A DNA stretch of 64,000 bases. Source: Centroscyllium fabricii. Taxonomy: Eukaryota. Below the pieces are notes generated by a model that did no database searches, had not been told where the DNA came from, and saw only the letters and a list, made by a program, of their open reading frames with translations. Location of the stretch: contig JBNRSN020000017.1 in assembly GCA_051313645.2 (NCBI GenBank), positions 32,922,001-32,986,000 of the forward strand, given 5' to 3'. Made by a program: the position numbers and the translations under genes. Position 1 is the first letter of the stretch. Each line of letters begins with the position of its first letter. Below, piece after piece: positions 1 to 64,000 of the stretch.

Positions 1-215
1 ACTTCTGTGCAACCGCAACATATGCCATTTCACAGCTAGCTTGCTAAAGATCCATCTGTAAAAAAAAACAGACCAGAACACATCAGTTTTTCTTTTGCCT
101 CTTCCCAAACTCAGAACACCTACCACACAAGCCAAAAAACGGTAAAATCTAAACTGTTCCGGCAGCCAGCCGCAGAATGCAATCCTGTAACTATCACTTG
201 AGAAGTTAGGATTGC

Positions 216-604
216 GGACGGCATGGTGGCATAGTGGTTAGCATTGTTGCCTCACAGCTCTGGAGACCAGGGTTCAAATCCAGCCTCGGGTACTATCTGT
301 GTGGAGTTTGCACATTCTCCCCGTGTCTGCGTGGGTTTCCTCCGGGTGCTCCGGTTTCCTCCCACAGTCCAAAGATGTGTGGGTTAGGTTGATTGGCCAT
401 GATAAATTGACCCTTAGTGTTAGGGGGATTGAATGTGTGGGGTTGCGGGGATAGGGTGGGATATGTGTCGGTGCAGGCTCGATAGGGATATGGGGAGAGG
501 GCAGGGGCGGGGTTTGGATGATCAGCCATGATCTCATTGAATGGCAGAGCAGGCTTGAAGGGCCGAATGGCCTACTCCTGCTCCTATCTTCTATGTTTCT
601 ATGT
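216..604 (+). mobile_element. HE1-like tRNA-derived V-SINE, long CR1-derived tail ('tail A')
   Basis: A-box TGGCATAGTGG and B-box GGTTCAAATCC; V-domain GTGTGGAGTTTGCACATTCTCCCCGTGTCTGCGTGGGTTTCC; ends in ...CCTACTCCTGCTCCTATCTTCTATGTTTCTATG. Confidence 0.9.
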
Positions 605-1324
605 AACAATTATGCTACCAAGCTGTCCATCAGGGGCCAACTACAGGGAACTCTTGTTTAACCGGCACCTAAATATTCGGAATTCTACCGGCAAAATTCT
701 CATCCGAAAACAACACCTCAGTAACCAGCAATGTTGCCGAGTCTGAATCCGAGTCTCCTGTGGTGGCTGAGTTAATCAGTGGGGGTTTTCTTCCAAACTG
801 CCACAATCCACATCCATTTAGCACAACATTCTGCAGGTGAGTACCCAATTACTGTACACTGCACATTTCTTGATTTTTTTAATTTTTCTTTGCTAAAAAT
901 AGCCTCGGTAGATAACCCTCTCCATTATCCGGAAATCCGGTAAGGCTGAGGGGGGGACCTGATTGAGGTGTACAAAATTATGAGGGGCATAGATAGGGTA
1001 GATAGAAAGGAACTTTTCCCCTTAGTAGAGGGGTCAATAACAATGGGGCATAGTTTCAGGGTAAGGGGCAGGAGGTTTAGAAGGGATTTGAGGATGACCT
1101 TTTTCACCCAGAGGGTGGTTGGAATCTGGAACTCACTGCCTGAAAGGGTGGTAGAGGCAGGAACCCTCACAACATTCAAGAAGCATTTAGATGAGCACTT
1201 GAAACGCCATAGCATACAAGGCTTCGGACCAAGTGCTGGAAAATGGGATTAGAATAGACAGGGCTTGATAGCCGGCGCAGACGCGATGGGCTGAAGGGCC
1301 TCTTTCTGTGCTGTATAACTCAAT

Positions 1325-2587
1325 GGGCGCGAAATTCGTGAGCACACAGATTGGGCGCTAAATTTGGCAATGTGCTAAAATTTAGCGCCGGCGCTAAATT
1401 AGCACCAAGGTGGTTGATATTGGCGCTAGCGGTGGCCTTGCAGATTATGGCGCGAATTCACGCCTTGCACGGCTTCCAGGCGGCCAATATATTGCCACTA
1501 ATGGCCGTTCCCGGGCGCAGCGCTCCCTCACTAACTGCTTGGTTCCCCATGGCTCTGCAGCCGATTAGGCCTTAAAGGGGAAGCAGAGCAGCCTCTTTCC
1601 CTTCCCGTTCTCTAATCATCTGCCAACCGCAGGCCATCAGCAGTCGCGGCTATCCCTTTCCCCCTCCCCGATCTCCGATCAGCAGCTGCGGCCATCCCTT
1701 CCCCCCTCCCCAATCTCCGATCAGCAGTCGTGGCCATCCCTTCCCCCCTCCCCGATCTCCGATCAGCAGTCGCGGCTATCCCTTTCCCCCTCCCCGATCT
1801 CCGATCAGCAGCTGCGGCCATCCCTTCCCCCCTCCCCAATCTCCGATCAGCAGTCATGGCCATCCCTTCCCCCCTCCCCGATCTCCGATCAGCAGTCGCA
1901 GCCATCCCTTCCACCCACCCCGATCAGCAGTCGCGGCCATCACTTCCCCCCTCCCCGATCACCAGTCGCAGCCATCACTTCCCCCCTCCCCGATCACCAG
2001 TCGCGCCCATCCCTTCCCCCCTCCCCGATCAGCAGTCACGGCCATCCCTTCCCCCCTCCCCACTCTCCGATTAGCAGCCGATCTCCTCCCCCCCTCCCCG
2101 CTCTCCGAATAGCATCCGATCTCCTCCCCCCCCCCCCGATCTCCGATTAGCAGCCGATCTCCTCCCCCCGCACCACACACCCCCCCACCCCCCCCCGCTC
2201 TCTGATCAACTGGCCCATCGGGACGCCTCCCCCGCTCTCTGAGCAACTGGCCGATCTTGGGCCGAAGAGGGAGGGTGGCCCTTTTAGCAGCACTGCAGCG
2301 GCCACTCAAACCCGCTGCAGCGCTTACAAAAGCTGGCGCTGATAGCACGGGGGGCGGTGGAAAGGCGCTAAGCTCAATATCGGGCGCAGCCCGCTGGGCG
2401 GGCGTCGCACACGCATTGTCACGATGATCGGTGATCGCCAGGCGGCGCAGCGCTAACATTTAGTGCCGCCGCTAACCACTAGGCCAATTTAGCGCCCGGC
2501 GCTAATTTAGGCGCTACGTCGGCGCTGGCCCATTAGCGCCGATTTTCGGCGTTAATGGGCCAGCGCTAAGGCGCCAATTTCGCGGCC
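1325..2587. mobile_element. Non-autonomous PIF/Harbinger-like DNA element
   Basis: Ends GGGCGCGAAATT ... AATTTCGCGGCC; many subterminal TTAGCGCC/GGCGCTAA motifs; flanks AAT / TAT. Confidence 0.65.
1636..2170. repeat. C-rich minisatellite, 42-bp unit decaying to ~35-bp units
   Basis: ATCAGCAGTCGCGGCCATCCCTTCCCCCCTCCCCGATCTCCG units; variants recur with a 3-unit (126-bp) period. Confidence 0.9.
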
Positions 2588-3499
2588 TATGACTCTATTT
2601 TGATAAACCGGCAACACGCCGGTCCCGTCGGTGCCGGATATCAAAGAGTTTCCTGTATATTAATTACAAAGTGCTTAGATTCAGCTGATTTTTAAAGGGG
2701 AGCTGAGCCTAACTCCCAGGATGCGTTATTTGGGAATCTTAGAAATGTTATCAGGTAGTGGATGTACAATAAAGTTTTTTTATAAAAAGCCAATCCGAGC
2801 AGCGGCAAAACTTGGCTGTCCAAAAACAGGTTACAGGAGCTGTTGGTTCTGAGCTGACAAATCTCCAACTCCCCTTAAATCTTCATCTTTGTGGCAGTCC
2901 CGCTCGGTCTCCTATGAACCATTTTAGCAGTCTAAAATAGTCATGTTTCAGTTTTTAATGTTCTTTTTGGATGCTGTAGATATTCTATGATGGAAAACAC
3001 ATTTTGCAAACTGTTAAAGATACCCTGTACTGAGAAGAGTTAATCAAATTCTGTTAATCCACATTCAGGCATGCCATGTTGTGTTAAAAGGAATTTCTGT
3101 ACAAAATCACTTGAAAAATGCAACTTGTGCGCATTTTCTCCAGAAGGAGGAGAAATTAATCGCAGAACATAGTTATGTGACTTTAGACTTTATTCAGAGA
3201 CAGAATCCAGAGCATTTTTTTCTGTTGAAACACAGCAACTTTGACTGCCAGCTGATTGAAGGTGAAAGGTATAATTGTAGGTGAAGTATCGATCATAAGT
3301 AATCAGGTCGTGATACTCTGAAATATCCCTGATACTTGGAAACTCCATCCATAGGAAATGAAATCATATTGAATTCTTGTAGATTACTCAACGTGCAACA
3401 AATTGACCGACCCATATTTGAGTATGGAGCAACAAAATTAGGAATGCGCTTTTATATAAAGAAAAGTCACAATACCAGTTAAACCTTCAGATTTCAGCT

Positions 3500-3752
3500 G
3501 CCCTTTCAAAACTGAGATGAGGAGGAATTTCTTCACTCATAGGGTGGTGAGTCTGTGGAAGCTGGGACATTAAATAAATTTAAATCGGAAATAGACAGCT
3601 TCCTAGCTGATAAGGGAATAAGGGGTTACGGGGAACGGGCAGGGAAGTGGATGTGGATCTAAGTTTGGATCAGCCATGATCCTATTGAATGGCGGAGCAG
3701 GCACGAAGGGCCGTATGGCCTACTCCTGCTCCTACTTCTTATGTTCTTACGT
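3500..3752 (+). mobile_element. CR1 LINE 3' end
   Basis: GAGATGAGGAGGAATTTCTTCACTCATAGGGTGGTG ... GAATGGCGGAGCAGG...CCTACTCCTGCTCCTACTTCTTATGTTC. Confidence 0.85.
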
Positions 3753-3816
3753 TTATGTTCTTTAATGGCGGAATAAATCAAACACGAGATTACAAAATAA
3801 ATGCATCTAGAAACAT

Positions 3817-4186
3817 TCATAGAAACATAGAAGATAGGAGCAGGAGTAGGCCATTCGGCCCTTCGAGCCTGCTCCGCCATTCAATGAGATCATGGCTAAT
3901 CATCCAAACCTAGCACCCTGTCCCTGCCTTGTCCCCATATCCCACCCTATCCCCGTAACCCCACATATTCAATCACCCTAACACTAAGGGTCAATTTATC
4001 CTGGCCAATCAACCTAACCCGCACATCTTTGGACTGTGGGAGGAAACCGGAGCACCCGGATTTAACCCACGCAGACACGGGGAGAATGTGCCAACTCCAC
4101 ACAGATAGTCACCCGAGGCCGGATTTGAACCCAGGTCTCCAGTGCTGTAAGACAACAGTGCTAACCACTATGCCACCGTGCCACCC
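3817..4186 (-). mobile_element. HE1-like SINE, tail A, internal deletion
   Basis: Reverse complement of the 216-604 family. Confidence 0.88.
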
Positions 4187-4211
4187 ACGTTGTGGCAGGT
4201 CCACATCCCAC

Positions 4212-4456
4212 TGTATATAGCTGTACATAACTTACATGTATATTATTCCCTTTAACTGCTGTTGTAACCTACCCTTTAAGAGCGTGGGAAAAACGGACGC
4301 ACATGATGAGGCGCGGTGACGTCATCACGTGATGCGCGGGCTTTTGGAGTCAGTGTTAGAATCGACTTGAGTGAGTAAAGACCTGTTGTTTAGCGTTCCT
4401 CTGTGTGGGCTCCATTATTTCTGCTAGGAATATTTGCATTCCTGCACATATTTACA
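4212..4456 (+). mobile_element. Possible solo LTR
   Basis: TGTA...TACA ends; CpG-rich core with TGACGTCA and CACGTG; AGTAAA poly(A)-like signal; no TSD found. Confidence 0.35.
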
Positions 4457-5001
4457 AATCATCTATCATCTCATGTATTTCTTTATCTCAGCATTTAACT
4501 CCCCACAAAAAATGGTGAGGTCCATGGCGACCGATTAACACAGCTTCCGGGGTATTTCAGGGACAAGGAGACCAACAGAGTCAACAGACACATTTGCTCC
4601 GCTTCAACCATCACTCCTGCTGACTGATCATCACACAGCATTTGCAGGCTGTGCTGTGCTGTGATCCCCAGGAAGAGAATTCATCACAATGAGGAAGGTC
4701 ATAGAGGGAAAAAAATTAATCCGGACAATAGCAGTGAAGGAAGAAGAGAATGGCAACAGAAAAATCACCACAAACCCTTTTTGGACAGCCTGCACAAAAC
4801 TTGAAGCTTCAAAACGTTTAATACTCAAACCGGTTAATGTGCTCAAAGTTTCATTCTTAACGGTGCAAATTTATGCAGGAGCTTAAAAAATAATATTAAC
4901 ACAGGATCTTTCAAGCATTTTAGGAATTTAAGGCAAAGAAGTTCAAGAATTTGCCTCTAAGTAGGTGGAAAGCAAAATACAGAAGTCCAAGTGAGCATTT
5001 T

Positions 5002-5318
5002 CATAGAATCATAGAATCCCTACAGTGCAGATAGAGGCCATTTCGGCCCATCGAGCCTACACTGACACATATCCCACCCTATCCCCGTAACCCCACATAT
5101 TTAATCCCCCTAACACTAAGGGTCAATTTATCCTGGCCAATCAACCTAACCAGCACATCTTTGGACTGTGGGAGGAAACCGGAGCACCCGGAGGAAACCC
5201 ACGCAGACACGGGGAGAATGTGCAAACTCCACACAGATAGGCACCCGAGGCCGGATTTGAACCCGGGCCCCTGGCGCTGTGAGGCAACAGTGCTAACCAC
5301 AATGCCACCGCGCCACCC
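5002..5318 (-). mobile_element. HE1-like SINE, short tail ('tail B')
   Basis: Same head and body; tail GGGCCGAAATGGCCTCTATCTGCACTGTAGGGATTCTATGATTCTATG. Confidence 0.9.
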
Positions 5319-6103
5319 TGCAAAGCAGGATGCTCTATAAAAACAGGGCATGTATCTATGCAGTAATTGTCATGCCCATCCTATGTCAATCAAAAGGAGA
5401 TTAAATGAGCAGAGTTCTGTATTAATCAACGGCCACTTGATCGTGGATAATTCTCCAGGCAACCAAACTGCCTGGCATCAAATAAGCAAAGCAAGCAACC
5501 AATCCAATAGGTTGACCATGAATTAATTCAAAAAGAAAACTTTGAGATAAACCTACCAAACAACAATAAGCTTATGAAAAAGTGTAATTTTATGGGTAAA
5601 TTTAAACCCAATCCCTCTCGGTCTCCATTCAGAAGTTAAAATCTCCAGGCTTGTGATGTTAATTTGTATAAACCAAGGTCAGGTATCTCAAAAAAGTGAC
5701 AAAAGGGTTTTCCTTCCGACATTGAATGAGTCATTCAAAAAGCAGAATGCAAATTTGTTTAGATTCAAATGTAGTATTTATCCCAAAGGAAACTCGTATG
5801 ACATAACTTCCTAAATCAAATAAAAGAATTTGTCCGTGCAAGTGTCCTTCTCCCCTACTATACAAATAATGATGAAACATATCATGCAGTCCTGTGTAGT
5901 TCGTCCTCTCTACAAGCATACATATACACTACTGAAATTTGAGCACAATACAGTGAAAACAATTGACTGTAATAATTAAATGAAAACAACAAATTGCAGT
6001 TACATAACGCCTCTAATATAATAAAACAGAGGTGAAATTAACCAGGTATTGAGAAATGGGGCGGATGGGGGGGGGGGGGCGGGGCGGGTGGGGAGAAAAA
6101 TTA

Positions 6104-6501
6104 AGGGCAGTACTGTGGCATAGTGGTTAGCACTGTTGCCTCACAGCACTAGAGACCCGGGTTCAAATCCAGCCTCGGGTGACTATCTGTGTGGAGTTTG
6201 CACATTCTCCCCGTGTCTGCGTGGGTTTCCTCCGGGTGCTCCGGTTTCCTCCCACAGTTCAAAGATGTGCGGGTTAGGTTGATTGGCCAGGATAAATTGA
6301 CCCTTAGTGTTGGGGGGATTGAATGTTACGGGGATAGGGTGGGATATGTGTCGGAGCAGGCTCGATAGGGATCGAGGGATATGGGGACAAGGCAGGGACA
6401 GGGTGCTGGGTTTGGATGATCAGCCATGATCTCATTGAATGGCGGAGCAGGCTCGAAGGGCCGAATGGCCTACTCCTGCTCCTATCTTCTATGTTTCTAT
6501 G
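6104..6501 (+). mobile_element. HE1-like SINE, tail A
   Basis: Full head, V-domain and CR1-derived tail. Confidence 0.9.
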
Positions 6502-6502
6502 T

Positions 6503-6838
6503 TTACTGGAAAACAAAATCAAAGGGTAGCTTCTGAAGAGGCTTTTGATAGAATGGAGAAAGGTAGCAAAGCAGCGCGGTTCAAGGAGCATGTTCCAGAG
6601 TATGGGGCTGCAATCGCTGAGAGATTTGCAGCAGAAGTAAGCGGAATGCAAAGGAGGCCGGAGCCGGAAGACTGGTTGGGAGGGGTGCAAATTTGTAAAT
6701 GAGGATTTTGAAATTGAAGTGTATGGAACAGAGAGCCAATGGAGTATGGCAAAGCACAGGAGTAACAGAGGAAATGGGACTCAGTACAGGATAGGATGCA
6801 GGCAGTTGAGCTTCGGATGAGTTGCATTTGGAGTAATT
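6503..6838 (-). mobile_element. Degenerate L2-like LINE fragment
   Basis: Reverse translation ...CSPILWNMLLEP...SIKSLFRSY resembles the L2 ORF2 C-terminus; probably continues after 8715. Confidence 0.45.
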
Positions 6839-8715
6839 GGCCTAGAGATTCAGGTATTGGCACGCGGGGGGGCACAGGGTACATGCCCTACACCTGAATG
6901 GTGAGGCCCAAGGCTCCCCCGATATTGGGTCTTGGGATAATGGAGCCGGCGAGGCAAGACAAACCCGCCAGAGAAGAGGAGCGCAAGACCGGGCCACTGC
7001 TAGCACCGCAAAGGCCCACCGGTTAAGTGGTTCTGGGGTTCGGGGCAGGCATCAGGGCCAGGAGATCAGGGCCAGGGATCAAGTTTGGGTCTGAGAATCA
7101 CGTGACTGGGAATCAAGGGAACCAGGGATCGGGGAAGGGGAGGCGGAGCCAGGGTTGTCGGGGGCCAACGATCGGGAGGGGTGTGTTTTTAGAGGATGGG
7201 TCGATGTTGCAATGGGCAATCTTGAAAAGCAAGAGGCAAAGGGCTAGAAATTCACTCTAGCCCAGGAATGGGCAGTATCTTTTGAAAAGTTTGAGAATTA
7301 GCGCCAGGTGTGAATGCTTTAGACTGCACGCAAAATTCATTCTGACTGCTCAAAGAAATGATTAGGGCGCTAAATCAAGTCTTAAATGACTAGCTCAGTG
7401 ATGTTACACTCAAAGGGTGGACCAATATCGGGTGTAATCTAATCTCAACTCATTATTGCCACAGGCTTCTCCCAGTACTTAACGGGGAGGATCATTGACA
7501 CAGCAGCACCTCATTCTCAGCATTGCTCGCTGTGCAACTGCCTCAGCAGGGAGAAGCACAACAAGGAGAAGGAGCCAGAGGACTGAAGCAGGTGTGCTCA
7601 TGGCAGATCCACCTCAGTCGGCCGGTCAGGATGATTGAGTGCTTCAACAAATGCTACATCTGTACCACAAGCTTCCACTGCCCAAAGCACCAGACTCCCA
7701 GCACTCACCCACCAACAATCTCTACCTACCAACACTCACACCCACATCTCACACTTTGCACATAATGACAGCTATTCAACTATGGCAGGCACAAGGGTCA
7801 TTAGTTATTAGAATGAATGTGATATGTGTGATATCTTTATGCATAAATGTATTGATGGAGTTTGCAATATTTTATGCTGTGTCTCATTTCACCTTTGCAC
7901 CCAGGAGGATGCTATGATATGCCATGAGACAGGGACAGTACAATGGGCATGTGGTGAGCAAAAGGGATCTGGAGTATAAGTCATCCTAATGTGAGGCTGG
8001 AGGTCTGTTTGGAGGAGGTGACAGAGTTCTGTGACCACCACCTTGTTGATGCAGAGCCATCTAATACACTGCTCCTCACTTAATTGAAGGTAGGAGAAGT
8101 GTTGCTGGAATACCCTCAGCAAGTAAGGCCTCCTGGTGAGAGCCCTGATGGCCCTCCTCATCCCTCTGTGCACATGTTCCCATATTTCTGGCTGCCTCTG
8201 CTCCCTCAGCTGTAAATCCTGGAGGGCAAGATGGTGCCAGTACAGCCCCCATTAACGTTGCCAAGTGTAGCAGTTTGAATCTTTGAACAATAAATGAAGC
8301 CACTTTGCACTTGCCAGAAGACTGCTGATAAAAAAGCTTGAAATTACTCATAGAAACTGCTCCACTGGCTGAAACGGACAAGAAACCACTGAAACTAAGC
8401 TGCTCTGACAGCTGCGAGTGATTAATGCTGATGTCTTTAAATAACGTCGCTGGAGCCAGCTTCCTGCAACTGCGATCCTGCTCTCCCTGTCGCTGTCTAG
8501 TCAAGGCATAAAGGTAAGTGGCAACAATGAACTTTCCAGATCCGGCGCCCAGTTGCATGCTCACTGGCGTCCCGATCTGCCTGGCGTTGAAATCCCCAGC
8601 GGTACCTCGTACCGGCGGCGCAATGGGGGTTGGGGGCCGGATTTGCCTTGTGGATTCGCCGCGCCCCGGCGCTACTGCATCAGCGACCCATTACTGCCCT
8701 CTGAATCTTTCCCCC
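6839..8715 (-). mobile_element. Decayed PIF/Harbinger transposon with transposase remnant
   Basis: Degenerate TIRs GGCCTAGAGATTCAG / GGGGGAAAGATTCAG; 7889-8173(-) RRPYLLRVFQQHFSYLQLSEEQCIRWL...VVTELCHLLQ resembles the HARBI1-like nuclease N-terminus. Confidence 0.65.
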
Positions 8716-10076
8716 AAAGCCTGAGAAAAGGGAACTGATGAGCCCATGAAAGAACATTTGGCTAAAGTTGGTCTCATGGAGGATATGAGCTTGGTGAGGG
8801 TCTGGGAGGAGGTTAGGGAGAATCTGTAATGTGATATGATGCCATGGCAAGGGTATGGGGGTATTAGGAGAGTATAGGGTGGGAGAAGAGTAGTGGTGGG
8901 ATTATGGTTAGGGCAACTAAGTGGGTGGTTTCGCCCTTTGAGATGAAGATAGACATAAATTCCTCACATATGAGATCAGAGAGGACAGGTAGATGGAAAA
9001 GCCTGGTCTTCCACTGAAGTGGGTATAGTTGTCAATGAGCTTCTATTATGCTGCTTTGCTGCCATAATAACCACAAAAAAACGACTTCCCATTTGTTATA
9101 TACAAGCTGGCATGGACTTGTCTTGGCATTAAATTAAGGAACAGAGTCTACTCAACCAACCTTACAAGAAAGTCACACTTTCAGGAAACCAAATTGAGAG
9201 ATTTTGTGAAGGAATTTTTAAAGCAACAGGACATTTATTGAGTCTCCTGCAAAAATCGTGTCAGAAAGTGTTTGCAATCATTACAAAAGGTTTTTTAAAA
9301 AAATACCCAGTCGCACCAAAAATACATTAAAATGTTTTTAAAACGGTCTAATGACCATACAAGAATGGCTTTACTGAAGTTCGCATGCAGCCAGGAATGT
9401 AGAAAATCGTAAAAGTGTAATCGTGCGCTACCGGCTGCTAAAAGCCACGGGGTTATGACCATCCACATTCTCATGGCGAAAACCAGAACAACTGATTCTG
9501 TCTCTAGCGCGTTCATTTATAACATAAGATCATGCAAATCATTCTGCTTATATATCAACAGAGAGTAGATAAAATTAGATATTTGAAAAGATAACCAAAA
9601 AGACAAAAAGCTGGTATTGTGCAACCTAGTTACATTTTCTAAATAGAAGAGGAATTTTGAAATTAATAACTTACTTTTATATGGCACCTTTAACATAAAA
9701 AAGCATCGCAAGGTGCTTCCCAGGTACTACAGCATTTCCTCCTCCTGGAGGGTATGGGCAGAGGTTTGTGGGACCACCACCTACCACCAATCTCTCTCTC
9801 TGCAGTCATGTGCTATATTTTTGAAAACAAATGCAAAGAGTGAGAATTACATTTGGTTGCCAGAAGATGCAGTAAAACCCAGGTGTTGGCATGCAGGTCA
9901 CCATGCACCAAGCAATTTCTTGATGCTATTAGGTTACATGTAAGGCTTTGAATGAAGCAACACTTCCAGGTGAATGCTGAGAGTGTAAAGGGCACTGCAC
10001 ATCCTCCTGAGCATTAATGGTAGCAATTTAAGTACTTTAACAGAATATGGGGGGAAGAGCATTATAAGTGACAGAC

Positions 10077-10805
10077 ATTCAATTCAATTCAATTCAATTC
10101 AAGTTTTATTGTCATTGCAGAGTACTAGTACAATACAACGAGACGAAGACTCGACGCTCCCGAGAGTAGTGCAAATAAATTACATGCAAATTGCATAGAG
10201 TAAAGTACATTTTCAGGTGTGCAGGTACCGTAGTTTATTTTTAGAGTTCAGGAGGCTGACAGCCCTGGGGAAGAAGCTGTTCTTAAATCTAGTCGTGTGG
10301 GTATGAATTGATCTGTAGCGTCTCCCGGAGGGCAGGGGGGCGAACAGACTGTGGCTGGGGTGTGTGGGGTCTTTAATAATGTTCAGAGATCTCCGTAGGC
10401 AGCGTTTGAGGTAGATGCTTTCCATTGATGGTAGCTGTGCACCGGTGATTCGTTGGGCAGTTTTGACTACCCGCTGCAGAGTCTTCTGGTCCGAGATGGT
10501 GCAATTTCCATACCAGACTGTGATGCAGCTTGTCAGTATGCTTTTGATTGTGCAGCGGTAGAAGTTGTAGAGGATGCCGGATGACAGCCTGGCTTTCTTC
10601 AGCTTCCTTAGGAAGTACAGGCACTGTTGGGCCTTCTTACCAGAGAGGAGGTGTTTAGTGACCAGGAGAGGTCTTCCGAGATGTGGACCCCGAGGAACTT
10701 GAAGCTGGACACCCTTTCCACCTCAGCCCCTTGGATGAAGATGGGGGGGGTGTCTTCTGCTTCCAGTCTTCCGGAAGTCCACTATGATCTCCTTAGTTTT
10801 CTTGC
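10077..10805 (-). mobile_element. Rex1/Babar LINE 3' fragment
   Basis: IIKDPTHPSHSLFAPLPSGRRYRS...RFKNSFFP; (TTGAA)n tail; same family as 54655-55449. Confidence 0.9.
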
Positions 10806-11498
10806 TTAGCACAATGTATTGTTGAAAGGTGTGGCTGGTCCTTCTGATCTTGGTAGGCCTGGTAAGGTCATTAAACTTTTTCCACCACTGAATTGTGATG
10901 CGTACAATGGTCAGGTTTGTTTGTTATCGGCCTGGCCACCTCCTGCCACTCCCTTTGAGGGCCTGACTCCATTTGTGCGCAACAAAGCCTCCCTCCACTG
11001 GCGGACACCCTGGAGAAACGCTTGCACAGTTTTGTCTCTGAACCTGGTGCTTTGGGCCGTCCACCAGACCTCACTGAGGCTCTTCAAAGAAGCCAGCTCT
11101 TTGTTCTGCAGCCAAAAAGTCTTTTTGTGTTGTGGCCCTTTTAAGCACACTAACTCCTTCCCCCAAATGGCAAGCTCCCAATGACTGGTATCCTAATGCC
11201 AGGAGCTTGCCATTATTATGGTAATTAGCAGGGTCAGTCTATTTCCTCACGCTCTGCCAATTTTCTCCTTGGGAATCTGCCCGCGTGAAAAATTTAGGCT
11301 CTTGTCTCTGGGCAAATAAACAGCAGGAGTTTTAAATACTCCCTATAAGATCCATATCTACTAATTTGCTATGAAGCTAATTCTGAGATGATTGTTAGTC
11401 TCCTTCAGCTGTTGTAGTCCTTATTGCTTAAATAAACAATGTTCTATACACCAAAGGAAATCACAAGATGGTGCATGTCCACCTTTAGTGAATAAAAT

Positions 11499-11778
11499 TG
11501 TGACCGAAATAACGACCTCGTGGACGAGTAGTTAAGAGGATGAAACAATTCGGCTTTTATTCACTAAAGGTGGACATGCACCAGCTAGTCGACCGTCCCC
11601 AGGAATGGCAGGGGGAAGGGAGATGGCCGCTTATGTACCTGGTCCCGGGAGGGAGGAGTCACAGGCGGGGCCAGCATGGGCATGTCCAGGTAATCGTACA
11701 CAGTGAACTATAATACAACATGGTGAATAGTACGATTACAACGATACATATATATACATAAAAGAGTGGTTTACCACA
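11499..11778 (-). mobile_element. Solo LTR (Gypsy-like)
   Basis: On the - strand TGTGGTAAACC...CGGTCACA with AATAAAA ~60 nt before the end; no TSD seen. Confidence 0.55.
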
Positions 11779-12712
11779 CTGTCCCTTCAGAAGCCAAAAC
11801 CCACATGAATTTTGCTTTGCTCCGCTCAGCCAAAGTCAGTGCAAAGGTAAGGTGCTTTTCTTTAAGCGAGCAACATGAAGTTAGTGATAGCTATAGTTTC
11901 AAAAGAAAGGAAGATTAGTTTATGTAGAAACAGAGTAAAGTCCCAAGCCATAGCTATAGATTCTACAGATGACCTAATTTCCCATGGCCTGTTCATAAAT
12001 TTAGAAATTGAAGAGTCCTTTGGGGACACATGAAAGGCTAATCTGGCATCACAGTCTAATATCTTTAAGTTTGAAGCACTCATCAAAACGAGAGCACAAG
12101 TGAAATAATACAGATGGGATCAGGATTCCACATAAAAAGAATCCTCTTTTCAGCCCTGACAGCACAAAGCCAATTGCTATTACTGTTCTATTTCTATTAC
12201 CTTTCCAGGAATGGAATTCCTGTGCCATAATAGTGGTAATGACCTGATACTGCAACCCAATGGTATTCAAACACTCACTCTTAGCAACTGATACCCATTC
12301 ATAGCAACAAATGCGAACCAAATGTATCAGTAATTTAGCTTCCATTTACAGCCATAAATGACGCAACTTTGCATAATCCAAATGCTTGAAGCTCCAACGT
12401 TAATCGCTACCTTTGCTTTCCCACCATTGTAAAGAGCAGTAACACTGAAGGCAAAAGCTACACAGTCAGAATGTATAACTCTTCCAAAACCTACTGGTCA
12501 AAGGCCTCCTGCATGACCCCAATACCATAATCACAGTACAGTAATGTTGCTCCTACTTAACAGTATCCTGCTTCTCCAGTTCTGGAAGAGGTTTGAGGGT
12601 GTTTTGAACATACTGCATATGAACCCACAAGCAGCATGAGTAAGCAGCAGCTTCTCCAATTATTTCTGAACTTTTATCCTGAAACTTCTCTCATTGCTGG
12701 AGAAACAACGGA

Positions 12713-13153
12713 CAGGTTGAAGACCGTTAATCCGTTACCCGAAAAACCGGCAGCTTCAGTCGTCCGGCATAAATTGCCCCGACTGCCCTGTGCATGCGAG
12801 AAATGGCCGCCGCAATTGATGCTTCGGCGAATGATCTGCGCATGCGCCGCCGGCCGAATGGCGAGCGCATGCGCAGACCATTCAAAACTTCCGGTGGCCG
12901 TTTTGAATGATCTGCGCATGCGCTCGCCATTCGGCGGCGCATGCGCAGACCATTCAAAGCTTCATGGCAGCCATTTTAAATGATCAGCGCATGCGCTCGC
13001 CGTTCGGCGGCACATGTGCAGATCATTCAAAGTTTTGCGGTGGCCATTTTGAATGCTGTGCGCATACGCCGCCGTGGCTTCAATCATTCGGCGTTTTCAA
13101 CATTCCGGTAGGGTGCTGATCCCGACCCTACCAGATTAACAGTGTTCAACCTG
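12713..13153. mobile_element. Tigger/pogo-like MITE with GCGCATGCGC repeats
   Basis: CAGGTTGAAGACCGTTAATC ... GATTAACAGTGTTCAACCTG|TA; related to 40431-40785. Confidence 0.8.
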
Positions 13154-13342
13154 TACCAGTAAATACAAGCAAAACTGCTGTGTTAATGTTAGTGGGGAAA
13201 GAAGCAAAAAGGTTCAACTTAAACAGGCCATGTTTTCCATTTTTTAATCCCCTTTTTCACAAAACTGACCTGCACTATAAAAAAAGGAGAATTAGTATCT
13301 TATCACATCCTCAAGACATCCACATAATTAAACAGATACGAT

Positions 13343-13670
13343 CGCAAAATACTGCGGGTGCTGGAAATCCAAAATAACAACTAAACTCAGCAGGCCAGGC
13401 AACATCCGTGGAGAGAGAAATAGAGTTAACGTTTCGGGTCGAAACCCTTCTACAGAACTGAGAGAAAAGGCAGGAAATGAAACAAAAGGCAGTTTGGGGG
13501 CTGGGAAATGGAAGAGGGGATGAAAGAAGAGACATTAAGAGATATTCAAGGTGAGACGAGATAGAATAGGACAGGTAAAAAAACAAACAATGGCTCTGGA
13601 TGAAGTGTGAAATGCGCTGGCAGAGTGAAAGACAGCTGCCATGTGGAGGAGAGAGAGAAAAAAAAGGAAA
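13343..13670 (-). mobile_element. Penelope-like element 3' region (family 2)
   Basis: AAAATACTGCGGGTGCTGGAAATC...AGAGTTAACGTTTCGGGTCGAAACCCTT; homologous to 62708-63176, which adjoins a GIY-YIG C-terminus. Confidence 0.75.
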
Positions 13671-13994
13671 AGTCACAAACTAAAAGTGCGGATAAATACG
13701 TAATTAAACAGGATGGTTTTTTGGCAGGAGGGGAAACGCCCTACAAGTACAGAGCTGCTTTTGAAAGGAGCTCTGCAATATAATGGGGAACCAGCAATCA
13801 TTCCTACTCCATTGTTAGCAAACAGAAAGTATGCTTTCACAGACCAAGAATTATGCTGCCACATTATTCCCCCTTCCATAATCTACCAGCCCATCAACTA
13901 ATAAACTCTCTCAGTGCTGACAGACACATTTAAATGTCAGCTGCAACTGAGATTTAAACACATGACCAACATATCTATCACTGGAGATGACAAT

Positions 13995-14742
13995 GGCCCA
14001 GAAATTCGGGTCCCCACGAGCTGGGTACTCAGGCATAGGCCCATCCAAAGTGCCGATTTCGTGCATGCAGAGCGCATGCGCGCAAAACCGGCACTTCCGA
14101 TCCCCTGACAGAAGGGTTCAGAGGTCGGAATGCGTGCGCGGGAGCGGCAGCGCGTGCGCACTGCACTTCCGATTATTTTGTAAGATTCTGTGTCCGGGTA
14201 AGTCTGAAAAAGTTACGGCTGATATTTTAATGTGCAAAGCCTGGTTTTAACAAGGTAAGTGGTGAATTAATTCAAATTAAAACAGTTTTTCCACAGGTTT
14301 ATTATTTTTAAATACTTTAAAGAAAGGTAAGTTTATCTTTGGCCCCATCAGAAAAAATAATTAATATTTTCAAAAATTTAAATTATTGTTTAAAATAGTT
14401 ATGTAATGCAATTGATAGTTATTTTTTTTTATGTGATTTTTTTTTTTAATGTATTCGAAGATTTAGTGATGTTTTGGAGTTTGTAGTTTTCATACTTTTG
14501 ACAGGTCTTCCTGTCAAACTTATGAATGGAGCATTCTGTGCTCCGATTGGCTCGCCATGGCCAACGTGATCCCACGCGATCCATCGCACTAACTGTGCCG
14601 CTGGGATACGTGAGCGCGGTGCACCGGCATTTGAAGGAGACCCCGCATCGGAATTCCACGCGGGCCCACAGCTCAACGGTCGGCGCACTAGGTAAGTGCA
14701 GGTTCGCACACGCGGGAAGCCTCCAACCCGAATTTCTGGGCC
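13995..14742 (+). mobile_element. PIF/Harbinger-like MITE (~750 bp)
   Basis: AT|GGCCCAGAAATTCGGG ... CCCGAATTTCTGGGCC|AT; a homologous copy lies in opposite orientation at 42639-43389. Confidence 0.8.
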
Positions 14743-15855
14743 ATTATTTTTTTTAAATATTTTCAGCTATTGCACCATAGAAGTATAAATTAAACATGCA
14801 CATCTGTACATTGGACCTCACGCTCTGTTGGGAACATTTCAAGGTGCCTAGTCAATAAGTTATGCATACTTCAAAAGAGAGAAACAGAATCATATTAGGA
14901 TGTTAATTCTTTTTCCTAATTCCCCCCACCACCGCCCGCCCCCCCACCTCCATCCACCACCACGAGAAAAAGTTTTCCTCGTTGTTCTCTCCCTGCGAGA
15001 AATACTTTTCATTCAAGTGCAACCCAGATTCTTCCCCCAAACCATCCCCGAGTTCCCATAGCTCAAGACAAACAAGTCAGCAAACACCAATTCCCAGCCC
15101 TCAAACAAACCAGGGCACCAGTCACAAACAGCCACAACTGTAGAGATGGTGGCTAAAGCAAACAAGAGGTCACAGGAGATGGAAAACTGCAGCTGCTGTA
15201 GCAGAGAGGAAGATTAGGACAATACACTGAGTACTTAATGTCTCTTGAGACACAAGGTGGGAGGTCAAAAATCATTAACACTCACTCCATGAATTAACAT
15301 AAAGGTCATTGTTACAGTACACTTGCTGATGTAAGCAAAGTGAGGGAATGGGCCCAGTGCCACGTTGAGTGTTTCGAAAAAGTGTTTTTTAACAAGCCTA
15401 AAGTACAGTTGTGGTTACAACACTTCCAACACTGGAAGCTCTTAGTATTTTTTCATAAATGTAATTAATTTAGAAAATCAGCTTCCATAAATACTTCTAA
15501 AAAGGTAGAAAGTTGGTATTTGCCATAACTAGATCTGACTGATGCACTAAATAAAACCTTTGACAAAGTACAAATTTTCACTAAGAAGCTCGCCCTTGTG
15601 CTCGTCAACAAATGCTTCCCAGCAATAATTAAGCCATTTTCTTTGAGAATGAAAATTTGAAATTTTATATATCAAATGTATGTTTCAGCTTTATGCACGT
15701 CTTTACCTTTTTCTTATCCTCAGTTCCTCCCTTCATCCCTCTAAAAACCACTATGCTTCCATCTTTTTCTGACTTATAGCATTTTCTGCGATCACCATGA
15801 ATGATAAACTAACATAAGGCAACAGAAGGCACAGGTACAGCAAGAAGTGACAATA

Positions 15856-16214
15856 CAGGTAGACAATCCTTTATCCGAAACCCTCTCGGATTTCGGATTT
15901 TTTCAGTTTTCGGATTTCCGTGTTGACGGCCCAGTGCGCAGGTGCGGAATGGCGCTCTGCGCATGCGCAGGCGCATTGCCGTGTTGGCGGCCCAGTGCGC
16001 AGGCGCAGAACGGCGCTCTGCGCCATCCTCTGAAATGGAAGCGACGCTCCCAGGAGGCGGTAGGAGATTGTGGGCTCGGGGAGGAATTGTACCCGCGGGT
16101 GGGCTGGAAACCCGATGTAGGCCTCCGGCCCCGATTAGATTTAGATTTGTGCTCCGAAACGTTTTTCGGTTTTCGGAGCTTTTCGGTTTTCGGGAGTTGC
16201 GGATTGTGTACCTG
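15856..16214. mobile_element. Tigger/pogo-like MITE
   Basis: TA|CAGGTAGACAATCC ... GGATTGTGTACCTG|TA; subterminal TTTTCGG repeats. Confidence 0.8.
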
Positions 16215-16607
16215 TATTCGTTTTTCCTCTCTAGAATTGGACTTCCCGCCATTGCATAGAACTTTATCTTGTGGACAAGCCAAGGAACTTGTTCTCGCTG
16301 GCAGCACTTGGACTCGATGGACAGGTAAGCACTGGACTCAAACCTATAGTCATCCAAATACCAGGCAATTGGTGTACTGCCTGCAGTACGCTCCTGCGAA
16401 ATGACTCTTCTGCGCTTATATTTCAAATAGTTGTTCTTCTTTCTGTAAATGCAAAATAGAAGAAACCTTGTAAATATTTCCTTTCCAGTTACATGACGCT
16501 GCCTTGTACAATCACTTCTGTAAAACCAGCCAATGTAAAGTCTAAAGTCACCCATGGTGATAAAGTCACCTAGCTGAGCAGTCCTAGAAATCAAACACCC
16601 AACCATA

Positions 16608-16987
16608 CAGGTTGAGCACCGGTGATCCGGCACCCTCGGGACCAGGCCGGTGCCGGACCACTGAAAATTCCGAACCACTGAAGGTTCGGGTAGAACGCAC
16701 GGGTAGAACACTCCCCGGGGCCCGGAGCACGTGGGTAGAACACTCCCCGGGGCCCGGAGCACGCGGGTAGAACACTCCCCGGGAGAGAGCCCGGGGATAG
16801 AACACTTCCAAGCCTTAAAAAAACAGAAACCCAAACGCCCGATGCCTTCGGCGCTCGCCCACCCTTCGCGGGAAATGGTGGCGCCGCCGAGCGGTTGCTC
16901 CGCAAACCAAAGACCGCCAGTTTCGATTCGTGCCGGACCACTGAAGGTGCCAGACCATCGGGCGCCGGATTACCGGTGCTCAACCTG
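16608..16987. mobile_element. Tigger/pogo-like MITE with internal ~32-bp tandem repeat
   Basis: TA|CAGGTTGAGCACCGGTGATCCGGC ... GCCGGATTACCGGTGCTCAACCTG|TA; GGGTAGAACACTCCCCGGGGCCCGGAGCAC units at ~16687-16807. Confidence 0.88.
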
Positions 16988-17117
16988 TACCATTCAGCTA
17001 CTGGGCCGTCTGAAGTTTAATTTGTTTTTTATTTTAGTTGTGATCCATCCAACATTTCAATCAAATCTTTGAATTGTCAAAAATAACCAATCTCAGCATA
17101 TTTGGAGTAAGTTTTGA

Positions 17118-17365
17118 AAAAGATGTGCGGGTTAGGTTGCTTGGCCATGATAAATTGACCCTTAGTGTTAGGGGGATTGAATATGTGGGGTTACGGGGAT
17201 AGGGTGGGGTATGTGTCGATGCAGGCTCGATAGGGATGTGGGGAGAAGGCAGGGGCGGGGTACTGAGTTTGGATGATCAGCCATGATCTCATTGAATGGC
17301 GGAGCAGGCTCGAAGGGCCGAATGGCCTACTCCTGCTCCTATCTTCTATGTTTCTATGTTTCTAT
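17118..17365 (+). mobile_element. 5'-truncated HE1-like SINE, tail A
   Basis: Starts within the V-domain (AAAGATGTGCGGGTTAGG); ends in (TATGTTTC)n. Confidence 0.88.
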
Positions 17366-17629
17366 ATCACAGTTAAAGAAAAAGGCGCTGAGGCAAAGCT
17401 CCGTACCCAGTCCCAACTATTTCAGAATGAAGTACTAGCATTCGAACTCTGGATAAAAACCACTCATATTGCCTCAAATTTAAATGTGTGCAGGAGTAGC
17501 AGACAGCAGATAAGACTTAAGTACAAGGACAAACTGAAATGCTAGGAACTCTTCTCAAGATTTACACATCGAACAGAATTGATTCCAAGCAGATTGAATG
17601 CATCCGAACTGGAGCAGAACCCAAGCAAG

Positions 17630-18110
17630 GAAGGCAAACAGAGAGGAAATTAACAAGGGGAAGATAGGGGTAAAGCAAAATGGCAGGCAAGGAAATATTT
17701 GACTTTGTCGAGCCTCAATGTGACAAAGGCATGGATGGGAAATAGATAAGGGTGGAGGTGGAGATGTTTTGGAGGTGGAAGAACACAATCTCGTAACAGC
17801 TCAAGTGTGGGAAGAAAGCTGAGTTTAGGGTTAAACAGTACACCAAGGTTCTGTACCTTTGGATTCCGTCTTGGATGACAGTTGGAAAAGTTCATGAATT
17901 CAAGGCCGTAGGCATGTAATTGCTGTCTGGGAGCCAAAGAGGATAATTTTCCAAGAATTAAACTGGAGGTCTTAGTGCCGGTCAAATAGTTGAAGAGTGT
18001 GGCAACGAGATCAATGGGTCAGGCGTAGAGTTAAAGCTGGGTGTCATCAGCATATGGAAGTTGGCTCCAAGCTTCCAGAGGATGTCACAGAGCACGTAAG
18101 TAATGAAGAA
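17630..18110 (-). mobile_element. Degenerate L2-like LINE RT fragment
   Basis: Fragment KVQNLGVLFNPKLSF; TATGCTGATGAC (YADD) on the - strand near 18045-18056. Confidence 0.55.
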
Positions 18111-18885
18111 AGAGCTGGGCAAGTTTGGAGCCTTGCGGTACAACAGAAGTGGCTGAGTGGGCATTAATATTAGCATTAATCTTATATGATGCTTCCACAA
18201 AAAGAGATAAATAAGTGCTATCGAATTAGAATTCAAGCAATAGTACAAGTCCTCCAAAAATCAATGTCAATGGAAAGCTATCTTAATCAAAATTTAGTCT
18301 TGGGACGTAGGTCACTGTTAGACTAAAGTTACCTGTGGTAACAATAACAATCGGTTTGTCCCACTTTCCCTTATAAACCAAGTTAATGTTATAGGTTCTT
18401 AATCTTGAATCAGAATTGAATTAATCTCTTAGTTCGCACATCAATGATTGTGTTTTGAAGTAATCATTAATGGACCAGTTGGTCTTTTCCTGCCTATCAG
18501 TTTTGTATGTTCCTATAACCTTTTCTCACTAGATGATGATTTCAGGGAAGCTACAGGTGTCGACAGCTGAAATACATGGAGAACTAGGATCTCTTTAACT
18601 GTAAAAATACTAATGATTAAACAGAAGAGTTTTCTGCGCAATATAACAAAACTAACTAGGTACAAATCTCAGGACTTTCTGCGTTGCATACAGATGCAAA
18701 TCATTTCTTGAAATCACCAACCAGTGCAAAAAAGAAGCCATTTAAAGAAAATAGAGGCAATTCTGTGTTTATCATACAAGTAAAGTTGGCCTTATAATTC
18801 ATTAGTCCAGGCCACAATGTTGTGAGTGAGTTATATATAGGGCGGGTTCACAAGTGTGAAAAATGCAGCCTTTCCTGGCAAGTAT

Positions 18886-19202
18886 TCATAGAATCAGAGA
18901 ATCATAGAATCCCTACAGTGCAGATAGAGGCCATTTCGGCCTATCGAGCCTGCACCGACACACATCCCACCCTATCCCCGTAACCCCACATATTTAATCC
19001 CCCTAAGACTAAGGGTCAATTTATCATGGCCAATCAACCTAACCCGCACATCTTTGGACTGTGGGAGGAAACCGGAGCACCCGGAGGAAACCCACGCAGA
19101 CACGGGGAGAATGTGCAAACTCCACACAGATAGTTACCCGAGGCCGGATTTGAACCCGGGTCTCTAGTGCTGTGAGGCAACAGTGCTAACCACTATGCCA
19201 CG
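18886..19202 (-). mobile_element. HE1-like SINE, tail B
   Basis: Reverse complement of the tail-B family. Confidence 0.9.
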
Positions 19203-19731
19203 TATGCTGCTTGTACAACTGTGCTGGAGTTTTGGGGAAAAAATGGTGGATTGTATCTGAGTGTAAGTTTTTTTTTAAAAACACAAAGCCCCATGAATTG
19301 TTAACTTCCGACACTTTAGGGGCTGACAATTCCTCAATTGCCTGGGGTCTAGTTTGTAGCCTCGTTTTTTTTTTTTTGCTGAATCAGAATTTGATTAATT
19401 TTGCTATGTTAAAGAAAAGGTTTATTTTTGGATTCAATTGGGGGCTGGTTTGGTGTTTTCTTTCTGGCCTTGCGATAGTTTTTGCACCCCCCCACCAGAT
19501 CTGCAGCAACAGGCAGAAACGACTGCTGCAGAGTTCACATGTGGTGCAATTTGCAGCCCTCAGATGAGACGCTGACTTATTTTTTTTCAGATCCTCAGGA
19601 GGTACAACTGCAGTTTGCAAACATAAATGAAAAAGAGAATACTGGAAACGCACAGCTGGTCAATCAATCAGGGTTTTGCTTTTAATTGACTGGACAGCTG
19701 TGCATTTCCAGCATTTTCTTTTTGTTGCAAT

Positions 19732-20545
19732 AGATAAATGCGCGGCTATCCACTTTTGGTGTCAAAAACAGAAAGGCAGACTATTATCTGAATGGCAATA
19801 GATTGGGAGAAAGGGAAGTGCAACGAGACCTGGGTGTTCTTGTGCACCAGTCGCTGAAGGTAAGCATGCAGGTGCAGCAGGCGGTGAAGAAGGCAAATGG
19901 TATGTTGGCCTTCATAGCGAAAGGGTTTGAGTACAGGAACAAGGATGTCCTGCTGCAGTTGTACAGGGCCTTGGTGAGACCACACCTTGAGTACTGTGTG
20001 CAGTTTTGGTCGCCTTATCTGAGTAAGGATGTTCTTGCCATGGAAGGAGTTCAGCGAAGATTCACAAGGCTGATACCTGGGATGGCAGGAATGACGTATG
20101 AGGAGAGATTGGGTCAATTGGGCTTATACTCGCTGGAGTTTAGAAGAATGAGAGGAGATCTCATCGAAACTTATAAAATTCTTACAGGACTGGACAAACT
20201 AGATGCAGGAAGAATGTTCCCAATGGTCGGAGAGTCCAGAACCAGGGATCATAGTCTAAGGATAAGGGGTAAGCCATTTAGGACAGAGATGAGGAAGAAT
20301 TTCTTCACCCAGAGAGTGGTGAATCTGTTAAATTCTCTGCCACAGAATGTAGTCGAGGCCAAGTCATTAAATATATTCAAGAAGGAGTTAGATATAGTTC
20401 TTAGAGCTAAAGGTATCAAGGGATATGGGGAGAAGACAGGTACGGGGTACTGAGTTTGGATGATCAGCCATGATCTCATCGAAAGGCGGAGAAGACTCGA
20501 AGGGCCGAATGGCCTACTCCTGCTCCTATCTTCTATGTTTCTATA
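19732..20545 (+). mobile_element. CR1 LINE 3' fragment (donor type of SINE tail A)
   Basis: ORF 19803-20453: RDLGVLV...[19 protein letters not shown]...KGIKGYGEK; 3' UTR nearly identical to SINE tail A. Confidence 0.93.
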
Positions 20546-23466
20546 GAACAGCATCGATTTATCGAATTAGGAATATCTGCAGAACAGCACCTCCAAACCG
20601 TTTAATAAGTGCTACCATGAAAGTGGGTCATATTCACTTTCAAAATAATTTTGACTGTGTAAATGAAATTGTATAAAGTAATGATGGCAGCAGCAAAATT
20701 CTGCATTTAGAGGGTCGTACACACCAAATGTAGATGTACTGGAGGCTCAAGTTTTCTTTAAGATGTATTTGATTGGCCGCATAATTACACTACAGTGAAT
20801 AGTAATACTGTATTTGTGCTCATGGGAAAAAGCTGACTTTAAGAGAGTCCCACTGAGCTTATATAACCATGACTGCTACCTCTTCATTCCACGAAACATA
20901 AAGAGTCACATAACTAATTTATTGTTGCTGTGGTGCAATATTCTTTGTAGGTTAACTTATTCAACAAATGTCTTTTGGAACTAATCTATGATATTTAAAA
21001 TTAAAATGCTTACATTTGCAAATATCAAAACAATTGAGGGCTATTTACATATCAACTTGGAAATCACTTGACTCGCACTTGATATCTTTTGTGACACATT
21101 AAACTTTTAAACCCCAGTCATGTAAAAATATAACTATGAAATGCTATCACATTTGAGGAAAAGTAATTAGGTTCCACAGTAATCCAATGTCGATTCAAAA
21201 TAATTCTAATACAAATATACAAAATTGACCAGCTGGTCCATCGCACCATGATGGCTGGAGCATCGTGACTCGGTACTTCCCAATGTTGCCTATAATTTGT
21301 TTGGGGTGCATGGCCCCTTTAAGGGACTGTGCGGACCATTCACAATACAGCGCACGCGTGTTTTTTTCCTATTTAAAAGCCAATGAGCCGGCTACCTGGA
21401 AGCTGCAGAGTGCTGCGCGGCCGCACAGCTTAAAGGGAACATTGCCCCTTACCTCATACCCCGTGGCCATGTAATCTCCTGAGAGAGGGAAAAAAGAGGA
21501 AAAAACCCAGGGACAATAAGAGAAAAAAAAATACTCTGAAAAATTCTTCTCTGACCCCCTCAGGTGACCAAGACCAGTCCAGCAGATCACATGGACCACG
21601 TGTTCTCTATAAAGCCACTTACTTACCTTCTATATGATACACTCTCTGCTTCCAGTCTAATAACAAGCTATAATGTGGATAAATTCCAAGTAATAATATA
21701 TGTAAATTTAAAAGATTCTACTCGAGTTCTAGATTCTATAAAAGTGGATTAGGATAGCATGAGCTGCCAGAACTTGAATGCTATAGGGTTTAGCGACTAC
21801 CTTTGAAGCATCTCTATTTCATGACACCTGAAGCAGAACCATTCAGCTACTCCCACTCCTCAATTAGCATACCCCACTGCAGAAATTCAATCTCCTCATC
21901 TTTGTTGGGCTCCAGTGCTAACCCCTGTGTGCTCAGCTCTTCAAAGTACAGTTCAGATAAAGTTTGTAACACAGAAGGTGCTGCCTACATTTAACTGAGT
22001 TAGGGGATCCAACCCATTCTAACTGTGCAGAAAAACCTGCTCTTTTGACAGTCAGAGACTGACATTGCAATATTTGTCTTTCAGGCTCTCATTATCTAAA
22101 GTCCACTTGTGAGATGCTGAGCCATAAGTAAAACTGGACTTACAGACCATCTCACAGCCTAGACGTCCAATCCACAAGAGATTCTGTGTCAAATGACTGC
22201 AATTCAGAACAAATTCTCTGACAAGGTTGGCAGGCTAAATGGAACAAAATTCACTCCGCTTCTAGTACCACATGCAATAATTAAGAAACATCACTTTCTG
22301 ACTGTGATTTCCACATGGAATTATATTTTCCACAAGTTTTTTGTTTCCATTTTCCTCTTTCTTCAGACAGACATCTTTATGAGTTTGTATGTAATCAGAA
22401 AGCTGCTGCATTGTTTGTAACTCTATTTTGGAAAGGCAAACATCTTTCGGTAATACTTTCAAACTTCATTTTCTCACATACGTAATCAAAAGCTGTCGGA
22501 GCACACATGTTTCCATTTTACAAACACAGTCCGTATTTTAACTGAGTTCAGAATTTTATTTGCAACAGTCAAAATATTCAGGCTTAACAAAAAAAAAATT
22601 ATAAAGTATAATTTGTTAAATGTTCAGAACCAGAAGTGATGGTTGGGTTGGAAACGTTAAATCCTGGAAGCTATTTGAAATATTACAAAGTATGAAATGT
22701 TCAGAATGTTGAGGTAGATTTCCATGTTCGCCGCCGCCCAATTTTCAATCTTTTGATTTCACCGGATGAAAATCAGACGAGTTCTGTAAAAGACACGCAA
22801 TCCCCTCCGCCAGATCGCTGCTTCGGTGGTGAAGACGAATGCCTGCCCCCCGCAGTCTCTACAATGTTTTGGGTGAATGTTGTATTCAGAAGGGGAGCAG
22901 GTCCTCACTGGGGGAGTAGAATATTTTCGATTTTTCACTCCCAGTGAAAGCAGCCATCGCTCCCAGATCTGGCAAAGCATGGGTTAGATTGTTGTAACGT
23001 GGATTCTGCAGTGGCCCAACTGTGTGCCTTAAGTTCAATAGCAAAAGTGCACCTGCTATAATAGTGGGACATTTCCATTTTTCACACCAGGCTGCCTGTG
23101 TCCCAGAGATAACGGCAGTGACATTAACCGCCCGGGCTCAAAAATAATATTTCTAATTCTAATAGTTACTGTTATGAATTAGTCATATAGTCTAAAATAA
23201 TACTACCATTGATATTATAAGATTTTGGAGCATTTATTTGTCTGGTGACAATAGTCTACAAAAGATGCAATGTCAAGCAAATGTAAATAATATAGAAGCA
23301 TTGCTAACCAAAGCTGTTAACATTAAGGAAGCCATGAAAATCACATTTATAATCAGCAACAGTGACACAGATTGCAACCCCCTTTCACCATACAAAGTGT
23401 TTTAAGATGTTATTGTCTTTTAAAATCAAGTAGTAGAGCTGCCATTCCTAAACACTGGCACTTCAC

Positions 23467-23792
23467 TTCAATTCAATTCAATTCAATTCAAGTTGTATTG
23501 TCATTGCAGAGTACTAGTACAACACAACGAGACGAAGACTCGACGCTCCCGAGAGTAGTGCAAATAAATTATATGCAAATTGCATACAGTAAAGTACATT
23601 ATCAGGCGTGCAGGTACCGGAGTTTATTTTTAGAGTTCAGGAGGCTGACAGCCCTGGGGAAGAAGCTGTTCTGAAATCTAGTCGTGCGGGTGCGAATTGA
23701 TCTGTAGCGTCTCCCGGAGGGCAGGGGGGCGAACAGACTGTGGCTGGGGTGTGTGGGGTCTTCAATAATGTTCAGAGACCTCCGTAAGCACT
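23467..23792 (-). mobile_element. Rex1/Babar LINE 3' fragment
   Basis: DPTHPSHSLFAPLPSGRRYRS; (TTGAA)n tail. Confidence 0.88.
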
Positions 23793-25179
23793 TGCTAGTC
23801 TGCTGTACCTTCAACACCAACACATTCACTCCCTGGCCTCATGGCTTTGCTTATTAATCGTTAATTGACTGACGTGTCAATAATGGGGCTGAACCTACAT
23901 TAAGTACGCATTAATATCCTAAACAGTGGAAGCCTAGAAAACATGCATTATTGAGAAGGCTTATTTTTCTTCGAACTCCTTTTATCTTTCTCGTGTCTGT
24001 TTTATTGTTCCGGCCTTTTGCTCCATCAAGGATTCCCACCTTGTGCACCCCACCCTCACACGGGGCTGGGCTGCAAACGGCGCATGCGCAACCTCACCTC
24101 TTGCCCTCTTCCACCTCCCAGAATAAGTTGCCCAGAAAATAAAGCAACCCTGACCAAACGATACAACATATCACAGATCACCAGGCGGCAGGCAGACACA
24201 TCCCATTCCGTCACTCTCCTGCTGCTGCTCCTAATAATTGAATCTGTTCTTTCACATAGACCCATTCTTTCAATGACCAACCGAAGTCCTTGCTATTTCA
24301 CTTTCTTTTCGACTTGGTTATTCCTTTTTTTTGGCGGAGTTTCTGGTCTATTTCGAAACATGCCGGCGTGACTGATTACTGAAATGCAACCCAAACATGA
24401 TAGCGCTCTGAAAAAATCTTGACAGATTGCATCGAATCAGTTGTGAAAACACTTTTCAAATGCACTATTTTTTCGGCTGGCTCAGGACGCTTGCGAGCCG
24501 AGTTCGGCCCGTAGCGAGGGAAGGTTGCTGCTACCTTGGGAGGAAGAGATGGGCCAGCTAATGGTCTCTGGCACTTCTCAGTTTGTGCGGAGCGGGAAAA
24601 GGTTGCCAGTGTTTTCATTAGATTTGCTCAAACAAAAAGAAATAGATCTGAGTGTTGGAGCTAAACCTCACGACGTGCACAGTTGCAGACTGACCCGAAA
24701 TTTACCAGCGGTGCTGTGCATGTTTGCCTCTGCTGGGTTTTTATTGTGATTCACTTATAAGTTTCTAACTTTCTTCACAGATTATTTTCAGGATACCTCT
24801 CGTGCCTTCAACAGAAGTCAAATGAAACAACGGGCATCAAAGTAAAGTGAATTGATGTCATTGTCAGGGAAGTCTCATCTTGCCCCTGGTGTGCGCCCTC
24901 TGCTTATTCAAGGGTTGTCGCGGGCTTCCAGATTGTTCGCGCCTTTTGCTGTGGGGCCACCGACCGACACTTTCCACAAAGTATTTCTCGATAAATTCAA
25001 GACAAAAAACCAGCCATAAAACGGCGAACGAGCAGCATTCACACATCCAGTGTGCAATTCGGCCAATGCTGAAATCAAACAAAAAATTGGGCTATTCTCT
25101 GCACAAACACGTGGAAGATGAAAACGCAACACGTTGTCAAATAAACTCCCACGTGTTTGGGAGAATTGTTGTTTTAAAT

Positions 25180-25679
25180 GCAAGAAGTCACACAACACCA
25201 GATTATAGTCCAACAGTTTTATTTTAAATCACAAGCTTTCGGAGCGTTCGCCCCTTCGTCAGGTAGAAACAGAGACTGACCTAAAGAAAACACATATTGT
25301 TTTAAATGGTGTGGGCTTTGAACCAGAAGGTTGACCTGACTGATCCGTCTTAGTCTTGTAACGAAAATCCTTTTTTTTTAAATCATTCTGTGTGTTTTCA
25401 CAGACACAAGACTGCAACATTTGACCCTTTGTGACTATACCTCATTGATCTCAGACTGATGCCTGATTAATATGTTAAAATATGTTGAAACACCTTTGTC
25501 TGCTCTGTGTGTCTGTGCTGAGGTGTGATGTGGGAGAGATGAGATTGCTCTCTCCCTGGTATATATGTGCTGTCTTCAAATTAACCTCTCTTTCACCTGA
25601 GGAAGGAGCAGCGCTCCGAAAGCTTGTGATTTCAAATAAAACTGTTGGACTATAACCTGGTGTTGTGTGACTTCTTACA
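25180..25679 (+). mobile_element. Penelope-like element (family 1) 3' end with an inverted partial copy
   Basis: 25360-25679 matches 59535-59836; 25180-25265 is an inverted copy of the terminal ~85 bp, an arrangement typical of Penelope insertions. Confidence 0.8.
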
Positions 25680-27724
25680 TGAGTGAGTGGGGAGGAGAGG
25701 GTGGGGGGCACTCGTTTAATTACGCGTTCATTAATGAGGACAACAAATGGAGATTAGGAATGGCAGCGAATATATAAATAAACTTGCGGGCTCGGGGGCA
25801 CCGAGATAATAACGAAAATGGTCTGTATGTATTTTTGAGAAGTCCCTGTTTCGTTTTAAGCTAGTGTTGGCATATCCCCCATATAGTATTTCAGGTTCAT
25901 TTCAGCAGGAGCGCTGACATAACGTAAATAAACAAATGTTAACAAGCAGCAGAAGACAAAAAACTCCCCCCACCCCCTCCACACACCCTGCAAAACACAG
26001 GACGCGTGCTTTGAAATGGATTTGGCCAGGGACATCTGAAAACCATTACAATTTCGAAGCCCCCAATTAGCTCAGGTGGCCGCAACCACACGCGCTGCCC
26101 ATATTACACCCAGGAATTATATTTCCACAACTTTAGAAAACAAAATAAATAGCCTGACTGCATAACAGATTTGTGGTAACTTGGCGAAAGCGGGACTCCA
26201 CTGGGCGACTGCGTGCTTTTGGAAACCCGAATCAAATGCTAACAGTATTTTCTTTTAATCGATGAATAATGCAATATTGTCCGCGTGTTCTAAATTGGAA
26301 ACCGTATTGTTGTTATGATCTTCTATGTTGCTTTGAAATGCCCCTTGTTTTAATCTGTGTTACGAGGGGGGGAGACTCGTTGACAGGTAGTCCATGTGTC
26401 GCCAGTGTCTCTGTGAAATGCCACAGTCCCCATTCGCTCCCAGTCCCCTGGCTTTTCACAGTCGCACTAAAGTCACTGTAACAAGCAGAAATGTTCAGAG
26501 AAAAATCACATCACCATTCCCAGGGGTGTGTGGACACGACTCGGCAATACAGTTCATTCGACGTGGAGCACCAGAAATTGTAACGGGAGCCTGTCCTTGC
26601 TGAACAGTAAAGAATTGCTTGGTGCAATTATTCTAGGAGTATAAAGTAGGGATGGAACTGACAAGAACAACAAAAGTAACACCGTTCGCGCTGTGATTTT
26701 TCGGCGCAGTTCTTGCTCGGGTATAATTCTACTGCACGACAGGCGGAAGCGGAATCCTGGTGTAAAATATCAAATACTGTACCTATTTGCCTCTGCGACT
26801 CGTCCTGGTTAACAGTGCATCTCCAAACACACGCTAAAAGCAGCTAAGACACGGGACGGGCAGGGGTCGGGGTCTTTATTGTGATCCTGCACAGCCACAG
26901 CACTTCAATACTCGGGTGCAGATAAACACCAAAGCAGAATTTTACCCCAATAAACACCTATTTTTAACCAGGGTTATTTCTGCGTAACGTGTTGCATGGT
27001 GTGCATTAGAAATAGTTCAGAAATCGGTTTAATTTTAGTTGCTTTCCCAAACCACGAATGTTCTCGACCTTAATCTCTATAGAGTCTCTCTCTCTCTCTC
27101 TCTTTGACCTTTGGACTGAATGTTAAGCTGAAACCTAGTTTCTGTTCGTTTCTCTCTCGGTTTAATACGATATCACTGATTGAAACCTCCCTAATAACAA
27201 TGCTCCCATTGTAAGAGTGTTAACAGTGACTGGACAATTTTCAGAGTCTTCAAGGTGATCCTGCCACGCCGTTTAAGGTGGCTCTGGGTCCAAGTTGTTT
27301 TTGAAACTCTTCCCTAACAGTGAAGCCAATATTTCTCAGACCAGGGCAAGAACCTCCTGAACTGGCTTAAAATGCATCGTATGGCATGCAATCGTTAACA
27401 TAAAGTAGAACTGCTTTGTTGAAATGTCTGGACGAAGTTTTTATCTTGTTGAGAAAGTACAGCCACATTAAATAGAAGGCCAACATTTAACCCCTTGTCC
27501 GGTTAGTAATTATATAATTTGTTATATTTTAAATGGACATTCGGAAAGGATGGGGTGATGTAACCGCCACACGGAAACAAAAAAATGTGGAGACTGGACC
27601 AGGCAAATATCTTCCAGTTTATATGCAACTTTTCACACAGTAAATGCAATAAGATCGACCCAATCTGGGCTGAGCAGGAGCTGGTTTTGAAAAAGAGTCG
27701 AACAAAACAATTATAAGGATGATA

Positions 27725-27860
27725 GCAAAATACTGCAGATACTGGGAATCCGAAATAATAACAGAAGACGCTGGAAAAACTCAGCAGGCCAGGCAACATC
27801 GGTGGAGAGGGGAATTTCGAGTCGACGTTTCGGGTTAGGGCCCCTTGCCAAGACTTTGTC
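27725..27860 (-). mobile_element. Penelope-like terminal fragment (family 2)
   Basis: AAAATACTGCAGATACTGG...GAGTCGACGTTTCGGG. Confidence 0.7.
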
Positions 27861-30800
27861 AAGGATGAACTCGGGATAAAGTTGTTCTGTGAGCAAGCGG
27901 TCTTATCTGAGGTGTTCGAAACAGAAATCAGCTGGAGAGGTGCACGACACTTTAAAGATCTCTTTTGACTACCTTAAAAAGAAATCCTGCACACACTATC
28001 AAAGTAGACCGAATCAAAAGTGAGGAGATTTTATTTTCTCTGACGTGAATGCTGCACAGTTTACGGCTCTGCCTATTACATCAAAGCACATGTCAAATGT
28101 TTGTGTTGTGTCTGACTCATAAAACATATTTATACAGGCTCTTCAAAGCTCCCGACGGTTTTAAAGACAAACAGGTTCGCTGTCAAAGATGCCCTGTCAC
28201 TCATTCAACTCCCCGGGCATGCGCAAGAAGGGGGCTCAGCCTCTGGTACTGAACACGATGAAACTGGATGTCGCTTTACTGTTTCCTGTGCCTCGCATTT
28301 CCTATGTGTGAACGGCAGCAACCACGTTTCATTTCTGACAATCAATATTTGTGAAGACCGATGCCGTTTTAATGTTAACTGCTGTCAGCCTTTGCTGCAT
28401 TCATATTCCACGAATCTGACTCGACCCTGGAAGTCCATAGTTCTTGATCTTCTTGGCCTGTTGCTCATGAAATGAAAAAAACGAAATTCATTTCCATAAA
28501 TGACGTTAGCTGTGTACCTTGCCATTCACGATTGTTCCTCCCATTGCTTTCCACTCTGTTACATTGTTGTAAACTCCTTCACGGTGGGTCTCCCAGACTT
28601 TCATCCCTGCAAAAAATCGCACTTAACTGTACAGTAAATGTTGAAAAACCTCAGTCTCGTTCTTAGAGAGCTAAACAGTGTGGATTACGTTGTGTGAATC
28701 TTAACTTCAGGTAGCAATCTCCAAGCAACCGCACAATCATACGAAGGACAGAATTAATCTGGCAGCACACAGGAACTTAAAATCACCGTCCTTTGTGCAA
28801 AGTTGGTGTTAAATGTTATTTTCTGTCAATTTAATACTAAATGCATTTATTTCGTTGATGTTAAATAATAATAGAATGACTGGAAATCGCTCGTTATCTG
28901 TATGCGTGTTTCTTGAAATAAAGCATGATAAAACCTCCGTTATCTTTCGAGATTTTATTGGCCGATCACTCACCTCTGTCCTCTCAGGTTGACACTGAGG
29001 AGGGTGATGAATGTGTGTATTTCCAGCGCGCGGTTGTCACTTTTTACAGAAATGAGTGTATCAACTCGAGAATGTTCAGGATTGATATGATTATTGCCCC
29101 CATCCATCCAGACACGATTTGATTGATGGCGATTTTGCAAAATTGACAACATCCGTAAAAGGGGCCACCACAGGTTTGGGGGGTTGTGTAACCCAATTGA
29201 TCTTACCCCCCCCCCCCCAAAAAAAAAACATGTGCCGCACATGGATAACAAAACGACAACTGGGAAGAGATTTATTGCAAACGCCTGTACATACAAATGA
29301 GGCTGTTTTGAAAATACTCCCTGAATCCGTATTTCTAAAATTTGACAGGATTATAAAAAGTGAAAAATTCTGTCTCGAACAAATTTAGGCAGAAGCGATA
29401 TAAAGATAGCAAAGGTGAAACTGACTATTGTAATTACAATAACGAAAATACTACTCGCCGAATTAGGGCGTTGTGGTCAATTTAATTTTAGATAAGCATC
29501 ATTGTGATCTTTGGCCCATATCGTCTTACTTTATTTTTAATTAACCCCTTAAAAGTAAAGCATTCTGTGACATGGTAAAGTAATAAAGCCCCCCCCCCCC
29601 CCCTTAACATATTGTATCTGTGGTTATTTCATAAGTTATCAGAGAAAAAACTTGTTGAGTTCATTCCAGTACATGCAAGATTGGTCAGGCGAGCCAACAG
29701 TTGCATTTAACTAGACTTGCAGCAGACAAGACAGAGAACTGACTGACTCTGTCATGACTTAATATGCAACGACTATAATTGCTTTCTGTTAAGCAGCTTG
29801 CATCGATCAGAACATCGCGGCTTTATATCTCTACACCACTTAGTCGCGTGTTTCAAAAATGCAAAGATGTACTTTAAATGTTGGTTGTGTTTATATTTTA
29901 AAAACGGTGCCAGTAAAAACAAAATACATTCTGAGGTTTGTTGCATCCTTAGACGCTTGCCGATGTTTTATCGAGGCTTAAATAATTCTTTCTTTTAACA
30001 GATATTTCGGGTGGTTGGACGTGAACTTTGAGATTTAATGAACTATTGAAAAAAACGAATGCATTGCAAGTGACATCGGAGTACTGCATTTCAGTGATAC
30101 CAAATTCAATTATAATTTCGCAAGCAAAATATGGAAAGTCAGAGCGAGTGGGTTCAGTCACTTGCAATGCAGAGTGACAAGGCACATTATAATGGAATAT
30201 AAATTCACCTTTCATTTCTTGCTGGGGAAATTGCAAGATTGGCGACCCCTTTCTTCTGCATTTATTTAAATGGGGTTTTTTTTTCATCCTAAATGTTGGC
30301 TGTGGAGACAAAATAAAATCTTTTCTCGGAAATGTCATTAATGTTGGGCTTTAAGGCAGATGCTCAACAAAAAGACCCCGCAGCGAGAAAAAGAATAAAA
30401 GTGTGCTCACTTTCTTGTTAAAACGAGTGAAGCATATCTCGGAGGGCGTTAATTCCTCGTGTTGTGATTCCTCTATCGGTCAATGCTAGCTGACACAGTC
30501 ACACTCTCGCCTGCCTCACACTCCCGACAAGGATGAGTTGGGAAAAACTTTGCTGAAGTTTTTTGGGAACGTGGCGCCACCTCTGGTTGCAATAAAGTAT
30601 TGCAACCCCCCAAAGTTCTGGATTCACGAGTCTATTTACAAGGCGTTATCTCCAACAAAGATAAACAACAGTCATTAATGAGATAATTAAGGCGATTTTT
30701 TTTTTCACGGTCGGTATTACTTAAGGGGAGGCACTCGTCAATTCCACAAACTCGTGCCGGCAAGACGATCGTTCGTAAGCGTCAAGCCATAAAATGAGTC

Positions 30801-32396
30801 ACAATGGTTTTATGATGTATATTTCCCATATCGTTCAAAGTAAACCTCATGCAATACAAATTATTTGTGTGAAGTTCCACCGTTGCAGAACGGATCTTAT
30901 CGGAACGAAATTAAGTTAATTCAACTTTCTTTATTTCCTTGAAGGCGCATTTGGGAGGTTTTATTATAATATATTTTTGACATCGATCAGAGGACATTTG
31001 GAGTGCCTTTTGGTCAGCGTGTGCTGCCATTTCACACTTATCCCCCAAAAATGGATTGAAACAGATCTCAATTCGAAAATAAGAGCGGCGCGAAGAGGTT
31101 TAGGAGCTCGACGATTTAAAAACAATCAAACTCTTGACAAGAACTTCCGAGAAATAAGTAAAGAGTGCCCGCTGTATTTCTGGAATGTTTTTTTTTAAAC
31201 TATTCTTATTACGAAAAGCAAAAAACAATTGTTGCCGAGAAGGCGTTCAGTCACAACATCCAAAAGACCCATTAAAGTCATTATTAACGTGTCCTGAATA
31301 TTAACAACTCTCATTAAAGTGACTAATTTACTTAGCTCCGTGAAAACTGCAATTAAAATCCCAAAGAATAGTGTTCAAGCAGACATGTTAATCAGGATTT
31401 AGTGTTCCTGTCTGCAATAGCTATATATTTGACCGAAAAATACCTCCATATGTTTTATCAAGGATGGACTGAACGCGAATACAATGTCATTATTATTATT
31501 AGGAGAAGGTTATGCCAAATACTGCCTGGGAGTGTTCTTATCTGCAATTATTACTAATTGCAATTTACAGAAAATTGCATTAAGATTCGCGTTTCATCTG
31601 AAACCAACAATATATGTGTGGGGGTGGGTTTGGAGAGCGGCAGAATCCAACTGCAGCTCCGCATCACACCGAGGGCAAAGAAAGCCTGGATTATTTTCCA
31701 CATTAAACCCCCACGGAAGGATTCCCCAAATCCAACAGTGTTTGGATTCATCGCAGGACAAATATGCACCCATCGCCTGAGCAGCACAACTTCACAGGTC
31801 ATTGCTTTCTGCTGAGCGCCGCCAGCTTCCCCACTGAAGGTAACTTGCTCACTCTGTGTGTTATTTAGGTCCTTACAAATATTGATTTACCACATCAGGT
31901 TTTTAAAAAATATATATTTTGTTGCAAGCAACTTTTTTTTGGGGGGGGGGGTTACCAAAACTGGGAGAGAGCGCGCAATTGGATTGCTTCAGGCTGTTGA
32001 ATCAGCACCGTCTCCAGCACTTTGTAACAAAACCTGTGGATCAGACATTTTAACAGGATTGAGATACAATGCGAGAGACAGAAGTAACTCATTGGGGAGG
32101 GGGAGGACCGGGGCATTTTTTTTTGTGAACAAATCCGCACACATGCCACTAAAGGACACAAACTGCGCCTGTGTGTGTGTTCAGCACTCAGACACATCCA
32201 TGTTACTGAAACATGCAGCCAGCTCGCAACTTGCAGACACTGTCAAGTGGGCGCGTTAAGAAAGGATGCTGTCACTGCCAATGTGCAATAATGGCCTAAT
32301 ATAACTGCATCCAGGCAGCAAGTATTTCCTGATTTTTATCTTCGCGTTGCTGCTGACATTTGAAATCTGCTCGATTGTGCAATTTGATTTATATAT

Positions 32397-32603
32397 AACT
32401 AAATGTGTAATGAAAGTTGGGCCATGGTTGTCCTGAGTTCTGATTTCTCCCTACTGAAAGATGCCCAGCAGAGAGGCTCAATCAGTCGGACTGTGGCGGA
32501 TCGCCACAGTCCGACTGATTGAGCCTCTCTGCTGGGCATCTTTCAGTAGGGAGAAATCAGAACTCAGGACAACCATGGCCCAACTTTCATTACACATTTA
32601 GTT
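32397..32603. repeat. Perfect inverted repeat, 102-bp arms, 3-nt spacer
   Basis: 32397-32498 is the exact reverse complement of 32502-32603; spacer GAT. Confidence 0.98.
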
Positions 32604-33070
32604 GTCCTCCTCACACGAGTCTCAACGCTGATGGCCAGACCCCCAAAACGCAAAGCCGGAGCGCCGGACCGCCTAAATAATGCCCACCTTCGTCTCTGGC
32701 GTTTCATTATTCGGCACCGAGGAACTTTTGCCTGTGCCAACTAATCGCAAGCAGGGGCATCGCCCGATTGATGGTGACTGGAGGGGATTTGATTAGGTCG
32801 AGCCGGCTGGCGTTCTCGCAGTGAGAATAAAGTCTGCACTTGGCATCGCCAAAAACAAGCGAAACTCTTAAAATCGCCCCCCTCCCTCCCCAAAGTTTAA
32901 ACTGCAGCTGGAACGGGGAAAACCAAAGCCACATTCAAGAGGGAAAGTGTTTCAAAAACAGCGGCGCAGACTTTCTCCAAGTAACTGCACCAACTTCACC
33001 CTCCCGACGCTCAACTATTTCCTGTTTACAAAATAACGCGGCTTCCAAATGAAACACACGCCATGTGCAG

Positions 33071-33105
<35 letters not shown>

Positions 33106-33289
33106 AACACCACAGTAAAAGCAGAAGGAGGCTGCTGCTAAAGCTACCGGTATCTGTCGCTTTATCTGATTACATCAGTTCAAGTCAAGAAAAAAAAATT
33201 GGGAGTTCAAATCTGATCAAATCTTGGGTTTCTCAGCTGAGCTGAGATTTCTTTCCCCCCCCCCTCTCCCCCGGGCTGGACTCCTCCCA

Positions 33290-33400
33290 GAACCCGCCCC
33301 CTGAACTTTGAGCCAATCGCACAGATGCGAACCAGTAGGCGGTTTGTTCCGATTGGCGCCTGCTAGTTTATGCCTCTGTATTGAGCAAGTCAAATATACT
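33290..33400 (+). promoter_or_regulatory. sox9 proximal promoter
   Basis: GC box CCCGCCCC (33293), CCAAT (33313) and inverted ATTGG (33352) ~250-300 bp before the ATG; twin CCAAT boxes are known from mammalian SOX9 promoters; TSS position inferred. Confidence 0.7.
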
Positions 33401-33599
33401 CAGCAAACAGCCCGAGTTGCAGCAACAGAGCCACTTGGTTACAACTCGGAGCGGATTGGCAAGTTTCTCCGCTCAGACACACACACACAGACACAGAGAG
33501 ACACACAGAGAACACATTCAGCGAGTTCTCCACCCCTGCTACCATTTGATTTCCTTCCAGTTTTGCCTTGTGCAGTCCGCCTCTTCTTTTTGTTTTTGC

Positions 33600-34033
33600 A
33601 TGAATCTCCTCAACCCCTTCCTGAAAATGACAGAACACGAAAAGACGCTCTCCGACGTGCCCAGCCCCACCATGTCGGAGCAATCGGCCGATTCGCCCTG
33701 CGGATCCGGGGCTGGCTCGGACGCCGAGAACACCAAACCCGGCGAGAACGGTCAGGACGAGCTGTGCGCCCCGATTCTGGACTCCAAGAAAGAGGACGAC
33801 GACAAGTTCCCGGCCTGTATCCGGGAGGCGGTGACCCAGGTGCTGAAAGGATACGACTGGACCCTGGTGCCCATGCCCGTCCGTGTCAATGGCTCGTCCA
33901 AGAACAAACCTCACGTCAAAAGACCCATGAACGCCTTCATGGTCTGGGCTCAGGCTGCCCGCCGAAAACTGGCCGACCAGTACCCCCATCTGCACAACGC
34001 CGAACTCAGCAAAACCCTGGGCAAGCTGTGGAG
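33600..34033 (+). CDS. sox9: SRY-box transcription factor 9, exon 1
   Basis: [12 protein letters not shown]...; dimerization domain [24 protein letters not shown]; HMG box start [21 protein letters not shown]; donor AG|GTGAGT. Confidence 0.97.
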
Positions 34034-34125
34034 GTGAGTGACCCTGACTTTTGTGTGACTTCTTGCATTTGTCCACCCCAGTCCAACAGCGGCAGCTCCA
34101 CACCCTGACTTTGCACATTGCATCT

Positions 34126-34298
34126 CAGTCAAGTTTAGCAAAAAGGCAGATTGGGGAAGGTGGTCAGTGTTGTGCTCGTTGTGCATCTGTTCAACAAAAA
34201 AAAAACAATATTCCCCAGTCAAGTTTAGCAAAAGGCAGATTGGGGAAGGTGGTCAGTGGCTCGTTGTGCATCTGTTCAACAAAACAAAACAATATCCC
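34126..34298. repeat. ~90-bp tandem duplication in sox9 intron 1
   Basis: CAGTCAAGTTTAGCAAAA(A)GGCAGATTGGGGAAGGTGGTCAGTG... begins at 34126 and again at 34216. Confidence 0.92.
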
Positions 34299-35206
34299 CC
34301 CCCCCCCCCCTGTTCCTAAATAATATGCATGAATTATTTCATGTGCAACGCATGGGATTTTTTTCTCTCATTCAGAATGAATGGTTTGATCTTTGATCGA
34401 TGCAGTGAAGCACATCGAGAAAAAGGCATTCTTCCTGGGTTAAAGCAGATCTTTGCGCGCTGGCTTGTTTGTATCTGAAGTAGTTTGGATGCAGAGGGAC
34501 ATTTTTTTGGTTTGTTGTTGCCCGTCTTATCGTGGAAAGAAACACGCGTGGAAATGAATGCATTTGAGTGCAAGACTCGAACGTCAAACGATGCAGAAAG
34601 AGTTAGCTCGCAGAATGCAACCAAACCAATCCTCACATTTGAGGCCAGGAAAGATTTCGAGAATGTAACAACTTCACCGCAGACGGTGCTTTGCCTGGAT
34701 CTAGTGGGGGGGGGGGGGGGGAGCTGTGCAAAAAGCAAAGGGTTTCAGGCGCGTTTTATTCCTGGTGAAAGTTGGTGCGTTGTCTGCTCAGGGGGAGGGT
34801 TGGACCTCAGAACGAGTTTGGTTGGTTTGAGAGAGATTTTCTCTTTCTCTCTCAGTCCCAGTTGAACCTGTCTTGGCCGCGCGGTAACTGGAAAAGGAAA
34901 CTTGTCAACACACACACACACAAAAAAAATCGATCCGATCGAATTCCTTCACAGTTCATTTAGCCCAGCTCCAAACCGGCTTTGGCTGAACGTGTCCAGA
35001 CACAAACCTGGGGATCCGCCTGAGCTGACTGGCTCTGGGATAAACGCAAAAGTTTCAAGAGAGTTTGGGGAATTCTGCAGAAACTGATGCCACCAACACG
35101 GTGCTGAAGCTGGCCGCTGTAGATTTGATTTTAAATCGGGAAGTATTGTTATTAATATACATATATTTATTTATTAATTTTGTTTTGTTTTCCGGGTTGG
35201 CTGCAG

Positions 35207-35460
35207 ATTGCTCAACGAGGGCGAGAAGCGCCCCTTCGTGGAGGAAGCGGAACGGCTGAGAGTGCAGCACAAGAAGGATCACCCCGACTACAAATACCAG
35301 CCCCGGCGGAGGAAGTCGGTGAAGAACGGCCAGGGCGAAAGCGAGGAAGGGGCCGAGCAGACTCACATCACCCCCACCGCCCTCTTCAAAGCCCTGCAGG
35401 CCGACTCTCCGCGCTCCGCCTCCAGCATGAGCGACGTGCATTCTCCCGGAGAGCATTCAG
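35207..35460 (+). CDS. sox9: sox9 exon 2
   Basis: Acceptor CTGCAG|A; [39 protein letters not shown]...SPGEHS; donor CAG|GTAAAG; phases consistent. Confidence 0.97.
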
Positions 35461-35591
35461 GTAAAGGGGGGCAGAGAGCTGGACACAAGTGGTCGAGGCT
35501 TGAGCTAACCGGGGACAAAAGCGAAATGCATTCTGTCTTGATAAGTTGCTAACTTTTTTTTAAATTAAAAACATTGAGAAGTGACAACAGT

Positions 35592-35812
35592 GAATGCTGG
35601 AAAAAAAACTCAGCAGGCCAGGCAACATCCTGGAGAGAAATAGAGTCGACGTTTCAGGCTGGGACCCTTTATCAAGACTTGACAAAGTCTTGACAAAGAG
35701 TCCTAACCCGAAATGTCGACTCTATATGTCTCTCCACGGATGTTGCCTGGCCTGCTGAGTTTTTCCAGCATTTTCTGTTGTTATTTCAGATTTCCAGCAT
35801 CCGCAGTATTTC
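35592..35812. mobile_element. Inverted pair of Penelope-like termini in sox9 intron 2
   Basis: ATGCTGGAAAAA..CTCAGCAGGCCAGGCAACATCC (left) versus GGATGTTGCCTGGCCTGCTGAGTTTTTCCAGCAT (right). Confidence 0.8.
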
Positions 35813-36031
35813 AAGATTCAAAGATAATTTTATTGCAATGTGTAACTCGTACAATGGAATGCTTACTCCCCATTCACTCCCACGATTATAAATGTAGAAA
35901 AGCAAAAAGTAAAAAAAACAAATATTTTGCTATCATTGAGAAGTAAGTTGGTTTGGAGATTGGGATGCGTTGCACACGTGAGCTGTGGCAGGTCGGAATA
36001 ATACATTGACTTCTGTTTTTCTGGCCTTCAG

Positions 36032-36762
36032 GACAATCTCAAGGACCACCGACGCCTCCCACCACTCCCAAGACAGAAGTCCAGCCTGGGAAACCTGATC
36101 TGAAGCGTGAAGGTCGCCCCCTGCAGGAAGGAGGGAGACAGCCTCACATTGATTTCAGCAATGTGGACATTGGCGAACTCAGCAGCGAGGTCATGTCGAA
36201 CATGGAGACGTTCGATGTCAACGAGTTTGACCAGTACCTCCCGCCCAACGGCCACCCGGGAGTTCCAGTCACCCACGCCAGCCATGGACAGAGCGCTCAG
36301 GCCACCTACACAGGCAGCTATGGGATTAGCAGCACTTCGGGCAGCCAAGCCGCCCACCCTTGGTTGTCCAAGCAGCATTCCATGACGAGCCTCGCCGGCG
36401 AGCCGGGACAGCAGCAGAGGACACACATCAAGACAGAGCAGCTGAGCCCTAACCACTACAACGAGCAGCACTCGCCCCAGCAGATCAACTACAGCTCCTT
36501 CAATATGCAACACTACAGTTCATCTTACCCGTCCATTCCTCGTACCCAGTACGAATATTCAGACCACCAGAATACCAATTCCTATTACAGCCACGCTGCG
36601 GGGCAGACCACAGGCCTGTACTCCACCTTCACCTACATGAGTCCATCCCAGCGCCCCATGTACACACCCATTGCAGACACCACGGGAGTCCCTTCCATCC
36701 CCCAAACCCACAGTCCGCAGCACTGGGAGCAGCCAGTCTACACACAGCTGACCAGACCTTAA
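36032..36762 (+). CDS. sox9: sox9 exon 3
   Basis: Acceptor TTCAG|GA; [14 protein letters not shown]; K2 domain [27 protein letters not shown]; IKTEQLSP; C-terminus [13 protein letters not shown]. Total CDS 1419 nt = 472 aa. Confidence 0.97.
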
Positions 36763-38490
36763 TTGACCCACTGGTCCAGACTGGAGTACGTAAAGGAGGT
36801 TGATGAGGACCAGAGAGAGAGAGAGGTGCTCTGCACTAACATGAACTGCTGTCGGAAGCAGCTGAAGTGTCCTACCACAAAGTGCTTTGCTGTGTCCATT
36901 CAGTACTGGTGACTGATTAAAAAAAAATGTTCAAACATTCCATGGCTGAAAGTTAAGGCAAGTCATTGAATGAACAAGTCTGAGCAGTCAAGTCAGCTGG
37001 TTTGGTCATTTCCTGTGTTTGGACTTATTATTTTGTAGTATTGAAATCCTCTGTGAGGAGAATTTTCTTTAATTTTTTTGAATTTAGTATGTACTGTGTA
37101 TGAGTCATTGCCATTTGCAGTGTGGGGATTTATACATATTTTAGAGAATAAAAGCTCTTATTTTCAAAGATCAATTGCCAAACCACTTTTGGTAGAATAC
37201 TTAACAGTTTGCATTTGCTATTGCCATAAGACCTATTTTTGTATGAAATAGTATCTTTTTCACTCTATTTACAGTGTCCTTTTTCGAAAAAATATGTTCC
37301 TGCAACTCCTGTCAAAAGGAAAAAGCAGATTAAGGCCAGAATATAGTAAAAGGAAGGGATTGGTGACTGTTTATACCAGTTTAAAGCGGGAATGGCATTT
37401 TCTGTTAACGGTAGAGGTACTGATAGATTTACCAGGCCTCCCCACACACACGGTGCCATACGTTGTGTTATGAAATGGAATAGACATCGAGGTGGATTGA
37501 GTTTCTGAGCATTCCTACGCTGAGAAGTACAGCATCCAAGCATTAGGTAGTGAATATACAGATGACGTCCAGCTTCCTGCATGAGAACTTGTGCATTAAA
37601 AAAAAATCAGGAAGTGTTTTTAACCCTCTGAGTACAGCACGCGTGTGTTGCACACGGCAAGCAGCAAAACAACTTCCAGAGCTTTGAAAGTCTAAATACT
37701 GTCAAATCCTCATTGGTACTGCAAAATTTGAACCAGACAGCATTACGAACAGTAATTATTATCTTGCGCAAGTAAAACAGAAGTTTGTACCCCTGTCTTT
37801 GGGTGTCCATTTGCTGTTTTAGTACTCAGAGGGGAAGAGCTCGAATTGTCAACTCCCAAAATATGGTTAAAAACTGTAAACGTTATTTATCTCGTAAAGT
37901 TTCTTATTAAAGTAATTTTTTTTTTACATCTTGTACTTAGTTCTTTTCTGTACAGTTGTGTGGATGTTAAAAGATAAACTCAACTTTATTAAGCTAATCA
38001 GAAATGTGTAAAGACTGGAAGATCGATTTCACATGAATATGCGGATTGCAAATGTAGTTTACAGCATTTGCTAATTGCTTCGGCTACTACTTTTTGCTAA
38101 CTAGAGAAAATGAAAAACTTTTTGTAACTTTTTTTTACCTGACATTTACAAAAAACCTCTTGAAAGTTTTCACTCTATTTTCATTAAGCTGTGGCATGGT
38201 TGTACAGATTGCTTTTTAAAAAAGACAACAGGCATTCAAAAATATATATTTGTTAACAGTTTTATTGGAAAAGTGTAATAGGGATTCAGTGGTACAGAAT
38301 TCAATTACTCTGTAATATGGCTGAACCTCTTATTTCTGTATAAAAGTTGGACATTAAAGTATTTCTGTAACTTAAAACTATCAAATCAGATATTTTGCCT
38401 TTAGGTGAGTTTGGAAAGATCTTTCTTTTAAAATAAACTTACCTTTTGTATATTATTGTTTGCAATAAATAAGAAATGTATTAAAATATA
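36763..38490 (+). other. Probable sox9 3' UTR
   Basis: AT-rich and TE-free; AATAAA at 38432 and 38464, ATTAAA at ~38480; 3' end inferred. Confidence 0.6.
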
Positions 38491-40180
38491 AATTGTTTGT
38501 GGTCTCCTTAATACACATAAAAAAAGTCACATTATTGAACAAATTCAGCATATTAAAAGAGGGTTTGTATGTTAATGCAATACATACTCAGGTATATTAC
38601 TTTCACTCTCTGGTGCTTTTACTCAAATTTTAAACAGTGTTTCTTGTATTCCCCACATGCTTCTGTTATCCTTTTCTTTTGATGTCCATAAGAATCTGTA
38701 ACAACAAAATGCTTTGGTTCAGCGTTGTTCTCTATCATCTGCAAAAACACAGATGAAAAAATTTGCTTCCAGGAGGACACAGCTTTGATCTGGACGATGC
38801 CTATCTAATTGGACCATTCGCTGAAACACAATGGGATAAACCATTAAACTATCTGAAACATAAAACAAAATCATGCACACTGCATAATCTATTCACTGGC
38901 GGTTTCTGTGGGCTGGTTTTTCCCAGTAAATGCGCTCATTAATATGCTAGGCAGCCCCATGTGACAGTACTTGGCCCCATATATCCCTTTGGGTGGTCTG
39001 TTGTTATGCAAAATCTGGTGGCTCACCCTTAGACACAATTGTCTATTAAAAACAAAAAAAAAACAGGAGGCAAGACTGCAGCAAGTTTTATTTTTTAAGT
39101 TTCACACCGCGTTGCTGCTTTTAAAATACAACGTTCGAACAGAAGATAGTTAAAGCAAATCATTTTGAAGATGCGTTGAGATTATTTGCAATAACCATCT
39201 CAACGGAACTAATTAATGCTGGGGTTTGAAACAAAATGCTTGTGAAGCGGTGTTAACTCACAATGTGTTGTATACGGAATACTAAATATTCCTGTATTGT
39301 TCAACAAAATATACCATGTGGCCTGTTAGTTGCATGCTAGGTGCCAAGAGTGTGAATTATGCCCCGATCTTGCATTCAACCTCCGTTTCCCTCACTTAGC
39401 GAGTTTGCCAGTTCTCAGCTGGGCTGCTAGATGGAGCAAGTTGTGGGTGTTGGAGCGCTCTTTCTTGATGGAGTGGAGCTTGCAGAAGGGAACTTACTGT
39501 TGGCAGAACAGAGAGTGGCACTGCCAGCAGCCACGGAGAAATGCATTGTACAGTGGATCCTTTCATTCTCCCAATAATAGGAGGAGACATCATAAGCTGA
39601 GATGGCAGTGGCGACAACTAAATAAAACAACACATTTTTCACATCTTTCTACATTATCACACTTTTAATTAGAGACATCACTGCTATCTACTCACCATTG
39701 TAGGTAATTCAATGCCGCAATTTACTCATGTTTCATCTTAGCGAATTTTATCTCAACAAATTAAATTATTCAAATATAAAATGCTGAATAGGTAGCCTTC
39801 AATTTCCATTTTCTTTTCCTCTCATTGTGCTGGTCGTACACTGGCCAATACAGTGGCATACTGGTTAATAAAGTGGTGTAGAAGCTTAGTAACTTGGCTC
39901 GCCATGCTGCTTCTCAGCACAGCACTGCACAGATACATGCAGCAAAACAAGATGCATTATATTATGAGTGCAGTATTTTGAATTAGGCAATAATTTGAAT
40001 GTAAATAGCACAGCAAAGTGGGAACTTGGTGCTAAAACACTAAATTATCAGATAATTTGAATTAAGCAACCTTGAATTAAGAGGACAAACTACTGTATCT
40101 GGAGTCAAAGGAAGAATTTTCAGGTTGACACTGGGATTTTAATTTACGAACAAATCTGTTCGGTTTGGTACAGTTTAAGT

Positions 40181-41004
40181 AAAGAAAGACTTGCATTTAT
40201 ACAGCGCCTTTCACGACCACCGGATGTCTCAAAGTGCTTTACAGCCAATGAAGTGCTTTTGAAGTGGAGTCACTGTTGTAATGTGGGAAAACACGGCAGC
40301 CAATTTGCGCACAGCAAGCTCCCACAAACTGCAATGTGATAATGACCAGATAATCTGTTTTTGTTATGTTGATTGAAGGATAAATATTGGCCAGGCCACG
40401 GGGATAACTCCCCTGCTCTTCTTCGAAATACAGGTTGGGCCCCGTTAATCCGGCACCCAAAAAACTGGCAGCTTCAGACGTCCGGCAAAGATTTCCCCGA
40501 CTGCCCCGCGCATGCGCAAAATAGCCGCCGTGTGTGGCTGTGCATACCTGGGCCTCCCCGACTGGTCTGCGCATGCGCAACATGGCCGCCACGCTTGGCC
40601 GTGCATGACCGGGCCTCCCCGAACGATTGATGCTTCAGCGAGCGCAGGCGCAGACCATTCAAAATTTTGCGGTGGCCATTTTGAATGGTCTGCGCATGCG
40701 ACGCTGAAGCTTCAATCATTCGCCGTTTTCAAAAATTCGGCACGGTGCTGGCCCCGACCGTGCCGGATTAACGAAGCTCATCCTGTAGCACCCTGGGATC
40801 TTTTACATCCGCCTGAGAGAGCAGACAGGGGTCTCGGTTTAACATCTCTTCCGAAAGACGGCACCTCTGACAGTGCAGCACTCCCTCAGCACTACACTGG
40901 ACTGTCAGCCTAGCTTTATGTGCGCAAGTCCCTGGAGTGGGATTTGAACCCACAACCTTCTGACTCAAAGGCAAGTGTGCTACCAACTGAGCCACAGCTG
41001 ACAC
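40181..41004 (-). mobile_element. SacSINE1/DeuSINE-like SINE, interrupted by a MITE
   Basis: L2-type tail (AAAGACTTGCATTTATACAGCGCCTTTCACGAC), Deu-like core (GGTTTAACATCTCTTCCGAAAGACGGCACC), tRNA-like head on the - strand. Confidence 0.8.
40431..40785. mobile_element. Tigger/pogo-like MITE
   Basis: TA|CAGGTTGGGCCCCGTTAATCCGGCAC ... GTGCCGGATTAACGAAGCTCATCCTG|TA; the host SINE resumes after the TA. Confidence 0.88.
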
Positions 41005-41261
41005 TGTAGCAGAAGTTAGGTGTGCTGCTAGTGACCAGAACTGTGTCAGCTCTTCATATTATACACGGAGTGATGCAATACAACTTCTCCAGCTTGGGTA
41101 CCTGTCAATGGAGATGGTTTAATTGTGCTAACTTGAATTCAATACTTCTTTACTTCCAATGGTGCACCAAAGTGACACTACTTGCAGTGTCATTGGTACA
41201 AAATGTCCACTGTAACAACCACATTATGAATATTTGGTCCTTTGTGCTTTATGGATAATGT

Positions 41262-41759
41262 GGCGCTGAAGCTCCACAGCCTGTGATCCTAGTAGTTGTG
41301 CTGGGATTGCACCCACCGGTACCCTATTGTGCCACGTCTATCTGTAGTGGGGAGGGGTTGCCTAGACACCCCCTCCCAATCCTGCTACTGCTCAGATCAG
41401 CGCACAAGCAAGGTGGCTGGTACAGAAATATTTTAAATTTAAATTTTCAACAGGGGCCAGGTCTGGACCCCACCAGGGGGGGCCACATGCCCACTTGTAG
41501 GGACCAATGTATCTCATCTCTCTCGAGGTACCAGCCGCCACTGCTGCACTGAGCCAGGATCGGATGCCTCTAACATAGAAAGTCCCCACCCCAGTCCATC
41601 ACTTGCCTTGTAAGGGGTGGCTGGAAGTTCAATAGCTTTCAAGTCAATACGGAAACGCTCAGAAATGGGAGATCTCCTTTGTTTCTGTGGGGGTTCCGCC
41701 AGTCTCAAGTCAGAGTTATAGCAGGAGACCGGCAGAATTCCCAAGGAATTTCAGAGCCC
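41262..41759. mobile_element. Decayed Harbinger-like MITE
   Basis: Degenerate TIRs GGCGCTGAAGCTCC / GGGCTCTGAAATTCC. Confidence 0.45.
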
Positions 41760-42638
41760 ATGTGTGTAAGAGAGCAGCTGTACTGCTTAAAGCAACATGC
41801 AGCCCAACATTTATCACGAGCTGTGCACCACACTGGGGTTAGCAACAGCAGAGGGATATGTACACCCGCATGGATGCAGAGATATATGTGCAATGTCACA
41901 CTCACCGGCACTGAAATACCAGTTAAATTTTAATACTAGCACGAGAGCCAATGGCATATCTCTGCAAATATTCAAACATTTAAAAATGAATTTTGCACAG
42001 TTATATGTGGACACGTCTTATACTTTGATTTGCATTGGTTGCAATTGCACTGCAGCCGGTGTGAACCTGAAGCAGTGTCAGCTCACGCTTTTGAGGTGGT
42101 CTGCCACTGCTTATTAAAGTGTGACGTGCTGTCCTTGACTGTGCCTGAGCCATTCTACAGATTCTGAACCGATACAAAGCCAAAATCACTTAATATCAAC
42201 AAAAACTCTGGTGTAACTGGGCTGTAATGGTGACCCTGACAGAGGCTGGTTGCTGATGGGCTGAGCAGGATTTGCACCCGCTCACCTGCACAGTCCTTTG
42301 CAGCCACTACTACACTGGGTCAGGGCTGGGTGTGTCTGTGGCAATGGTACACCGAGCAGAAACAAAGCAAATTACAAGACTGAAACAATCCATTATGTGC
42401 AAATTTGTTTGTCTTCCTATTGTTCCCACAACTTAACATGCAAGGTGGAAGGAGATGCCATAGTACTAGAAGCCTTTTAAAACAACTGCTTTGAGTGATA
42501 TTGCAATATAAACAGGTTGTTACTTCAGCAATCAGAAAAATATAAAAGCGCTGATGTCGGTGATAGGTATTGTGCTCAAATGCAGCCTTTCTGCGCTTGG
42601 AGCTGAACCATTTGATGAGGTTATGTTATTTACACAAT

Positions 42639-43389
42639 GGGCCAGAAATTCAGGTTGGAGGCTTCCCGCGAGTGCAAGCCTCCAACCCACACTTACGGAC
42701 CGCGCCGGCCGTCCTCCATTCCACCCGCATGGAATTCCGATGCGGGGCCCTCCTGAGATGCCGGCGCGCTGTGCTGGTGCATCTGAGCGTCGCAGTTAGT
42801 GCGAAGCGTCCCGTGGGATCACGTGGTCCGTGGGCAGCCAATCGGAGCACAGAATGCACCATTCATAAGTTTGACAGGAAGACCTGTCAAATTTATGAAT
42901 ACTGCAACCCCAAAACATCACTAAATCTTAAAATAAATTTTTTTTAATCACATTTTTTAAAATAACTATCAATTACATAAATTAGCTACTTTAAAAAAAA
43001 AAGTTTTTTTTTGAAAAAAAGTATTTAACGGGGCTAAAAATCAACTTACCTTTCTTTAAAGTATTTAAAAATGAAAAACCTGTGGAAAAAAATGTTTAAA
43101 TTGAATAAAATAAAGGCTTAGCTGCTGAAATCCACTCTTTGCGCATGAAAATATCAGCCGTAACTTTTTCAAATACTTACACTGATAAAAACCTGTAAAA
43201 AAATCGGAAGTGCATTGCGCAACTGCTGCCGCGCGCGCGGACGCGTTCCGACCCCTGACCCTTTTTTTCAGGGGATCAGAATTGCCGGTTTCACACGCAC
43301 GTGCGGTGCATGCCGGAAACCCGCAATTCCGATGGCCCCACGCGAGTACCCCATCCGTACTCATGCGTTGCGGGCCTAATTTCTGGCCC
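42639..43389 (-). mobile_element. PIF/Harbinger-like MITE, same family as 13995-14742
   Basis: AT|GGGCCAGAAATT ... AATTTCTGGCCC|AT; internal homology along the whole length. Confidence 0.8.
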
Positions 43390-45237
43390 ATTACTTTAAA
43401 TCGGACAATAATTTGTTCTAAATGTCCCTCTCAACTGCTTTTATAGATTTTTTGGTAATGTCTTCTATATACTATGCCATTTCTACTTACTCCTCAAAAT
43501 GTTAAATGCATAGTTTTTCCCTCAATGGTTACTGTAAAAATGACCACCAATTTTTGATCTCGGTTCTCAAGAAAACAGATGGTAGCCAAATGTGAGACCC
43601 ATCAAGATCTTATTTTGAAATATCATTGTTTCAGAGTGCATGCTGACATATGCACGCTGAGAATAACATAAATGTAATGGGCAGGTACAAATTAATTAAT
43701 TGTGGAGCTTGTAACAAGATACATCTGATCACAAGAGAACAAATAGTTTGTAGAAGCCAAGGTTACACTGGAAGCCTGTGGCAAAATCAGCAAACAGAAC
43801 AAAGAGTCAAAAAGATAGGACTGGATAAATGATGCTGAGTTATCGTCAGCTGTAGGTTTAACATTGACTGGTATTTTGTTGAAGGGAGTTTTTTTGTTGT
43901 AAGAGTATAAGTGAATACATCTTGCAACCACCAGATCTGCACAGGAAAAAAGTAGGAGAAGTTGGTCCAGGTTCACGTAGCCTTGACTTAGAAGCCCCAC
44001 CTCCCACACTCTTTCTCTCGGTTTCGCAATAACTTTTGACGGCACTACACCAGATTCATATCAGAATCTGCAAAATAACAAATTGCTTAAACGGAGCCCC
44101 AAAGAAGAGTATGTCAGATCGGATTTGCCAGGGGATTCAGTCTGCAGCTGAAGCCTGTCTTGCGAATGTCATTATTTTCAAAAATGATTAACCATTTGAA
44201 TCCCAAAACTGTAAGTTCTTTCCCTCCAGTAAGACCCGCATTTCCCGTCATACAAAAATCGCACTATCTATACAACCTCAAGGTATTTATAGAATTAAAA
44301 AAATATTACTTGTCGTGAATGCTACATCTGTCATGTTTCACTTTCTGTCACAATTCCTGGTCACAGTTCAGTACAATTGGTGTTTATATATAAACTGCTT
44401 GCAGTTGATTGGATCAAATTTCACATTCGTAAAATAGTAACAAATCAGGTAAGGTCCATAGGAACCATCGCAAGGAAATTAGCTAGATAAACTTTCAATA
44501 AGGAACTACGAAGAACATATGGAAACAAGAAATGAAACATAAGCATTTAGCAAAATCTTATCAATAAAAGAGATAAAATGAACCAATCAAATCATACCAA
44601 ATATGTTTTAAAAATCATTTTGCCCAACACACTCATAATTCACTACTGAAAATGAACTTTGCATCATAATAGTCATAAAAAATAGAACATTTACAAGAAA
44701 AGAATTAAACTTCCTGACACCATAGCATGTTCTGTGTTTGAAAAGCCAGAATGTTTCCCATCAGAACTCTGTGTTTATGTGAGATCCCAAGTCTTGGCTT
44801 CACACAGGCCCTCAGACCCACTATTATTAGTTGCAGAGGCTACAGCTTCCACTAAGCACCAACTATTAGAATTTTATATGATTGACAGCGAGAATCACTG
44901 CTCCCTAATCACACAGCCCCAGTCCACCAGTATCCCTAGATGCCAGTGTTATGTCTCCGGTGCCAAAAACCACCACTGGAGTCCTCCCATCACCAAAATT
45001 GATCAAGAAATTTATCAAGAAAATATCATAATCCCACCGAGTGTTCCAGAACCCCACGCTCCTACAACACAAAGCCCATGATTACTCCAAGCTCCAACAC
45101 CCGATTTCCTTCCTGTCACAGCCCCTGCCCCAACTGCTTTGACCCAAACAACCTCAACTTTTCTCTCAATCACCCACGTTATATTACCTCTGCAGCAAAC
45201 TCTCCTCACCCCACTTCCAACACAACACGTGTTGCCT

Positions 45238-45897
45238 CATAGAAACATAGAAGATAGGAGTAGGAGTAGGCCATTCGGCCCCTTGAGCCTGCTCTGCCAT
45301 TCAATGCGATCATGGCTGATCATTCAAATTCAGTACCCTGTCCCTGCTTTCTCCCCATATCCCTTTAGCCTTAAGAAATATATCCAACTCCTGCTTGAAT
45401 ATATTTAATGAATTGGCCTCAACTGCCTTCTGTGGTAGAGAATTCCACAGGTTCACCACTCTCTGGGTGAAGAAGTTGCTCCTCATCTCTGTCCTAAATG
45501 GCTTACCCCTTATCCTTAGACTGTGACCCCAGGTTCTGGACTCCCCGACCATCGGGAACATCCTTCCTGCATCTAGTCTGTCCAGTCCTGTTAGAATTTT
45601 ATAAGTTTCAATGAGGTCCCCTCTCATTCTTCTAAATTCCAGCGAGTTCAAGCCCAATCGACTCAATCTCTCCTCATATGTCATTCCTGCCATCCCAGGT
45701 ATCAGCCTGGTGAATCTTCGCTGCACTCCCTCCATGGCAAGTACATCCTTCCTTAGAGAAGGCGACCAAAACTGCACACAATACCCAAGATGTGGTCTCA
45801 CCAAGGCCCTGTACAACTGCAGCAAGACATCCTTGTTCCTGTACTCGAACCCTCTCGCTATGAAGGCCAACATACCATTTGCCTTCTTAACTGCCTT
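45238..45897 (-). mobile_element. CR1 LINE 3' fragment
   Basis: AVKKANGMLAFIARG...[15 protein letters not shown]; tail-A-type 3' UTR. Confidence 0.92.
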
Positions 45898-46215
45898 ATC
45901 ATACTCTGTGTACTCTAGGCCTTGAAAAAAGGCAAGAGGTACTAGCAGGGGTCGAAGGGTAAATACCCTGTGCCAGAAAGGTCCAAGGCTCCTGAGATGT
46001 TGAGTTCCGGGCTCTTTAGTCATAGAACCAGCACGATGCAACGGTCCACTGATGATGAATCAGCTCGAAGAATAATCGGGCCGTTATTGCTATGGCAGCA
46101 TCCGTCAGGCAACTGGGCTGGATCGGGGTAGGGGATGAGGCCGAGGACAAGGCCACCAGTCGAGGGGGGGCCTGGAGTCCACAAACTCCTGCCTCCATAT
46201 TCAGGTAAATTACTT

Positions 46216-46422
46216 ACAACAACAACTAGTATTTATATAGCGCCTTTAACATAGTAAAATGTCCCAAGGTGCTTCACAAGAGCGTTATCAAACAAAATTA
46301 ACTCCAAGCCACATAAGGAGATATTAGGGCAGATGGTCAAAGAGGTAGGTTTTAAGGGACATCTTAAAGGAGGAAAGAGAGGTAGAGAGGTGGAGAAGTT
46401 TAGGGAGGGAATTCCAGAGCTT
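46216..46422 (-). mobile_element. L2-like LINE 3' end
   Basis: ACAACAACAACTAGTATTTATATAGCGCCTTT...AGGGAGGGAATTCCAGAG. Confidence 0.6.
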
Positions 46423-46589
46423 ACCTTCTTGGTTGGCAGACATTCAAGGCAACCAATGTTGGCGAGGCGACCTCATGCAGGCATTAGGCAAGTGCAAGTA
46501 AAGGGCCAAACGCCTGCTGCAGGTGTGGGTAAAGACTAGACAACCAGGCAGTTAACCAAAACTGGCCTGCCTTTATTACCATGTGTGTT

Positions 46590-47218
46590 ACATAGAAACA
46601 TAGAAACATAGAAAATAGATGCAGGAGTAGACCATTCGGTCCTTCGAGCCTGCACCGCCATTTAATGCGTTCATGGCTGAACATGCTACCTTAGTACCCC
46701 ATTCCTGCTTTCTCGCCATACCCCTTGATCCCCCTAGTTGTGAGTATTATATCTAACTCCCTTTTGAATATATTTAGCGAACTGGCCTCAACAACCTTCT
46801 GTGGCAGAGAATTCCACAGATTCACCACTCTCTGGGTGAAGAAGTTCCTCCTCATCTCAGTCTTAAATGGCCTCCCCTTTATCCTTAGACTGTGACCCCT
46901 GGTTCTAGTCTTCCCTAACATTGGAAACATTCGGCCCGCATCTAACTTGTCTAAACCAGTCAGGATTTTAAACGTCTCTATAAGATCCACCCTCATTCTC
47001 CAGAGGATACAAGTTCAGTTGATCCAGTCTTTCTTGATATGTCAGTCCAGCCATCCCAGGAATCAATCTAGTAAATCTTCGCTGCACTCCTTCAATAGCA
47101 AGAATGTCCTTTCTCAATTAAGGAGACCAAAACTGCACACAATACTCCAGGTGTGGCCTCACCAAGGCCCTGTACAACTGTAGCATCACCTCCCTACTCC
47201 TGTACTCAAATCCCCTTG
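46590..47218 (-). mobile_element. CR1 LINE 3' fragment
   Basis: DLIETFKILTGLD...FFTQRVVNLWNSLP; (TATGTTTC)n tail. Confidence 0.9.
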
Positions 47219-47519
47219 TTAAGATAGACGGGCATCGTGCACGTTCACTTTGCATTGTGGCATGAGCTAACAATGGGCTCAACCATCATTTCCGAAAGGG
47301 AAAGGCCAAGCTGAAGTCTGTGATGATCTGAATTAGAAATACGCTAGCTGTTTGCAAGATAGCCCTCGCTCCAATTTGAGTCACTTCAGGTTCAGCTCTT
47401 CCCAGGGCATTAAGTTATGACCCCTCAATTCACAGAGGAAAAAAATAAACTTGCTGTTTCTTGGAAAGTCAAATTGCCAGTTAAAAAGGAAGACTTGCAT
47501 TCATATAGAACTGTATCAT

Positions 47520-48009
47520 GGCCCTGAAGACTGACAGGGGTTCTGCTGTTCATAACTGGGATTTTCAACATGCCTTGTAAAGGATGGAACCGCCATTTGC
47601 CCAGTTCAAGGAAAATGTCACTGGGGTTGGAGGGAAGAGGACAAAGCCAGAGGCAGTGACTCCCTATGGGGGATCTCACCAGGCTGGCACATTCAGGGTC
47701 CGGCATAGTATGGGAGGCTGGTACATGTTCAAATGGGCAGAAATGGACCCCACCTGCGGGCAGGTCAGACAAGCAGCCTGGACCTTTGGGGAAAAAAAAG
47801 GTAAGATCTTTTTTTGAAATCTCAATCGGTCCAGTTACACAGGGGACTGGACTGGACACAATTGGGGTCTGGGAGACCTGGGCAGCCCTTCAGGTGTTAC
47901 GCTATGTGGGGCAGGTGGGCAGTGCAGATGTGCCTACAGTGCCGCTTGTGCTTCCACTCCCCATGCAAATCGGATGCCATCCCACTAACCCTGCAAACTC
48001 CCAGGGACC
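47520..48009. mobile_element. Decayed Harbinger-like MITE
   Basis: AT|GGCCCTGAAGACTGACAGGG ... CCCTGCAAACTCCCAGGGACC|AT. Confidence 0.45.
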
Positions 48010-48205
48010 ATCAGGCCTCAAATGTCTCAGAAACATCCCAAAGCACTTCATATGCAATGAATAACTTTAAAGTGCAGTCACCCTTGTTTTGTGGACATTG
48101 GCAGTCGTCATAGAACATAGAACATAGAACATACAGCACTGTACAGGCCCTTGGGCCCTCAATGTAGTGCCGCCCTTAGTCCATCTCTGATTTTTCCCTT
48201 CCCCC

Positions 48206-51076
48206 CTACTGTTCCTTCCCCTCCATGTACCTGTCTATCATCCTTTTAAAAGCACCCAGACTGTCCGCATCCACTATTTCAGATGGTAGCCTATTCCATT
48301 CCCCTACCACTCTCTGTGTAAAGAACCTGCCCCTGCCATCCCTTCTGAATCTTCCTCCTTGAATCTTGTGCTCGTGTCCTCTTGTTGACGTTCTTCCCGC
48401 CCGGGGAAACAGTCTTTGCACGTTTACTCTATCGATCCCCTTCATCATTTTAAACATCTCTATCAAGTCCCCTCTCTTCCTTCTCCGTTCCAGGGAGAAG
48501 AGTCCCAGCTCCCTCAACCTCTCCTCGTATGACCTTCCTCCCATTCCCGGCAGCATCCTGGTGAATCTCCTCTGCACCCTCTCCAGCGCCTCCACATCTC
48601 TCCTGTAGTACGGTGCCCAGAACTGCACACAGTACTCCAAGTGTGGTCTCACCAGTGACCTGTACAGCTGTAGCATGACCTCCCGGTTCCTAAACTCTAT
48701 TCCCCTGTTGATGAAGGCCAATACCCCATAGGCCTTTTTCACTGCTTTGTCCACCTGGGTGGCAGCCTTCAGTGATCTGTGTACATATACTCCCAGATCC
48801 CTTTGCTCCTCTGCTTCCCTCAGGATTCTGCCATTGACCCTATATTCCCTCTTCCTATTTGCCCTGCCGAAGTGCATCACCTCGCATTTCCCCGTGTTGA
48901 ACTCCATCTGCCATTCTTCAGCCCAGCTCTGCATCCTGTCTATATCCCTCTGAATCTTTCTACCTCCTTCCTCCTCATCCACTTCTCCCCCTATCTTTGT
49001 GTCGTCCGCAAACTTGCTGACCCACCCCTCAGTCCCCTCCTCCAAGTCATTGATGAAGATTACAAACAGTAGTGGCCCCAACACCGACCCCTGTGGTACC
49101 CCACTGGTGACCGGTCTCCAGCCCGAGTATTGGCCATCTACCACTACCCTCTGCTTCCTTTGAGCCAGCCAGTTCTCAATCCATCCCACCACTTTGTTGC
49201 TTACCCCGCATCTCCTTACTTTCCTCATAAGTCGATCGTGCGGGACCTTGTCGAACGCCTTGCTGAAGTCCATATATATGACATCAACCGCCTTTCCCTC
49301 ATCCACACTCCTGGTCACCTCTTCAAAGAATTCTATCAGGTTGGTCAGGCACGATTTGCCCTTAACGAATCCGTGCTGACTGCTTCTGATTAATTCGCCC
49401 CTGTCTAGATGGTCGTAGATCCTGTCCTTCAGGACCTTTTCCATCACCTTTCCGACCACTGAGGTGAGACTGACTGGTCTGTAGTTCCCTGGCGCGTCCC
49501 TGCTCCCCTTTTTAAATATGGGAGCCACATTCGCCTCTCTCCAGTCCTTAGGGACTATCCCCGAGGATAGCGATGATCTAAAGATAGAGGTCAGTGGCTC
49601 TGCGATTTCTTTCCTCGCCTCCCAGAGAATCCTTGGATAAATCCCGTCCGGCCCAGGAGATTTGTCTACCTTTAGTTTCTCCAAAATTTCTAATACCTCC
49701 CCCCTCTGAATATTTACTTCCCCCATCTTTTCCCCTTGTATCTTGAGCTCCCCCTCTGCTTTTAGTTCCCTCTCCTTTGTGAACACGGACGCAAAATATT
49801 CATTTAGTGCTTCCCCAATTTCCTCTGGCTCCGTGCACATTTCTCCGTTGCTGTCTTTGATCGGCCCTACTTTTACCCTAGTCATCCTTTTATTTCTTAC
49901 GTAAGCATAGAAAGCCTTGGGGTTCTCCTTTATCCTTCCCGCTAATGCCTTCTCATGCCCACCCTTTGCCTTCCTTAGCCCATTCTTCAGTTTTTTCCTT
50001 GCTTCTTTGTACTCCCTTCCCGCCCCCTCTGTACTCTGTTTTCTCATTTTATCATATGCTTCCTTCTTCCTTTTTACTAATTGTTCTACCTCTTTCGTGA
50101 TCCATGGTTCTCTCATCTTACCCTTTCTTCCCATCCTACTCGGGACATGCTTGTCCAGGGCTTTCATAATTTGCTCCCTGAACACTCTCCACTTTTCTTC
50201 CGTTCCTCTTCCCTCAAGTTCCCGTTCCCAATTGGTGTTACCTAAATCGTGCCTAACCCTGTCGTAATTTCCCCTCCCCCAGCTGTATACCTTGCCCTGC
50301 CTCTTGCTCCTATCCTTCTCCATTACTATTGTGAACGTCACCGAGTTGTGGTCACTGTCCCCAAAGTGCTCCCTTACCCCCAGTTCTACCACTTGGCCTG
50401 GTTCATTTCCCAGAACCAGGTCCAACGTTGCACCCCCCCTTGTTGGTTCCTCCACGTATTGTGTCAGGAAACCTTCTTGTACGCATTGTAAGAAACTCTC
50501 TCCCTCTGCACTCCTTGACCTACCTAGATTCCAGTCTATATTAGGGAAATTGAAATCTCCCATTATAACTACCCTCTGTCCCTCACATCTTTCCTTTATT
50601 TGTCGCGCAATTTCCTCCTCCACCTCCCTGTTGCTATTTGGTGGTCTATAAAAGACTCCCACTAGCGTTACCGCCCCCTTCCTATTCCTAAGCTCCGCCC
50701 ATACTACCTCCGTTTGTGTGTCCCCCTCAAAGTTTTTTTCTGTAGCCGTCACGTTGTCCTTGACCAGCAGTGCTACTCCCCCCCCGCGCTTTCCTTCCTC
50801 CCTGCTCCTCCAGAAGCTTCTGTATCCCGGGACCCCAATCATCCAGTCCTGTCCCTGCTCCAGCCATGTCTCTGTAATGGCCACCACATCGAAGTCCCAT
50901 GCCGCCATCCATGCCCCTAACTCCCCTGCCTTGTTCCTTATACTTCTTGCATTGAAGTAGGCGCATTTCAGACCCCTTTCCCTTTCCTTTGCCCTTGGTT
51001 CTCCCCCTTTTTTCTCGTTGTTCCCCGGTCTCCCCTCTGTTTCCCTGCCCGTTTCCCTATCCCCCTGGCCAATTAG
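48206..51076 (-). CDS. CR1 ORF2: APE endonuclease and reverse transcriptase (frame open to 51157; first ATG at 50908 lies inside the EN domain)
   Basis: LKCAYFNARSIRNK, VVAITETW, IMGDFN, GDSDH, KSPGPDG, NYRPVSLTS, YMDFSKAFD, SGVPQGSVLGP, KFADD; no stops. Confidence 0.93.
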   Translation of the reverse strand, partial: LIGQGDRETGRETEGRPGNNEKKGGEPRAKERERGLKCAYFNARSIRNKAGELGAWMAAWDFDVVAITETWLEQGQDWMIGVPGYRSFWRSREEGKRGGGVALLVKDNVTATEKNFEGDTQTEVVWAELRNRKGAVTLVGVFYRPPNSNREVEEEIARQIKERCEGQRVVIMGDFNFPNIDWNLGRSRSAEGESFLQCVQEGFLTQYVEEPTRGGATLDLVLGNEPGQVVELGVREHFGDSDHNSVTFTIVMEKDRSKRQGKVYSWGRGNYDRVRHDLGNTNWERELEGRGTEEKWRVFREQIMKALDKHVPSRMGRKGKMREPWITKEVEQLVKRKKEAYDKMRKQSTEGAGREYKEARKKLKNGLRKAKGGHEKALAGRIKENPKAFYAYVRNKRMTRVKVGPIKDSNGEMCTEPEEIGEALNEYFASVFTKERELKAEGELKIQGEKMGEVNIQRGEVLEILEKLKVDKSPGPDGIYPRILWEARKEIAEPLTSIFRSSLSSGIVPKDWREANVAPIFKKGSRDAPGNYRPVSLTSVVGKVMEKVLKDRIYDHLDRGELIRSSQHGFVKGKSCLTNLIEFFEEVTRSVDEGKAVDVIYMDFSKAFDKVPHDRLMRKVRRCGVSNKVVGWIENWLAQRKQRVVVDGQYSGWRPVTSGVPQGSVLGPLLFVIFINDLEEGTEGWVSKFADDTKIGGEVDEEEGGRKIQRDIDRMQSWAEEWQMEFNTGKCEVMHFGRANRKREYRVNGRILREAEEQRDLGVYVHRSLKAATQVDKAVKKAYGVLAFINRGIEFRNREVMLQLYRSLVRPHLEYCVQFWAPYYRRDVEALERVQRRFTRMLPGMGGRSYEERLRELGLFSLERRRKRGDLIEMFKMMKGIDRVNVQRLFPRAGRTSTRGHEHKIQGGRFRRDGRGRFFTQRVVGEWNRLPSEIVDADSLGAFKRMIDRYMEGKEQ

Positions 51077-52092
51077 TTTAAATCCCCCTTTATGGCCGAA
51101 GCGAGTTTCCCACCCAGAATGCTGATGCCCCTTCGGTTCAGGTGCATGCCGTCCACATCATACCGATCCCACTTTCCCCAGAACGATCCCCAATTGTCCA
51201 CGAATCTCATGCCCTCCCTTACGCACCAATCTTGTAGCCACGCGTTTATTCGCTTTCTTTTTTCATTTTTCCTCCCCCCCTCCCGTGGCACTGGTAGGAT
51301 CCCAGAAATTGTGGCATGATTTGTTTTGCCTCTCAGTTTCCTTCCGAGTTCCTTAAATTCCCTCTTAATGTCTTCCTCTTTTTTCCTCCCTATGTCGTTC
51401 GTACCTATGTGTACCACGACCTGTACCTGTTTGCTCTCCCCGTTTAGAGTGCCGTCAACACGGTCCAAGATGTCTTTGACCTTAGCCCCTGGGAAGCAAC
51501 AAACCATCCTCGAGTCCCTTTTGCTCCCGCAAAACCTCGTTTCCATCCTACTCACCATTGAATCGCCCATCACTATTGCTCTCAGCCTTCCCCCTCCTTC
51601 TTTTTGTACCACCTCTTCTGGTCTGGTCACCGAGTTCTCCTCCTCTCGGTCTCCCCCTGCTCGATCTTCCCCCACTTCATGGTTCAGGACTGTATCCCTG
51701 TTGCCGGGGTGACTGTCCCCTGGGGGCCTCGCCCCATCCTCCCCCTCCCTTCTCTCCGACTCCTGCCTGCCCTTCTGCATGGGTGTATGTACCGTCTCCC
51801 CTGGTTGCTTTGTGCCTCCCTCTGCCTCTTTAATGTTTTTAGGTTCCTCCAGGTTCCTTCCCCTTTCCCCATCCTGGACCTGTTTCTCCTCTGCCTTCCT
51901 CTGGACCTTGAGTTTCTTCAGGTCCTGTTCCAGCCCCCTTACTCTTACTATAAGGCGCTGTAGCTGGTTGCATTTTTTACAAATTCTTCCAGCCTGGCTC
52001 CCCTTCCCCCTCCCCCCTTGGAACATTTTGCAGGAGGAGCATCTTCCCATTTTTCTCATCCATCCCCTCACAGTTCCCATGAAATACTGCAT
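51073..52092 (-). CDS. CR1 ORF1 with N-terminal CxxC motifs, coiled coil and SGNH esterase domain
   Basis: CSSC...CKKC; IVMGDS, CCFPGA, VHIGTND, DGMHLN; ends GDLN*. Confidence 0.9.
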   Translation of the reverse strand: MQYFMGTVRGWMRKMGRCSSCKMFQGGRGKGSQAGRICKKCNQLQRLIVRVRGLEQDLKKLKVQRKAEEKQVQDGERGRNLEEPKNIKEAEGGTKQPGETVHTPMQKGRQESERREGEDGARPPGDSHPGNRDTVLNHEVGEDRAGGDREEENSVTRPEEVVQKEGGGRLRAIVMGDSMVSRMETRFCGSKRDSRMVCCFPGAKVKDILDRVDGTLNGESKQVQVVVHIGTNDIGRKKEEDIKREFKELGRKLRGKTNHATISGILPVPREGGRKNEKRKRINAWLQDWCVREGMRFVDNWGSFWGKWDRYDVDGMHLNRRGISILGGKLASAIKGDLN

Positions 52093-52452
52093 TTAAAGTC
52101 CTACCTTAGTCTGTCTTAAACTTCTATAGTTCACCCCTAAAGGTTAGAGGAGGAGGAAGGGTGGGAGTCACTACCATGTAGTGACTCGGGTTTAGCCTCT
52201 GCTTTCCCTATATACCAATACCAGTATAAAGGCCCCTCCCCTTCCTGTTACCCGTCCCCTCCCCTTCCTGTTTCAATCCCCCCTTAAGTGTCCCCAGTCC
52301 AGAGTTCTGCTTGCCCACAGGGCTGCTCCACGACTCCACGCTGGCTTTTTTAAATAGCCCGCGCTGGCCTCTCTGCTGCTGTTCTCGAGCTCCCACAAGC
52401 AGCGATGAAATGAAATGAATATTCAGTTCATTTGCTTTTGGTGGCATTGTTT

Positions 52453-52861
52453 TAGAAACATAGAAACATAGAAGATAGGAGCAGGAGTAGGCCATTCGGC
52501 CCTTCGAGCCTGCTCCGCCATTCAATGAGATCATGGCTGATCATCCAAACCCAGTACCCCGCCCCTGCCCTCTCCCCATATCGCTCGATCCCTATCGAGC
52601 CTGCACCGACACATATCCCACCCTATCCCCGTAACCCCACATATTTAATCCCCCTAACACTAAGGGTCAATTTATCCTAGCCAATCAACCTAACCCGCAC
52701 ATCTTTGGACTGTGGGAGGAAACCGGAGCACCCGGAGGAAACCCACGCAGACACGGGGAGAATGTGCAAACTCCACACAGATAGTACCCGAGGTTGGATT
52801 TGAACCTGGGTCTCCAGTGCTGTGAGACAACAGTGCTAACCACTGCGCCACTGTGCCGCCC
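52453..52861 (-). mobile_element. HE1-like SINE, tail A
   Basis: Full-length reverse copy. Confidence 0.9.
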
Positions 52862-54654
52862 TACAAGGACCATTTTTGTGGGAAAAATTTTGGTTCAGTC
52901 ACTGGAATAACTCCCTTTGAAATAGTGGAATATGTAAAGCCCATGTGAGAAGGCAGACTTTACCTTGGTTTAGCATTTAATTTGAAGAATGGCACCTCCA
53001 CCAATGGAACACTCACTGCACTGGAGTTCACAAAGAGTTAAATTACAGTAACAAAGTGTTAACAGCACGACCTGTAAATCTCTATTACAAAGAAATATTG
53101 TCCCATAAAAAGGAATTCACTTTTTAATGCACCTTATCTACAATGTGAAACAGAGGCACTGAAAGGATTCTGAAGGTTAACTAGACAGAAAGTATTAACT
53201 CCTTAATCACTAGTGTAGTATCTGCACACCACAACAAAAGTATTAGGAAGATTAAATATTTGCAGCACGTTAATGAAAAGAATAAACTCCAACTCTTTAG
53301 GTTTGCTCTATAATGCTTTGCATTAAAATGTGTAGAGGATAAATCGGTCAATTTTAAGTCATGGAGAATTTGTTAATTGAAAGTCAAGGAGGAAGATAAA
53401 TATGCTAAGGGTTAGTTGGATGCAGTCCAAAAAATGTTAAGGTAAGATAAATGGCAAGTAACCCATATTAAACAACTTCTTTTCATCTTAAAAAGGATTT
53501 CTGATTTCCATTGCTTAATGCCCACAGCCACTATGAGGTCTGGAATTACCCTGTGCTGTAAAACTTAGATAAATAGAGACTCCCTTCCCAGATTCTAATC
53601 TCACTTCGCAAATGTGTATGCATTAATAATAGGTGGTGTGTAGGAAAGTGCAGCATTTCAGCCTCAAGGCACCTATTAAAAAGAGACTTCAGATCATATT
53701 CTTAAGATTTTTATCTGAAGTAAAATGATGAAAAGAGGGAAATCAACATTATTACGTTATTTGTCTGAGTAATCAGGGCTAGGGCCATGCTTTGCATATT
53801 GATTGCAGTTTGTGGGAATGCTGACCGCTAGGGGAATCACCATGGTAACACACCCACAGGCCGACAATCACAACACCACAGTTGTGGTCCTGTAATTAAC
53901 TGCAGCACCCCCGAATCATACAGCATAGAAAACCAAGAAAGAATGTATTGGACGATAAAAGATCATGCTGGAAGTCATTCTGTCATTCTACCTGTATTTC
54001 ATTACCATTAGGTAGTTATATTACTATAATTCAGGCTCTATTTTCCTAAAAAAAATCAAATTCAAAGAAACAATCATTACTGTCTGCCAGGCACTGTTCT
54101 TGCAGGCCTGCCAGTAAATGGTTTACTAAAGTAAAAATATTAGAAATAAAGTATTGTCTGCCAAATAACAGAGCAGTACATTAGCAATGGATCATTGAAT
54201 CCACTCCAGGAAAAAGGTTTCGTTCAGATGCTGCATTAAGCAGACCACAGAAAGTGGTCTGGGTCAAGTTCTGTGGTAATGCTGACTTGCTAAATACTCT
54301 CAACCAATTAAACCCTGAAATATTGGCATATGCAATACATAAATAGTTAAACCTTCCCCTCGTCGAATAAATAAGCTTTTTAGTAAAGTGATTGAAGTGT
54401 TGGTGAAAATTCCCAAGCGAGGGTATTGGTGAAGTTAAAGAACAGCACTGGAATGACACAATAGTGCAAGTCAGTCCTCAAATATACCACGGCAAAAACT
54501 GGTACAACATGGGTTTCAGTCGGGCAAGTTCCTGCTACTTGGGATTACCATCAAAAGAGGTACCCATCTGAGGCTAGGTGCTAAAGAAAGCTCTTGAGTA
54601 CTTCAAACGGGCATCTGTCCATTTTCTTGGTGCAGCAATGGTGGCACTCACTAC

Positions 54655-55449
54655 AGGGATGAGATCCAGCGCCTTGTGGGTTGGTGTGCCGACAACAACC
54701 TGGCACTGAACACCAAGAAAACGAAGGAGATCATAGTGGACTTCCGGAGGACTGGAAGCAGAAGACACACCCCCATCTTCATCCAAGGGGCTGAGGTGGA
54801 AAGGGTGTCCAGCTTCAAGTTCCTCGGAGTCCACATCTCGGAAGATCTCTCCTGGTCACTAAACACCTCCTCTCTGGTTAAGAAGGCCCAACAGCGCCTG
54901 TACTTCCTTAGGAAGCTGAAGAAAGCCAGGCTGGCATCCGGCATCCTCTCCAACTTCTACCGCTGCACAATAGAAAGCATACTGACAAGCTGCATCACTG
55001 TCTGGTATGGTAATTGCACTATCTCGGACCGGAAAACCCTGCAGCGGGTAGTCAAAACTGCCCAACGAATTACCGGTACACAGCTACCGTCAGTGGAAAG
55101 CATCTACCTCAAACGCTGCTTACGAAGGTCTATGAACATTATAAAAGACCCCACACACCCCAGCCACAGTCTGTTCGCCCCTCTGCCCTCCGGGAGACGC
55201 TACAGAGCAATTTGCACCCGCACGACTAGATTTCAGAACAGCTTCTTCCCCAGGGCTGTCAGCCTCCTGATCTCTAAAAAGAAACTCCGGTACCTGCACG
55301 CCTGATAATGAACTTTACTGTATGCAATTTATTTATGTAATTTATTTATTTTGTTTACACTACTCTCGGGAGAGTCGAGTCTTCGTCTCGTTGTATTGTA
55401 CTAGTACTCTGCAATGACAATAAAACTTGAATTGAATTGAATTGAATTG
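54655..55449 (+). mobile_element. Rex1/Babar LINE 3' fragment
   Basis: WCADNNLALNTKKTKEIIVDFRR...FKFLGVHI...KAQQRLYFLRKL; (TTGAA)n tail. Confidence 0.92.
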
Positions 55450-55814
55450 AGGGGGAGCCTATAAAGGAGAAGCCTTTCTTTAAAAATAGGGTTACATATA
55501 AGAAAACTAATGCAAAGGCAACATCGTCCCCTTTTTAGTGAATTCCCAACAATGGTCTGACCAGCCTGCGGGCATCGTGATGATGCCTGGCAGCTCAGGC
55601 AATGCAAATATCTGACTCCGACCCTAAGGCTCATGATAAGGTTAATCTTCATTCCAATTCTTCATTCCAATTTATTTGATGAGTTTGGTCAGTTGTCTGC
55701 TAAACTGCCAGAAAACACGATGGGGGAGCAAAACATTCCATCGCAAGGGAGCAATCATCGGCACTGTCTGACTTTCCCCACGGAATCTCCTTCCCGAGTT
55801 GGCTAATCACAAAA

Positions 55815-56405
55815 ATTCAATTCAATTCAAGTTTTATTGTCATTGCAGAGTACTAGTACAATACAACGAGACGAAGACTCGACGCTCCCGAGATTAGTGC
55901 AAATAAATTACACGCAAATTGCATACAGTAAAGTACATTTTCAGGTGTGCAGGTACCGGAGTTTATTTTTAGAGTTCAGGAGGCTGACAGCCCTGGGGAA
56001 GAAGCTGTTCTTAAATCTAGTCGTGCGGGTGCGAATTGATCTGTAGTATCTCCTGGAGGGCAGGGGGGCGAACAGACTGTGGCTGGGGTGTGTGGGGTCT
56101 TTAATAATGTTCAGAGACCTCCGTAGGCAGCGTTTGAGGTAGATGCTTTCCATTGACGGTAGCTGGGTACCGGTGATTCGTTGGGCAGTTTTGACTACCC
56201 GCTGCAGGGTCTTCCAGTCTGAGATGGTGCAATTTCCATACCAGACTGTGATGCAGCTTGTCAGTATGCTTTCGATTGTGCAGCGGTAGAAGTTGGAGAG
56301 GATGCCGGATGACAGCCTGGCTTTCTTCAGCTACCTTAGGAAGTACAGGTGCTGTTGGGCCTTCTTAACCAGAGAGGAGGTGTTTAGTGACCAGGAGAGG
56401 TCTTC
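55815..56405 (-). mobile_element. Rex1/Babar LINE 3' fragment
   Basis: Reverse copy, tail-to-tail with 54655-55449. Confidence 0.9.
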
Positions 56406-56427
56406 AGTGCCAGGCACTGAGGCTGAT

Positions 56428-58072
56428 AGTATAGAATGGTTACAGCGCAGAAAGAGGCCGTTTGGTCCATCGAACCTGTGCCGGCTCTCTGCAAGAGCAC
56501 TTCAGCCAGTCCCACTCCCCCCGCCCTTTCCCTGTAGCCCTGCAAATTCTTTTCCTTCAGGTACTTATCCAACTCCCTTTTGAAAGCCACGATTGAATCT
56601 GCCTCTACCACCCTCTCAGGCAGTGCATTCCAGATCCTAACCACTCACTGCATAAAAATGTTTTTCCTCATGTCGCCTTTGGTTCTTCTGCCAATCACAT
56701 TAAATTTGTACCCTTCTGGTTCTCGACCCTTCCGCCAATGGGAACAGTTTCTCTCTATCTACTCTGTCCAGACCCCTCATGATTTTAACACCTCTATCAA
56801 ATCTCCTCTCAACCTTTTCTGCTCTTTAGGAGAACCACCCCAGCTTCTCCAGTTTATCCACGTAACTGAAGTCCCTCATCCCTGAAATCGTTCTTGTAAA
56901 TCTTTTCTGCACCCTCTGTAAGGCCTTCACATCTTTCCTAAAGTGTGGTGCCCAGAATTGAACACAGTACTCCAGTTGAGGCCGAACCAGTGTTTTATAC
57001 AGGTTCCTCATAACATCCTTACTTTTGTACTCTATGGGCTGGATTTTGTCAATGGGGAGCTTTTGGAGGCGGAACTCCCACTTTTTGGGTTGTAGTCCCA
57101 CCTCCATCGACTTGTGGCCAACCCACGCTATTTTCCCTTGATTGATCTTGTTAAGCCCGTCCAGCGGGCTCAGCAGGCCAATTAAGGGACACCTGGTTAC
57201 TGATGACATTTCATCTGTCAAGAGCTTTTGACAGATGAAAAATTAGCGTTTGACAGCTCTGTGAAGCTGTCAAACACTGACAATCTGTCTTCTAACTTGA
57301 GTCCTTCTACTCAGACTCAGTTAGAGATCTCTCCAGACCAGAAAGCAGAGGCTGCAGCCTTTGACAGTTCAGCAGCCATTCTGCTTTCTGTGCCGGTGAA
57401 CTGAGAGATTCCCGAGAAGTGAAGGAAGGAATCGTGCAGGAGAAAGTAAAGGGAAGTAAAACTTATTAAAATACTTCACACTTACCTCGCACACTTACCT
57501 CTGCACACATACACCCATCACTCACCTGCACAATGGACATATCGACCCTTCCAATCCCTTCAGACCGACGGTCCACCTCGCTTACTTCGCGTGGTTCGGA
57601 GCCGTCGGGAAGTCCACACTTCAGGGCTAAAAATAGGGATTAGGCAAAAAACTGCCTGTTAACTACCTCTTAACAGGCAGTTAATTGGCACTAATCCTCT
57701 TCCCGCCTCGGGGAGGCGGCTCCCAGCACAGGTCAGATACCCGCCTCCTGGGACATTGGCACGGAGGCGGGTTGGGGGCGGGATCGGTTCCTGCTGCCCG
57801 ATTCTGCAATTTTCTCACCACTCCCGCCTCCAAACCCGCCTCCTTGGGGCTTGAAAATTCAAGCCCTACGCCTTTATTTACGAAGCCCAGGATCCCGTAT
57901 GCTTTTTTAACCACTTTCTCAACCTGCCCAGCCAGATTCAATGATTTGTGCACATATACCCCCAGATCGCTCTGTTCATGCACCCACTTTCGAGTTGTAC
58001 CCTTTAGTTTATATTGCCTCTACTTGTCTTTCCTACCAAAATGTATCACTTCGCACTTTTCTGCGTTAAATG
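56428..58072 (-). mobile_element. CR1 LINE 3' fragment interrupted by a MITE
   Basis: [19 protein letters not shown] (~56940-57020) and DLGVYVHKSL...KAYGILGF (~57870-57985). Confidence 0.85.
57036..57866. mobile_element. Harbinger-like MITE
   Basis: TAT|GGGCTGGATTTT ... AAAATTCAAGCCC|TAC; the CR1 reading resumes after it. Confidence 0.7.
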
Positions 58073-59179
58073 CAAGTCTATGGATCAGACCACAGTGTCC
58101 TGATAGTTAGAAATGAGCAGTCTACAAGGACAGAGGAATGGAGGGAAAGGGGTGAAAACTGGCTGTTTTTTAAAAGTGATTAATTACATTAATGAAAGTC
58201 AAACCTTTTTAACGTGTTTGATTTCTGCAGTAAGTCACCTAAAGCTGCACAGTGAATTGCAAAAAAATCACTCAGACCATACGTCAGGATGGGGTATTGT
58301 ACAATTGTTTCTAATTATGGTTGAGTGTGTAATCTAGGTAAAATATATAGATGAACCAGGAACATTCAATTAAAAAGTAAAATGCAGTGATTAGAAGTCA
58401 TGCACGACATGTAGACAGGCAATGATTGCGGGTACATCCATTTCATAAACATGGTTAAATTACACTAATCAGGTACACATTGGTGAAATGTATTCTGCTT
58501 TTATTCTAATGATTGTGTTTAGTCATTTTAAAACAAAATCAGGGCTCGCAGTATCTGGTGGTGACCTGGCAATTATTGATAATGCTTTTAAAATGCGACA
58601 GCTCTGCAAGCCAAGTACAGCACAGGGGAGTGATGCAGAGACACTGGGTAATGGCAAGATCCTACACCAGAACAAATATGTTAAATACATGTTTTGTACA
58701 ATATGTCAGCTCTAATTGGCCTTGTGATGTGGCATCTTCAGATGGTGCCGGCCTTTGCTGCTCTCACTGTTATTATGGAAGGAAAACATTGGCTGAAGGA
58801 GTACTACGGTTAAATGTGCTCCTCTTTTCCTATGGGAATTCACCTGAGACAGAGGGAGAATCTGAAGCAATGGGTAGATTTTTTAAAGTTATTTATTGTC
58901 AGAGAGATGCCCAAAGCTTGGAAGTTCCTTTGCAAGGTAAGTTTTTCCTTTGTACCATAACATTTTGATTCTGTAAAACCTTAATAGGTTTTAACCCAGG
59001 GATAATGTAACTGAGGCATTCTCCTTGGCATTATCTCTAAGTCAATACCTATTAAGTATACTGTCCACTCCTACTTAATGAACTTTTTATGTATAGGTAA
59101 ATAGGGAATAACTATTTCCACTGGTCAGTGAGTAAGTAACTAGAGGACATACTTGAAGACCAGCACCAAAAGAAAACGT

Positions 59180-59836
59180 TGCAGGAAAGGATGCCCCGGG
59201 GCATGGTACATCGGCGAGACCATGCAGACACTGCGACAACGGATGAACGGACACCACGCAACAATCGCCAGGCAGGAGTGTTCCCTCCCAGTCGGGGAAC
59301 ACTTCAGCAGTCAAGGACATTCAGCCTCCGATCTTCGGGTAAGCATTCTCCAAGGTGGCCTTCGAGACACACGACAACGCAAAATCGTCGAGCAGAGGCT
59401 GATAGCCAAGTTCCGCACCCATGAGCATGGCCTCAACCGTGATATTGGATTTATGTCGCGCTACATGTAACCCCGCCTGACGTAGAGTCATCCAGACTCA
59501 AATCATCTTTGGCTTGTTCTGCGATTTTCAGTAAGGAAAATCGTTTTTTTTTAATCATTCTGTGGGATTTTCACAGACAGCAGACTGTAACATTTGACCC
59601 TTTGTGACTGCACCCTTTGATCTCAGGCTGACTGATATGTTAGAACACCTTTGATTGCTTTGATGTCCCTCAGCTGAGGTGTGATGTGAAACAGTTGGAG
59701 AGACCACATTGTTCTCTCTCTGTGCTATGTTTAAATGAATCTCATCACTTCGCCTGAGGAAGGAGCAGCGCTCCGAAAGCTTGTGATTTCAAATAAAACT
59801 GTTGGACTATAACCTGGTGTTGTGTGACTTCTTACA
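59180..59836 (+). mobile_element. Penelope-like element 3' fragment with GIY-YIG endonuclease
   Basis: CRKGCPGAWYIGETMQTLRQRMNGH...PVGEHF...EQRLIAKFRTHEHGLN; terminus ...AATAAAACTGTTGGACTATAACCTGGTGTTG. Confidence 0.88.
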
Positions 59837-60129
59837 AAAGAATGAAGGGAGAGGCCAGGAGAATGTGTTTCTTTTAATTAGCATTGTTAAGACATGAAAT
59901 ATCCCACCAGAAACAGCAATTGAAGCAAAATCTATTACAGCTTTTAAAAGGGAAGTGAATAAATGTTTGGAAAAAAAGAAGAATTTAAAAAGATAAAGGA
60001 ATCGGGCAAGGAAATGGGATTAAGTGGTTAGCTCATTCAGAAAGCCGGTACAGCGATGGACCGAATAGCCTCCTTGTGTGCTGTAGAATGCTATGATTCT
60101 ATTTGGAAGTGTCTTTTTACATTCCATCT

Positions 60130-60891
60130 CACGGTGGCATAGTGGTTAGCACTGTTGCCTCACAGCGCCAGGGGCCCGGGTTCAAATCCGGCCTCGGGTG
60201 ACTATCTGTGAGGAGTTTGCACATTCTCCCCGTGTCTGCGTGGGTTTCCTCCGGGTGCTCCGGTTTCCTCCCACAGTCCAAAGATGTGCGGGTTAGGTTG
60301 ATTGGCCATGATAAATTGACCCTTAGTGTTAGGGGGATTGAATATGTGGGGTTACGGGCAGGGCCGGCTCAAGGTATTTGGGGGCCCCAAACAAGGTATT
60401 TTGGGGGCCCCAAACAAGGTATTTTGGGGGCCCCAAACAAGGTATTTGGGGGCCCCAAACAAGGTATTTTGGGGGCCCCAAACAAGGTATTTGGGGGCCC
60501 CAAACAAGGTATTTTGGGGGCCCCAAACAAGGTATTTTGGGGGCCCTTTCTGTTTGTGTCTGTAGATATGTGTGCACAAGCACAAGGGGGGCTTCTTCTG
60601 CCGGCACTAAAACCTACTGTACCCAGTATATAATTATGCACCAGTTATGTACCAGTACATTGTGCACAATATTGTGCAGGGGCAATGTATGTCTATCATG
60701 GGCTATAATTTAAGAATGAAAACACTTAGGCCTATGAGGGGCCCTCTCAAATCGGGGGCCCTAAACAAATGTTTACATCGTTTATATGGTAGGGCCGGCC
60801 CTGGTTACGGGGATAGGGTGGGATGTGTGTCGGTGCAGGCTCGATGGGCCGAAATGGCCTCTATCTGCACTGTAGGGATTCTATGATTCTA
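60130..60891 (+). mobile_element. HE1-like SINE, tail B, interrupted
   Basis: Body breaks at 60358 and resumes at 60804. Confidence 0.9.
60359..60803. mobile_element. Non-autonomous hAT transposon with a 22-23-bp tandem array
   Basis: TIR CAGGGCCGGC; perfect 8-bp TSD GTTACGGG (60351-60358, 60804-60811); ~8 copies of AAGGTATTT(T)GGGGGCCCCAAAC. Confidence 0.92.
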
Positions 60892-61694
60892 CGATTTATT
60901 CGCAAATGAGCATCACCAGAGTGGATCGGCAAAAGTAACCAGTTAACCAGTCTTTCAATGCGAGCTTCATAAGCATTTTAGGATCATTTTCAGAGAAAAT
61001 GTTAGAGTGATGGTTCTCCTGTTGAAGTATATGCTGCAGTGTTGGTGAGACTATGTCAAAGGTCATCAATATTTAAGAATTCTGTGGCATAAGCTTAATA
61101 ATGCAGATACTTCGTCAAAATTTCCATAAATTCTGCAAATGCTTCAGTGTAGACTTTGACCTAAAGTGAAATGCTGGTTGGGTTTGCCTGATTCCTGGAC
61201 TATCCTAAAGGAGACAGTGTGTTAGTTTTAGCAATGTCAGTAAGCAATCCTTCGAAACACTTGGACAGACCTCACCAGTGCCATAGCAAGGATTTTACCA
61301 GCAACATCAGGCAAATGCCTTATTTGTAAGAATTGTGGAGAATTCAGGAAAATTAGTCTATAAACCTATGTCAATAAAAATATCAACACGATTGAAAAAG
61401 AGTGAAAAGGCCAATACCCGGAGGCATTTCATTTTCAAGTACATGTGGTTATATCAACATCTGGTGGTGATGTCATGTAAATAGTTCAATATTAGTAAGT
61501 GTTATTGGATTTTATTTAGAGAACAATGAAAACCATACACCTTACAAACACAGCAGACTGAAATAAATACATTAAATAAAAGCAAACCATAATTTTTATT
61601 CGTACTTCAGTTAGCATTATTATGTCATTGCATTAGTAATGTCACTCATATGTGTAACATGTGCAGATGCCGGTGAGAAATGTTGCCAAACTCA

Positions 61695-61810
61695 AAGGCT
61701 CAGCGGCTAAATGTACCATCTCACGAAGTGCTGTCACATAGATTAGGGAAATTGCTGATTTGATCCTTGGTCTGTGTTAAATTAATTGGTCCCAACTAGG
61801 ATGGTAAAGG
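61695..61810 (+). mobile_element. Highly decayed LF-SINE-like fragment
   Basis: GGCTCAGCGGCTAAATGTAC...TTTGATCCTTGGTCTGTGTTAAATTAATTGGTCCCAACT resembles the LF-SINE head as recalled; not verified. Confidence 0.35.
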
Positions 61811-62707
61811 TGCTTCTGCTGCCCCTGTGCTAAGAAGAGTACAAGTAGCTCGATCACCATGCACTCATTCATGCCGCAAAATGCGTGCGTATGAATGTTG
61901 AGTTGGCTGCAATGTAAACCATTGGCACATTGTTTACTGAATGGCAACTCGGGCAAGGTACTTGGAGGACTGCTAGCATCCTGGAACCAAACCCCGACAC
62001 GTGTCACTGCATTTCAATAAAAGTGGAAGAAAATTGGCAAAGCAGAAAAGAAAGCCATTGCTTAATGGGTTTTGGCTGCTAATTTCACTGCCAACAAATC
62101 ACAAGTGTGAAAGTCACAAATCGAAAATGGTAGTTAATACATTCATTAGTGTTAACTTGAGGTTTAAGATTGCCTTGGGAGGCATGCACAGATCAAAAGA
62201 AATATCCCACCTTTGATTGTGTTTAAGACATTCTTTCATTCGCAGGAACATGTCAATACGCAAGTGATAGTCTGAAAATGTCACATCATCATTAAAACCC
62301 TTCCCCTGTGGCACATATCTACCCCTGATTAGGCGCACTGGGTGACTACTCCCAGGGCTCTGACGAAGCTGCTAGGGTGTGTGTGTTAGACTGACATGTG
62401 TTGACTTACCATTGGATTTGCTCTCTCTTTCTCCCTGTGGAGAAGTATCTTCCCCTCTGCTTAACACCTTCTAGTCGACTGTTTGGAAAGCAATGGAAAA
62501 TAAAACCGTATCACCGCTGGCACAGCGTAGTTCAATGGTATTTAACCTGTGTAAAAGATCAGTATAGTTCATCCACGCTGTCCTTTGCTCATTAGTAAGC
62601 AGTGACGAGTACTGATCTGCTGCAGTATCAGTTTAAGATTTATTACATTCCCGATAGCATAAAACTTGAATATTAAGGATATGTTCAAGTCTTGAAATAT
62701 AGGCGAT

Positions 62708-63176
62708 AACAAAATACTGCAGATGCTGGAAATCCAAAACAACAACAGAAAATGCTGGGAAAACTCAGCAGTTCAGGCAGCATCGGTGGAGAGAAACACA
62801 GAGTCAACGTTTGGGGTTGTTCCCCTTGTCGAGACTGATGAAACAGCCGAGAAGGATAGCAGAGGGTTGAGAGAACACAAAGGGACGAGAAGAGACAATG
62901 AGAGTTATTCAGAACGAGACGAGGTGGTAATAGGACAGAAGATAGCTCTAGATTAGGTGTGAAATGCGCTGGCTGAATAGGAGACAGCTGCCATGTGGGA
63001 AAGAGAAAAAAGGGAGGGGGCAGGGGAGGGCCGAGGCAAAGGTGTGGATAATGTAAAAAAAGGTAAAAATGTAAAGGGTTATGATCTGAAATTGTTGAAC
63101 TCGATATTGAGTCCGGAAGGCTGTAAAGTGCCTAATCGGAAGATGAGGTGCTGTTCCTGGAGCTTACGCTGAGCTT
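62708..63176 (-). mobile_element. Penelope-like element 3' fragment (family 2)
   Basis: AQRKLQEQHLIFRLGTLQPSGLNIEF (GIY-YIG C-terminus) followed by the family-2 terminus. Confidence 0.8.
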
Positions 63177-63575
63177 GAAATATAGACTTTGGTGGTTCAA
63201 TTCCAGACCATACCAGATATGAATTTTTCTGAGGTAAGTTTGCATTTTCATTTAAAAAAAACATTTTTTTATTGTAGAGAGGAAAATGGAGTTCGACCAA
63301 GTTTTTGTCATGGAGTTGTCAGGGAGAAACACTGTAACAATTTAAATTTGGGGCAGAATTGGCTGTTCTGTTCACTCATTCAAATTTAGTTTGTTTGGAG
63401 CAGAATTATATGATTCTGCAGAACTGAGGCAGGAGAAACTTCAGAGCAATATTCTTCTTCAATAGAAATTGGTGCTGGTCCCTTCGTAGAAATAAAAAGA
63501 TACTGGTACAACAGTAGACTGGTCAAACATCAGATCAGTCAATTAAATAAGTCTTTTAAACTTGAGAATGAACTC

Positions 63576-63838
63576 CCTCCCACAGTCCAAAGATGTGCGG
63601 GTTAGGTTGATTGGCCAGGATAAATTGACCCTTAGTGTTAGGGGGATTGAATATGTGGGGTTACGGGGATAGGGTGGGATATGTGTCGATGCAGGCTCAA
63701 TAGGGATCGAGGGATATGGGGAGAGGGCAGGGGTTGGGGTGCTGGGTTTGGATGATCAGCCATGATCTCATTGAATGGCGGAGCAGGCTCGAAGGGCCGA
63801 ATGGCCTACTCCTGCTCCTAGTTTCTATGTTTCTATGT
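63576..63838 (+). mobile_element. 5'-truncated HE1-like SINE, tail A
   Basis: Starts CCTCCCACAGTCCAAAGATG; ends in (TATGTTTC)n. Confidence 0.88.
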
Positions 63839-64000
63839 TATAATGCAATGTTACTTTAATTGTACCCAATTTATGCCTTCGCTTACAGAGAACTCTCTTT
63901 TTTCTTTATTATTAAATGATTTACAAGATTTCAATATTGAAGCGGTTCGTCAAGATTAGGAAATTAAAGTTTCCAGTTTTCTTCCCATCGGTTTATTCAG

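Follow-up and report, generated by a model that had tools for sequence, protein, structure and literature searches.

A perfect 207-bp palindrome upstream of sox9 in Centroscyllium fabricii and its possible origin by template switching

How did a long, perfect and nearly spacerless palindrome come to lie upstream of a developmental gene, and does it serve a purpose there? The question is raised by a 64,000-nucleotide stretch of the genome of Centroscyllium fabricii (contig JBNRSN020000017.1, positions 32,922,001 to 32,986,000; referred to as the window, with coordinates counted from its first base). As the original prediction had it, the two arms of this palindrome flank the spacer GAT and are reverse complements of each other without mismatch (102 of 102 positions), making 207 bases in total, and the first base pair outside the arms is a mismatch. 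The chance expectation for such a palindrome in 64 kb is about 1e-54, and the runners-up among the window's inverted repeats with short spacers have arms of 36 nt, with one mismatch, and of 29 nt, without any. The arm is complex in sequence (87 distinct 4-mers out of 99; 48% GC), and the centre is symmetric, with no central mismatch and a spacer of 3 nt, below the limit of about 9 nt that goes with cruciform-forming palindromes. Both ends are abrupt and bordered by unique forward sequence, AT-rich on the left and GC-rich on the right, where it runs on to the sox9 promoter. The parts of the palindrome and its borders are as follows.

32377..32396, plus strand: AT-rich left flank (G/C at 4 of 20 nt), with TATATAT at its end, carrying on the AT-richness of the arm's outer end
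32397..32498, plus strand: left arm, 102 bp, with 24% GC in its outermost 17 nt, climbing to 65% in its innermost 17 nt
32499..32501, no strand: spacer GAT, 3 nt, with G/C at 7 of the 9 and 13 of the 19 central nt
32502..32603, minus strand: right arm, 102 bp, matching the left arm in reverse complement without exception and tentatively read as the copy
32601..32608, plus strand: 8-nt word over the right junction (3 nt of arm and 5 nt of flank), recurring in the left arm at 32427-32434

The gene downstream of the palindrome is, judging by its coding sequence, an intact elasmobranch sox9, a gene known as the master of cartilage formation. It has three exons joined by GT-AG introns, and its spliced CDS of 472 aa contains Sox_N and HMG box domains and no internal stop. 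In a search with exon 3, the best three of 817 matches among 1567 candidates were the Sox9 proteins of catshark (93%), electric ray (90%) and skate (89%), followed by sturgeon (78%). The following features belong to this gene.

33313..33356, plus strand: CCAAT box at 33313 and inverted CCAAT at 33352, presumed sox9 proximal promoter
33600..34033, plus strand: sox9 coding exon 1, with the Sox_N domain and the first half of the HMG box
35207..35460, plus strand: sox9 coding exon 2 of the GT-AG spliced CDS
36032..36762, plus strand: sox9 coding exon 3 up to the stop codon, with Sox9 proteins as its best matches

We take the two CCAAT boxes to mark the promoter from the layout of the mammalian SOX9 promoter. 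From the end of the palindrome it is 710 nt to the CCAAT at 33313, 749 nt to the ATTGG at 33352 and 997 nt to the sox9 ATG at 33600, which bears out the distances first given (about 700 bp to the CCAAT boxes and about 1 kb to the ATG). Two further features of this neighborhood were observed. Intron 1 of sox9 contains a tandem duplication of about 88 nt whose two copies have diverged, with small indels (34126-34300). Upstream of the palindrome, the stretch at 29000-31500 is AT-rich (36-41% GC) and without in-window repeats, and has a high CpG observed/expected ratio (up to 1.37 at 30751-31250); it may be unmethylated regulatory DNA.

By human standards, the palindrome is exceptional. The ten longest perfect repeats reported from the complete human genome (spacer at most 8 nt) have arms of 140, 118, 95, 93, 88, 86, 84, 80, 80 and 80 bp; just two of them are longer than 102 bp, both with 1-2% GC, and in that list none of the ten lies above 37.5% GC (PMC13155455). 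When four mismatches are allowed, 718 human palindromes longer than 200 bp are reported, mostly AT repeats (PMC7680136). The human top ten thus supports, for sequences that are not AT repeats, the earlier statement that long perfect palindromes are rare in vertebrates. For cartilaginous fish, we found no published counts of palindromic or long perfect repeats in the open literature, and the excerpt covered from one further paper mentions neither palindromes nor sharks (PMC5753468). Likewise, none of the matches listed from the open literature describes a palindrome upstream of sox9 in its title or the start of its abstract.

We infer that the most likely origin is template switching, with the mechanism and size range taken from the literature; more specifically, the palindrome is probably, though by no means certainly, the product of a single replication template switch, one that the four-point model classes as 3-2-1-4 or, in mirror image, as 1-4-3-2. 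In such an event, the polymerase would leave its template during replication or repair, copy 102 nt of neighboring DNA in reverse, using as template either the nascent strand, folded on itself at the centre, or the other parental strand, and then rejoin the forward template, perhaps losing some of the original sequence. The layout agrees with this model, in that an exact reverse complement of nearby sequence is present (102/102) and forward sequence resumes after the inverted fragment, as expected of two switches, with unique flanks on both sides. Types 1-4-3-2 and 3-2-1-4, which yield this layout, are reported to make up 31% of 794 high-confidence human-chimp events (PMC5453318). The length of the fragment falls within what has been observed but greatly exceeds the average. 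Fragments copied by template switching have a mean of 11.6 bp, the longest outside repeats in individual persons measure 97-180 bp, and the longest in complex sequence of gnomAD has 90 bp (PMC9435742); in apes, the median is 12 and the maximum 128 (PMC7954356). These events are described as enriched near AT-rich tracts, and the left junction of the palindrome is AT-rich. Perfect arms, abrupt ends, a tiny spacer, complex sequence, and the lack of both a target site duplication (TSD) and a second copy in the window are all consistent with a template switch. Against it stand the 102-bp length, about ten times that of a typical fragment, and the presence of palindromic repeat families of the same size in this genome.

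Snap-back synthesis linked to repair gives the same shape and is indistinguishable here from template switching. Head-to-head ligation at the central GATC is rejected, as one extra G breaks the symmetry expected from ligation. The original prediction of a very recent fold-back duplication stands as regards the fold-back type of duplication, which is the best origin, while its dating does not (see below). The window also contains a second unique inverted repeat at 11469-11583, with perfect 29-bp arms, a 57-nt spacer and no other copy in the window, and this is a further candidate for either a template switch or a small MITE.

If one arm was copied from the other, the base composition of the flanks weakly favors the left arm as native and the right arm as the copied 2->3 fragment. 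We used models of GC continuity based on the GC correlation between neighboring counting windows elsewhere, at five window sizes. A native left arm was favored over insertion of the whole element by ratios of 3.8-14.4, while a native right arm scored 0.3-0.8. In simulations at 20 nt (5000 trials each), the tails were 0.0076 for a native left arm and 0.0012 for insertion (about 6-fold, from about 38 and 6 events per 5000), and 0.005 and 0.0018 for a native left and a native right arm (about 3-fold), in a test that is post hoc, concerns one locus and assumes a small deletion. The simulation thus puts the real strength of this pointer below that of the model ratios, and the pointer is weak. The 8-nt word at the right junction was also considered as the trace of a templated insertion or a chained switch, and is not counted as one, because its P values of 0.028 and 0.097 under two nulls (3000 trials each) are near chance.

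The palindromic repeat families mentioned above also suggest another source, namely a young copy of an unrecognized non-autonomous palindromic transposon of the fold-back MITE type that inserted upstream of sox9. We regard this as unlikely, yet more open than the original prediction allowed, which missed the families of this kind in the window. Imperfect palindromic repeats of like size are present at 35578-35787, 3659-3913, 12829-13073 and 40620-40722, and a family of low copy number would be compatible with what a single 64-kb window contains. Nevertheless, the window holds no other copy of the arm (best blastn match 12 nt, E 0.69; best nhmmer E 3), and none of its 8 other palindromic or TIR-like elements resembles the arm above shuffled sequences, the lowest value being 36 of 200 shuffles equal. 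No TSD of 2-12 nt is found at the palindrome ends or within 5 nt of them, the one exception being a TA that lies within the arms and is for that reason necessarily symmetric. Formally, this TA could be read as a TSD on both sides of an element at 32402-32598, if three flanking bases paired by chance (1/64); we set this aside as the main reading since it needs that chance 3-bp extension of the pairing. Families of MITEs and DNA transposons without TSDs do exist. The identity of the arms also weighs against a transposon, as the 83 repeat pairs of at least 100 nt in the window all stay below 99% identity (98.2% at most, with a median of 89.8%), and at a divergence of 3-5% a match of 102/102 would have a P of 0.045-0.005. 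The GC continuity described above adds about 6-fold against insertion, as a post hoc figure from one locus. Within the window, then, the earlier claims of no TSD, no other arm copy and no likeness to MITE TIRs are upheld. The claim that the surrounding DNA is free of transposable elements holds with respect to in-window repeats only: apart from the palindrome, 27864-34125 contains none at E 1e-5, while repeats cover 22% of the window.

Several of these repeats deserve a description in their own right. The one at 35578-35787 lies in intron 2 of sox9, is a 210-nt imperfect palindromic repeat (82% self-complementary) with 7 blastn matches elsewhere in the window, and belongs to a dispersed family with related pieces at 13383-13449, 19686-19722, 27752-27863 and 62737-62836; it would put an intronic hairpin into the sox9 pre-mRNA. 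The elements at 12829-13073 and 40620-40722 form a GC-rich palindromic family, the former being a tandem array of 3.3 copies of a 73-nt self-complementary unit. A MITE-like element at 25178-25680 has terminal inverted repeats of about 120 nt that are 86% alike, and a shorter relative at 59531-59836.

The palindrome could also be an artefact of assembly or library preparation, either a fold-back chimera that entered the consensus or an imperfect repeat polished to perfection, which we consider improbable. Perfect arms of complex sequence and this length are absent from the human top ten as listed (PMC13155455), fold-back reads are reported to make up about 0.55-0.6% of nanopore genomic data (PMC12870357), and palindromic chimeras arise in whole-genome amplification (PMC6218980). 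However, fold-back reads are described as folding once near the middle of the read, seldom recurring at one site, and being virtually absent from HiFi data (PMC12870357). Here, instead of a single fold without return to forward sequence, two junctions are needed, as the inverted stretch is followed by a return to unique sequence in the forward direction. In addition, the window is without any N, the sox9 frame is intact, and the 3-nt loop is too small for an adapter. In plasmid and phage collections, the palindrome had no match, and hence there is no sign in them of a vector origin.

The absence of any difference between the arms limits their divergence to less than 2.9% (95%). The mutation rate of the epaulette shark is given as 7e-10 per bp per generation (CI 1.4-14.1e-10; PMC10587355). 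With the rate of this one species, the 204 arm bases would on average collect their first change in about 7 million generations (3.5-35 million across the CI), and the 95% bound for unchanged arms would be 21 million generations at the central rate. Inverted repeats can be mutation hotspots (PMC13155455), and later template switches can re-homogenize the arms (PMC5453318). With so long a time to the first change, and with arms that can be re-homogenized, "very recent" does not follow from their identity. Compared by identity with the 83 repeat pairs above, the palindrome is younger or better homogenized than most window repeats.

Its persistence may be explained by slow elasmobranch mutation together with a GC-rich centre, which would slow cruciform extrusion from duplex DNA. 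At physiological salt, extrusion is described as beginning where 8-10 bp open at the centre, with AT-richness there as a prerequisite for extrusion in vivo; the 20 central bp of human PATRRs include 1-3 G/C (PMC1851657). Because its centre is instead GC-rich (7/9 and 13/19 nt), a cruciform switch, as originally proposed, is unlikely and weakly contradicted. The palindrome, with a DNA hairpin of -136 kcal/mol, would rather fold mainly when single-stranded, on the lagging strand or as RNA if transcribed. In yeast, repeats with spacers below 9 nt are reported to form lagging-strand hairpins at which forks are stalled and which are then cut (PMC8053094). Some fragility of the palindrome is therefore to be expected, and there is no guarantee that it would survive for long beside an essential gene. 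The arms in that fork-blocking study were reportedly 320-bp Alu sequences.

Alternatively, the palindrome may be a selected structure kept perfect by recurrent homogenization, either as a 102-bp RNA duplex, which would be a substrate for Dicer or ADAR and would come from antisense transcription running upstream from the sox9 promoter, or as a cruciform that is extruded by promoter supercoiling and tunes sox9. We think this improbable, and for the cruciform route the GC-rich centre disfavors extrusion. For the RNA route, the palindrome lies about 0.7 kb from the presumed sox9 promoter, and the minus-strand RNA of a 321-nt region folds at -232.8 kcal/mol (z -26.7), although a perfect fold follows from any origin. 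The minus strand has no AATAAA or ATTAAA in 31400-33400, which is unremarkable, as 1.3 such signals are expected from the promoter to the palindrome. Bidirectional promoters can serve newly formed hairpins, yet the 102-bp stem and 3-nt loop miss the reported preference of microRNA precursors for 35 bp and a loop of at least 10 nt (PMC10710096). Palindrome breakage in yeast is reported to be promoted by transcription starting near the centre (PMC8053094). The 8 Rfam matches are all rejected as driven by shape, since they fall under their gathering scores (the best, mir-5879, with 49.6 bits versus 97) and the 7 over the palindrome reflect its hairpin shape. The SOX heptamer WWCAAWG is absent from 32300-32700. 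A splice-donor-like word on the minus strand (32614) and two RUNX-like ones (32492, 32508) were likewise set aside, as loose patterns within chance. We give very little credence to the idea of an old regulator conserved among elasmobranchs and kept perfect by repeated template switching, whose antisense-made duplex would be diced or edited, or would set the promoter state, and so tune Sox9 dosage; if true, it would make a long perfect hairpin a cis-regulator of a vertebrate developmental gene and mean that Sox9 dosage is tuned in this way in animals that build cartilage for life.

Overall, the palindrome most likely has no selected role. It may nonetheless cause a small shift of sox9 expression. 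Of two yeast genes tested with repeat expansions in their promoters, GRE2 was reported to rise four-fold and ERT1 showed no effect (PMC13100816), so that a cis effect of the palindrome is possible and not to be assumed. If it is real and lineage-specific, it would be a template-switch product of uncommon length next to a developmental gene that is sensitive to dosage, and would offer a ready natural test of how one-step repeats affect the activity of a vertebrate promoter, an effect shown once in yeast. As an artefact or a transposon it would be ordinary. We also raise, tentatively and with some doubt, the idea that the slow-mutating genomes of sharks and rays keep long perfect palindromes of non-AT sequence that are missing from the human genome; that a single stretch of 64 kb contains two perfect repeats, each of them unique, is a hint of such retention.

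Besides the palindromic elements, the window contains several other repeats. A LINE-like retrotransposon on the minus strand (48206-52092), presumably of CR1/L2-type layout, has two overlapping open frames, of which the first (339 aa) contains a GDSL esterase-like domain and the second (983 aa) an endonuclease and a reverse transcriptase domain. The repeat family at 54598-55305 (copies at 10078-10804, 23467-23790 and 55814-56405) carries a 235-aa frame matching Pfam ALKBH8_N, which we assume to be the tail of a retrotransposon; two of its copies are inverted, 585 nt apart and 94% alike. A 386-aa open frame on the minus strand (15809-16969), with a weak Ty3 peptidase match below the cut-off (E 5.7e-4), is likely a remnant of an LTR retrotransposon. 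Finally, 60370-60546 is a young tandem array of 7.8 copies of a 23-nt unit, with a 96% match.

The palindrome can be compared with five kinds of known inverted repeats. It resembles the palindromic non-autonomous repeats of the window, and MITEs, in its size (within 100-250 nt), self-complementarity and short loop; the window repeats, however, are multicopy and 72-85% self-complementary, whereas the palindrome is perfect, single-copy in the window and unrelated in sequence. Like the human PATRR11, PATRR17 and PATRR22, it is nearly spacerless, and it shares a length of about 200 bp with PATRR17, but these are described as more than 90% AT and as having 1-3 G/C among their 20 central bp (Kogo, 2007, PMC1851657; review, PMC7999016), while the palindrome is AT-rich in neither its body (48% GC) nor its centre (13 G/C in the central 19-21 nt). 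Similar to the microRNA hairpins born of template switches, it is a hairpin formed in one step, close to a promoter from which transcription could come, although its stem is about three times the 35 bp preferred by microRNAs and ends in a 3-nt loop, and it is known from the DNA alone (Monttinen, 2023, PMC10710096). The yeast promoter expansions of GRE2 and ERT1 are also perfect inverted repeats less than 1 kb upstream of a gene; their tested arms are reported as 24-25 bp (48 bp in one strain) with a measured effect, in contrast to the 102 bp of the palindrome, read from its sequence (Rozenfeld, 2026, PMC13100816). With short-range template-switch mutations, it has in common a perfect local inverted repeat with a short spacer and abrupt ends, located in unique DNA without a TSD and with an AT-rich tract near a junction; those described come from apes and humans and average about 12 bp, while the palindrome has 102 bp and is known from one allele (Loytynoja and Goldman, 2017, PMC5453318; Walker, 2021, PMC7954356; Loytynoja, 2022, PMC9435742). 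Among these systems, the palindrome is most likely an extreme example of this last, known mutational product.

Follow-up and report, generated by a model that had tools for sequence, protein, structure and literature searches.

How ORF2 of non-LTR elements is translated has been called an open and important question (PMC3894237, excerpts), and the CR1-type LINE described here has an ORF2 that lies in the -1 frame relative to ORF1 and has no ATG ahead of its first endonuclease motif. The element very probably expresses ORF2 by programmed -1 ribosomal frameshifting. The initial annotation had proposed such a shift, producing an ORF1-ORF2 fusion, and this proposal is well supported by the comparative evidence of reading phase, slippery heptamer and open linker.

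Element anatomy and class

The features of the copy are as follows.

48109..52400, - strand: CR1-type LINE copy with both ORFs open (5' end approximate)
48109..48133, - strand: 3' tail, 3.6 tandem copies of a 7-nt repeat
51073..52092, - strand: ORF1, 339 aa, with a Cys-rich N-terminus, a predicted coiled-coil-like segment (by eye) and a C-terminal SGNH/GDSL esterase
51127..51501, - strand: Pfam Lipase_GDSL_2 match, ORF1 residues 198-322, E 1e-12
51076..51082, - strand: slippery heptamer U_UUA_AAC, in phase with ORF1, at which the -1 shift is predicted
51073..51075, - strand: TAA stop codon of ORF1, immediately following the heptamer
48206..51157, - strand: ORF2 frame, 983 codons from stop to stop, -1 relative to ORF1
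50972..51075, - strand: purine-rich linker of 35 codons, open and ATG-free in the ORF2 frame, which would join esterase to endonuclease
about 50959-50348, - strand: AP-type endonuclease in ORF2
50906..50908, - strand: first in-frame ATG of ORF2, codon 84, 15 codons downstream of the motif-I Asn
about 49513-48836, - strand: reverse transcriptase in ORF2

The copy, probably from a shark or ray, has the attributes of an esterase-type CR1 element: an SGNH esterase domain in ORF1 (with GDS, N and D-x-x-H present), an AP endonuclease followed by a reverse transcriptase in ORF2 (Pfam Exo_endo_phos and RVT_1), and a 3' end built of short tandem repeats in place of poly(A). Placement inside the CR1 clade rather than L2, Crack or Rex1 is presumptive: the ORF2 tree contains no reference clades, and the pointers are indirect, namely a junction that matches consensuses labelled CR1 and nearest named ORF2 homologs from rays, sharks, birds and a turtle. 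The endonuclease matches L1 endonuclease structures. The sense strand of the element is G/A-rich. A search for a target-site duplication of the copy at 48109..52400 found none, no protease domain is encoded by the element according to Pfam, and the window (the whole stretch of DNA analysed, 64,000 nt) holds no second copy of the junction.

ORF1 ends GAT TTA AAC TAA on the - strand, and recomputation of coordinates and frames reproduced exactly the earlier placement of an X_XXY_YYZ heptamer, U_UUA_AAC (51082-51076), in the phase of ORF1 immediately before its stop. ORF2 is open in the -1 frame from this site. It was also correctly claimed to lack an ATG until 50908, past the first endonuclease motif: the Pfam endonuclease match begins at ORF2 codon 67, ahead of the ATG at codon 84, which corresponds to roughly residue 31 when aligned with the L1 endonuclease. 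The motif-I Asn has a catalytic role in the L1 endonuclease, and AUG initiation in this copy would delete motif I. A passage on this Asn was looked for in PMC4837594 and is not found in the excerpts of that paper. The predicted ORF1-ORF2 fusion comprises 1295 aa from the ATG at 52092, or 1281 aa from that at 52050; the true start of ORF1 may be a later ATG, at 52080, 52059 or 52050.

Conservation of the -1 phase and slip site in relatives

Related loci were fetched as DNA with a pattern that lies upstream of the junction and excludes it. ORF2 occupies the -1 frame in 17 of the 21 loci that could be scored and in 14 of 15 families, and a canonical in-phase heptamer falls within the overlap in 12 of the 15 families, against 0.66 expected. 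The heptamer is thus far beyond chance once relatives are counted. Six of eight deep lineages on the ORF2 tree carry it, the window copy being excluded (P about 5e-7 under a generous null), and such P values are optimistic because the families are related by descent. Family representatives are intact copies; four copies of family L009 have a broken phase or overlap. Conservation of phase and heptamer, named in the initial annotation as a check on its reading, is borne out, with the type of heptamer being variable: UUUAAAC occurs in three families, GGGAAAC in three, AAAAAAC in five and UUUUUUA/GGGUUUU in one. Since the type varies among families, the conserved property is slipperiness and not a peptide; the four heptamer types and a codon-level protein test show the slip site to be conserved more than protein constraint requires. 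Three of the types belong to a set of four sites described as the most shift-prone on mammalian ribosomes (PMC5009743, excerpts).

The position of the site relative to the stop differs by class. In the AAAAAAC class it lies 10-11 codons before the ORF1 stop, and in family L044 it still abuts the stop despite an ORF1 tail longer by about 125 residues. Between slip site and endonuclease, the ORF2 frame contains neither a stop nor an ATG in all 14 of the -1 families and in the window copy, while the other frames of the same linkers contain up to 18 stops. Families L028, L037 and L044 have an ATG 2-4 codons before the motif-I Asn. A canonical heptamer is missing from three of the 15 families: L045 carries G_GAU_UUU, a known plant-virus site, L059 has no heptamer, and L010 has ORF2 in phase 0 with an upstream ATG present. 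No common variant at 51059-51146 is among those listed for the contig alignment, whose listing leaves 45 rows aside, which makes this weak evidence. Viral contigs yielded no CR1 relatives (eight pattern matches, none confirmed, and two further loci, both non-CR1).

A slip-compatible C-terminal dipeptide ends 70 of 105 complete ORF1 homologs, including those of a snake and a swallow, against a background of 5.4%; the other 35 end without one. The residue preceding terminal L-N is encodable by NNU in 55 of 56 cases, and that preceding terminal G-N by NNG in 11 of 11. Naturally fused, longer ORF1 relatives were absent among 366 candidates, which is weak evidence either way. The ray gene model P0178 runs from esterase through the -1 frame at the junction into endonuclease; being a prediction, possibly from a mutated copy, it is taken only as a sign of an open linker. 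Another gene model, P0162, skips the junction and was left out.

Proposed mechanism and the case for reinitiation

On the frameshifting reading, most ribosomes would terminate at the UAA, setting free ORF1p with its esterase. A smaller share would slip back one base on U_UUA_AAC, with the Leu and Asn tRNAs re-pairing on UUU AAA, and would then read the open linker to yield a fusion of about 1281-1295 aa comprising ORF1p, linker, endonuclease and reverse transcriptase, a strategy that would resemble Gag/Gag-Pol expression. The sequences establish the anatomy of the junction, the conserved -1 phase, in-phase heptamer and open linker, and the position of the G run; the shifting itself, its efficiency and the role of the fusion as functional ORF2 product are inferred. 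The strategy appears general for esterase-type CR1 elements.

L1 ORF2 translation is attributed to reinitiation, and an equivalent process is the first alternative to be weighed: after termination, ribosomes would restart at a linker AUG or near-cognate codon and make a separate ORF2p. Near-cognate codons are in frame here (ATT 51073, ACG 51052, CTG 50971), SART1 uses an overlapping stop-start (PMC3894237, excerpts), and many predicted CR1 ORF2 proteins have a Met in the linker. Among 62 with an N-terminal extension of 25-130 aa, 23 contain an internal Met located 7 or more residues ahead of motif I, P0169 from a close shark-like relative being one of them. Duck ORF2 entries begin 17 residues upstream of motif I. 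Reinitiation at an AUG in the linker is therefore possible in some families, where it may coexist with frameshifting. As the general explanation it is unlikely, however, for it predicts neither the fixed -1 phase (14 of 15 families), nor the overlap, nor an in-phase heptamer that switches between slippery types. The linker Met lies anywhere between 7 and 92 residues ahead of motif I, with the frame open for 5-74 codons further upstream, and none of the 14 -1 families has an ORF2-frame ATG in the linker.

Downstream G run and RNA structure

If ribosomes do shift at the heptamer, the nature of the stimulator becomes the next question. A 3' stimulator is in most cases a stem-loop or pseudoknot located 5-9 nt downstream, and sometimes a protein-binding motif or a stop codon; the lack of a stable downstream structure is unusual for efficient eukaryotic -1 frameshifting. 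Two overlapping features follow the slip site in this copy.

51061..51065, - strand: G5 run starting 11 nt after the heptamer, conserved in position, a candidate unstructured 3' stimulator
51043..51065, - strand: four-tract G-quadruplex motif, with ten nt between it and the heptamer, the sole canonical regex match on the element's sense strand

The initial annotation had assigned the stimulatory role to the G-quadruplex. Real frameshifting with an RNA G-quadruplex at +11 as its main stimulator would accord with the four G tracts that this copy has at a distance suited to a stimulator, with the quadruplex that ViennaRNA places at 51043..51065, with the commonest nearby family variant (51058), which adds a G and removes none, and with the stimulation of frameshifting by G-quadruplexes in synthetic constructs (PMC5009743, excerpts). 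The motif stands, but its proposed role is not supported. None of the 15 relative loci has a three-quartet motif that begins within 16 nt of the slip site, and only two of the 15 have one with two quartets there; families L005, L009 and L043 have one isolated G6 run. In the 103-nt linker, 56% of dinucleotide shuffles contain a four-tract motif, and 14% complete it if the first G5 is held fixed. With a G4Hunter score of 1.8, the motif is only the seventh peak in the element, and it is neither conserved nor enriched beyond base composition. A quadruplex might operate only in this family, or intermolecularly; as the main stimulator it is quite improbable.

What relatives retain is the first of the G tracts, and not the remainder, so that the expected conservation of downstream G tracts holds in part. 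A single run of G5-7 lies 10-11 nt downstream of the slip site in six of seven stop-adjacent families and is absent from the AAAAAAC class. No significant stable RNA fold follows the site here (z -1.0 to 0.9 in a pseudoknot-free folding model); among 19 rows, only L044 has one (z -3.9). Rfam gave no match. A hairpin enclosing the slip site was rejected (z 0.9), as was a long-range partner for the G run, the best duplex (about 48505, -21.2 kcal/mol) being followed by others at -20.4 and -20.0; relatives have no common partner position. For the stop-adjacent class, the best stimulator candidates are the +10/11 G run and the adjacent stop codon, not the G-quadruplex. A broader proposal is speculative: that esterase-type CR1 elements, vertebrate and invertebrate-like, make ORF2 only as a -1 fusion, the stop-adjacent shift depending on a protein, whether ORF1p itself or a host factor that binds G runs, acting on the unstructured +10/11 G run.

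Explanations without frameshifting at the ribosome

The heptamer might instead be a by-product of a conserved ORF1p C-terminus (Leu-Asn), with ORF2 made from a separate or spliced RNA. In 40 of 56 proteins the spacing between terminal L-N and the catalytic D-x-x-H is indeed constant. Synonymous positions are fixed, however, with T-TTA-AAC found in seven of seven L-N-ending loci; elsewhere the peptide becomes G-N, K-N or F-L, internal in the K-N class, yet the site stays slippery. The would-be acceptor AG for splicing is TAA here and in L028, and this explanation is very improbable. Slippage by RNA polymerase II, adding a base to some transcripts and so fusing the frames at the RNA level, would suit the six-base homopolymers of the AAAAAAC and UUUUUUA classes, but is almost certainly wrong: no run in UUUAAAC or GGGAAAC exceeds three bases, and the site keeps register with the codons of ORF1, to which a polymerase is blind.

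Relation to known systems and significance

Frameshifting at the CR1 junction would find its closest counterparts in retroviral and LTR-retrotransposon gag-pol and in the coronavirus U_UUA_AAC site, which likewise end the upstream ORF with an X_XXY_YYZ heptamer in its phase (PMC5009743, excerpts). The CR1 polymerase ORF is similarly in the -1 frame without a start of its own, behind heptamers of the most shift-prone types (PMC5009743, excerpts). Unlike these systems, the host is a non-LTR LINE with no stem-loop or pseudoknot evident in most families, and, unlike gag-pol, CR1 encodes no protease, so that the fusion would stay whole unless cut by a host protease. In the arterivirus PRRSV, the motif CCCANCUCC lies 11 nt 3' of the frameshift site, and nsp1beta and PCBP bind it (PMC5009743, excerpts). 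CR1 shares a short unstructured motif at an equal distance (10-11 nt), but here it is a G run, a candidate binding site that the AAAAAAC class lacks. L1 and SART1 resemble CR1 in having a bicistronic LINE RNA and low-level ORF2 (for SART1, PMC3894237, excerpts); they differ in that their ORF2p is a separate protein begun from a start codon located at the stop or beyond it, whereas in CR1 the two ORFs overlap in the -1 register, a slip site is present and AUG is lacking. The gag of Drosophila HeT-A, also a non-LTR element, is frameshifted (PMC5009743, excerpts), but within a gag-only element that has no reverse transcriptase, and no ORF1-ORF2 fusion results.

No description of CR1 frameshifting was found in the literature searched, the original CR1 papers lying beyond its reach; the subject is not treated in the excerpts of PMC11835228, PMC4120745, PMC4255032, PMC6609765 and PMC5408684, and the word 'frameshift' is absent from the main text of PMC13343379 and PMC3905857. 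If the frameshifting reading holds, the functional CR1 enzyme would join esterase, endonuclease and reverse transcriptase in a fusion of about 1300 aa, annotations of ORF2 beginning with the first Met would be truncated, several database entries having their start after motif I, and the frameshift signal would seem to lack the usual RNA structure. Were the protein-driven version true, it would represent protein-stimulated frameshifting in a genome-resident element and could give a host a means of controlling retrotransposition. In most vertebrates, CR1-group elements dominate among the retrotransposons (PMC13343379, excerpts). Published esterase-type CR1 LINEs share the arrangement of an SGNH esterase in ORF1 and then APE and RT, and their consensuses contain the same junction motif (PMC13343379, PMC3905857, excerpts); the G run, too, is visible by eye in vertebrate CR1 consensuses.

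Anatomy and predicted expression of the CR1 element

The window carries a CR1-type LINE on the - strand with both of its frames open; the nearest named homologs of its ORF1 come from sawshark and sawfish, which makes a cartilaginous-fish host probable.

CR1-type LINE in the window
about 52400 to 48109, - strand: whole element, both frames open
52092-51073, - strand: ORF1, carrying an SGNH esterase (Pfam)
51157-48206, - strand: ORF2 frame, with AP endonuclease and RT (Pfam)
51082-51076, - strand: slippery heptamer U_UUA_AAC, in ORF1 phase

ORF1 ends GAT TTA AAC TAA, ORF2 lies in the -1 frame relative to it, and the first ATG of ORF2 is at 50908, confirming what the initial annotation said of the heptamer directly before the stop, the phase of ORF2 and its first start codon. 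That ATG initiation would truncate the endonuclease likewise holds: the Met at 50908 lies 17 codons after the start of the Pfam endonuclease profile match and aligns with about residue 31 of L1 endonuclease, so that an AUG start would entail loss of motif I and its catalytic Asn. Judged from sequence, ORF2 is very probably expressed by a -1 shift on U_UUA_AAC. Most ribosomes would terminate at the ORF1 stop and release ORF1p, and a minority would shift to yield an ORF1p-linker-EN-RT fusion. The predicted fusion, with the junction as originally read, is 1295 aa long if translation begins at the first ATG and 1281 aa if it begins at that of 52050. The presumed 5' UTR, or sequence close to it, holds two further ATGs ahead of ORF1 (52431 and 52177, - strand); one of them shares the ORF1 phase, with a stop intervening.

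Conservation of the ORF1/ORF2 junction

Metagenome contigs were scanned with an esterase pattern that ends ~50 nt before the junction, and thus does not select for it. Among the 63 loci retrieved, 26 were scored as CR1-type ORF1; three others (L026, L036 and L046; HMM scores 56-58) lacked ORF2, resembled hydrolases of another kind and were set aside. Five of the 26 were unscorable (ORF1 end broken, or no endonuclease motif in reach), and in the 21 scorable loci ORF2 is in phase -1 in 17, 0 in two and +1 in two. Three of these four exceptions are near-copies of the L009/L043 family, as is L042 (-1, without overlap). When loci are collapsed to 15 families, each represented by an intact copy, ORF2 is at -1 in 14, and a canonical in-phase heptamer falls within the ORF overlap in 12, against 0.66 expected if such heptamers were as frequent in phase there as in the remainder of these loci (9/4378 and 37/7643 codons).

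Heptamers of the 15 CR1-type families
UUUAAAC: L004, L005, L043
GGGAAAC: L028, L037, L044
AAAAAAC: L025, L039, L047, L054, L061
UUUUUUA/GGGUUUU: L065
No canonical heptamer: L045 (has G_GAU_UUU), L059, L010

G_GAU_UUU is given as the shift site of a plant virus in the available part of a 2016 frameshifting review (PMC5009743). In an ORF2 tree of 15 rows, from which L004 and L025 were omitted for their short length, the deep forks are unresolved and about nine lineages branch deeply; leaving the window's lineage aside, 6/8 have the canonical site (P about 5e-7, if each is generously given a chance of 0.052). The ORF2-frame linker, followed from the slip site to six codons short of the motif-I Asn, is free of stops and ATGs in all 14 -1 families (sites of L045 and L059 picked post hoc) and in the window, spanning 13-82 codons; the other two frames hold up to 18 stops. 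In L044, ORF1 is extended by about 125 residues and the heptamer nonetheless adjoins the stop.

The same signature is legible in protein ends. An x-L-N terminus occurs in 10/11 strong ORF1 homologs, which together with the 150 best representatives of 6154 profile-search hits make a set of 161. In 105 of these a tail of 20-45 residues follows the catalytic motif; the remaining 56 are fragments or have aberrant ends and were excluded. Of the 105, 70 have a final dipeptide that fits an in-phase X_XXY_YYZ (56 LN, 11 GN, 2 KN, 1 NL), against a background of 5.4%. The residue preceding LN is encodable by NNU in 55/56 (expected exceptions 16%; P 8e-4, rows non-independent), and that preceding GN is Q, A or P, each encodable by NNG, in 11/11. 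Snake and swallow are the named sources of two LN-ending proteins, and the non-LN classes among the contigs are tentatively taken to be invertebrate-like. The terminal dipeptide is missing in 35/105; many of these have one a few residues earlier, by itself weak evidence.

Conservation of the slip site across vertebrate CR1 consensuses, a check proposed initially, was examined in 400-character excerpts of the PMC13343379 supplement: TTTAAACTA occurs 23 times, 17 of them, by eye, at the ORF1/ORF2 junction of CR1/Crack consensuses whose labels read as alligator, crocodile, giant tortoise, bowfin, bullfrog, coelacanth, elephant shark, rays, catshark and dogfish, although this search selects for the motif and its counts carry no denominator. 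An endonuclease-anchored search, likewise read in excerpts, returned 6 rows, with the junction visible in 3, each of which shows the heptamer or as much of its tail as the excerpt includes. On comparative grounds, the -1 frameshift signal of esterase-type CR1 LINEs is real, conserved and probably functional.

Other routes to ORF2

Reinitiation at a start codon in the linker is unlikely to be the main route, though linker ATGs or Mets in several families make it possible in some. L028, L037 and L044 have an ATG 2-4 codons before the motif-I Asn, and duck ORF2 entries start 17 residues upstream of motif I. Motif I was located by regex in 86 of the best 120 of 1115 ORF2 homologs, with some true cases missed; within this best 120, an internal Met lies at least 7 residues upstream of it in 23/62 proteins with 25-130 residue extensions. 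However, the set over-represents frames that have a start codon, its Mets fall at scattered positions, and the open frame continues for 5-74 codons upstream of them. Protein constraint on the ORF1p end, with ORF2 made from a separate RNA, is very improbable, and polymerase slippage at the slip site is scarcely credible. Three of the ORF2 homologs (P0170, P0246 and P0281) bear bacterial or archaeal names in NCBI and are probably animal DNA contaminating those assemblies.

Candidate stimulators

The initial annotation paired the frameshift with a G-quadruplex stimulator; the phase and heptamer have stood, and the quadruplex is not supported. The window linker does contain the four-tract motif, but its G content is 43%, and such a motif turns up in 56% of dinucleotide shuffles of it. 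At stimulator distance, a three-quartet motif occurs in 0/15 relative loci and a two-quartet motif in 2/15, and the vertebrate consensuses, in the supplement excerpts, mostly have two G tracts by eye. A G-quadruplex is accordingly a most doubtful main stimulator.

What recurs instead is one G5-7 run that begins 10-11 nt 3' of the heptamer: 6/7 families with a stop-adjacent heptamer have it, UUUAAAC and GGGAAAC types alike, although their linkers are otherwise dissimilar; by chance, a G5+ run would begin at those two positions with a probability of about 0.1-1% per locus. The one such family without it, L044, has the only significant hairpin (z -3.9), as if one stimulator had replaced another. 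The AAAAAAC class, with its site further upstream, lacks the run. In L061 and L039, the 10-35 nt after A_AAA_AAC are C-rich instead of G-rich, loosely resembling a poly(C)-binding-protein site. The window junction yielded no significant fold in pseudoknot-free models, no Rfam match and no distinctive long-range partner. In the available part of PMC5009743, a PRRSV protein-binding motif lies 11 nt 3' of the shift site, the same spacing as the CR1 G run, and in pea enation mosaic virus the stop adjoining the shift site matters; by analogy, both may serve as leads.

Relation to known recoding, and neighbouring elements

Frameshifting would here be a known recoding mechanism in an element class where full-text searches yielded no description of it, though 1990s CR1 papers, Kapitonov and Jurka 2003 or Repbase notes may already suggest one from ORF overlap. 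'CR1' is absent from 300,000 of the 449,034 characters of PMC5009743, in which portion HeT-A and TART form the only non-LTR passage. The available part of a 2013 review of non-LTR protein biogenesis (PMC3894237) names reinitiation, IRES and 2A, not frameshifting, and terms ORF2 translation an open question. Neither PMC13343379 nor PMC3905857 uses the word 'frameshift' in its main text.

Purines strongly predominate on the LINE's sense strand (G 35%, A 32%), giving the window's largest GC and AT skews at 48000-52000, and the element's 3' tail consists of 7-nt tandem repeats. Its immediate neighbours share its strand.

Elements flanking the LINE
52860-52453, - strand: SINE-like element directly upstream
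45310-46059 and 46691-47240, - strand: two CR1 ORF2 3' fragments of other subfamilies

The SINE-like element has a tRNA-like head by eye, in which ARAGORN called no tRNA, and its CR1-type tail finishes with 8-nt repeats; it resembles shark HE1-type SINEs. The two fragments lie just downstream of the LINE in the same orientation.
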